Shown: positions 1 through 60,000 of the stretch, piece after piece
Layout: each line of letters starts with the position of its first letter
Position numbering within the stretch: the first letter of the stretch is position 1
NCBI RefSeq assembly: GCF_018977255.1
Contig: NW_024704742.1
Location: 41,170,001-41,230,000 of the forward strand
Origin: Callorhinchus milii
Lineage: Eukaryota
DNA length: 60,000 nucleotides
Direction of reading: 5' to 3'
The notes under the pieces: model-generated
Databases searched by the model: none
Told to the model about the DNA's origin: nothing
What the model saw: the letters and a program-made list of their open reading frames with translations, nothing else
Made by a program: the position numbers and the translations under genes

Positions 1-754
1 TACAAATCCTCTTAAGTACTGTATAACGTCACCTTTATTAAACAATTTAAACAATCTGGTTGAGAACTTAACATCTCTTAAAACATCGCTTTCAGTAACA
101 CAGTAATTAGGGTACTTCCCACTTTCATCAAGAGCTCAGGAGGAATCTGCACATGTGCAACAAAGGGCAAAGGGAAAGTGGGGCTAAGAGACGCCGAATA
201 GCAGTTACATGTTTTCCTGTGTTTAAGCCAGGAATGCGACTGGCTCTTTAAGGACAATAAAAAGGTTAAAGGAGATCTAATTGCCCCCCCCTAGCCATTT
301 TAAACATTTTTTTAAAAAGTCTGAAAGTTTGCTTGAAACTGGTTGCATAAAATCTGATTTCTGAACCCATCTGGTGAGGAGCTAGACTGTGAAATATGCT
401 CCATAATGTGCAAGTTGTTGGGTTGAGCTTAGCACCTAATCGATACCACTCAAACCAGATCAACCTTGCACTATTACTACTGTTTCAATGAGGAAGCTAA
501 CTTAAAACAATACTAATTTTCCAGTATGAATTGGATATTCAATGCATTCATTTATGTTTAAAGTTTACAAAACTAGTGAACATTTGCCATTCGGGTGCTA
601 AGGTATTAACAAAATAAATTGTGTTAAATCTACACGTTTAAGAAATCTGAGATGGCAGTTATCTTGAGCAGCCCTGTACTTCCCCTGATGTTGAAAAGTG
701 AAGGGAATCTTGCAGTTATCAGCATCCTTGCAATAAACAATCAACAAGCTCACT

Positions 755-1318
755 ACAACAACAACAACAAAATTACATTTATAGAGCGCCTTTCACGTCG
801 GGAGGACGTCCCAAAGCGCTGAACAGTCAGGTGTCGGGGCCTGAGCATGGGGGAGGGATGGTATAGGGGTGAGGGAAGGCAGAGAGGTGGGAGGGAGACC
901 AAAGGCACGATCGAAGAGAAGGATCTTGAGGCCGGCCTTGAAGGAGGCAAGGGAGGAAGCGAGGTGAAAGGACCATGGGATGGAGTTCCAGAGTGTGGGG
1001 GCAGAGAGGCTGAAAACCCGGCCACCAATGGTTGGGCAGGTCGAGCGGGAGACGTGGAGCAGGCCAGAGCCCGCTGAACGGAGGGAGCGGGCAGGTTGGT
1101 AGGGAGTCAGCAGGTCAGAGAGGTAGGAGGGGGCAAGTCCATGGATGGCCTTAACGGTGAGGACGAGGATCTTGAATTCGATCCTCTGGGGGATGGGGAG
1201 CCAGTGGAGTCGGGCGAGGGTGGGAGTGATGGGGTCGCGGAGCCTGGTGCGTGAGAGTACACAAGCTCCAGAGTTTTGGATGATCTGCAGCTTGTGAAGG
1301 GAAGAGTTGGGTGATGGG
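755..1318 (-). mobile_element. L2 LINE 3' fragment
   Basis: [15 protein letters not shown]...FKAGLK C-terminus, stem-loop and (TTG)n tail. Confidence 0.9.
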
Positions 1319-2559
1319 TCATGGGAAGATTTCTTCAAGGTGGGGGTGATAGTGGCTGTTACTGCACATATAAAGGGAGAGGTGAAGAAATATGCGTGGA
1401 TTTGGAGAATATCACCCCTAATGGTTTGCAGAACCCAGTTCATCATAACTCCATTAGGAAATCATCTCAAATGGATGTGAGAGTTATTTTAAAAAATGGT
1501 CACTCAATCCACAACTATTTGTGGGGCACTGCTGTGCACAATTGGCTGCTGCGATTCACCCACAAAATACACAGTCACTACACTTTACAATGTTTTGGGA
1601 AGCGCTTATAGAAGTCTCAACATGTGATAAGGCAATGCAAGTATCTAATGCAAGGATTATTATTATTAATCGGAAAACATACACTCCTGAAATGCTGCAG
1701 TTTGGGATTGATGGTTTGGGAGGATAATGACTCCCATTGAGAGGCAGCTGGTACCCTTGATTTGGCTACCGATGACTGCTTGTTTACCTTTGTGCTGCCT
1801 GTCCCATGGGTGACAAGTCTCAAAGTTGCCATCTGTTTCCAGTACAGTTAATTCTACTGATCCTTACACAATGATTTGGGGGCAGTGGATTGCACGTCCA
1901 TCTCTCCAGAGCAAAATGATCACAGTGGGATTAGTTTCCTTGCTCTTTCTCTCTCTAGTTTTCTGGCTAGGTAATCACCACGGGGTCATAGAGGAAACAA
2001 ATCAACCAAAACCAAGCCAAAACCAGACTAACAGCATTGTCTCTTCGACCGATTTACAATACTCCAACACAATCACTCTTAAAAACAAAGGGGCTGGCAA
2101 CATAAAGGGAAATCTTGAGATGCAGGCATTAATTCTCAAGGCATTATAACTCAACCCCACAAACATACATTTCCCCTATTACACTGAGAATGCATTTCGC
2201 AAACTGAGGAAAATAAGCTTCTAAATTAAGAATGAAGTTAGGAATATTCTCAAATTTTAATGCCATAGTTTTGAGGCAAAAGCCATAAGATATATGGAGC
2301 TCTGAACTCCATGTCAGTTCGTCCTTGGATCCAGCGTTTTGGGTCGTCCTCTCAATGTGAAAGGCACTATATAAATGTAATTTTGTATTGTATTGGTTCT
2401 CTGTATATGCAATGTGTGCATTTATTCACTTTCCACACATTCCTCCATATAACATCATCACTTTTGAATCTTTTGAATGCATGTTATACTGTTTTTTTAC
2501 AGTTATACATATTAAGGGTTATATTCATTGGAATCTGCAGATGCAAATACTGCACAATG

Positions 2560-2880
2560 TAGACAATGGATGGTTGTCTACCTTGTACAGAAGGTTGAGC
2601 TATGAGGAGCGATTCGGCTAAGGCTCTGCAGCCTTGAAATTAGATATCTCAGAAAAGACTTTACAGAGATATACGAGATGTTAAACGGGATAGTGAAAGT
2701 AAAGCTCAACAATACTTTCAGATCCGCCAAGGCAGCAGGATAAGAGGCACTAGTTCAGGGTTGTGAACAGCAATTTTAAGACAGATGCCAAGATGTCTTT
2801 CTTAACACAAATGGAGCTCAACACCTGGAAAGGGCTACCAGGAAATGTGGTTGAGCGAGAATATCAAACTCAAGACAAAG
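2560..2880 (+). mobile_element. Old CR1 3' fragment
   Basis: LSYEER...EIY remnant of the CR1 ORF2 C-terminus. Confidence 0.55.
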
Positions 2881-3089
2881 GTTCTTAAGAAACACTCAAA
2901 TGTTTGTTCACCAGTCAGGGCCTTTAACTTGTCCAAGTTCAGTTATTGGCCAGCTGCAACACTGAAGTGACCTCTCGAGATATGAAAAGTAAAAAAAAGA
3001 TGAGTGAGGCACCTAAAGTGAAATTAGATATCTCAGAAAGGACTTTACAGAAAGAGGCACCTAAAGTTCCTCACACAGTTAGTAACAAA

Positions 3090-3600
3090 ATCAACATCAA
3101 CTTGCACTTATATAGTGCCCTCCACTTAGGGTAGCGTCTCAGAGCACTTAACAGTGGTAGAGCCGGACTCCAAAAGCACGGTCAAAGAGGAAAGTCTTCA
3201 GTTGGGACTTGAAAGAGGGGAGAGAGGGGGCAAGGCAGAGGGATTGAGGGAGAGTGTTCCAGAGTTTTGGGGTGCAGTGGCTGAAAGCACAACCTCCGAT
3301 GGTGGGGCGGAGGGTGCGAGTGATGAGCAGGAAGCTAATGCCAGTCAAGCGGAGGTGCCGGGTGGTGGATTGGGGAGTGAGGAGGTCGGAGAGGTAGGGA
3401 GGTGCCAGGGAGTGAATGGATTTGAACATGAGTGTGAGGATCTTGAAATCGATCCGTTCGGTGATGGGGAGCCAGTGGAGCCTGGCCAGAACTGATGAGA
3501 TGTGGGTACAGAGTTTGGTCCGGGTCAGTATGTGGGCAGCACAGTTCTGAATGAGCAGGATCTTTTGAATGGAGGAGCTGGGGAGACTGTCGAGGAAAAT
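3090..3600 (-). mobile_element. L2 LINE 3' fragment (second family, B)
   Basis: ORF 3148-3627 LHWLPITERIDFKIL; different 3' tail. Confidence 0.85.
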
Positions 3601-4199
3601 CACTGAAGTGCCTGAGTTGATGTCCATCTCTCCATTTGAGTGAACTCAGCACCGTCACGCTGACAGTTTCAGTACATCTTTTAAGCCAGTTCATTCAATT
3701 AAGTTATTGTCTTTAGTTTAAACAAAAATATGTCCCTTTAAAATCAACAAAGAGGAAGAAACAAAGACCAAATTTTGGATTTGATATAACGTTTAATACA
3801 TGAAGATTTCTCAAAGCACTTCATTATGATGTGTTACTTTTCACTGTTGTTAGTAAGTAAACTCAGAAGCTAACTTGGACCAACAACATCCCATAAACAG
3901 CATTGAGATGAATCAAATTGGACAGCACACTAGGAGAACTCCTGAACGTTTTCTTTTTCAAAGCAATGCCATCTACCTCAACAACCAGACAGATCCCTGG
4001 TTTAATGTCTCATTTACAGAACAATATCAGTAACAATGCAGTAATCTCTCAGTACTGTATTGGAGGTGTCAGCCAAGAATGTGAGCTCAAAACCTTGAGA
4101 GAGGCTCAAACGATTTGACCCAGGGGCAATATTGAGCTAAATAGTCATGGGTACTAAAGAGAATTGTAATTCAATGTGATTTTTAAAAAAGGTGTATTC

Positions 4200-4940
4200 C
4201 AACAACAACAAGATTACATTTGTATAGCGCCTTTCACGTCAGGAGGACGTCCCAAGGTGCTGGACAGAGTACAGCATTTCAGACCCAAGCTGGGGTCAGA
4301 GGGGGGAGAAGGGAAGGGGGGTGACCAATGGCATGTCAAAGAGGAGGGCCTTGAGGTGGGACTTGAAAGAGGGGGGAAGGTGGAATGACTGAGGTATGGA
4401 ATTCCAGAGGTTAGGGGCAGAGTGGCTGAAGGCTCTCCCGCCAATAGTGGGGCATGTGGGTCGGGGGACGTGGAGCAGGCCCTAGCCGGCTGAGCGGAGG
4501 GAACGGGTGGGTTGGTAGAGGGTTAGGAGGTCACAGAGGTAGGGTGGGGTGAGGCCATGGAGGATTTTGTATGAACAACAACAACAACTTGCATATGTGT
4601 AGTGCCCCTCATACAGGATAGCATCCCAGATCGCTTGACAGTGGCAGAGCATGACGCTGAACTGGGGGGAGGGGGAGGTGAACGGAGGCATGGTCGAACA
4701 GGAAGGTCTTTAGGTGCGATTGAAAGTGTGGCCAATGCTGGTGGAACGAAGAGCACGAGGGACATCAGAAGGCTGGAGCCAGTGGGAATGGGTTGGGGGG
4801 TAAGCAGGTCGGAGAGATAGGGAGTTGTCAGGGCATGAAGGGATTTGAAGATGAGTGTGAGGATCTTGAAATCCATTCGATGATAGGGAGCCAGTAAAGC
4901 CTGGCTAGAGTTGGTGTGATGGGGTTACTGAGTTTAATAC
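4200..4940 (-). mobile_element. Two adjacent L2 3' fragments (family A 4200-4570, family B 4575-4940)
   Basis: Two (CAA)n tails, each followed by L2 ORF2 C-terminal remnants. Confidence 0.8.
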
Positions 4941-7379
4941 TGCTTTGTTTCAGGACCATAAACAGGGCGCATAGCCAAAATGGCCACCAAGATGTCACTT
5001 CCTGGGTATTGCCAATGTTTATGACATGGAAGGGGCATGGCTGGTGTCATTTGCTAAAAAACACGCATCATTGATATCTCTTCCTCCGTGCTGTGCTTGC
5101 ACACAGTGCACAGGAAATCTGGCAACTGTCTTCATAGGTCCAAAGGACAACCACATTACAGCCAAACAGCGAGGCACGTCATAAAGGAGTTGGTTGTCCT
5201 CTATTAGGGATCTAGCCTCAGGGACTTAAGATTTCATGATGCTGAAAAACAACTTGTTATCTTGTTATTCGACAATGTAGTCTTCTTCAATCCTTTTCAG
5301 AAATTCTTTCTGGATGATAATTCAGAACATCTAGAAAGGTGTTCTGCATCAATGTGTCAGAAACAACCTGATAATCAATGCCTGCATGAAGAACATTTAT
5401 CTTCCCCCCAACAATCTGGATAATTCTAATCTGTAGCCTAGGATAGATCAGTGTGAAGGGACACTGCAGATGTAACATAAACCAGCTTTTGTGAATAATT
5501 TGTTCACATATTTGGGAAAGTTCCCTATGTGGCATTAAAAGATTAAATAAATTTTTGTTTAATACAGCTCTAAAAACAGTTTCAATAACTAAATTTATAG
5601 ACATTTGGAAATGTTGCTTTGCAAGGAATAAGTCAGTCGGAATAAACATTTCAAACACAATTTAAACTGACATTTTTGATGTTTATTTTTCCAGGTCAAA
5701 ATTCTAATCACCATATGTTTTCTCTCAAATGCCCTCTGAAAAGCCAAACAACTTTTGAGAGGCAGACTGAAAGAGAAACATCTAGAATTATGAACAACAT
5801 TATGATGAATGAAAGCATAAAGCGTAGCATTAACCAACCATACAAATAAAAAGATGTTTCAGAACAATTCAATCTATTTTTAAAAATAGTGTGGGGAGGG
5901 CGGAGTGGAGTGTGTGGAGACTGTAAGATATAAAAGTTTATTTAGTACACTATCCTTTCACCTCTCAGACTTGGGGAGTTTGAATCCAGCACCAACCTGT
6001 AACCCAAAATTCCAGCCAAGTCTTTGCCTGCTATTTTCGCTTGCCCAAATTTGTGAAAAATTCTTATGTTCAGTGTTAATTTGGAAGCTTGTCTTTGTTA
6101 AGCGTGATGGAAAAGAGGGTTCCCAATTAAGACTTTGTTCCCCACAATTCAGCCAAAATTAAATCTTAAAGATAAAATAGACTTTCAGCTAAGACTAGTT
6201 GTACTTCTTGTGGGATGCTGCATATTACAATGTTTCCCAACATGATGCACCAAGAGGTACCTCCAGCAAGGACAAGTGTCTCACAAGGTTGACTCTGATA
6301 TTTGCTTCAGCACACAAAGACCAAGACCTGAAATTCCTCAGGCTTAAGATCAGTCTTCAAATTTATAATCACATTGAATTTTGGAAAATTGTTAAATTTC
6401 GTGTTAAGTGATCAGGGCCTACCACAGTTGTTTGTAACCAGCTACCCAATTAAGACCAAATTCAAGCTTTACCCAAAGTTCAGCACAATCTTAGATTTTA
6501 ATATAATGGTATTAGAACGAATACCATGAGAAATCTTCGGTCTCAGAAACACAGTGACTTGTGGTATCAGTGGCTGCTGCTATAGTACTCCTATGGACTA
6601 ATGCATGCTTCAACAAGGAATGATTGGTCTGCAATTGAACTGTATGAATTGGATAAAAGGGGCAGAGGTCCAGATGCAACTAGGGGAAGCTACAGTAAAA
6701 TCTTGCCAGAAGTTTCCACCCCACCTTTCTGGACTGATTGTACTGCAATTGTTCTTGTGCTTCTGGCATAAACATTTGAGCTCTGGCATAAGTCCAAATG
6801 ATTCTTGTCAGTAATTCTGTTCCAGTGATAATACTGTGGAGATCCGACAGTCTGGCCTTCTCTCTAACAATGTGGAGAGCAAACTCTGGGATTGAGTAAA
6901 CCACCCTCTTCCAGTTCACTGGTCTAAATAGGTCTGGTACGTGCTCCGCCCAGCAGCAAACAGATGGGTTTTTAGCTGCAGCGGCCAATTGCAGTTAAAA
7001 GTAAACACTGGCAGATACAGAGACTGTGGAACAGAAAAAGTTGCTGACTGTGACAAATACAGCCAAGCTTCCTTCACAATTCCTATTCTGCAACTATATT
7101 CCTGCCATTTCAATTTTTTTAGCTTCAGTGTAGCGTGGTTTTGATAATCAAAAAAAAAGGTGAATGCTTATAACAGAAGAGAGCTCAGCACCTTCGTAAC
7201 AGCCAAGGGCCTCCTCTGTGCTGTAGGATTCTATATGGGCGGTTATCAGAGTCTTTTTCACTGGAGCTACAGGTTTTGACCCCTAAATTAACACACCTTT
7301 TTTAGCCCACAGTTTGATTTTGTCTCAATTTAATCTCTGACTTTGTGCATGCCTTTCAGAAGGTTGGTTAGCCATTCTA

Positions 7380-7960
7380 TAGAAGCTGATGTTATCACCA
7401 TAATAATGCCACACTAATAATTGCCATCACTTTTGCAGAAAATTATTAGAGTGTGGATGAAAATGAGGAACGGAGTGGGCCAAATATTAAGCCCTGAGGA
7501 ACTCCTAGGTAAATGTTGCAATAAGATAGTGAATGTCCATTTATTATGACCTAATGGCTAAGGAAGTCATGTAACCAACTTAATATCTCAAAGATATGCC
7601 ACAAGAGGCCAGTTCATCACTGAGGTTGGGATGACATACCTGTATGAAGGCTCTAGAAATGTCGAAGGTGCTATTCTGACAATTGAAATGGAAGAACCAG
7701 AGGTACAAAAAAAATCCTTTAGGTCCATTGTCTTCAAATTTCAGAATGCACAGAATTTTGAAAAATTCTTAAATTTAATTTTTTTAAAGAAATATGGAAA
7801 GCCAGCTTCCTGGTTAACATTGAATTGAAGAATTTTCCAAAACTCTGCACAATCTGAAATCTGAAGACAATGGTATTTAGGCTAACGCTAAAGGAATGCT
7901 GAGGCTCTGAAGAAATGTCATTCAGATGAGGCTTTGATAACATAAGCTTTTGTACCTTCT
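7380..7960 (-). mobile_element. Ancient non-LTR RT remnant interrupted by a palindromic element
   Basis: Minus strand ggagttcctcagggcttaatatttggccca = GVPQGLIFGP. Confidence 0.5.
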
Positions 7961-8196
7961 GGGATTTCCATTAATTGCTCAATTGTCCACAAAATCTTCT
8001 CTCCATCAAAAATAATCAGAGACACGTGTACATACAAAACAGTTCCTGGAAATGACAAGGATTCAGGGTTTTGATGAGATCAGATGAGAAGTTGAATGTG
8101 AAGATTAAGTGGACCATTGGTCTATTCCCGTCCTGAAACTGTCAATATATTAATACACACACAAACAATCGAATTTGAAATAGTTGCTCAATATAA

Positions 8197-9048
8197 ACAA
8201 CAACAACAACTTGGATTTATATAGCGTCCTCCACGCCGGACAGCGTCTCGGAGCACTTCACAATAACGGATCCCGGGGCCAAGCCAGGGGGAGGGGAAGG
8301 AAGGTGACCAAAGATGCGGTCAAAAAGAAAGGTGAGTCCTGAAAATGGGAAGGGAGGGAGCGAGACGAAGGGAGTGAGGAAGGCAGTTCCAGAGCTTCGG
8401 GGCATAGTGGCTGAAGGCACGGCTGCCGAGGGTGGAGTGGAGGACTCGGGGGACAAGGAGGAGGCCAGACCCGGAGGAACAAAGGCAACGGGTGCTGTTT
8501 TGAGGAGAGAGGAGGTCAGAGAGGTAGGGGGGTGCAGAGAAGTGCAGGGACTTGAATACGAAGGTGAGGATCTTGAAGTCGATCCTCTCTGGGATAGGCA
8601 GCCAGTGCAGTCTGGCAAGGACTGGGGTGATCAGGGAGCGGAGTTTTGTGCGGGTGAGAATGCGGGCGGCAGAGTTCTGAATGAGTTGGATTTTATGGAT
8701 GGTAGTGGATGGGAGACCGGTGAGGAGGGCGTTGGAGTAGTCCAGCTGAGAGGTGACAAAGGCATGGACCAGAGTTTCAGTGCCTTTTGGGCAGAGGTAT
8801 TTGTGGAGACGGGCACTCCGACGGAGGTGGAAAAAGGCGGTGCTGGTAAGGGACTGGATGTGGGGGAGGAAGGATAATTGGGGGTCGAACCTGACGCCTA
8901 GGTTGCGTACGGGTTTGGAGAGTTCTAGGGGGAGGTAAGGTAGGTGGAGATGAGAACCGTGAGATTTTAGACGTTGACGAGAGCCGAAGAGTATGGCTTC
9001 CGTCTTGTCAACGTTCATCTGAAGGAAGTTTGCTCTCATCCAGCGCAA
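8197..9048 (-). mobile_element. L2 LINE 3' fragment (family B)
   Basis: WMRANFLQMN..KTE, VRNLGV, LDYSN, LHWLP in ORF 8320-9153. Confidence 0.9.
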
Positions 9049-9889
9049 ACTAGGTTTACCTTTCATACAAATCAGTGACTTTTTAAACCTTTTAACATCA
9101 TGTTTGAATGTATTTTGCTGCTGCCCTTTCTGTCTCTCCACCTTATCCATCATTTCACAGCCAAGAGAGTAGGAGACAATCTGAATCTCCTCCTCTGGCT
9201 GAGTCCAGCCTTAGTATACCACCATGCGTTCTATCAAAGAGCCCAGGTTGAAATGACTGCGTTGTAAAGTGCCCAGCTTCATCTGGCACAATCCACACAT
9301 AAAAACATAACTCGTATTGTATAACTCTTTATTACAGTGGAGAGCTGACTGCCCACACTGAGATTGGCCTCATTTGCAGTAGTCAAGAATGGAAAGAGTT
9401 TCTCCGAGTGTCCTAGAATCTTTTTAACATTTACCTAAACAGGCAGACAGGACCTCAATTTAACATTGCATCCAAAACACCAAGTCTTAAGAATGCATCG
9501 CTCCTCAACGCTGTATTGCAGTGGACTGTGAGTTTAAAGCCTGGAATAGAGCTTGAACTCACAATCTTCTGACTCAAGAGACATGAGTGCAAGCAATTAA
9601 GCCAGGTTAACACCAAAAATGGCAGGGATATACACCAGCGCAGCCTGACAACCAACCATGTCGTAAATAATCAATGAATATGGAGGATTGTTGACCAGCA
9701 CATCAGAAATTCCATTCCTTTTTCCAATTTAATTGCAATATAGCATATTCTTGCAGTTTTTAAAGAAAGGAGTAAATAGTTTTTTAAAACTTATTTTGTA
9801 AACCTATTTGTTTGGGATGCAAGCCCCACAGTGGAACGTCAATTAACTGCAGGAACTTTGTGGTAAATGGGACAGGTAGGATTGTTAAA

Positions 9890-10027
9890 TAACAAACAAA
9901 ATGCAAAATACTGCAGAAGCTGGAGATCTGAAAACAAAAACAGACGTCGCTGGGAACACTCTGCAGGTCAGGCAGCATCTATGGAGAAAGGAAAGTGAGT
10001 CAACGTTTCGGGACCACGACCCTTCGT
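9890..10027 (+). mobile_element. Penelope-like element terminal fragment
   Basis: aaatactgcagaagctggagatctgaaa...caggtcaggcagcatctatggag...aacgtttcggg resembles the abundant chondrichthyan Penelope-derived repeat (recalled). Confidence 0.55.
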
Positions 10028-10049
10028 AATTCTTTTGGCTCAAAGGGTT

Positions 10050-10380
10050 TCACAGGAATTTACTGTGAAGTGACTGTGTATTTTTGTAAGCAAACACAAC
10101 AGCCAATTTGGACAATTTTATCTGAGGAATTGTTGGCTAGGACATTGGGAGAAACTACTGTAGCTTCTCTTTCGAATAGTGCCATGGGATATCAAACATC
10201 CAACTGAACAGGCAGATGGGACCTCAGTTTAATGTGTCATCCGAAGGATGGCATCTCCACCAATTTAGCACACACTGATTGGAGTGTCAGCCTAGACGAT
10301 GTGGGAGTAAAGTACTGACATCGGGCTTAAAGCCACAGACTTCTCACTCATAGGTGAGAGTCCTATCAACTGAGGCAGGT
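10050..10380 (-). mobile_element. Deu-domain SINE
   Basis: Reverse-complement Deu core. Further degraded copies at ~3770-4130, 9440-9610, 15880-16085, 17660-17885, 28440-28600, 29515-29805, 33590-33790, 43110-43290, 51115-51380 and 51945-52280. Confidence 0.7.
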
Positions 10381-11157
10381 TAATCCATTATATGGGAACA
10401 TAGAAACACACAGGACTGGAAATTACCACTGCATACCATCTGAGCATTCCAAAGTTTGACGAATAACATACTCTAATTTCTTATATTATTCAATTATTTC
10501 TTTCCTTAAAAACCTAGCTAGCACCCTCTTCAAATCTGCTTGCACTGCTCATCTGCACTCTCCCTGGCAATGTACTCCATGGTTGGAGCCCAAATTGGAA
10601 TCAGTGACATAGTCTTAACCCTTTGTGATAGCAATTGCCCACTAATTTGAACACAGAACAAAATACACTCACAATAATCGAACACCATTTCTCTGCTCCA
10701 ATTTAAAGTAACAAGAATGTTACTGAATACTGTATGTGGTTTTATGCAGTTACGTGACAGAGAGCATCTGTGTTTTAATGATTCCCTGGGGGTGCAATGA
10801 ACATTCCTGATTTACTGCAGCAGTTTTGACTCATTTACTTGTGGATTTCTCGTCCCAGTACAGTTGACATCGTCATTGCTTTGTTGATCAGATGAAGAGC
10901 GTTAATTTTATTGTCAAACCAATCATCCCTATTAGTCAAAACAGACTGGAAACAGGTCAATCAGGAACAAAAGAGGATTTGGAGCAATACTGAGATGGCT
11001 CTTTCATGTGATCAGCCATTGTACAATGAATAAGTCAGGAAAATAAATAACTTTAAAAACATACATGGAAAGAAATTCCACCTGGGTCTAGATTTACGCA
11101 TTGGGTAGCATTTTAGACTATCCAGAATTTGGCAAATTGTTTAACTTGTAAGCTGGT

Positions 11158-12250
11158 TCAGACCATATCTCTCACGCTGCCTCCACTTCATCTCCACAAA
11201 TGGTTTCTCCTCTAGCCCCCGCACCATTCCTCAGGGCTCTGTCCTTGGTCCCCTCCTCTTCAATATCTATATGCTCCCTCTTGGTGACACCATCCGCAGG
11301 CATGAGGTCAACTTCCACATGTATGCGGATGACACCCAACTATACCTCTCTGCCTCCACCCATGACTCCAGGACGCCTGCTGTCCTGACAGAATGTCTGT
11401 CGGACATCAAGTCCTGGATAAGAGCTAACTTTCTTCAGTTGAACGTCAACAAGACCGAGGCTCTCCTGATTGACTCCCGTCAGCACCTCCTCACCTCAGG
11501 TGCTGACAGCATCACCATCCATGGTTGCAAGCTCCACCTTGCTAAGCCAGTCCAGAACCTTGACATCTTGTTTGATCCTCAATTATCCTTTCTACCCCAC
11601 ATCTGCGCCATGACCCGCTCTGCCTTCCCCCACCTCCGCAACATCGCCCGGCTCCGCCACTGTCTCATCGAGGTTTGACTATGCAAATTCATTGCTTGTC
11701 GAACTCCCCAATTCCTCCCTCCACAGGCTGCAGATCATCCAGAACTCTGCAGCCCGTGTCATCTCCCGCACTAGGCGCCGCGATCCTATCACCTCCATTC
11801 TTGCCCAACTCCACTAGTATCACACAGAGGATACATTCAAGATCCTGGTCCTCACCTTCAAAGCCCTCCGTGGTCTTGCTCCCCCCTACCTCTGTGACCT
11901 GCTAACCCCTTACCATCTTGCTCGCTCCCTCCGATCAGCGGGCTCTGGCCTATTTCATGTCCCCTGCCTCGCTCGCCACACTATTGGCAGGTGGGCCTTC
12001 TGCCACTCTGCCCCCACCCTCTGGAACTCCATCCCGCAGTCCCTCCCCCTCCCTCGCCCCCTCCCTCTCCACCTTCAAGACCCATCTCAAGACCCTCCTC
12101 TTCGACCGTGCCTCCGATCTCCCTGCTTCCCCCCCCTGCCCTCCACCCTCCCTGACCCCGACCCTTAGCTCGGGTCTGAAACTCTGTCTGTCCAGCACCT
12201 TAGGATGTCCTCCCAACGTGAAAGTCGCTATACAAATGTAATTTTGTTGT
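11158..12250 (+). mobile_element. L2 LINE 3' fragment with RT YADD
   Basis: ORF 11271-11678 MYADDTQLY; 3' tail at ~12195-12250. Confidence 0.9.
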
Positions 12251-14029
12251 TTTTTTGTGGTTCTTAAAAGAACTTATGAACTTGTGTTCTTCAACTGATG
12301 TGAGAATTAACGTCTCATTGGGAACCTCAATTATTCATCTATTTCAATTACTCACAAAATGAGTTGTATTCTTCTATTACAAAATATTATTCAGATATAC
12401 CATATTACAATAATAACAGTTTGAGAGTTGTAGCCCACAAAATGCAACACACACATTAAAATGTTAAAAGAAACAATCTTATTCACATGAAGGCTTGTTA
12501 AACAATAGAACTACTCACCAGAACACACCCAATATCTGAATTAAAAACATGGATTTTCATTGCTCTCTTATAATATTGCAAACAAAAATCAACTTGGAAT
12601 GACCATACAGATTTCCAACAACCATGTGTAAATGAGTAGCTCTTCACCAGAATATACTGCAATTTCTGAATTAAAACCATGGCTTTTTATTTCCTCCTTG
12701 TAATGCAATAAAAAATGTCTCGAGGTTTTCAAAAAACAACTGCAAATTAGTGTAACTTCTCTCAGTCACTTCTCTAATTCTTTGATGACTAGTTTACCTC
12801 CATAGTCCTTAGCTGAAGTAAACATTTATGCAATGCAAAGTGAATGAATGTATACAGAGGTATACAGAGGTAAGAGCATTTCTGTGCACACCAAGGTCTG
12901 TGCTTAGGAAACTCGGTTTCTACCATATTCCTGTCTTCCTCATTGTGGGAAGCAATGCCAGTCTGGCCTCAATGACCCCACACCCTTGGGTTTTTCCTGA
13001 AGTTTGGATTGAATTACATTTGAAACCCAAGCAGATATTACAGTATCACCAATGAATTAAGGTGTCCAGGAACAATTTTCACACAGCACTCAGTAGTGAT
13101 GATAAGGAAATGCTGTTTTATTACTGTTATTATAATACACTTCAGTGGAGGCTTCTACTTTTAAACTTTTGGGTTTAAACTGATGACCAAAAGTATATCC
13201 AGTTATTTGCCTTCATGTGATCCACAGTGATTATCTATACATGACTAATTCTGCTCATGGGTTTATGTTATAATAATAATATTATTATTAATATATGTTG
13301 ATGTATGTATGCTGTTCTACAACCATTCCCGTGCTTCTGGAAGTTATAATATGTACTCGCAGTAACTCTTAATTCAGCATGCAGTAATTAATTCTTAAAA
13401 GAAATACAAAACAATCCAAATACTCATAACTGGCCTTTTTTATAAGCAAATTGAATTTTAAATAAACAAGATTTGTCAGTCTGAAACTGCAGTGGTTGGA
13501 ATATAAACAGACAAAATCTGGATCACCATTTCCATCTAGTGGCTCATAGCTGTATCCGCAATAACAATGATTCCACTTAAAAATGCTCAAGTTTGGGAAA
13601 AAATTCCACTTGGAATTTACTCTATATTGGAGCAAAATAATAATAATAATTATTTGGTCACTTAATCCATAACTGTTTGTGGGACACTGCTGTGCGTAAT
13701 TGGCTGCCGTGTTTCGCCCACAAAATATCCTGTCTCAATTCACTCTACAGTACATTCTGTGAAGCGCTTTGAGATGTCTCAAAGACGTGATAAGGCAAAA
13801 CATCCAATGCAAGAATTATTATTATCTTAAAGTGTGCAGAATTTGAAAAATTGTTCAATTCAGTTTTAACCTTTTCTGTAGTTCTTAAAAGAACGTATAG
13901 TCAAGCGGCTTGAGAATTAAATAATTAAATTGAAGAATTTTACAAATTCTCAAATGTTCTAATTGGGGTTGAATTTCCATATGTAAATAAAATGACTAAC
14001 ATAATTTGGGAAGTTAAGGGGAAAACAAC

Positions 14030-14525
14030 ACCACCACCATTGTATTCACATGCCATCTTTCACATCAGACAAACATCCCAAGGCACTATTTGCATACGAG
14101 CTGGGAGTTTGATTCAAGAGGGGTGGAGGGTAAGAGGGTGGAGGGTGACTGAAAGCACAGTCAAAGAGGAAAGTGTTGAGACGGTCCTTGAAAGGAGGCA
14201 AGGGAAGGGGCGTGGTGGAGGGATCTTGGGATGGAGTTCCAGAGGGTGGGGGCAGAAAATCCGAAGACCCGACCGCCAATGGTGGGACAGGCAGGGTACA
14301 TGAAGCAGGCCAGTGCCTGCCAAGCAGAAGGAGCAAATAAATTGATATGGTGTTAATAGGCCGCGAAAGTAGGGAGGAGCAAACCGTGGAGAGCTTTAAA
14401 AGTGAGAACGAGGATTTTAAGCTTGATCCAGTGGAACAGGTCGAAGATCAGTGTGATCACTTCACAGAGCTTTGTATGGGAGAGGATAGCATTCTGAATA
14501 ATCTCCAGCTTGTGGAGGGAAGAGT
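14030..14525 (-). mobile_element. Degraded L2 3' fragment
   Basis: FKDRLNTFLFD remnant and L2-like tail. Confidence 0.7.
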
Positions 14526-16730
14526 TATAATAATAATCCTTGTTTTTGATATAACATCTTCATGTCGTTGAGACGTTTCAAAGTGCTTCACAGAATATAC
14601 TGTAAAGTGAATTGACTGTATATTTTGTTGTTGTTGTCCTGCCCAACTGATCGCTAAGGTCATCACAAAGTTTAATTCCGCAGTCTTGACCAGAAAATCA
14701 GCCTCTGGTAACTTATTGCTCCAAGAAAAACAATTAGAACATGGAAACCTGAAGTTGCTTGACCTCCTAGTGCAGTGCTCAGTCAAGAGATGAGCTGACA
14801 TGCAGGCTGAAAAAAAATCAGCTTTAGATCAGGTTGAATGATTACAGTCTAATATTGGAGTGAATATGCCACTGCCAGAGGGTGATTGACAACCTGGCAG
14901 GGACAGTCCGTGCCATCTTGATGTTTGATGCACTTCATTGCTGCTCCATTATCAGAATGAAGTACTGTATCACTAACTGAGCTATCACCACAGCTCTGAA
15001 GTGCGACACTTCAGGTTCACTGTAAACAATTCCAAAACATAGATGTAAAACGTCAACTTTGCTCACACACCACCAGTATGAGGCAAGCCTCTAAATCAGT
15101 GCTCCTCTTATTCCACTTTACAAGGCTACAATGTTGGCCGTGTTCTCTGAAGGGACACAGCAGGGTTTGTCCCTCTGGAGAGAGAGTGTGCATTTCATTC
15201 CAGACATGGGAATTTCCATAAGTAGATGGAATTCAATGAAATCTCAATTTGGTTTGGATACATTTAAGTATGGTGCTGAGTTTCTGCACCTGTGAGACAC
15301 CCAGCTGAACAAAAAAAGGCCGTAATATTTTGATATGCTGATGGATTTCCTCAGGAGGGGAAGTCAGCAGATAAGTTACCTCTTAGGATCTACGTTGAGA
15401 GGAGCAAAGGCTCAATAAGGAGATCACTCACTGACCCCAATAGAGCTGAGGAGTTGCAAATGGAATGTGAAGACCTATAAACTTGTATAAACAGTAAATG
15501 CTGATACTGTATTGTGCTCCAAAATCCTCGCTGAAATGCTTAGATTTTCTGATAAGTAACTCTAACTCTTAGTTAGTTCAACACAGAAACTAGCAGTCCA
15601 ATCACCATAGCTTTACCCCAAACCCCAACTCCTCTGATGAAGTCAAGCACGTGGTTAATACAATGCACCACGGTCCTCAACTATACATATATAGGTAATG
15701 AATCCGTACAAGTACCACTTCTCAAACACACTATTACGGACTTGTCTCCATTCGTCAGGACAATTTTAACTTTGGCAATAAGAATGTATCATTCACCTCT
15801 TGCTTCTTGGCAGTGGAAACTCAGACCACAAAATTCAGTAAGTTTACCGACAAGCAGATGAGACATCCACCCTTTCATGCTAGGTGGATGTCTCAAAGCG
15901 CTTCACAGGATTTACTATAATTTGTAGTGACTGTATTTTATAATGTTCCACAAACAGCCGTAAAGTGAGTGACCAATTTTGTCTGGGGGATTGTTGGCCA
16001 GGACACTGGGAGAAACTCCCTCTCTTTTCGAATAGTGCCTTGGGATTTTTAACATCGGTCCACCTGAGGTTGAGCTTCCATTCATCCATTCCTCTTAAAA
16101 AAGATGACAACTGTTAAAATACAGGGTGACCAAAATGTTGTGATATCTACCTTAAAAAGAAAAGGTGGAAAATGAATCCCTTCATACTCATTAGAAGTTA
16201 CCATTGAGCTTTTCTTTGCTGGCTATAAGAGTCCTGTGTAAAATGAGTGCATATTCAACCCATATTCCCACAAGGGGGAATAGGTCCACAACACAAAACT
16301 GCCGTCAAATTGGCACAAAATTGATCTTCTCACTCAGAGAGGTCACAAAACTGGCTGCTGTGAAAACAGAAAAAGTCAAGATGGGCGCAAACGGGGACTG
16401 CTCTACTGAGATTGGGGCAGGGCAGAATGGAGCTGCACTCTACATCTGGCTGCATTCTACCTGACCTAGGAAGCTGACACTATGTGATAGGAATGCAAGG
16501 ATGTTTCATTCCCCAGGACTGGTAACTCTGACCTTGGTAAGCACAAGACAGACCAAAAGTATCACAATGAGGAACATCAGAATGAGGAAGAGCAGAACTG
16601 AGGCAGAAGAGAGCTTTTTTGGTGAATTCTCACTTTTTGGAAGCACACTGAATTGAAATCAGCGATATTATGAATTATGCATTAGGTTTCAAATGCTGCT
16701 AAACTCTACCCAATCAAGATATTCTTTTTT

Positions 16731-17335
16731 ACAACAACAACAAAATTACATTTGTATAGGACCTTTTATGTCGGGAGGACGTCCCAAGGTGTTGGCCAAA
16801 TCAGTTTGAGATCCGAGCTGGGGATCTGGATTGGGGAGGGCGGAGGGCAGGGGCAGAAGAAAGGTGATTGGAAGCAGGGTCGAAAACAAAAGTCTTGAGA
16901 TGGGTCTTGAAGGAGGCAAGGAAGGGGGCGAGGGGATGGACTGCGGGATGGAGTTCCAGAGGGTGGGGGCAGAGTGGCAGAATGCCCACCCGCTGATGAT
17001 GGGGCAGGCGAGGCAGGGACGTGAAGCAGGCCGGAGCCCGCTGAGCAGAGGGAACGGGCAGGGTCGTAGGGGTTTAGGAGGTTACAAAGGTAGAGGGGAG
17101 CAAGGCCATGGAGGGCTTTGAAGGGGAGGACCAGGATCTTGAACCGTATCCTCTGTGTGACGGGAAGCAAGTGGAGTTGGGCAAGGATGGGGGTGATAGG
17201 GTCGTGGAGCCTAGTGCGGGAGAGGACACCGGCTTCAGGATTCTGGATGGTCTGCAGCCTGTGGAGGGAGTAGTTGGGGAGGTTGACAAGCAAGGAATTT
17301 GCATAGTCAAGCCTCGATGTAATGAATACGTGTTC
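16731..17335 (-). mobile_element. L2 LINE 3' fragment
   Basis: ITSRLDYAN...RFKIL in ORF 16766-17344; tail present. Confidence 0.88.
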
Positions 17336-18469
17336 TAATCTCATAGGCCTTCCCAGAAGATGAATTCAAATAGTATTCCCACTAGGATCATACAATTCTT
17401 TGAAATCTTCAGAAAAATCAAAGTGACTATTTTATATGGGTATTAGTATTTGGAATTGCATGTACGGATCGGATAAGCCACAATTTCTTGTGACGCACAA
17501 CAGATAAACAGAAGTCACCAATGTGGGAGCTAAGGAGATGAAGAAAAGAAATGCTTTTCTTCACCTCAGCCACATCGCTTACCTCTTCGCTAATCAAACA
17601 ATAATATATGTAGGTTCAATCTCCCCAATGGGACTTTGAGCTCCTACTCTAGGTAGAAACTCCACCGCAATACTGGAGAGTGTTGCATGGATGCTGTGCT
17701 TCAGATGAAATGTTAAATCGAGGTTCCATCTGCCTGTTCAGGTGGTTGTTAATGATCCCTTGACATTTTTCAAGAAGACAAGGGAGTTTCTCCTAGTGTC
17801 CTGACCGATAATTCTTCAGATAAATTGGGCATTCACTTTGTGGCTGTTTCTGGACATTGTTGTGCACAAATTAGCTGCCGTATTATGTCAAATACAAGAT
17901 TATTTATGATAACATAATTTGAGGGGAGAAATTCCATCTGGATCTAGATTTACTGTATTCATGTAATATTTCAGATTGTGCAGATTTTTTGTAATCTCTT
18001 ACAACCCTTCTTCCCTGGAAACTCCCTGAAATCTGCCAATCACAGCCTGTTCCATACCCCCTTCCTGTTCCACCCCATCGTTGGCAGGCACTTTACCTCT
18101 TCCATTTGGAACCCTCTCCCACAATTCCTCTGCCTCAATTATTTGCTTTCAGATCCTACCTGAAAATCTACCTCAGTGACTGCCTTTTGATCAGAGGATA
18201 ATTGTTGACATTTTATTTTTCAGTGCGAGCAGTCTGCTTTACATGTGGGAGTCAATCAGTCAAGGACAAAAACTGGAAGGGAATCCAGGAAGGAATGCAA
18301 CACCACATGTAAGGGCTGCAATACGGAAGGTTGTACAATGCAGTCAGAAAATGAAATATGAAGGAAGATAATTATGGTCTGATCTGCCAAGGATCAGCTA
18401 TTCATGTCCAGTTATTCACGTTGCATGGTTTACCACAAAAGAAGATGCTTTATTATTTTTGCCCCTCAC

Positions 18470-18735
18470 CATACCTGGGCAAGAGATTCAGAATGCAACC
18501 TACATCCAGATGGACCACTAAAGATTTTTTTCCAGTCCTGCACATTCCTATGTTCCCATGAGTTGTATAAAAGCAGCTTGGAGTGAGTTTCCATCCATTT
18601 TATTTTCTCTCCAGTGTATCCTCTCGGGAAGAAACTGACCTCTGATAATGTTGACACAAGATCCTCTTCTCTTCCCGACAAGCTTTCAGGCACTCTGCAC
18701 ACAGTGGAGCAGTAGAGAGTAGACACTGGACTCAT
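18470..18735 (-). CDS. Possible alternative first coding exon inside intron 3 (MSPVSTLYC...SESLAQV(W))
   Basis: 88 open codons in non-repeat DNA ending at ATG|gtgagg in phase 2, the phase required to join the downstream RHTPY exon. No recognisable homology. Confidence 0.3.
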
Positions 18736-20111
18736 TTAACAAACAACTCGATGATATACTGGAAAGCAGGATGGCTATTTTGGAAGGAATATCGTACTAT
18801 AGCAACAACTCTATCATCTCGGATTCAGATTTCTTTCTTACTCATTCAACAGTTTTGTGTAGCGAGAGAGAATTGCATCCTGTAAAGCACTTTGAGACGT
18901 TTTGACAAAGTGATACGGTGCTTTATTAAACACAAGGATTATTATAATTTTTTTAGCAATTTTTTTTCAAAGCCAGTTGACTAGGAAATTAAAATGTTTA
19001 AAGTTAATTGTATCATTGTTGTCACAATATTGGTTCAGGTAGCGACAGCCCTTGAACTCATTTGACCATATTCTAACAGCATACTCCAACTACCATCTTC
19101 CTGTAACAGCAAGATCTTTCTTAAATTAATTTGCATCCTGGCCTCTGATACTCTTCCTAGTAAACGTTTAAATTTTTTAAATGTTCTCTTTGTGAAGACA
19201 TACTTCCTGGTGTCTGTCTTGAAATTGGCCAGACACCAGGAAGGACATTCTTACTGGAGAAATTATATTTTTCAGTGCGAGCAGTCTGCTTTACATATGG
19301 GAGTCAGTCAGTCAGTTAAGGGTAAAAACTAGAAGGGAATGCATTGACAGCTGTAAGCCATCATTAAAAGATTTTCAGAAAACTATGAAATGCATTGTCC
19401 TTCATCCTGCACTTGGTCATGAGACAAATTTGTTCCTGTTTTCTTTTCACAAAACATCTCCTTAAAACTCCGAGCTAAACTTGGCTAAATGTGCTGCAGA
19501 ACCAGCTGTCTTCCAACAAATGATGATCAAAACATTGACTCTCCATTCCCTTCTCTTCCTCCCCCACTCTCCCTTATGTCAAGTTTATATCCCCAGGGCT
19601 GCCTGACATGTGTTCGCTTCTTCGCAAGGGTTTTAGCTGTTCTCAGCATTGGCCACTGGGTGGAACACTTCACTCCATCCTTGATCATTTAAACAAGGGT
19701 ATTGGGAACAATAGTCTATGGTTACTGTCCTGAGGGAAAAAACGTGAAGGCAAGAGGTTCCAAACAAACCCTGGAATATAATAACTTGCACCACCTCAGC
19801 CAAATGGGACAACATTTTCTAACATTCATCAACAGCATGGAACACCAAAATAGGATTACAATATCTCCTTCATTGAAGTTTTGCTCTTGTTTGAATAGGG
19901 TTCAGGAATTAACAAATATTACTATACTTATACAGCAATGAATCAATAATGGCATTCAGTCAATCTCATTCAAGAAGGAAAGGCCAGTTCAATGGGATAG
20001 CAATGCTACATACTCACAAATATACGCGTATAAACCTAAGCGTATAGATTTAATCAGAGAGCATTATGCACAAGATAAAATGTTCATAGTAAGTAGATGA
20101 CTGCACCTTAC

Positions 20112-20150
20112 CCCATATCTGGTTCTGTGAAGGATGATGGATATGCAGGA
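20112..20150 (-). CDS. LDB1-like: LDB-family coding exon equivalent to LDB1 exon 3: PAYPSSFTEPDM(G)
   Basis: Acceptor tttttctcattgtcattcag|T and donor ATGGG|gtaagg; 39 nt, phase 2-2, in frame with the preceding exon. Aligns to LDB1 PTPMYPPTYLEPGIG (P..YP....EP..G). Confidence 0.85.
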
Positions 20151-21099
20151 CTGAATGACAATGAGAAAAACACATAATTACAAACATATGCAATAAATAA
20201 CCCAGCTAACAATGCATAAAACATGAACAGCTTTGTATTTTGAAACTATAAAATCCCATTGGTACTAGCAGCATTGTGGAGAAAAATCACCAAATTCATT
20301 TTATTTTAGATACATTTCTATGTTTGTGCATGGTTTTGACTTACTCCGATGGTAGCTTTGGGATGCTACCCTGGGTGAGGGACCTATATAAATGCAAGTT
20401 GTTGTTACTCCACAGTTCAACATTTCCAGCTTTAAGGTCAAACCATTCTTCAGCATTAGATCTAAGATTTTAAATGTGATGCTGCAGCGAGTAAACTAAA
20501 GGTAAAATCGATTAAAAACAAATAACCTCGGTAGCCAAACCTTAAAGCAAAGGTTTATATGGGACAAGGTCAGGCGACACACAGGGAGTTTATTGTGCTG
20601 ACATAGTTTTTCCATACCCAGAGCGGCTTAAGCAACTAAGAAAAGTTACAGACTATTGGTAAATCAGTTGTAGAATACACAACTTTGCAAAATGAAATCA
20701 AATCAAAACAATCTTGTGTGTCTTGGTCTAAACACAGATTAGAATATGGCCCAGGCATTAAATGCCATCAGAAATTCATTTTCAAAATCGCTGGTACCCA
20801 AATGTACAGATTATTATTATTCAAGTAATGGCAGTGGAGGCTGGAGAATGCATCTAAATATCAGACAGCTTTGCTCCCAGCCTTTTCCCAATTCCGTTCA
20901 TATTATTTGGGCAGCGTAAATTGTAAACCATATATTTTAAATTGTTTTGATGCGCCCAAATGTCTTGTCATCACACTGCCTCGAGCAATGACATCTGGCA
21001 TGACTCAGCACATCACTGGACGCACTTGCTCCTGCACTGGACTTTTCAATTATGAGTCAGATCTCCCATAAATGCTGAGGCAACAGGACATCTGACTGC

Positions 21100-21450
21100 A
21101 AATAATAATAATAATGATAATAATAATCCTTGCATTTGATATATAGCCCTTTAACCTTGTTGAGAAGTTTCAAAGCGCTTCACAGAATATACAGTAGAGT
21201 GAATTGACTGTATATTTTGTGGGAAATGCAGCAGCCAATTGTGCAAAGTAGTGTCCCACAAACAGTCGTGGATTTGGGTGAACAAATTATTATTATTTTT
21301 TAGGGATTATTACCCCTGGAAAACAATCTGCTAATAGACTAACAACCGGCGCATTACTGCTAGGTAAACAGACGTGTGAAGTAACGAAACTTGCCTCAGG
21401 TTTTGCCCTGCCAGGGAATCAAACCTGGGTCCTCTTACTTGCAAGACTCC
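21100..21450 (-). mobile_element. tRNA-derived SINE, long older variant
   Basis: Similarity to the 43820-44182 copy, including the (TAA)n end. Confidence 0.8.
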
Positions 21451-21881
21451 AAACAGGGTTCTTCCAAATTTGCAGGCTTGCCTCAGGAGAGAAGCTGGTC
21501 ACGTAAAAGCAGCACAGGAAAATTGCAATGGGCTGCATTCACTGAGCAACCTTCAATTAAACCTTCATTCTAGCAACTTCAAAACATTAGCACTGAACCT
21601 TTCTTTAAGGTGGTTAGAACCATTTTCAGAGCAGCCCTTCTGATTTATTTTAGGACAGAACTGTGGGCTTGGCCCTTTGTCTGAACCTAGATAAAGAGTT
21701 GCCCACAAAGCATTAACCTGTCTTTCCCCTGCAGAAGCTGGTTGACTAACTTCTTGTTGCAGCTTTTATTTTGGGCTTGCAATATTTTTACTTTATGTCT
21801 GCAAAGCAAATTTAAATGACTTGCTTCAAGCCAAAGCACAAACAAGCATCAAACTAGGGTTTGTGAAAACATTACACTTAC

Positions 21882-21990
21882 CCCATGTCTCGATCCAACA
21901 TAGTATTGGAGTTGAATGGGAAGGGAATCGGGAAGGTCGGTTGAAATTCTTGTGGTGAGTACAGTTTGGAAGGTTTCAATGGGTAATAGC
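21882..21990 (-). CDS. LDB1-like: LDB-family coding exon equivalent to LDB1 exon 2: (G)YYPLKPSKLYSPQEFQPTFPIPFPFNSNTMLDRDM(G)
   Basis: Acceptor ttcttttattgcttttccag|GC and donor ATGGG|gtaagt; 109 nt, phase 1 to phase 2 as in LDB1 exon 2. Contains the KLYSP and MLDRD motifs; MLDRD is the start of the short LDB1 isoform. Confidence 0.85.
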
Positions 21991-22944
21991 CTGGAAAAGC
22001 AATAAAAGAATGACAATTTCAATCCATTTATAAACCTGAATGCCCGTCATGCCTACACCAAATGCTGCTGTTTCATGCAATCCACGGGCCTGTGCATCCA
22101 CTTCATGCCCCAAGCCTTTTCTCCAAGGGAGCGAATACAACAGAACCCGGCTGGCTTTAAGAGAAACTGAACTTACTGTAAACCTGTCCAATGAAAGCAA
22201 TGTCACACTGGCCTGAAAGGCACAATGAATGTACATCAAAAATGACGGTTTGAAATAAATCATCCTTGCTACACTGATGGGAGTATAAGCCTCCTTTTAA
22301 GATGTAATATCATAACTGGACCGTTCTCTTTTGTAAGAGAAATAAATGTATGTATCTGACGCTTCAAATAGGTGAATATTAAGCGACTGAATTATTTTCT
22401 TCTATGATTCAATGTGAGTTCTCACCATAGGTCAAAAGGGCAATGATTGCTATGATGATTGGGTGGAGGACTGAAAAGAAATCTTTGATTGCTTAAATTT
22501 CATGGCTCAGCTCACAATGGGGTGGGGGTGGGGGGGGGGGGGAGAAGGGGAGCTGGATCCTCAATGGGAATTCAGTTCTATCCGTTCTCAAGACAGAAAT
22601 GAGCTGAAATCAACTTGTGCTGAACCTGTGCTGTGCAGATAAACGCACAGACGTCTCCACACTAACAATAATAATACAGTAATTGGGAAATATTCTACTC
22701 TTTTTTGTCCAGGGGCTCTAACGTTTCTAGCAAGTGGCTAATTTGGGGGTGGAGGAGCGAGGGTTAGAGATGGTTCTCGAATTAATGGTAATAAGGCAGG
22801 CAAATGATATTTCACTTACAACCCCTAAAGCAGACCTGCTGTAAACTCTACACTACTAAATATTCACAGTTAATTCAAATTCGCTAAAGAAATGGAAACA
22901 TAAAAATGATTGCCTGCAGTAGTACATTTAATATTTCATAAGGT

Positions 22945-24445
22945 TATTAGGAACATAGGAACAGAAGTAGGCCATTCATCTCCTTGAGCTTGTTCCACCA
23001 ATCAAAAAAGATCATGGCTGATCTGTACCTCAACTCCAATTACCCACCCTTGCCCCATATCCCTTGATAATCTTACCTAACAAGTATCTATCCATTTCAG
23101 TCTTGATAATTTGAATGGATCCAGCATCCACAGCCTTTTGGGGGAAAGTTCCAGATTTCCACTATCCTTTGGTTGAAAAACTGCCTCCTGCTTTCACTCC
23201 TAAATGGCCTAGCTCTAATTTTAAGATTATGACCCCCTTATTCTGGATTCCCCACCAGAGGAAATAGTTTATCTTTATCTACCCTATTGGATCCCTTTAT
23301 TATTTTAAAAACCTCAATTAGATCACCCATCAACCTCCTCAAATCAAGAGAATAGAGACCAAGTTTATGCAACCTGTCCTCATAGTTCAACCCTTTAAGC
23401 CCTGGTATAATTCTGGTGAATCTGTGCTGCATCCCCTCCAGAGCCAATATATCCTTTCTGAGGTGTGGTGCCTAAAACTGAACACAGTACTCTAGATGGA
23501 GTCTGACCAAGGCCTATAAAGTTGAAGCATCATTTCCTCTTCTTTATATTGCAACCCCTTGTGATAAACGCCAACATCCCATCAGCCTTTTCGATAACTT
23601 TTTGCACCTGTGAGTTTGTTTTTAGTGATTTGTGTACGTGGACACCCAAACCCTTTGCTCCTCCACAGTTCTTAGCTTTGAAAATATTAGAAATATGCTG
23701 TTTTGGTATTTTGGGATCCATAGTGGATGTCAACACACTTCCCCACATTGAATTCCATCTTCCAAAGTTTTGCCCACTCACTTAATCTAAGTCCCTTTGT
23801 AACATCCTGCTCCCATCTACACAGTTTACTGTGCCTCCTAACTTTGTGCCATCTGCAGATTTTAATATAAAACTCTTTATTCCTTCATCCAAGTCATTTA
23901 TATCATAGAATCATAGAATGTTACAGCACAGAAGGAAGCCATTCGGCCCATTGTGTCTGTGGCAGCTCTTTGAAAAGAGAATTCAATCCCACTCCCCCAC
24001 TCTCTCCCCATACCCTGCAAACTTGTCCTCCCCAAATAATTATCCATATATATGGTGAAAAGCTGAGGCCCTAGTACAGAGACACCTGGGGCCACCACTT
24101 ATCACGTCCCATCAATCAGAGAACCTTCCTTTTATCCCTACTCTCTGTTTCCTGCTTCCCAATCAATTACCAAGCAATGTTACCTCTGAATCCATCCGCT
24201 TTCATTTTTGCTAATAACCTCTTGTGTGGAACCTTATCAAATGCCTTCTGAAAGTCCATGTAGATGACATCCATAGACACTCTTGTCCACCATGTTAGTG
24301 ACCTCCTCAAAAAATTCAATTAGATTCATCAGACATGACCTACACTTAATAAATCCATGCTGACTCTCTTTGATGAGCTCATACTTGTCCAAATGCTCAG
24401 TCACTCTGACCCTGATGAGAGATTTACCCACTAATCCATCATGCT
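22945..24445 (-). mobile_element. CR1 LINE 3' part (RT), with a short second CR1-type 3' tail inserted at ~23900-24045
   Basis: QHGFIKCRSCLMNLIEFFEEV, SVLGPQLFTIY, YEDRLHKLGLYSL...GDLIEVFKI; CR1 3' UTR at ~22950; (atcataga) tail at ~23902. Confidence 0.88.
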
Positions 24446-25770
24446 TTCTATGCAGTTGTATCCAGCTAAGGTAGAGGTACTGGCTGTGTGTAGTCAAGGA
24501 ACAATGAATGGAAAATTTGTAAAAGCAGGAATTTATTACTAGATGTTTGAGCAAAGCTCAAAAGTAATGGGATAAACATTGAAGAGCCACGATAGAAGAT
24601 CAACTCATGTACATAAAAGAAGCAGTACACTTTACAGTAAATCCTGTGAAACATTTTGAGGCATCATGCCATTGAGAAAGGCGCTGCATCAAATGCAACA
24701 ATTATTATTATAAAAAGGTACAACAACAATTTACATTTATTTAGTGCACTTCACACGTGGTAGAGTCTTGCAGCTCCAGAAGGGTAAGGGGAAAGTGAAA
24801 GGAATTAGATAGCTCCTCCAGAGAAGCGAGACTACGATGAGCCAAATGGCTTTTTTCTATGTTACAACATGTGATTGAATTCAATGAAACATTACAATCA
24901 TAGGATTATCTCAATATACTACAATATTGTGGACAATCAATACAGAAGGTATTCCCTTCGGCAGTTTAACGGGGAACATGTTTTCTCAGAGGCTGTAAAT
25001 GCTGTTAGGTAATAAAATTAGCAGAATGTGGCTGGAGATTGGGAAGAATACAGAAGGCCTATGCTGATTTTTAACACTCCTATCAGTGTACTGAGGTAGT
25101 TATGGAATATGGGATTGCATCTCATTACCTGCACTCCAAAATGCTATCCAGAGTGAAAAGCAATTTATGAATGCAAGTTGTTGTTGTTATTTATCAAGGC
25201 ACATTTGGGAGGCTGGTTTGAGGGTGGCTCGGGAGGTGAGAGAGAATAAATTCAGGGTGTCTCAAATATTGTGCTATTCCTAAAGACAGTTAAAAAAAAT
25301 TCTCACAGCATCATTTGGGCAACGCAATTCACGCAGCGGCTGAAATAAATGTTAAACACTGCAGTGGTCTCTAGTGGCAGAAGCTAGGTAGCACAAGCTT
25401 CTTATCAAACATTTTCCCCCTGCTTTTTCTTCCACTCTGACTAAGTACCTTTCTTCCTCATCTTCCCTGCCAAGAAAACACCTAAATCAAATCATAATTA
25501 AATTCTCAGCTCCGAACAACAGGAAAATATCTTTTAAATGAAATGAACTGAAATCAGATGCAAAATATATCACAGCTCCCTTTTTAGCTGCACTTCACAC
25601 TTTGCAAATCATTCCAGTAACAAAATGCAGCTATAGATGTAAGTGCGATTTCAACTAGGATTTTCTTTTCTTATCTTTTCAATCAACATTCCTGCAAGAA
25701 AATCATCTGAAACACACTCAGATCTCAAGTGCTTCTGTGTGATGAAGGTGCATGCCTCCCAGAAGCTCAC

Positions 25771-25791
25771 CAGATAGTGAATACAGGAACC
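25771..25791 (-). CDS. Candidate 21-nt symmetric microexon, (G)FLYSLS(G)
   Basis: tactgcatttgcag|GGTTCCTGTATTCACTATCTG|gtgagc; phase 1-1, frame-preserving and stop-free between the putative first coding exon and exon 2. Confidence 0.35.
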
Positions 25792-27407
25792 CTGCAAATG
25801 CAGTACTGAATATATAAACACACATAGCAGCATATATATTCCACTTGTCATTCAAGATCAAAAGGAAAACATGACATAGAGGTGAAGCATTTCAAGTGCT
25901 TCAGAGGACAACAGAAGTGGAATGCAGCTCATACTGGAGGAGAATTACTTGGAAGCTGAGCATGTGAGTGTAACACAGCACCAAAGAGTTATCTCAACAA
26001 CACAACAACCTGAATTTAATAGCGCCCTTCATGCAGGTAGCATCTCAGAGCGCTTTACAGCGGCGTGGTTTTGATGCCAACAATAATAATGCCTGAGTAG
26101 TTTGTTTAATAATAATAATAATCCTTGCATTTGATATAGCGCCTTAAAGTGCTTCACAGAATATCCTGTAAAGTGAATTATCTGAATATTTTTGTCAATT
26201 TAATTTTGTACATAAAATTTAATTATATGTGTAAAATTTTATTTTATATTTCAAAAATATCCAAGTTGCAAAGAGAGGGGAGATGAGGCCACGGTCAAAG
26301 AGGAAAGTCTACAGGGGGATTGCAAGCCGTGCTATAAGGGGTCAAGACAGAGAGATTGAGGCAGGGAGTTCCAGAAATTCATGGTACAGTGGCTGAAAGC
26401 ACGACCACCAATGGTGGAGTGGAGAGGACAAGGGACGTGCAGAAAACCCGAGATCTCAGTCTGTTATTTTCATAGTAGTATTTTACCTGTATTTTACCTT
26501 GGCGTTTAATGTCTCCAACACCGAAAGGCCCTCAGAGGAACTGTGCAATCAGATCATAAATCAGCACATACTTTCTTTGAAAAGAAATGACAAATTGTTT
26601 TCAGTTCTCCAGCAAAGTGAAAACACTGCCATCTTTCTCACAGTGAGGACAGACACCGAGCAGCAGATATCCACCATGAGATTATTAAAATCCTTGCATT
26701 TGATATAGCGCCTTATCACGTCTTCGCGACATCTCAAAGCGCTTCACAGAATATACTGTAAAGTGAATTGACTGTATATTTTGTTTATAAAGGTATGAAA
26801 AACTCATTAATTACCATTAAGAAAATGTGAAGCATTTTGCCACAATCTTCAGAGAGATATGGACTGACTACCAGTTGTGTTTATTTTCCTTTTTTCTGCC
26901 TGGTCTTGGATCTTTGCAAAATTACCCGCTCACCATGGTTTTGAGCTCCAATACCTTCTCAAAGATTTTTCTTCCTCTCGATGTGGTTGGCACAGATATT
27001 GTCATTTTTTTAAAGTTACTTTCCGTTTTCTAATTTTCTCCCTAATAGCAGTCACTTTGCTCCTGGTTCCTAGCCTCTTCATGCTAAGGTGCAATTCCAT
27101 GAGCACTATAGTACTCCACCAAAATCACCATTCTTCACCTGATAGCCTTGGCGGTGAGTGTCTGCAGGACACTGTGGAGAGCATCACAGTCAAGCCTGAC
27201 CTCTCCTCACCCAACAGACACATGTACCCACCCTATCAGTGGAGGGACCAGGAGCAGGAACTCTGGTTGGGATTCCCCTCCTTAACCCCTGGGAGGGCTG
27301 GAACCAATCTATCCTCCCGCTACAACACAAGTTGAGACCAGCATACTCAGCAGGGACCAGAATTCAAACCAGTGAGCTCCTGGTTAATAATCATTTTTTT
27401 AAAGTTT

Positions 27408-27728
27408 ACTAATAATAATCCTTGCATTTGATATAGCGCCTTATCACGTCTTCGAGACATCTCAAAGCACTTCACAGAATATACTGTAAAGTGAATTGAC
27501 TGTATATTTGTGGGGGAAACGCGGCAGTCAATTGTGCACAAGCAGTGTCCCACAAACAGTCATGGATTGAAGTGACCAATTTATTATTTTTTTCTTGAAG
27601 GATTATTATCAGGCGTGTGGAGTAACAAAACTTGCCCAAGGTTTCACCCTGCTGGGAATCGAACCCAGGTCTCTCGTTTGTGAGGCTTGCGAGGCGAGTG
27701 CTCTAACCACTGAGCTATGGGACTCCAC
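27408..27728 (-). mobile_element. tRNA-derived SINE, older tail variant
   Basis: Same head and body as the other copies; tail gagatgtctcgaagacgtgataaggcgc. Confidence 0.85.
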
Positions 27729-27954
27729 ATATTCACTGCATCATCAGGACTGCCCAAGGCACCACAAAGTGGTGGTGGCAGAGTCCATTGTAGGTTTCAA
27801 GCAGGAATATATGACGGGTATGAAGGGTAGAGGCATGAAGGGGTATGGGGATAAGGCCAGTGGAATTGAAAGTGGAGCTGGTGCAGAATCAACTCTGCTT
27901 TCAACCCAGCTCTACTTTCAACCCAGAGACCTGGGTTCGATTCCCACACCAGGC

Positions 27955-28340
27955 TCCGTGACCCGATCACCCCCATCCTCGCCCGACTCCACTGACTTCC
28001 CATCACACAGAGGATACAGTTCAAGATCCTGGTCTTCACGTTCAAAGCCCTCCATGGTCTTGCTACCCTCTACCTCTGCGACCTCCTAACCCCCTACCAA
28101 CCTGCCCGCTCCCTCTGCTCAGCAGGCTCTGGCCTGCTTCACGTGCTCCACCTCACCCGCCCCACGATTGGTGGGCAGGCCTTCTGCCCCTACCCTCTGG
28201 AACTCCATCTCAAGACCCTCCTCTTCAATCTTGCCTTCGGTCACCATCCTCCCACCTGCCCCCCAGCCTCCCTGATCCCGATCCAAAACATTGATTGTCG
28301 CTTTGCGATGTCCTCCTGACATGAAAGGCGTTATAAAAAC
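27955..28340 (+). mobile_element. L2 3' fragment
   Basis: Nucleotide similarity to the other family-A L2 3' ends. Confidence 0.8.
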
Positions 28341-29119
28341 CTGATGTCTCAATGTGCCAAATGGTCTCCTTCTGCTCTGTAAATTTCTACAATTCCATGA
28401 TTTTTCCAATGATTGTTTTTGTCATCAAATGTAGTGGCACTAATTTGTTCTAATAGCAGCCATAAGGTGAATAACCAATTAATGTGGAGGATTATTGGCT
28501 AGGACATTCAGAGAAATTCCCTTCTCTTTTCAAAAATGCATCATGGTATCTTTAATATTCACTTGAACAGACAAAGAGAGCCTCACTTTAATGTTTCTTT
28601 TGAGATCAAGAACTCTATAGCACAGAACTGATGCTTTTCCAATCCCCGCAGGTCACCCATATGACCTCTCTGAGTGAGACTCCAATTTGTGTCAGAGAGA
28701 GTAGCTTGTGAGCTATGAGAATGTGTCAAGTACAAATTGGTTGAACCGTCCTAATTTTATTTCACATGGGATCCTGACACACTTCACTCCTCTGCGTTTT
28801 TATTTCAAGTTACATCCTTGACGCTTTTGCTATTCATACAATTACAAATGGTCCCGAGGAATGACTCGGAAGGCGAGGAAAAGGCAGCCACTGGGTGTAA
28901 GCAGGCAGATTTAATAATAACACAATAGAATATCACCGCACAGATACTCGGAGGGGGAAGGACAAAATAGCTCATGCAGGACAGTTGTTACTGTGAAAAT
29001 AAATCTCAGGATTAGTGAGAAAACGGTTGATTTAAAAAAAGGCTCTCTCTGACTCAGTGGAGGATGCTAGTTGAAGTTCAAGATTTTTGTGTTGTTTCTT
29101 CCACAACCCCCCCCCCCCA

Positions 29120-29470
29120 ACAACTCACATTTATATAGCGCCCCTCACACAGGGCAATGTCCCAGAGTGCTTGACAATGGCGGAGCACAATGCCAAGCCA
29201 GGGGGAATAGTGGAACGGAGGGCATGAGGGATAAGCAGGAGGCTGGAGCCAGTCGAACGGAGGCAACAGGTAGTGGGTTGGGAGTAAGCCGGTCGGAGAG
29301 GTAGGGAGGTGCCAGGTCATTAAAGGATTTGAAAATGAGTGTGAGGATCTTGAAATCGATCCGTTCGGCGATAGGGAGCAATCGGAGCCTGTGTGATTGG
29401 GGTATGCAATTTTGTACGGGTGAGTATGCGGGCGGCGGAGTTTTAGATCAGCTGGATCCTGTGCATGGTG
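29120..29470 (-). mobile_element. L2 3' fragment (family B)
   Basis: LPIAERIDFKILTL. Confidence 0.78.
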
Positions 29471-30139
29471 AAGCTGGTTCAAGCTCCATGTTGGGCCTTT
29501 TATCTCACAGTCCAGGCTGACACTCCAACTCAGTGCTGGAGGTGTGCTGAATTATCGTGATTGCCTGTTCAGGTGGAAGCTAAAGTTCCTAAGGCACGAT
29601 TCAAAAAGAAAAGGGAGTTTCTTCCAGTGTCCTGGCTAACAATCCCTCAGGTGAAATTGATCATTCACCTTATGGCTGTTGGTGGGGCATTGTTATCCAC
29701 AAATTATCTACCACGTTTGCCTACAACCTTTACAGTATATCCTGTGAAATGCTTTGAGATGTCTTCTTGACGTGAAAGGTGCTATACAAAATGTAAGGAT
29801 TATTCATTATTTTAAAACCTGAGCCTTGCTGTCCATAAACTTTGGCGATGGTTTTATGAACTTTCACAGCTGCTTTACAAACCTTTTCAGAAGCATTGGT
29901 TACGTTAGGTGTGTAAAAGTTGACAGTCCGCCAAGAAAACAAAATTCTCTTAATTTATCACACTGCTCATTCCCTGAATCATTGATGGTAAAGCATCCTT
30001 GTCTTAGGCAAGCAAAACTCATTCCGATGAGCTGTTGTTTTTACGCTGCTCTTTGTCACACTGACCAAAGAGTATAACAAGCTGAAAAAATCTTGAATGG
30101 AGGGAAAAATGTCTACATTCCTTTGCTCTTGGCTTAATT

Positions 30140-30520
30140 CTTAATCGAGTTCAAGATGGCTCTCTTGTCAACAAATCCCTTCACGCCCTGGCACCTCCCT
30201 ACCTTTCTGACCTCCTTTCTCCTCATTCCATTACCCGCTGCCTCTGCTCGGCTGATTCTGGCCTCCTGTTTGTCCCTCGTCCCCTTTACTCCACCATCAG
30301 CAGCCGCGCTTTCAGCCACTACACTCCGAAGCTTTGGAACTCTCTCCTTCAACCCACCACCTTGTCCCCTCGCTCCCCTCTTTTGGATCACAATTAAAGA
30401 CCTTCCTCTTCGACGGTGCTTAGGGTCACCTCCTCCCTGCCCCAGGCTCTGGGTCACTGTTAAGCGCTCCGAGACGCTGCCCGGCGTGAAAGGCGCAATA
30501 TAAATGCATGTTATTGTTGA
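30140..30520 (+). mobile_element. L2 3' fragment (family B)
   Basis: Tail aagcgctccgagacgctgcccggcgtgaaaggcgc, as in the 8197 copy. Confidence 0.78.
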
Positions 30521-31799
30521 ATGGCATCATCTATAAAAGTGTACAAGAGGGAACAAGTTGTTGAGTGCAGATTCTCCTGAAGCCCATGTTACGATCAAAC
30601 AAATGACAGATTGTCAAAAGTAAAATATTCATAACAGCTACAAGCAAATGACATTAAAAGGAGCATTGGGATTCTCCTTGTCAGGTAACAATAACTAAAT
30701 GCTCTAATTGTGCTGACGGCTGCCACCATTAGAGGAAGAATTGTACAGGCAAAAGCTTTCATTTTAAGTGCTATAATTGATGGAATTGTGTGTACATGCT
30801 TACTCATTCTTTTGCTATTACTTAATATAAATGGCGTCCCTTTTGGAAAAAAATATAAAGTATTTGCAACTTTGTAAACTTTTTGCATCCGGTAAATGAT
30901 GCACGAGCAATTTCTGCAATACTGCACTGTATGAGAACATAAACTTCTGTATCAAGGATCTTAAAACACCATCCCTCACAATTCAAAATAAAAACGTAGC
31001 AAGGCAGAGTCACTCTGGAGAAATTGGAATGCTACATATGCATTACACATGCAAAGCCAAAAATGATTGTGAGGGTCTTTCTAAATCTGCAAAGTCACCA
31101 ATAAACAATATGTTTATTTATACATATTTGGGGCAGCAAAGAAATCTGAAATACAATGCCATCGTGCACGTTTAACAGCAACTAATACATTTGTTCACTT
31201 TCAGGACGATCTATACTCGCATGTTCAAACCTACCAACACAATGAAGAATGTAACAGTCACCACATTACAAACTAATCAATGGAGAATATGGATGTTTAG
31301 AAATCAATTCCTCACAATAAATACATCACTGAGCACACTGACCTTTTAAATGCATCATTAATAGCCTCCCCCCATCCCAACCCCACACACACCTTGAATT
31401 CTGGACACCCTTTCAGCAGTCAGAAATAGGTACACAAACCAGCTTTGAGTTAGCAAGTTTCATTCAAAAATGTCCAGCAACTGTTCATGTAAAGGCCTGG
31501 ACTTTGAAATGATTGTTTACCATATCTCACACAATACACACGCAGCTAAAGATAGCACTGCCATCAATCACTGGAGTTTACCTGATGCGCAGTTCTGTAA
31601 TATCCACACACACACACACAATACACAGCAAAAATGTAAGATACATTATTCCCCACATGCTTTGAGTACAACTATAATTGGCATTTTTCAAAAATTAATC
31701 AGCCAGGGCATTGCTTCCACAGCCCAGTACATACAGCTACATCGTAAAGTCATAAGCAGCAAAACAACCCCGGCTGTACATATTCCATCATTACTCTAC

Positions 31800-31848
31800 C
31801 TGAGTCTGTAAGACTAGAGCAGCAGTTCATGAACACAATGTCTTCCAT
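31800..31848 (-). CDS. Putative first coding exon of the LDB-like gene: MEDIVFMNCCSSLTDS(G)
   Basis: ATG in strong Kozak context (ggagATGG), 16 codons + 1 nt, then CAG|gtagag. Phase 1 joins in frame to exon 21882-21990. It sits in a repeat-free, CpG-containing block (~31800-32450). Confidence 0.5.
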
Positions 31849-32854
31849 CTCCAGAGGGAATGGACCTCAGATGATGAGGGGTGGACTGTGACCGGCAGAG
31901 GGGTGCGCTGTACTGAGGATGTAACCGAAGGCTGTGCAGTGTCAGTGAGTGGCTCAGCCTGCTCGAGCTGGGTTCATGCTGTGCCACTTGTGAGAGGATG
32001 GATGATATAATCTCTTGAATGAAAAAAATGTCTCTCAGGGGGCAGCCTCCCTTATACAGCATAATCCAGAACCCAAACAATTCATCAAACTTCACTCGAC
32101 AGCCATTTGTGCAGACAATGGTGTTGCATTTTCTACTTTCTGCTCATTTAAGCCTATCTGCTGCTCTGGAGTTTGTGCCTGACATATTGATTTCTCCACT
32201 GTACATGTGACCCGTAGAGACACGCTGTGCACCGGAACCGCAGCCACTAAGTGAGGCTACACCAGAGCACAAACACGTAAAGCAAAACTCCGCCGCAAAG
32301 ACAGTGTTACAAACTAGTTTGATTTATTTAATGCGTCAAACTGTCAGAACACTACAGTTTCTTGAATTCCCCTTTCTCTGGTGCGCGCACTCACTCACAC
32401 TGTGAGTCTGTGCCCATGTATGGCCTGGGGCTCTGCACTGTCTATAATTACTGCTGTATAGAAAATGACAGCCACCAACTTATGATTCTCTACGAGTAGA
32501 TGCAGAATGATAGGGGTTACAGTGACCTTTTACTAAACTGTACATGCCAGGAGTGAATACCGTTTTACTGTTTTCATCTGGTTCAATTAGCAACTGGCTC
32601 TCTCAGGACAACCAACAAGGCAGAACATTTCAATTTGTCTTTGTCCCTCACCTGTCAGAAGGGAAGTTTCCTTTCTCGCTCTCCTTTTGCCCTCTCCTCT
32701 TTCTGGGGAAGCTCACCCAATAACCAACATGAACCTCTTTAGACAGGGTTCATTCCAACAACCTCAACAACTTGCATTTATATAGCATCCTTCATGCAGG
32801 GTAGCGAACAGTGGTGGAGCCTGAAGCCAAGCCGGTGGGGGGAATGTGACTGTA

Positions 32855-33020
32855 AGTCCTATAGCTCAGTGGTTAGAGCACTCGCCTTGCAAGCGGGAGA
32901 CCTGGTTTCGATTCCCAGCAGGGTGGAACATTGGGCAAGTTTCCTTACTTCACACGCCTCTGTTCACCTAGCAGTAAGTAGGAACGCAGTTGTAAGTCCA
33001 TTAGGATCACCTTTCTGGGG
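32855..33020 (+). mobile_element. 5' part of tRNA-derived SINE
   Basis: tagctcagtggttagagca...ggtttcgattccc head followed by the SINE body. Confidence 0.75.
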
Positions 33021-33119
33021 GAGGATTAAACCGGAAACCCTTTCTCAACTGATTGCTTAGTTCTACACTGCATGGCACAACATGTGAACTTTCATTGCTA
33101 CAATGACTTTTCACCCTTG

Positions 33120-33490
33120 TGTCAGCCTGGCTCAGTTGGTAGCGCTCTTACGTTTGAGTAAGAGGGTTGTGTATTCCAGCCCCGAGTGAGGATTTGGAAC
33201 CCGTATAGTTCATGCTGACATTCCAATGCAATGCTGATGACGTGCTGTATTGTTTGAGGTGCCATCTTTCAGATGAGAAGTTAAACTGAGGTCCTGTTTG
33301 CCTGTCCAGATGAATATTAAAGATGCTATACACTATTTGACAAGAGGAGTTTCTCCTGCTGTCCTGGCCAGCAATCCTCCACATATCACTCACGATTGTT
33401 TGTGAGACATTGCTGTGTCCAAAATTGGCAGCTGCACACTGCCCATCAATTTACAGTATAGCATGTGAAGCACTTTGAGATGTCTCAATG
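33120..33490 (+). mobile_element. Deu-domain SINE
   Basis: tRNA-like head ggctcagttggtagc, Deu core and tail. Confidence 0.75.
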
Positions 33491-33809
33491 ACATAATAAT
33501 AATAATAATAATAATCCTTGCATTTGAGCACATGTTAAGGTGCTATATCAAAATGCAAGGAATATTATGCAAAAACATTTAAAGCGCTTCAACAAGTAAT
33601 TGCTGTCAGGTGTAGTGGCTGTTTTGCAGGTTAAATTGGCAGCCATTTGCACCAGCAAATTTGTACAGAATAGAGCCATGTGGTGAATGACCAATTAACT
33701 TGGATGATTATTGGCCAGAAAACTGGAGCAAATGTCTTTCTGTTTTTGAAATGTCATGAGATTTTTAACATCCATCCGAAGAACAGAGAGCCGGGAACTT
33801 TATAATAGT

Positions 33810-34125
33810 ATAATCCTTGCATAATAGTAATAATAATAATAATTTTGCACCTTATCATATCATTGAGACATCTCAAAGTGCTTCAGAATATATTGTACAT
33901 TTGTATATTGTATATTGATTGTATATTTTTTGGACGATTCGCAGCAGCCAGTGGCAAACAATGTCTTGGATTGATTGACCAAATTTTTGTTTATTATTAC
34001 TGACGGAAAGGGATCCGCCAATGGACTAACAACCAGGTTCCTACTTACTGCTAGGTAAAAAGAGCCTTGTGGAGTAAGGAAACTTGCCTAAGGTTTTCCC
34101 TCGCTAACCACTATGCTATAGCATT
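33810..34125 (-). mobile_element. tRNA-derived SINE, degraded long variant
   Basis: Similarity to the other copies. Confidence 0.7.
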
Positions 34126-34992
34126 GCACTATGAAATCTTAAACTTTTTATCTGAAAGATGTCACTTCTGACAATGCAGCACTCCCCCAGTACAACACTG
34201 GATTGTCAGTAGCTTTGCAAACAGAGCCATCAGTGGGAATTTTTATCTAGGTTATTTTAGTACTTTTCTCCGTGATCCTTTTGTTTGTTTTCACACATTC
34301 CACAATCTCCACAGCTAAGAGATGAGGGCAGGTAATCTTCTCCCAAGCCTTTGTTAATCCTGCTTTATAGCTAACTATCCTGCCATGAACCATTGCATCT
34401 CCAAAGATGAGACCAAACTTGATGAATTAAAAGCACAGATAGACACATATGGGTATGATCTAGTAGCCATCACTGAAACATGGTTACAAAGAGATCTAGG
34501 GTGGGAGTTAAATATTCCAGGGTTCTCAGTTTACAGGAAAGATAGGCACTGTGGGTAAAGAGGTGGGTGGGTAGGGTTAGCCCTGTTAATTAGGGATGAA
34601 ATAAAAGCAGTGGAGAGGAAGGATCTGAAATCCGATGACCAGGAGGTCGAGACAATATGGGTGGAAATAAAAAATAATAAAGGGCAGAAAATATTAATGG
34701 GAGTGGTTTATAGACCCCAAACAGCGATCACAATATAGCACAGGATATCAATCAAGAAATCAGTGGAGCATGTAGGAAAGGTAAAGCGATAATAGTGGGT
34801 GATTTCAATCTCCACATAGATTGGAAAAACCAAATCGGCAAAAGTAGGTTAGAAGAAGAGTTCATTGAGTGTACGAGAGATAATTTTCTAGAGCAGCATG
34901 CAGAGGAACCAACTAGGGGACAGGCCATCCTAGACCCTGTTTTGTGTAACGAAACAGAGCAAGTTGGCAGTGTAGGTATTAAGAATCCTCTA

Positions 34993-37636
34993 CAACAACA
35001 ACAACAACAACAAGATTCCATTTATAAAGCGCCTTTCACGTCAGGAGGACGTCCCAAGGCGCTGCACAGTTGGGTCATGACCCGAGCAGGGGGGAAATGG
35101 TCAGGGTGAGGGGAGGGAAGGGAGGGAGCGAGGAGGGGGGAAATGGTCAGGGTGAGGGGAGGGATGGGAGGGAGCGAGAAGGGGGAAGAGAGTCGAGAGG
35201 GGAGCTGAAGGCTCGGTCACAGAGAAAGGTTTTGAGACCGGCCTTGAAGGAGGAGAGAGAGGAAGCAAGGCGAAGGCACTGGGGGATAGAGTTCCAGAGC
35301 CTCGGGGCTGAGAGGCTGAAGGCCCGACCACCGATGGTAGGGCGGTTGGGGCGGGGGACGTGGAGCAGACCGGAGCCGGAGGAACGGAGGGTACGGGCAG
35401 GTAGGTAGGGGGATAGTAGGTTGGAGAGGTAGGAGGGAGCAAGGCCGTGAATGGCCTTGTAGGTGAGGATGAGGATCTTGAAATCAATCCTCTGGGGGAT
35501 GGGGAGCCAGTGGAGGCGAGCGAGGGTGGGAGTGATGTGGTCCCGAAGCCTGGTGCGGGACAGTACACGAGCTGCAGAGTTCTGAATGACCTGCAGCTTG
35601 TGGAGGGAGGTGGCGGGAAGGCCGGCGAGGAGAGAGTTCCCATAGTCCAGCCTTGAGGTGACAAAGGCGTGGACCAGGGTTTCAGCAGCGTGAGGGGTGA
35701 GGTAGTGCCGTAGTCTGGCGATGTTCCGGAGGTGATGGAAGGCGGTGCCAGTTGTGGTGCGGATGTGAGGGAGAAAGGACAGCTCAGGGTCGAACAAAAC
35801 GCCGAGGTTCCTGACTGGCTTTGAGAGGTGGAGAGTGCAGCCTTGGATGCTGATGGTGTCGGCGCCTGAGGTGCGGAGGCGCTGACGTGAACCAATCAGG
35901 AGGGCCTCGGTTTTTCGCACGTTGAGCTGAAGAAAGTTGTCTCTCGTCCAGGACTCGATGTCGGACAGGCAGGCTGTCAGGACATCGGTGGTCGTGGAGT
36001 TGAGAGTAGAGGAGGAAAGGTAGAGTTGGGTGTCATCCGCATACATGTGGAAGTTAACTCCATGTCTGCGGATGATGTCACCAAGGGGGAGCATATAGAG
36101 GGTGAAGAGGAGGGGACCGAGGACAGAGCCCTGAGGGACACCACATGAGACAGTACGGGGGGTGGAGGAGAAGCCATTCGTCGAGACAAAGTGAAGACGG
36201 TGAGAAAGGTACGACCTAAACCATTCAAGGACAGTGCCTTGAAGGTTGAGGTGGGAGGACAAGCGGTGGAGTAGGATAGCGTGGTCGACCGTATCGAATG
36301 CTGCCGATAGGTCGAGGAGGACGAGGAGGCAGAGGGAGCCCTGGTCACAGATGGTCAGGATATCATTGGTGACCTTGACCAGGGCAGTTTCTGTGCTATG
36401 GGCAGCACGGAAACCTGACTGAAGGGGTTCGAAAAGAGAATGGGTGGAAAGGAAAGAGCGCAGTTGGGAGGCGACAACTCTTTCCAAGACCTTGGAGAGA
36501 AAGGGGAGGTTGGAGATGGGCCGGTAGCTTGATAGCTGCGACGCATCAAGGGAGGGTTTTTTCAGGGTGGGCGTGATGGTGGCAGTTTTTAAGGGAATGG
36601 GGACAGAGCCAGAGGAGAGGGACAGGTTGATGATGTCAGTGATATGTGGGGCAAGAAAGTGGAGCTGGGAGATAAGGAGTGGAGTGGGGATGGGGTCAAG
36701 GGAGCAGGTGGTTGGTTTTAGGGATAGGATGAGTTCAGTGACAGAGGGTGGGGAAACGGGTACAAAAGTGTGTAGGGGAGGATGGGTAGGAGTCGGAGTG
36801 TGGGAGTGAGGGGGTGGGGGTTGGTGGATGTTGGAGGGGAAGTGACCGCGGAGCGATTCCCTTGATCTTGGATTCAAGGAAATCCAGCATCTCCTCGCAG
36901 TGAAGGTTGGAGGAGATGACCTGCGCGGGGTGGCGGGGGGGACGGAGGAGTCGGGTTGTGGTGGAAAACAGTAGCCTGGGGTTGTTCTTCGCCTCCAGGA
37001 TTATCCTGGAGTAGAAGGACGACTTGGCCGAGGCTAGAGTGGAGCGGTAAATTTTGAGGAGGTCCAGCCAGATTTGTCGGTGGACCGTTAGGCCAGATTT
37101 GGCACAGGTGCGTTCAGCAGCCCGCACCTGGCTCTTCAGTGAGCGGAGGTGGGTGGTGTACCAGGGGGAGGAGCGGGAGTAGGAGACAGTGCGGGAAGTG
37201 ATGGGGGCAAGAGTATCGAGTGTGGAGGAGAGGGTATTGTGGAGGAGGGAGAGAGGAGAAGAGGGGTCGGTGAGGGTTGAAGGCCAGAGGGAGAGGAGTT
37301 CAGAGGACTCCAAGGCATCGGTTAGGGATTGTGGGGGTAACTTCTTCCAAGGGCGGTAGAAGATGGTGGTGGGTCTGGTGGAGGTGGGGAGGAGGGTGGA
37401 GGTGGTGAAGGAGATGAAGTAGTGGTCAGAGATGGCCTTGTCGGTAATAGTGACATCCGAGACACTGAGGCCCCGGGTGATCACCAAATCGAGTGGGTGG
37501 CCGTGACTGTGAGTGGGGGAGTTTATGTGTAAGGAGAGGTTGAGTGAGGAGAGCAGGGAAGAGAAGTCTGTGGAGATGGAGCAGGAGGGGGTGAAGTGTA
37601 GGTTAAAGTCGCCCAGGATGATGAGGCGATCAGAGC
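34993..37636 (-). mobile_element. Young 5'-truncated L2 LINE (partial endonuclease + full RT) nested in the CR1
   Basis: ORFs 36735-37487 and 35147-36877 with [50 protein letters not shown]; 3' stem-loop and (TTG)n tail at ~34993-35060. Confidence 0.95.
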
Positions 37637-39381
37637 AGAGTGATCACAATATGATTGTATTCTGCATTAAGTTAGAGAGGGATATAGTTAAATCCGAGGC
37701 AAGTATTCTGAATTTAAATAGGGCTAATGTTGTAGGTATGAGGAAAGATTTAGGTAAAATAGACTGGAGAATAAGATTAAGAGGTAAAAATGTAGACCAA
37801 CAGTGGCAAATATTTAAGGATGTAGTGCAACATTCTCAGCGGTCGCATATTCCCTTGCGGAATAAGAGTACCACAGGGAAAGCAATTCATCCGTGGCTAA
37901 CTAGAGCAGTTAGGGAAAGCATCAAATTAAAAGAAAAAGCTTATAAAACTGCCAAGAAAGGCGGCAAATCTGAAGATTGGGAGAGTTTTAGAAACCAGCA
38001 AAATAAAACTAAAAAACTCAATAAGAGCGAGAAAAAGGGAGTAAGAGGGTAGGAACATTAAGTCTGATTGTAAAAGTTTTTACAAATATATTAAGAGGAA
38101 TAGGCTAGTGAGGGTAAATGTAGGTCCACTTCAGTCAGAGATGGGAGAAGTTGTAATGGGGGACAAGGACATGGCAGAGTCCCTAAATGGGTACTTTGCA
38201 TCTGTCTGCACCCTAGAAGACACAACAAGTCTACCAACAGTAGAAATGCACCAAAGGGATAAGGAAAGGGATAACTTAGGGAAATTTTCATTAGTAGAGA
38301 ATTGGTGATTGGGAAACTGTTAGCACTAAAAAGTGACAAATCCCCTGGTCCGGATGGCTTGCATCCCAGGGTTTTAAAAGAGGTAGCTTATGAGATAGTG
38401 GAGGCCTTGTGTCTGATCTTCCAAAATTCCTTGGATTCTGGAACAGTCCCCATGGATTGGAAGATCGCAAATGTCACACCACTATTTAAAAAAGGTGGAA
38501 AGGAAAAGATGGGGAACTATAAGCCAGTTAGTCTCACATCAGTGATAGGAAACATTTTAGAATCATTAATTAAGGATGTGGTAGTGCAGTATTTAGGGAA
38601 GCACAATATAATTAGGCCAAGTCAACATGGCTTTACAAAAGGGAAGTCATGTTTGACAAATCTCATAGAGTTTTTTTAGGATATTTCCAGTAAACTAGAT
38701 AAGGGTGAATCAGTGGATGTGGTCTATTTGGACTTCCAGAAGGCATTCGATAAGTTGCCACATAAAAGGTTAGTCCAAAACATAAGGGCCCATGGAATTG
38801 CGGGGAGCATATTAACGTGGATTGGGGAATGGTTAACGGGTAGGAAACAAAGAGTAGGGATAACGGGTCATTTTCAGATTGGCGGGATGTGACTAGTGGA
38901 GTGCCACAAGGATCAGTCCTTGGGCCTCAGCTATTTACATCTACATCAACGATCTAGATGAGGACATCGAAGTTAATATATCTAAATTTGCGGATGACAC
39001 AAAACTAGGAGGAAGTGTCAACACAGAGGACGACATTAAAAAAATGCAATGAGACATAGATAGGTTAGGTGATTGGACAGGTAGGTGGCAGATGAAGTAT
39101 AATGTAGGGAAGTGCGAAGTCATCCACCTAGGTAGCAAAAACAGTAGAGCGGGTTATATTTTTAGAAGGGGAGAGATTGGAATGTATTCGCGTCCAGAGG
39201 GACTTGGGAGTCCTTGTCCACCAATCACAGAAAGTTAGTCTACAGGTGCAGCAGCAATTAGGAAGGCGAACGTTATGTTAGCATTCATTATGAAAGGATT
39301 AGAGTATAAGAGTAGGGAAATCTTGCTGCAACTGTATAGGGCCTGTGTCCAGTTTTGGTCTCCTCATTTAAGGATGTAGGA

Positions 39382-39711
39382 CAGTGGAGTCCTGTAGCTC
39401 AGTGGTTAGAGCACTCGCTTTGCAAGCGAGAGACCTGAGTTCAATTCCAGGCAGGGCGAAACCTTGGGCAAGTTTCCTTACTCCACACGCCTAATAATAA
39501 TCCCTCCAAAACCAAAAACAATAATTAAATTGGTCATTTTCAATCTATGACTGTTTGTGGGACATTGCTGTGCGCAATTGGCTGCCGCGTTCGCCCACAA
39601 ATATACAGTCAACTCACTTTACAGTATATTCTGTGAAGCGCTTTGGGACGTCCTCCCGACGTGAAAAGCGCTATATCAAATGCAAGGATTATTATTATTA
39701 TTATTATTATT
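39382..39711 (+). mobile_element. Full-length tRNA(Ala)-derived SINE with L2-type 3' tail and (TTA)n, inserted in CR1
   Basis: A box tagctcagtgg, TGC anticodon-like loop, B box gagttcaattcc; body gggcaagtttccttactcc; tail gcgctttgggacgtcctcccgacgtgaaaagcgc. Near-identical copy at 45975-46280. Confidence 0.9.
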
Positions 39712-41574
39712 ACTTGCCTTGGAGGGGGTGCAGCGTAGATTTACTAGGTTAGTACCAGGGATGAAGGGGTTGAGTTACGAAGATAGGCTGATCAATTTGG
39801 GCCTATATTCGCTGGAATATAAAAGAATTAGAGGGGATCTTATAGAAACCTATAAGATCATCAAAGGGCATGATAGAGTAGATAGTGGGAGGTTGTTTCC
39901 CCTGGTTGGAGAAACTAAAACCAGGGGTCACAACCTTAAAATCAGAGGCCAGCCCTTTCGCACTGAGTTGAGGAAGAACTTCTTCACTCAAAGGGTGGTT
40001 AATGTATGGAACTCACTACCCCAAAGGGCTGTTGACTCTCAGTCCTTGAACATATTCAAGACTGAGATAGATAGATTTCTTATTGCAAAAGGGATTAAGG
40101 GATATGGGGATAAGGCAGGATCAGGTTATTAGCTGGAGTTAGATTAGAAGATCAGCCAAGATTGAATGGCGGGGCAGGCTCGAAGGGCGAATGGCCTACT
40201 CCTGCTCCTACATGTTATGTTATGTTACTGCATAAATATGGTTCAATTTACTTTGCTAGAATGTATATGACTATATTATATTGGTGAATACAACAGCAAA
40301 CACAGAATACCAATTCATTCAAGTCACTGAGATGCCACATACTGCAATAAAATACAAGTGTGCTTTTTAAGTATAGCAAACGCACACTAAGATTTTAGGT
40401 GTTTTTACATATGCAGTGGGAATTCTGGATGTTTTTATGAAAGCAGACAAGTATTTATTTATTTGCTCATTTTGCTTTTGTTAACTAGAAACAGTGACTA
40501 AAACAGACAGAACTCCTTGTATCTGCACGCTCCACTGCCCTAATGCTGGTCTAGGAATTATTTGGGACATTAACATCTTGTACATAATTAAAGCAGGTTC
40601 ATATATGTTAAATGTAATTGGAGGTTCATAATCAGGACAAGAAGACAGTCTATTTCACATCATGAACACTTGAGTGGTTTGCACCATAATATAAGACTGG
40701 CTCTCACGGATATGCATATGTCACATAATTGCTGTGCCACTTTTCTGTATTTCCAACTAATTAAGCAGGCAGCCCACCAGATCCCAGTGAAACACACTCT
40801 TATATGAGGCGCTGCAAGCAGCACATGTTCACTTGCATTCCACTTTTTATAATAATAATCCTTACATTTGATGTCCCATCTTTCACATTGAGAGGATATA
40901 CTGTGGATATACTGTAAAGTGTAAGACTGTGTTTCGTAGACAAATGTTGTAATTTTCTGCACTCCCCTCCATGGAGCACCTTGAGGTTGGAATCCAATCC
41001 TACTATTCCAGGACACAGCACATCAGCAGCCAATTTCTCTTCAAACACACAGTAATATTTTCAGGATGCGACAATGCTTGAAGCAGTAATTTATGAGCGT
41101 TTTCTGCCGAGTAAAATTGCTCGGCATCGAATATACGCAATTGGCAATCTAGGCAGAGTTCAAGTCTTAAAGAATTACTGCTGACTTAAGAGTATATTCT
41201 TTTCAGCAGATGGAGTTTGTCAGATTAAATTTGGATCGAACAGGACATTTTAGTGTCACTATTAGCTACTGCAGCTAGTAAAATATTCTTAGAGCCTTTT
41301 CAGAAAGTTTGAATTATTGCTCAGCAAAGGGATTCATGAAAATTATTTATTGGAACTGTTATGAGCCATCATTCACCCCACGCCCTGAGAGGAAATGCCA
41401 CAAATCTAAAAAGTAATCTGCAATTTTTTTTGCAATGGCATTTTGTTGCAAACGCAAAATAAAACAATGTGAATGCACTATTGCTGACATGATGCATAAT
41501 TATGTAAAGCACATTAATAGTTATAATTAACTGTGATATTTTTAAGTGTTGGAAAACATACAGAATGATAATAC

Positions 41575-41835
41575 ATAAAAATTACATTTGTATAGCGTCT
41601 TTCATGTCGGGAGGATGTTCCAAGGCGCTGGATGGTCAGGGATTTGGATCCGAGCATGGGGTTTGGGATCATGGAGGTTGGGGGGCAGATAGGGTAGGGG
41701 GTGTAGCTGAAGGCACAGTCGAAGAGGAAGTCTTGGTGCCTTGAAGGAGGCAAAGGAGGTAGCAAGGTGATGTGAATGTGGGATGGAGTTCCAAAGGGTG
41801 GGGATAGAGAGGCTGAAGGTTCAACCACTGTTAGT
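41575..41835 (-). mobile_element. L2 3' fragment
   Basis: L2 tail and 3' end similarity. Confidence 0.75.
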
Positions 41836-42072
41836 GGAGCACTTGATACAGCCCTCATCATATCATTGAGACGTCTCAGAGCGCTTCCCAGAATATTCTA
41901 TAAAGTGAATTGATTATGTTTTGTGGGCAAAACGCAGCAGCTAATTGTGCATAGCAGTGTCCCACAAGCAGTCATGGATTGAATTATTTTTCTTTTTTTT
42001 TTTGATTTACAGGAACTTCAAGACTAGCATCAAACACCACTAAAATATGTCATTTTATGAACAACGCATTAC

Positions 42073-42508
42073 AATACAACACTAATTTAGTGGAGTCAAT
42101 GCAGTTTTTTTATGCTCATCAATGTGTGGGATGTCAGTGCTGGAAAATGGAACATTTTTCCACTCTTGGCCCCCATTATTGACACCCAGATCACATAAAG
42201 GGTAGGTTAACCGTAGAGTAACCCTTCCTCCACTCTCCCAATAATAAGCATCAAAGATGAGAATTTCCACAGCACAAGTCAATTGATTTTCTACTTCCTA
42301 CCCAAGCTATCTTAAAGACTAAGCAAAACATATGTTATTGTTTTTTATGGTGAGCTACAATTGTTATTTAAGACACTGTAACACTGGAGCAAGGATCCAA
42401 CCCCAGGTTCCATTGTGAAGACCATATGTTCCATTTTCCAGCACTGACATCCCACACATTGATGAGCATAAAAAAACTGCATTGACTCCACTAAATTTGT
42501 GTTGTATT
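42073..42508. repeat. 83-bp inverted repeat (arms 42073-42155 and 42426-42508, one mismatch, 270-bp spacer)
   Basis: Direct comparison of the two arms. Confidence 0.95.
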
Positions 42509-43819
42509 CAAATCATCCTCTTCAATACTGCAGACAAATAGAAGATAGAAGAAAATTAAATAAATAGCAAACCTAAGTGAATTATTATAATTGTATTATT
42601 GTCATTATTTTTATAATAATTTCTTCTATATGAATTAGCTACCACATTCATCTGCAAAACACACCCAGTCACACCACTTTACAGTATATCCTGTGAATAT
42701 ACAGGATTATAATATATAATAGTATTCAAGGGCACTGCTGATGACAGCACAACCAGCCTGGCTCACTGGCTGGACCTGTCACTGGGGGCAGGGAGTCAAC
42801 TCACTGGGCTACTGTTAACCCTACGAGCTTCCCGATGGACAACGCATCTCAGTATGAAATGCATGAGAGCATTGCCACCATCTTCCTGTCTGTAACTCAG
42901 GCACACGTCCCTTTCCATTGAGCGATGGTTCCACCAATTAGAGGTGCGGAGTTTAAGCAACAGATCTTTAGGCGGGACTTGAATGTGGGGAGGGAGAGGC
43001 ACGGCGGAGAGATCGAGGGAATAAAATATTACAGTTATACAACGCCTTCCAAATTGGGAGGACGTCCCAAGGCGCCGAAGATGATAAGGAAATGATGCAA
43101 ATTCACAATCTATTGCTAGGCCAAGCTCAGTTAGTAGCATTCCACTTCCGAGTCAGAAGGTTATAAGTTCAAACCCCACATCAGACTTTGAACTCATAGG
43201 AGGGCATTCGAATGCAATGCTGCGGGTATGCTGTATTGTGAAAGGTATTATCCTTCAGATGAGATATTAAACCAAAGTCCTGTTCAGTTGGTCTTTATCA
43301 AAATAAAATTGACCCCATGTAGAAGTTCTTTAAACCATCTTGTCCTGTTCCGGAAATCGTCAAGGCGTTGATTATTCTTGTGATGCACTGAAGGAGATGT
43401 AGATCGCCAGCATGGCTTGAGAAGGTAACAGAGCATGCTTAGTTTCCAGTTGTTTGCTCATTACTGGTTGGGTTTAATAACTGTGCTTCGGCCTTGAGTA
43501 GTTCCTCCCTATTGTGTAGTTGTAGGTGACAGGCGTTTGTTGATGGCACTAACTAGGCGGCCTATCACACATCAAACTGTGATTGGCTATGTCACGTTCC
43601 ACTTGCTAGAAATTGCTAGGGAAGATTTACGCCATGGTTATTCATTTTAGGACTCGATACAATTTGGCTGAAATTCTAGTCGATGTTACCTGCAGAGACT
43701 TTGGCAATATGTATCTTCACCAAAGGTGCTCTGCGTAACATTGACTGGAAATTCAACCCAAATATCTTCCCACAATATTTATAAATCATGTTTTGTAAAA
43801 TCGCAATGAGAGAAAGAAA

Positions 43820-44182
43820 ATAATAACTCTTGCATTTGATATAGCATCTTATCACGTCTTCGAGACATCTCAAAGTGCTTCCCAGAATATACTGTAAAGT
43901 GAATTGACTGTACGTTTTGAAGGCGAAATGCAGCAGCCAATTGCACACAGCAGTGTCCTACAAACAGTTGTGGATTAAAGTGACCGATTTTTTTTTGGAA
44001 GGAATTATTGCCCCCAGAAAAGTGACCTGTCAATCGATTAACAACCAAGTTCCTACTTATTGCTAGGTAAACAGAGGCGTGTGGAGTAAGGAAACTTGCC
44101 TTACATTTCACCCTGCTGGGAATCAAACCAAGGTCTCTTGCTTACAAGGCGAGTGTTCTAACCACTGCGCAGGACTCCACTG
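43820..44182 (-). mobile_element. tRNA-derived SINE, long older variant retaining the internal tctgtttacctagca segment
   Basis: Head cagtggagtcct...ggtttgattccc, internal segment and older tail. Confidence 0.85.
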
Positions 44183-45087
44183 CTGGTAAAATCAGATATT
44201 ACCAGCAATTCAGAATCAATGATCTCAACATATACAACTGGTGGAATGTCCTCTTGCTCGCTACATTCTTACCTTAGAATTAAAGATATTAGATCATTAT
44301 TTACTGCATTAAATTGCCTTCACTTTTCCAGCAGGTTTCTATGCTTGTCTTTTTCTAGTTCATCTTATTGTTAATGCTCTTCCTTACGTTTCTTCATACA
44401 CTTTGGAAAACAGCTGCCTAAAACTTTACAAGAGGATCAGGTTTTCAATGCTTTTATGAGAGTATTGTACAATGAAGCGTTTTTACTGAATCTGTCGGGA
44501 ACTTCAATGACATCGGCATAAAACTGAGTGAACCAATCTTGCTAAACGCTGACTGATCACCACCTCGGGACGTCCTCCCGACGAGAAAGGTTCTATACAA
44601 ATACAACAAGATTCCACTTATAGAGCGCCTTTCACGTCAGGAGGACGTCCCAAGTTGGGTCAGGATATATAAATATAATGTGTTGTTGTTGTTGTTGTTA
44701 ATAGCCAGACATTTCAAAAGGAACTAGACCAAATGCTATCAAACAAAACCATTGAGGGTGAGATTCAGACACGGTTGTACTGAAGGAACTCTTGGGGGAA
44801 GATTAGAAGGCCAGGCTAGAAGGAATGATGCTACTCTTGCCTGAAGTTACTACTATGAGGTGACAGTTACAATCTTTTTTTCATTAATTTGTTATATGAA
44901 ATTCAAGTAGGGTCTAGACTTATTCTATTATAATAATCCCTGAATTTAATATAGTGCCTTATCATGTTGTTGAGCCGTCTCAAAGGACTTCACAGAATAA
45001 TATAAAGTGTATATTTTGTGGATGAAATGCAGCAGCCAATTGCACACAGCAGTGTCACACAAACAGTCGTGGATTGAGTGACCAAAT

Positions 45088-45287
45088 TATTAGCATTTTA
45101 AGGCAGCCAGAATTTGGTAAATTGTTGAATTCAGTCTTTGAATAAGACTTTTCTGTCCTCTTAGAGGAACTTATAGACAAAATGGACTTCAGAATTAAAG
45201 CTGTATTTAAGAATTTGTCAAATTCTGAATGCTCTAAAACACTACATAAATAGAGTCAATTCTAGGTTCAGGTGGAATTTCTACCCA
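45088..45287. mobile_element. AT-rich palindromic MITE-like element; related copies at ~7740-7865, 11070-11150/12255-12330, 13590-13980, 17925-18000
   Basis: Internal inverted repeats (cagaatttggtaaatt...aatttgtcaaattctg) and shared terminus gaaattccacctg. Confidence 0.55.
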
Positions 45288-45974
45288 TTGATGTGCTGAT
45301 TGAATCTGTCAAAAAAAATTATGACTTCTAGTCAATAACTGAAGAGAAGGTGTCACTGATAAGAAATTGCAATCTTTGTTAACAGATTCAATTTGTTAAT
45401 CAACACTCATCGGAACATCAGAAATTTCACTCCCAGATTACTAATCTTTTTCACAGATGAACTCAAAGGACCGTAAATGTAACTTTCTGTTATTAATTTC
45501 CTTCCCTTTGCTTCACACATTTCTGAAATGTCTGAAATGAGCCAATAAGGTTACGTTTTGGTAGGTTTTTTTTTTACTTGGTATGATTTTTTTCCACAAT
45601 TTTCTCAATTATAGAAATAAGACTGGAGTTAATGGATCATAGCACCCCCTTCCCACATATTCAGTTAATTGCTTTGGTACAAGGACTGCAGAAACCACGA
45701 GGCAATAGATATGAATTGTCTGAATGGTCCAGAGGAGGTGTCACTGCAGAAGTTAAAAAAAACCTGGCTTGTCAAGTTTACTGTAAGATACAACAACCTT
45801 ATTACACGCACATACTTCTGTTCACCTAGCAGTAAGTAGGAACCCAGTTGTTCGGTGATTGGTGGATTGCTTTCCGGGTTAATAATCCCTTCAAAAAATA
45901 ATAATATGGTCACTCAATCCACGACTGTTTGTGAGCCACTGCTGTGTGCAATTGGCTGCCACGTTTTGCCCACA

Positions 45975-46280
45975 AAATAATAATAATAATAATAATCCTT
46001 GCATTTGATATAGCGCATTTCACGTCGGGAGGACGTCCCAAAGCGCTTCACAGAATATACTGTAAAGTGAATTGACTGTATATTTGTGGGCGAACGCGGC
46101 AGCCAATTGCGCACAGCAATGTCCCACAAACAGTCGTGGATTGAAAATGACCAATTTATTATTGTTTTTGGTTTTGGAGGGATTATTATTAGGCTCTGGG
46201 TGGAGTAAGGAAACTTGCCCAAGGTTTCGCCCTGCCTGGAATTGAACTCAGGTCTCTCGCTTGCAAAGCGAGTGCTCTAA
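45975..46280 (-). mobile_element. Full-length young tRNA-derived SINE (same subfamily as 39382-39711)
   Basis: Reverse-complement near-identity to the 39382 copy, with a (TAA)n run at the left end. Confidence 0.9.
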
Positions 46281-46344
46281 CCAGTGAGCTACCGGACTCG
46301 TCACTACACTTTACAGTATAGTCTGTGAAGCACTTTGAGACGTC

Positions 46345-46720
46345 ACTCAGAGGATACAGTTCAAGAACCTTCAAAGCCCTCCACCGCCTTGATCCTCCCT
46401 ACCTCTATGAACTCCTAACTCCCTACCAACCTGTCTACTCCCTCTGCTCGCGGGCGGGTGGACGGGCCTTCAGCCTCTCCGCCTCCACCCTCTGGAACTC
46501 CATCTCACAGTCCCTTTGCCTCGCCCCTTCCCTTGCCTCCTTCAAGACCCGTCTGAAGACCCTCCTCTTCAACGTGCCTTCAGTCACCCTCCTACAACTA
46601 CCCTCCCCACCTTCCACCCCTCTTGATCCCAACCAGCAGTTCGGGAGCAGATTCCTGACAGTCCAGTGCCTTGGGACATCCTCCTTATGTGAAAAGTGCT
46701 ATACAATGTAATTTGTTGTT
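46345..46720 (+). mobile_element. L2 3' fragment inserted into a SINE tail
   Basis: FKALHRLDPPYL...FKTRLKTLLF; tail present. Confidence 0.8.
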
Positions 46721-47019
46721 TTCTTGAAGACGTGATAAGGCGTTGTAACAAAAGCAAGGATTATTATTATTATCTACATCTTTCAGTAACACCAATACAC
46801 AGTCGTATTTGATTAATAGTCTGAATCAAAAATAAATGATTCTGCAGATAAAGTGGGGGGGGGGGGAAGAGATAGAAAGAGATTTAACATTGGATAATGG
46901 ATGATGTGTGATCTCATTCAGTTTGGCTGGAAATGTGTGAAGCGAAGGAAGGAAATTAATAACAGAAATCGGTAAGAGCAGCAGAACAAGAAGAGTTTCA
47001 TAGAGAATGATTTGAAGAA

Positions 47020-47480
47020 AGAACAAGCGGGGGCCCCTTAAAGGTAAAGATGGTGGGAGAGAATTTCACTGCAGAAAATGCTGACATGCCTTTGCTGGTA
47101 ATTGTATCAATATAAGATTTAAATGCAAATTCATGGTTGAAATGGGACTTTGTAAAGTAAGGATCGTCGAAACCTGGAGCATTTGGAGTGTTCACAAGAC
47201 AAAGGGAAATGGTGAATTTATTCAAGAAAGCAGGTATTTAAGAAAATTAGATACAGGAAAGGAGGAGCTGTGCTGAAATGTTTGGAGACTCATTAAATAT
47301 AGGTCGGGGGGATCAGACAATTGGAAAGGAGCTGAAATTGCTTCAATTTAAAAACAAGTCCTAAATGAGATTCTAGAAATTACAGCCTGCCAGTTTGACA
47401 TCCATAGTGAGAGAAGCATTGGAGTCATTTATAAAAGAGGTAACTGAAGTATATTGAACAGGAGGAAAGTTAGGAAAGTA
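47020..47480 (+). mobile_element. Old CR1 ORF2 fragment
   Basis: aattacagcctgccagtttgacatccatagtg resembles the NYRPVSLTSIV coding region. Confidence 0.6.
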
Positions 47481-49399
47481 GAGAACCAAGGATTACGCAA
47501 TGATATTCAGCTCAGGATTAAAAGTGCTTAAAAAGAATTGATTGTATTTTCATACAAATGTAAGTAATAATAATAATCCTATTTAATGTAGCACCTTATT
47601 ACATAATTGAAACTTCTCAAAGCACTTCACAGGATTTACTGTAAGGTGTAGTGACTGTGTGTCTGTAGGCAGAGAATTAGGGGGAGTCCTTTGAAGTCCC
47701 CTTAATTTTTCTTCCCTTTTCATTTGCCTTTGTCAGCAATGAATAGCAAAAATGGTATTATTAAAAAGAAAAATGTGTGATATTCAATTGATTTGTTTCT
47801 AGTTTTAATGCCAGTTCTACATTGCTTACTTCACACTGTTTGAAATGCAGAGTACAAATATACTTATTTCCCCAAAACACACAGCTTCTCAATGCAGTTC
47901 TCAAAAGGAAGAAAGAGCCACCTGTTCAGCATATGGTACTGTATCTTGCTATAACAAACATAACACTGCATACACATTGTAAAGTCTTCATAAGCAGACA
48001 GGGTTACTGTGTTTGAGTGGACAACCACAAATAAAACCATACCTGCAACACTGAGCAGTAAAATTTGCCTACAGAAATCTGGCATAATACCAGTAACAGA
48101 ATGAAGCAAAACTCATCTGTAAAATGAAGCTATAAAAGTACAGATTTACGTTAAGGTTGTTAATGTTTCAGTCTTAGGTTTTAAAGATACTAAAGTCAAA
48201 CAGTACAACATTTGGTCTGTTCCACAGAACACACAGAGTTATGGAGCAGTCTGGGCATGAAACAGCGCAGTACAAACAGAGATTGTCAGCCAGCTGATTG
48301 ACCTGAAAACCAAAATCATGTCATTTGATACTGTTTGAGAAACTGACAGGTTTTGTAATTCTACAATAACAATATCAAGAGAATATGTTTCCGCTGTGCT
48401 TAAAGCAACACCAGGCTACACCTCATCTGAAAGAGAAAAATCGTTCAATAATTCAATGTGACCCTCCATCAGAAGTGACCAATGAAACCCCTAACCATCA
48501 TTCCACTGTCTCCAAATCAGCAGGAGAAACTAATACAGTATCAAACCACATATTTAATAATAATAATAATACTTGCATTTGATATAGAGCCTTATCACGA
48601 CATTAAGGAGTCTCAAAGCGCTTGACAGAATATATTGTAAAGTGGATTGACTGCATATTTTGTGGGCGAAACATGACAGCCAAACAGTCATGGATTTAGT
48701 GACACTTTTTTTTGAGGGATTACCACCACTGGAAAGTGATCCGCCAATCGACTAGCAACCGGGTTCCGACTTACTGAATTACCAATTCAACAGCACAATG
48801 CACAACACCACAGCAAGTCTACTGCTCACTCACATACATGGCAAAGAGAAGCACAGGTCCACTTCAATTTATTTATTTCAGTAAATTGTTGGTAACAGAG
48901 TCACACGACCACAGTATTAACATCTACTAACAGCTTCAAATTAAGGCAAGCAGCGATTTGTCAAAACTGCCTCAGCGATGCCACCTGATAATTGACAAAG
49001 CTGTTTGCTGCCACTATTCAAAAGCAATAATCATTAACCTTTGTTATAACAATTACAATGTTGGTTTGTGTGCTTTTTTCACTCCTTACTGAATTTTTTT
49101 TCTGAAGGGATTATCAGAATAAATACCTTCCCATAATCGTTAGCCTCCAACTGAACCTGGCCTTAGTGCCCTGGATCAAAGGGAAATATTAACCAGGGTT
49201 CCTAATAAAGTAAATCTCTGCCCTGTGACCTTTGCTGGAAACAACAGATAATCATGGGTAAATCATAATAATGAATACATCTTTGAATTTGATATAGTGC
49301 CTTATCACATCATTGAATATACAGTAAAGTGAATTGGCAGTATATTTTGTGGGCAAAACACAGCAGCCAAATGCACACAGCAATGTCCCACTACTACTA

Positions 49400-49735
49400 C
49401 TAATAATCCTTACATATGATATAGTGCCTTATCACATCTTTGAGACATCTCAAAACGCTTCACAGAATATTCTGTAAAGTGAATAGAATGTGTATTTTGT
49501 GGGCAGAACGCATTTATTATTATAAGTAATCATGAATTGAGCGATCAAATTATTATTATTTTTTTGCAAGGCATTATTGCCCCCAGAAAGCGATCCGTTA
49601 AATCATCTAACAACAGGTTCCTAGTTACAGAGAAGTGTGGAGTAAGGGAATTGGCTAAGGTTTCGCCCCGCCTGGGAATCAAACCTGGGTCCTCTTTCTT
49701 GCGAGACGAGTGTTCTAACCAATATGCTAAAGGAC
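49400..49735 (-). mobile_element. tRNA-derived SINE, degraded long variant
   Basis: Similarity to the other copies. Confidence 0.7.
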
Positions 49736-50411
49736 TAAGGCAAGTTAAGGCAAGGCAAGTTAAGTTAAATGGTAAATGGGACAGGTTCAGGCTTGATATT
49801 TGGCCTCCTGCTGTTTGATAATATTCTGATAGTCCCTATTTAGGGAACTAGATAGAGTAAAAATAAATAAAATAAGAGTAATTTGCAAGGGTATGAGCAA
49901 AAGGCTCGCTTTCAAAGAGCCCAATGGACCCAATGGGCTGAATAACCTTCTTCTGTGCTGTAATTTTCTATGGTTTTCTGTGTAGGCTCATACAGCAAAG
50001 ATGCCACTTGTACATGGTACGAGATGGTTACTTGTGACTGCATCCCACTGAAGAGTAGAGGAGGAAATTGGCCAAAAAAAAGAACTCAGCTGTTAGAAAT
50101 GTTACATTTCAGAGACAATGTGTCACAAGAAAGTGAGGTTGATAAACATTCCAGATGTCTTCCCCATCATATGTTAGGTAAAATGTATCATGCTTCAAAA
50201 GAAAACAGACAAAATATTATACAAATCAAAGATGTATCATTACCAAACTCCTAAAAACAAACTTACAAATCAGGAAACCACCAAAGCGCAATAGCAAGTC
50301 TCAATTTCAGTACAATTTCAATACGAAACAAAGCAACTGACTTCGCAAATTAAAGATTAGACAGGATCATGATGGGCATAATGGAAATTGTTTTATTTCC
50401 ATAAACCTTCC

Positions 50412-50618
50412 ATAATAATCCCTCCAAAACCAAAAACAATAATAAATTGGTCATTTTCAATCTACGACTGTTTGTGGGACATTGCTGTGCGCAATTGGCT
50501 GCCGCGTTCGCCCACAAATATACAGTCAATTCACTTTACAGTGTGTTCTGTGAAGCTCTTTGGGACGTCCTCCCGACGTGAAAAGCGCTATATCAAATGC
50601 AAGGATTATTATTATTAT
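50412..50618 (+). mobile_element. 5'-truncated young SINE
   Basis: Near-identical to 39495-39711. Confidence 0.85.
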
Positions 50619-52544
50619 AAATGTAATCACTCATTTACAAGAAATGGCTCACACTTTGGAGCTGAGTGAGAAGAATCCTGTCCCTTGTCCCTCTTCCACT
50701 CCCCCAAGTTCAAGTGGTGAGCTCAGCAGCAGTGCCCTGGAGTACTTCAGATCTGCCTGACTCAGGTATTTGATAACTGAATACACCACAGAGATTTGAC
50801 TCAACTTTCCTCCCTTTATCAGGTATCTCACCAAAGAGTCAACTCAACACTTCCATCTCCCCTCCAAGTACAGTGCACTAACTTATCCCAATGTGGAATA
50901 GTGGGATAGAATGCCTGACAGACAAAGTAAATGAGGACTTGTTGAAGGCCATCAACACTCTGCAGAGCTTATGTGCCTTAGACAACAAAAATGAAATGTA
51001 CCCTAGGATTTCCCCCATGATTGCAAATGTAGATGAAGTGGGAGAGCAAAACATAAGACACCTTTAAATTCACAGAAAGTTTGAAGGGTCCAGGTCTGAG
51101 ACTCAGTCTCATTTGGTATAGTGAATTATAATATTGGAAAGATGTCTCAAAGCGCTTCACAGGAATTACTGTGAAATGGAATAACTATATGCCAGCACAA
51201 TTGCACCCAGAAATGTCCCACAAACAGCCATGGAGTGAGTGATCAATTCTATTTAGGGGATTGTTGTTCAGGACACCGGGAGAAATTCTCTTCTCTTTTC
51301 AAATAGTGCCATGACATCTTTTAACATCCACCTGAACAGGCAGATGGGACCTCGGTTTAACGTTTCATCCGAAGGACAGGTACAGAATATTATAGGCTTT
51401 AAGGTTGGTTAGAAACATATTAAAGAATTGATAATTCTTATATTTGATACAAAGTCATATCATATCATTGAGATATCTCAAAACACAGCATGGAATTTAC
51501 TGTGAAGTACACCAACTGTGTATTTGTATGTGAAAGTCAATTTGTTCACAGCAATGTCCTACAAACAACCACAAAGTGAATAACCAATTTTATCTGGGGA
51601 TTGTTGACCAGGACAATGTACATATAATCGTTTATACACTTATGTATTTGTAACCAGTACTAAATACTGGAAACCCCTCCTAGTTCACAGGAAACATTGT
51701 TTAGTCAGCCTTGTTAACTAAGAGGCAGCAGCATCTACTAAGCTGATAATGCTCTAAGAAAGTCAATCTCATTCCCATCTTCCTATATATGCTTAAGTGA
51801 GCGCTCAGTGATGTATAAAAACACATGAAAAAAAAATCCAAATCATTTGGGTTATGTTTTCACACACATGTGTCAGCTGCTCAGTTCACGCCAAAGCGAA
51901 GCCAAAGGCATATTGCAATTCCTAACATTCTTCTATGATGATAATATTCCATGCATTTGTTATAGCACCTTATCATAATATCAAACATCTCCAAGTGCTT
52001 CACGGAATTTTGTTGTGAACTGTAGTAGCTTTATTTTGCAGGCACACATAGCAGCCACTTTGCATGAAGCAATGTCCCACGAACACCCATGAAATGCATG
52101 ACCAATTTTATCTGCAGGGTTGTTAGCAAGGACAAGGAGTAATTCCATTCACGTTTTGAATAGCACCATGGGATCATTAATGTCCTCTTGAACAGGTAGA
52201 TGAGACCTTGCTTTATCATCTCATCTGTAGGATGGCACTCCAACAACGCAACTCTCCTCTAGCACATTGGAGCATCAGCTGAGGCAATAAACCCAAATAA
52301 ACATTAATAATCCTTGAATTTGAGACAACGTCTTTCACATTAAGAGGGCATCTTAAAGCGTTTTACCCGATTTACTTTAAAGTGTGGTGACTGTATATTT
52401 TGTAGATAAACTGGAAATAGGCACCACAGCAGGCTGTTCATCTACAAATACATAGTCACTATACTTTACAGTAAATAAAGTGAAGTGATTTGAGACATTT
52501 CGACAATGTGATAAGGTGCTATATCAAATAGGTTTATCATTAGA

Positions 52545-52950
52545 TTGTTGAATGATCTGCGATTTTAATAGATCATGGCAGATCTTTTAATCCCATGTTC
52601 CTATCTTGTCTACATATTTTTTAATAACCTTACTTTGTGAGTATATACTTATCTCTCTCCCACCATCCCCCCACTTTAAGAACGCCCTAATCAATTCTGC
52701 ACCACAGCCTTCTGGGGCTTTGGATTCCCAATCCTTTGTGTGAAGAAATATTTTCTGATCCCATTTCTAAACAGTTTAGCTCTAATTTTGAAATCATGTT
52801 CCTTGTTTTGGATCGTTCCAACAGAGGGAAAAGAGGTCCCCTATCTCACTTTTCAAATCCCTTCATTATTTTAGACACCACAACCAGATCACCCCTTAAC
52901 CTCCTGAGCTCTGGGGAATATAACCTAAATTCTGTTCTTATACAATGAAC
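52545..52950 (-). mobile_element. Old CR1 3' fragment
   Basis: Similar to 22990-23390. Confidence 0.65.
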
Positions 52951-54124
52951 TAAAACCCAGACAAGAGTTTAACGTTTAATTGTTGATACAATATCTGAAA
53001 TGTTTCACAGAATAAGAATTTGGTGAATAAATCCAATAAAAATGCAGAGTGGCAGATCATAAATATGCTGGCAGCCTTGGTAACTTGCTACAAAAAATGT
53101 GATTAATCAGCACAATATATCAGTACAATGTCAATAGATCAACACAATCACAAACACATACACATCTATGCAAGTTTAAATACAATACATTTATGGATTT
53201 CTATTTATTTTGTAGTAATTCTCTCTAAACAGTCGCACACAAACTGAGCTTTAAGATAAAAGCATAAAATAAACATTTTCTACAAGGATCCAAATCCAAA
53301 TTAAAATGACTCTCTCCCCACCTCCAACACACAAACCTAAAATGGAGATAACTAAACTACTAGTGGCTAAGAGTCGTACAAAAGGTATTTTTGATATAAG
53401 TTCAACTGTTCCATTTTGATTACGAGACAGAGAAAAAAAAGGGTCAGTGGAGAAGTGTGTGGCAACCGCAACAACCTTAAAGTCGGCTTTTAAACTGACT
53501 TTAAGCTGGAGTCAGGCTCCACAACTGTTAACTGTTGAGACTCTACCCCATGCGAAGGGCACTACATAAATAATAATACTTGGATTTGATATATAGTGTC
53601 TTATCGCATCATTGAGACATCTCAAAGTGCTTGTCCAAGTAAAATGCAAGCTGTTTTCGTGAAACTTTGAATCACAGCAGAAGAGATTGGTTCTGCAATC
53701 TGAATTATAGCTTTAGAAAACTTTCCCCAACTGCTGCTGCCTGTTAAGTTGTAGCACCCACTCTTTCACTCACTCACTCACACACACACACACAGACACA
53801 GCAGTTTGAAGTCGATCTGCACGGATTTCAAGACAAAGCAACAAAAAAAAACACATCAAAGGCTTGAAGACACACACTTTGTGTCTCCGCATCACTTTCC
53901 TGGTTTCAACACCGAGAAAAGTTGGAGCCAGTGCACAAGTTTGCCATTAAAGTCAGACACAACCTGAGACGCACACATTGGTGGTGGGGGGGAACGCAAG
54001 GAGAATAAACCTTGGCTGACTGGGTGGGGGGAGAGAACAGGCAGTGAAACAAAAGGTGCTGCCAAATCCATTCATTCAATGATCCATATGTTCATCCTAT
54101 CCATTCATTCATTCATTCCCCCAC

Positions 54125-54587
54125 TCTCTCTCTCTCTCTCTCTCTCTCTGTGTTCCTGGGGACACAGCGCTACTCTCACTCACTCTCACACTCTCACTCA
54201 CTCTCTCTCTCACACACTCTCATTCTCACACACTCACTCTCTCACACACTCACTCACACACACTCACTCTCTCACACACTCACACACACTCACTCACACA
54301 CATTCTCACACTCACTCACTCTCACACACACACACTCACTCTCACACACACACACTCACTCTCACACACACTCACTCCCTCTCACTCTCACACACTCATA
54401 CACACACTCACATACACACTCACATACACACACCCACTCTCACACATTCTCACACACTCACTCTCACACCCTTTCACTCACGCTCACTCTCTCTCACGCT
54501 CATTCACTCTTTCACACACTCACTCTCTCTCACGCACTCTCTCTGTCTCACTCTCACTCACTCACACACACACACACACACACACAG
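54125..54587. repeat. (CT)n/(CA)n/(CACT)n compound microsatellite
   Basis: Seen directly. Confidence 0.95.
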
Positions 54588-54874
54588 GGCGCCGCTCGCT
54601 CCGCTGTGTAAGAGGGCACCACTTTGTCCCACCCCAGAAGCCGGGCTCGGGGAGAGAGGGGGGAGAGGGGGGAGAGAGAGATGGTGATGGAGGGAGAGAG
54701 ATGGTGACCGTGTATGTGAGTGCCAGGGCCCAGGGCTGAGCCTGGGAGTGCAGTTCTTAAGGGGAGTGTGTGAGAGGCTGTGCTGACCCCCTCCTCCTCT
54801 CCCCGGGCAGTGCTGCCCAGACACAGCCCCAGACACAGCCCCAGACACAGACACAGCCCCAGACACAGACTTAC

Positions 54875-55070
54875 CAGCCGCTGCACAGGATGCAGAGCTG
54901 CTCTCAGGGTGTCCTCTCTCTCTCTCTCTCTCCTCAGTTCCAGGCTGCAGTTCTTCACCTGGAGCCCGGCATCAGCTGAGTGACAGGCCGCCAGCAGGCA
55001 AACAGGCAGCCAGGCAGCCAGGCAGGGGCGGGGGCTCCTCCAGAACAGGGGGCTCTCAGCCACCAACCAA
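54875..55070 (-). promoter_or_regulatory. Putative distal promoter and non-coding first exon of the LDB-like gene
   Basis: GC-rich island with a GC box (ggggcgggg at ~55025) and consensus donor CTG|gtaagt at 54875/54874. No ATG in frame with exon 2; contains a short uORF ATG CCG GGC TCC AGG TGA. The 5' limit is approximate. Confidence 0.5.
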
Positions 55071-55109
55071 CCAGCACCACCCCCCCCCCCCCCACACACA
55101 CACACACTA

Positions 55110-55915
55110 CACCACACACAGAGTGGCCACTGCACAAACACACAGTGTCCACTACACACACAGTGTCCACACAAACACACAGTGTCCACTACACACACAG
55201 TGTCCACACACACACAGCCACACAGTGTCCACTACACACACAGTGTCCACACACACACAGTGTCCACTACACACACAGTGTCCACTACACACACAGCCAC
55301 ACAGTGTCCACTACACACACAGTGTCCACTACACACACAGCCACACAGTGTCCACTACACACACAGTGTCCACACACACACACAGCCACACAGTGTCCAC
55401 TACACACACACTACACACACAGCCACACAACAACAACAACAACAAGATTCCATTTATAAAGCGCCTTTCACGTCAGGAGGACGTCCCAAGGCGCTGCACA
55501 GTTGGGTCAGGACCCGAGCAGGGGGGAAATGGTCAGGGTGAGGGGAGGGAAGGGAGGGAGCGAGGAGGGGGGAAATGGTCAGGGTGAGGGGAGGGAAGGG
55601 AGGGAGCGAGGAGGGGGGAAATGGTCAGGGTGAGGGGAGGGAAGGGAGGGAGCGAGGAGGGGGAAGAGAGTCGAGAGGGGAGCTGAAGGCTCGGTCAAAG
55701 ACACACAGTGTCCACATACTACACACACAGCCACACAGTGTCCACTACACACACACACAGCCACACAGTGTCCACACACACACTACACACACAGCCACAC
55801 AGTGTCCACTACACACACACGCAGTGTCCACTGCACACACAGTGTCCACACAGACTACACACACAGCCACACAGTGTCCACACACACACTACACACACAG
55901 CCACACAGTGTCCAC
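55110..55915. repeat. Minisatellite of acacagtgtccactacac / acacagcc units, split by an L2 insertion
   Basis: More than 20 cagtgtccac cores separated by variable CA runs. Confidence 0.92.
55427..55700 (-). mobile_element. Young L2 3' end inserted in the minisatellite
   Basis: Near-identical to 34993-35220, but with three rather than two 46-bp units. Confidence 0.9.
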
Positions 55916-57459
55916 ATATTACTGTATTAAACACAGCCAAATAGTATCCACATGCAATATTCATAACTAAATAATGTCCAAATACAATATACCATATACC
56001 CAGCCAAATAATGTCCACGTACATTACACACTGCTAATTCATGTTCACATACATTCAACAACAAAAACTTGCATTTATATAGCACCCCTCACGCAGGGTA
56101 GTGTCCCAGAGCACATTCACACAGCTAAATAATGTAACAGAAATAAAATAATAAACACATTTCAATGCACACCCAAATAATTTAGAAATGTAATATACAG
56201 CTAAATGATGAAATATACAATAGTACACATAGCCAAATAATGTACTCAGAGGACTACATAATGTGCATATTTTTGTTAAAACAAAGTAAAGTTATTTACT
56301 TTAGGTATTAAGTATTATAGCCCTGAATTTGGTTAATAGACTGTACACACACAATAATACAGACAGCTAAATAATGTACAAATACAATAGTTATATATGC
56401 ATATTTAATTCAAGAGATAGATATACTAACAAACGCACTATTTTGTTGTTAAAACAATGTGCATATATACAGACAGATCTAACTGATACAATAACACAAT
56501 ACGGTATAATGTGTTGTTGTATAAGGGTCTCAGTTTAGTAATACACAGGCATAAAATGTAAATATTCACTAACAAACAACCCTATGAGACAAAGGTGGTG
56601 AAGGCAGATTGCAGTAGCAAATTCAAGAAATAATTAGTTGTTTTGTTAATAAATTGATTGAGAGATATATGAGATAGAGTAATGGAGAATTATGTGTTTT
56701 ACTTTGAGAGTGAACACTTGAATTTTATTGTTCCCTCCAAACCTGTATATTAAGTTCTTGTTACATGACAATTAGACTGTTAAGCCCTTTAATTACCTGT
56801 ACTTTTTAACCAGGAGACTGCTGGAGAATCCTCTCACAGTTGATAATTTCTGTACATTTTCATCTAACTCACAATGAGTCTAAAATAAATATTGCAGTCA
56901 TTAAACTTTTATAACAGTAGAATTGTGTAACTGTAATCTTAAATCTAACTTAAATACAAAAACAGTTTGAATTAAAAATAATATATTTTGAAAATAATGC
57001 GAGCTTCTTCTGCCATTATTTTTTCTCTTGTAGAACATTTTCTTGTCTTCCCTATCTCTTTATTTTAACCATCTGTTTCTGTTAACCATCTCTATGCTTG
57101 ACCTATTTATAACTATAAAAACTATCATTCAGCTTTCACCATCCAACTTATTGGCTGACAAGTGACTTGATGGGTCTGTTTTGCAGTTTATGAAAACTTC
57201 AAAGATCAATGACTGGCAGGACTACATGACAGATGTAATCTTGTCAACTGCTGACATGAATTTTGTGCCTAAAAGAAAAAATGAGCACTGCGAGTGAGCA
57301 TATTGGTTAGTGCCCCCTCTCTTTGTGGCAAATGTCATTGTGGCAAGATTTTAATTGTGGCACTCCAAGGGTTAATATTGTTCATACCTCTTTAGGTTAC
57401 CTTTGACCTTATTCAGCTACAATGCTCAACATATCATCAATTTTATCCTGCAACATGTG

Positions 57460-57890
57460 TAAGCCTGCCTCAGTGGTAGCCTGTGACTCAGACCCTGTGT
57501 TCTGAACCTCAGATAGGGATTTGGAACTCACATAGGGTTAGACTCACATAGGCTGACACTCCAGTGCAGTGATGGGTGTGGTGTATTGTTGCAGATGACA
57601 TGTTTCGGATGAGACGTTAAACTAAAATCCCATCTGCCTGCTCAGGTGGATGTTAAAGATACTATGGCACTATTTGAAAAGAGAAGGGAAATTTTCCTTG
57701 TGGCCCTGGAACAACAAGCCTCCAAATAAAATTGGTCATTCCCTTCAATAGCTTCTGTAGGACAAAACTGTGCACAAAATTGGCTGCTGCATTCATCTAC
57801 AAATACATGGTGACTACATTGAACAATATATCCTGTGAATCACTTTGAGACGTCCTCCTGATGTGAAAGATGCAATACCAAATGTAAGAA
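57460..57890 (+). mobile_element. Deu-domain SINE (SacSINE1/AmnSINE1-like)
   Basis: ggctgacactccagtgcag...tttcggatgagacgttaaac...ctcaggtggatgttaaagat...atggcactatttgaa core followed by an L2-type tail. Confidence 0.75.
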
Positions 57891-58079
57891 TTGATAGAAC
57901 ATGTCTCTCCTTCTCAGAGGGAAATATTTCCTTTCTATTTACAACATTAAATATGTTCGCTTTATTTTAATTTGCAAGTTATCAATTTCAAAATTATTAT
58001 ATAAATGCTAAGATGTTTTGATGTCATTGACTGAAAATCAAATGGCAAGTATGTGTAAGAGAAATGGATGGACACACCC

Positions 58080-58455
58080 AATTTGCATATTCACTTGCAC
58101 TAAACTCCGAACCCCCATCCCCAGGATACACTGGAACCCATCGTCAAATCTGATCGATTTCAAGATCCTCACATTTCTTTTCAAAGCCATTCATGCCATA
58201 GTACCTCCCAACTGCCTTCGCTCGACTTGCTCCAGACTTCTGCATGTCCCTCGTGCCCTCTGTTCAACCATCGGCAGCCACACTTTCAGCCACTGTGCCC
58301 CAAAACTCTGGAACACTCTTCCTCTAACCCTCCACCTTACCCCTTCCTTCCCCATCTTCAGGTCGTGCCTGAAGACCGCCCCCTCCCACCGGTTTGGTGT
58401 CATGCTCAGCTACTGTCAAGCGCTCTAGGACGCTATATAAATGCATTTTGTTGTA
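58080..58455 (+). mobile_element. L2 3' fragment (family B)
   Basis: IDFKILTFLFKAIH...APKLWNTLP. Confidence 0.8.
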
Positions 58456-59261
58456 TAAATCACGTTACCATAAACCTCCCACATCATTGTAAATATAAAT
58501 GTTCTTATTGTTTCAGTTATAGTCAGCTTTGCAATGTTATGGTACAAACATAGAATTAAAGGATACAACTATATCTACAAAATAAGCCTCAAGCAATGTT
58601 ACTGATAAGGAGAACCTTTAGTCTCAAAGCTATGAAAATTTGCAACAGACATTTTGCAAAAGAAATTTATGCAGTCAATTAACTTAAAACATGTACTAGA
58701 TAAAGATATGGAGATGGAATGAAAGCTATGGAACAAAAGCTATCCATTTTGATGATGGCCATGTATGATCAAATATTCCAGGGGAATATTATGGTCCTTA
58801 TGCTGCTGCAAATGCTAAACAGATAGCTGTCCAGGAGGTTGAACAGCAGAGATGAGTTTGGATAACTATGATGATTATCTTTGGGAGGTTGGGGAGAAAT
58901 TGTGTAGGGGTAGTTTTAGGTTGGTTGCTTCATGGAGGGTGAAGGTTAGATACCCCCAAAACACATCAGAGGTAATAAAAATATAAAATCAGCAGCTTGC
59001 CAGATAGTTAAAGGTATTGCCTGGTGTAGGCAACCATACAGATCAAAAAAGTTCAGCTCCTGGTCTTATGTCAAGTTAGGTTATCTCAATTAGTGTTCCT
59101 CTTTCTATTGCTATCTCATTTCTATTGACAGTCTTTGTAAATGTCCCCTTATAGTTAAACAGACGTGAAAAGCAATCTCTTGGCTCATACACAAAAGCTG
59201 AGACCCTTGAATTAGGTTTAGGAGGGTGCTAGTACCCTGTACCTGCACAACATCAATGATT

Positions 59262-59346
59262 CGGGTCCCGACCCCTGACTGTTCAGCGCTTTGGGACATC
59301 CTCCCGACGTGAAAGGCGCTCTATAAATGTAATTTTGTTGTTGTTG
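59262..59346 (+). mobile_element. L2 3' terminal stem-loop and (TTG)n tail
   Basis: Close match to the reverse complement of 755-835. Confidence 0.8.
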
Positions 59347-60000
59347 ATTCAGTACTTCTGCAGAGGAACAGCAGGAGGCTAGAACAAAAATGGAACTAAC
59401 AAGGATATATAACTTGCTTTAATTATGGCAGGCTGCAATGTTTGGATAGGGGCATCAATAACTTCTCATCTCCATTTTACACAACACATCCACACTTGTG
59501 TCAAGATAACATTACATTAAGTACAAAAATACATTTGTAAAAAGCAGCAAGATGTTCACACAAGGTACTGTGTTATGCAGAGAATCATCCATGATAGTTC
59601 ATCACAGGCAGGTAAAGCATTCTACCTATTAAACTGGAACATTCAGAACAACATTTAAGTGAAAATGTACCACGAAACTGGCAACATGAACTGATGTTGC
59701 AACTGTTAAATTTGTAACACAAATGAGATCAAAGGAGTCAACAAACAGTTTTTCGAATGGAATGGGTAGATAGATACCAGTACTGAATGGAAAGAAATCA
59801 TACACAAGTGGATTCAATGTGTCTCCTTGCTGCAACAAAAGAAACAGTTAATGTGGATAAAATAGACTGATTCTGGCAGAACTAGTGGTTTGCTGCCCTA
59901 TTAAATGATCTATTGGTTGTATCTCATTTACATGATACAATTATATTTATCTTACTTTCTTGGGTTGCATTTAAATTTTCTTCTCATATTTTCAGTTTTC

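Follow-up and report, generated by a model that had tools for sequence, protein, structure and literature searches.

The LIM domain-binding proteins of bony vertebrates are tabulated in PMC2446394 under only two names, Ldb1 and Ldb2, and a figure legend of PMC8033514 calls the N-termini of LDB1 and LDB2 "highly diverged". LDB1 carries at its 5′ end three small coding exons (exons 1-3), which are translated into a long form (MSVGCACPG...) or, from an internal ATG at MLDRD, into a short form (MLDRDVG...), exon 3 being joined to RHTPY. The canonical LDB2 of vertebrates starts with MSS(T/A)PHDPFYSSPFGPFYR. Our search of the literature, subscription journals and bioRxiv supplements excepted, brought to light no paper in which LDB2 is said to have LDB1-type exons or in which a third LDB gene is described. 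The N-termini of LDB1 and LDB2 look unrelated because they are derived from different exons, and the LDB2 of early-branching vertebrates appears still to make the LDB1-type end as well.

In this study we analyzed a window of 60,000 nucleotides from Callorhinchus milii, that is, the whole stretch of DNA under consideration, situated on contig C1 (41170001-41230000) of a 991.5-Mb assembly; positions given without a contig are those of the window. The best explanation, to which we assign a probability of about 0.93, is that the distal 5′ end of C. milii LDB2, consisting of an upstream promoter and exons 1a, 2a and 3a, lies in the window, and that these exons are spliced to the LDB2 body. Two small exons, in which a sequence-only reading of this DNA saw either a third vertebrate LDB paralogue or N-terminal exons of LDB2 lost elsewhere, are already-annotated upstream coding exons of C. 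milii LDB2 and not a new gene copy, and a candidate "new vertebrate gene" is hereby removed. Since the exons are already included in public RefSeq and Ensembl models of LDB2, the novelty is low; they are ordinary exons that make a modest evolutionary footnote, and wider interest is limited to how the canonical start of LDB2 arose and to a third LDB gene on contig C28.

Three distal coding exons and their introns

All three exons are encoded on the minus strand. The coding part of exon 1a (31848-31800), identified by six-frame peptide search of the window followed by reading of the sequence, codes for MEDIVFMNCCSSLTDS, supplies base 1 of a Gly codon and ends with the donor CAG/gtagag. It carries ATG codons at 31848 and 31830, the 5′ UTR reaching further upstream, and is the N-terminus of the Ensembl model P0016 or, from the second ATG, of the RefSeq isoforms X1-X7. 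Though inside the window, this exon was absent from the sequence-only reading. Exon 2a (21990-21882; 109 nt; phase 1 in and 2 out), the homologue of LDB1 exon 2, is flanked by the acceptor ttgcttttccag/GC and the donor GG/gtaagt and is translated into (G)YYPLKPSKLYSPQEFQPTFPIPFPFNSNTMLDRDM(G); shorter database models begin at an ATG within it (MLDRDMG). Exon 3a (20150-20112; 39 nt; phase 2 in and 2 out), the homologue of LDB1 exon 3, is flanked by the acceptor tcattcag/T and the donor GG/gtaagg, is translated into (G)PAYPSSFTEPDM(G), and is found in the database models P0005-P0011, P0013 and P0016. In both translations the Gly codons in brackets are split at the junctions, and both acceptors are pyrimidine-rich, ending in AG. 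When exons 1a, 2a and 3a were joined by script (197 nt), the product agreed exactly with the first 65 residues of P0016, with two bases left over. The positions, the minus strand, the good splice sites and the translations that had been proposed for exons 2a and 3a were all reproduced.

Intron 1a (21991-31799, minus strand; 9,809 nt), bounded by the splice sites above, is packed with interspersed repeats, the pieces of which are represented at very high depth among the contigs of sequencing runs, while intron 2a (20151-21881, minus strand) is 1,731 nt in length. The stretch 1-20111 of the window (minus strand) represents the first 20 kb of intron 3a, the whole of which measures 78,940 nt and ends outside the window with the acceptor ttttatag/G at C1:41111172; no LDB-like frame was found within 1-20111, either by genome search with the 459-residue model P0009 or by six-frame peptide search. 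The introns of LDB2 are far larger than those of LDB1, intron 3a being 79 kb in length as against less than 1 kb in C. milii LDB1.

The LDB1-like intron phases claimed in the sequence-only reading are indeed equal to those of exons 2 and 3 of LDB1 on contig C7 of this genome (1 in and 2 out, then 2 in and 2 out), with the same first bases GC and last bases GG, and the LDB1 and LDB2 sequences quoted there agree with the database proteins. C. milii LDB2 is like LDB1 in having three small 5′ coding exons of identical phases, in carrying an internal ATG at MLDRD for a shorter form, and, in the database models, in joining the third exon to RHTPY, and the two long forms share KLYSP, TMLDRD(V/M)G and YPxx(Y/F)xEPxxG. 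Compared with LDB1, C. milii exon 2a gains three residues and exon 3a loses two, and the body behind the exons is that of LDB2 and not that of LDB1.

In BLASTP analysis, the exon 2a peptide matched an LDB1 protein with E=4e-5 (16/30 identical), a cat-shark LDB2 isoform with E=5e-14 (23/34), and the annotated C. milii LDB2 isoform XP_042196824.1 with 100% identity and E=1.4e-16 among 5.8 billion proteins; judged by these alignments, its resemblance to LDB1 and LDB2 exceeds chance. The whole N-terminal peptide encoded by the window is identical to cat-shark LDB2 X1 at 56/73 residues, to horn-shark X1 at 45/60 and to LDB1 at 32/63. A region search with residues 1-62 returned 4 proteins among 6 candidates and missed the LDB1 long forms, being too insensitive to show absence, and a search of PDB with the 35-residue exon 2a peptide gave no matches at E<=10.

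Position of the locus among the LDB genes

The database models that join exons 1a-3a to the LDB2 core, RefSeq X1-X7 and one Ensembl model, are all named "LIM domain-binding protein 2", and their core exons follow on C1 at a distance of 79-237 kb downstream, likewise on the minus strand. Among 15 members of the 90% cluster, 8 carry exons 1a-3a followed by the LDB2 body, 3 start with MLDRDMG, and 4 start with the canonical MSSAPHDPF. Model P0009 contains LIM_bind (PF01803; E=4.7e-28, residues 72-225) and the C-terminal LIM-interaction domain (PF17916; E=1.3e-11, residues 384-412), and PDB chains of LDB1 LID complexes match its residues 378-425. When the whole genome was searched with P0009, 24 rows at E<=2.1e-5 were obtained, distributed over C1 (10 rows), C7 (7) and C28 (7), together with four rows on other contigs, all with E>1. 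Beginning with exon 2a (41,191,9xx), the rows on C1 follow one another in co-linear order along the minus strand down to 40,964,349, corresponding to a coding span of about 237 kb. A profile search of the genome with PF01803 detected the same three contigs, each with a single locus, at C7:27.399 Mb, C1:41.007-41.010 Mb and C28:4.207 Mb.

The relationship of the three genes was analyzed with IQ-TREE using the core region (29 rows, 222 columns). Of 32 sequences selected, three without the anchor motifs were omitted, and the C7 and C28 rows are pseudo-proteins assembled from tblastn pieces. The C1 gene is placed within the LDB2 clade (87/85), being 98% identical to white-shark LDB2 over the 222 columns, and the C7 locus within LDB1 (99/98). 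The C28 locus belongs to an elasmobranch "LDB1-like" clade (100/100; RHTPYMSQPEYR type), which is sister to LDB1 (100/97) and outside of which the C1 gene is located. The gene order on C1, all on the minus strand, is prominin (40.793-40.825 Mb), DUF747/TAPT1 (40.918-40.925 Mb) and then LDB2, the first two being downstream of LDB2, in agreement with the linkage Prom1-Tapt1-Ldb2 given for teleosts, human and chicken in PMC2446394. The C28 gene also has a prominin neighbour. Nucleoplasmin (PF03066), employed as an extra paralogon marker, matched only on C13 and at C1:70.9 Mb, with no match near the LDB loci. The downstream exons group with LDB2, and LDB1 and LDB2 occupy separate loci in this genome.

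The leading proposal of the sequence-only reading was a third LDB paralogue, separate from LDB1 and LDB2, to which the exons would contribute the 5′ end and the body of which would lie beyond the window. In its favour are a peptide that is about half identical to LDB1 (32/63) and unlike the canonical LDB2 start, and the presence of a third LDB gene in this genome. That divergent gene is, however, located on another contig (C28:4.205-4.213 Mb) with an MLDRDIG-type piece of its own, and the sole LDB core exons detected with P0009 downstream on C1 on the same strand are those of LDB2, no second set being found by this genome search between C1:41,111,227 and 41,190,112. Given further that the database models join the window exons to the C1 core, that this core falls in the LDB2 clade beside TAPT1 and prominin, and that the same exons occur in LDB2 models of sharks, we reject a third paralogue at this locus as very improbable. 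Even smaller is the chance that the exons are part of a fast-evolving LDB1 orthologue, with which they have exon structure, phases and the motifs KLYSP, TMLDRD and EPxxG in common: canonical LDB1 was found separately on C7 with an exon 2 (GCSSKSFKLYSPKEPPNGNAFPPYHPGSMLDRDVG) and an exon 3 (PTPMYPPTYLEPGIG) that belong to it alone, the latter identical at 15/15 residues to the query, elephant LDB1 (P0066), and the C7 core groups with LDB1 at 99/98 as above. An LDB1 orthologue at the window locus, which the sequence-only reading likewise considered not to fit, is ruled out by the C7 locus. The alternative offered in that reading, an LDB2 with LDB1-type N-terminal exons, is supported, and the same gene has in addition a first exon for the canonical MSSAPHDPF.

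Two starts of LDB2 and the evidence for their use

Exon 4 (RHTPYVVQPDYRIYELNKRLQTRTE) is located at C1:41111171-41111096 (76 nt), and the canonical LDB2 start codon at C1:41111227, 56 bases upstream of exon 4, with which it shares the reading frame and from which it is separated by no intron. The canonical start of C. milii is MSSAPHDPFYSSPFGPFYR, 19 residues in length, as present in models P0012, P0015, P0017 and P0018. In the canonical frame, codons 17-19 (Phe-Tyr-Arg) contain the acceptor of the long form, ttttatag/G, and the pyrimidine tract CCTTTCTATTCCTCTCCTTTTGGACCGTTTTATAG is translated as PFYSSPFGPFYR, indicating that the canonical N-terminus of C. milii is the translated 3′ splice region of intron 3a and not a diverged copy of exon 2a or 3a. 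Canonical vertebrate LDB2 represents the same gene and shares all exons from exon 4 on, differing in the promoter and in the N-terminus, the start of which is not homologous to exons 2a and 3a. On C7, the stretch upstream of LDB1 exon 4 contains an in-frame stop and no peptide similar to the canonical LDB2 start.

In the proposed layout, the upstream promoter would serve coding exons 1a, 2a and 3a, and these would be spliced over the 79-kb intron to exon 4 (RHTPY...), after which the body would supply the dimerisation domain, the LIM_bind region, a nuclear localisation stretch and the LIM-interaction domain. The predicted product is an LDB2 of which the first approximately 60 residues are of LDB1 type (KLYSP...TMLDRDMG / PAYPSSFTEPDMG). 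For the canonical isoform, a second and proximal promoter within intron 3a would be used, its first exon reading through the 3′ splice site, and the pyrimidine tract and AG of intron 3a would then appear in the protein as ...PFYSSPFGPFYR.

The use of these exons was examined with sequencing runs, by comparison of four runs guessed to be RNA (X1, X2, X4 and X5) with 19900-32400, a region in which interspersed repeats dominate the joints between matched pieces. Two exon-bounded contigs were found in two studies, one of 336 nt in X2 (record 10) and one of 365 nt in X5 (record 25), both from runs guessed to be RNA. Both match 21882-21991 with 0 differences, base 21991 being ambiguous since G is the last base of exon 1a as well, and both continue beyond exon 2a with letters other than those of the adjoining introns (158+68 in the X2 contig, 53+202 in the X5 contig). 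In length, they are compatible with exon 3a (39 nt) followed by exon 4 (76 nt) and further sequence. Judged from these ends and lengths, the two contigs are what spliced transcripts would give.

A different view of the same exons is that they are evolutionary relics, strung onto LDB2 by gene predictors and hardly or never used in vivo. The long LDB2 isoforms of C. milii are indeed computed models (RefSeq XP_ and Ensembl), the sequencing runs listed as containing the stretch include none on record as RNA, and the UniProt entries V9KP73, V9KKM5 and V9KPF8, which we take to be cDNA-derived, all use the proximal start (MSSAPHDPF). The frames are nevertheless open and the splice sites intact, and in both studies the match of the contigs breaks off precisely at the borders of exon 2a and is followed by other sequence. 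The chimaeras and the sharks separated deep in the past, and in comparison with cat-shark models the identity amounts to 68% in exon 2a and to 12/13 in exon 3a, a level that neutral DNA would not keep. We therefore consider the use of exons 1a-3a as working exons of LDB2 by far the better account; that they are relics is improbable, though less so than either reading that assigns them to another gene.

The two promoters may allow tissue- or stage-specific use of the gene. The alternative 5′ exons alter only the residues before RHTPY, and the chief effect of the layout may lie in the choice of promoter. The N-terminal tail would be flexible and precede the folded dimerisation domain, and its motifs common with LDB1 might be kept for some interaction or modification; the retention of KLYSP, TMLDRD and YPxxFxEPxxG since the separation of LDB1 and LDB2 points to selection on the peptide. 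The solved chains of the LDB1 and LDB2 dimerisation domains begin at P0009 residues 53-63, 6ptl being the only one to extend into the final residues of exon 3a, so that exons 1a-2a and nearly all of exon 3a are outside solved structure. Prediction by AlphaFold2 with a 29-row alignment gave a mean pLDDT of 36.7 and a pTM of 0.30, values too poor to inform on the N-terminal tail.

Distribution and origin of the LDB1-type start

The distribution of the two starts was determined for 120 listed of the 727 matching rows, all being representatives of 90% clusters, after sorting by script. Among these 120, an LDB2 core of chondrichthyan type is carried by 49 rows, of which 2 have the long LDB1-type start (one being C. 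milii), 12 start with MLDRD..., 29 are canonical and 6 are of other types, and an LDB1-type start is therefore present in 14/49 among the matches listed. An LDB2 core of bony-vertebrate type is carried by 30 of the listed rows, 28 of which are canonical; in the other two, MLDRDEG (bird, P0112) and MLDQDSG (paddlefish, P0117) stand directly before RHTPY. The sequence-only proposal that LDB2 of this fish retained exons lost elsewhere is at best partly right, as the exons are present in LDB2 models of sharks and rays and in an LDB2-like gene of hagfish, and 2 of the 30 bony-vertebrate-type rows listed have the starts just given.

Orthologous exons 1a, 2a and 3a are recognized in elasmobranch LDB2 (Scyliorhinus torazame X1, P0178; Heterodontus francisci X1, P0034). 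The cat-shark LDB2 X1 model, a cluster member with all three exons (MEEMIMNCCSGLSLTESGCYLLKHSKLYSPQELEPIISIPFSFSSRTMLDREMGPAYPSSFSEPDMG), starts with MEEMIMNCCSGLSLTESG, and the counterpart of exon 3a in elasmobranch LDB2 models is PTYPSSFSEPDMG or STYPSSFTEPDMG. Unlike the long form of C. milii, most of the elasmobranch models begin at the MLDRD methionine, and many isoforms start with MLDRDMGPTYPSSFSEPDMG; horn-shark X1 carries one additional cassette between exon 3a and exon 4. Like C. milii LDB2, the LDB2-like gene of the hagfish Myxine glutinosa has both N-termini, MLDREPGPFPPSYMEPDVG and ...DPFYSSPFGPFYR. The two hagfish models are identical at 382/382 residues from RHTPY on, indicating that one gene makes both; no KLYSP-type exon is present in the hagfish models listed. 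The occurrence of both N-termini in this gene, which the tree places only weakly with respect to LDB2 (81/31), suggests that the layout with two N-termini predates the jawed vertebrates.

The chances are about even for an evolutionary reading that joins these observations into one. Under it, LDB2 began with the three 5′ exons of LDB1, and the layout with two promoters predates the split between hagfish and jawed vertebrates; the LDB2 N-terminus (DPFYSSPFGPFYR) would be the translated pyrimidine tract and AG of intron 3a, exposed by an internal promoter, and no diverged counterpart of the LDB1 N-terminus; and the cartilaginous fishes and hagfish would keep both forms fully, the bony vertebrates at most a remnant (MLDRDEG or MLDQDSG). 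The peptide DPFYSSPFGPFYR is identical from hagfish to mammal among the LDB2 rows listed, and if the reading is true, this extreme conservation is explained by its being both coding sequence and splice signal. In the same case, an unnoticed distal promoter of LDB2 may still work in some tetrapods, and alleles that replace only the canonical exon 1 might then leave some LDB2 product. The mouse line of PMC8033514 is described there as an allele of this kind, replacing only the canonical LDB2 exon 1. As to the MLDRD motif itself, a peptide containing it has been used as an LDB1 antibody peptide in one published study.

Third LDB gene and the LDB-prominin pairs

Besides LDB1 on contig C7 and LDB2 on contig C1, a complete-looking third LDB gene was identified on the plus strand of contig C28 (G000:C28:4204913-4212666; loci L009, L013, L017, L022, L024, L028, L029 and L031), for which every core exon was located in the genome and upstream of these core exons a MLDRDIG-type piece was also found. 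In the tree, this gene forms one group, with the support of 100/100, together with the elasmobranch proteins named "LIM domain-binding protein 1-like" by NCBI, and this clade is the sister of LDB1 (support 100/97). The cluster of that name includes 105 members, and each of the 15 members listed comes from a shark or ray. A literature search for this type of third LDB gene yielded no paper.

The C28 gene is closely followed downstream by a prominin gene (C28:4.222-4.236 Mb), and so is LDB1 (C7:27.364-27.382 Mb). A further prominin gene is located on C1 two genes past LDB2. The LDB-prominin pair is thus carried by each of three paralogous regions (C28, C7 and C1), and this arrangement fits the view of the C28 gene as a genome-duplication copy missing from bony vertebrates, for which PMC2446394 tabulates Ldb1 and Ldb2 only.

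Canonical first exon and cassette exons of LDB2

The canonical first coding exon of LDB2, contiguous with exon 4 (G000:C1:41111096-41111227, minus strand; locus L036), extends across the acceptor site of the 78,940-nt intron 3a, which follows the upstream coding exons, and the pyrimidine tract plus AG of this intron is translated into the peptide PFYSSPFGPFYR. The 13 residues DPFYSSPFGPFYR are invariant among the listed sequences from hagfish, sharks and mammals.

Cartilaginous-fish LDB2 models include two extra cassette exons, both on the minus strand (G000:C1:40977728-40977841 and C1:40995837-40995896). A 30-residue insert, GRTSQSAVIPFLLRHTASTPQPRLARPAHN, separates the QRMVAPP motif from the KRRKRK stretch, and is likewise carried by sawfish models; it is absent from the consensus of an alignment dominated by other vertebrates, in which QKWQRMVAPP is directly joined to the EPTRQ / KRRKRK stretch. 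A 16-residue insert, VFPQSQCYKREGTSKK, is present in some C. milii isoforms.

Repeats within the window

In LDB2, introns 1a and 2a contain copies of interspersed repeats (20317-20733, 21151-21567 and 25738-27822), which showed very large summed contig depth of up to about 2.7e5 in runs X1, X2, X4 and X5, guessed to be RNA, and gave hundreds of false joints in contig matching. A LINE-type retroelement on the minus strand (35147-37643) carries a reverse-transcriptase domain in an open frame of 617 residues (RVT_1, E=1e-36), together with an overlapping upstream frame of 302 residues without Pfam match, and reverse-transcriptase fragments lie on the plus strand at 11145-11678 and 38275-38679. 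Many window frames have in common the tail ...LHWLPI..RI.FKIL..., typical of one repeat family. The GC-richer stretch at 53968-55970 (GC 0.547), of low complexity and with strong strand skew, whose plus strand reads as long frames of His/Thr/Ser/Leu, is apparently a degenerate simple repeat.
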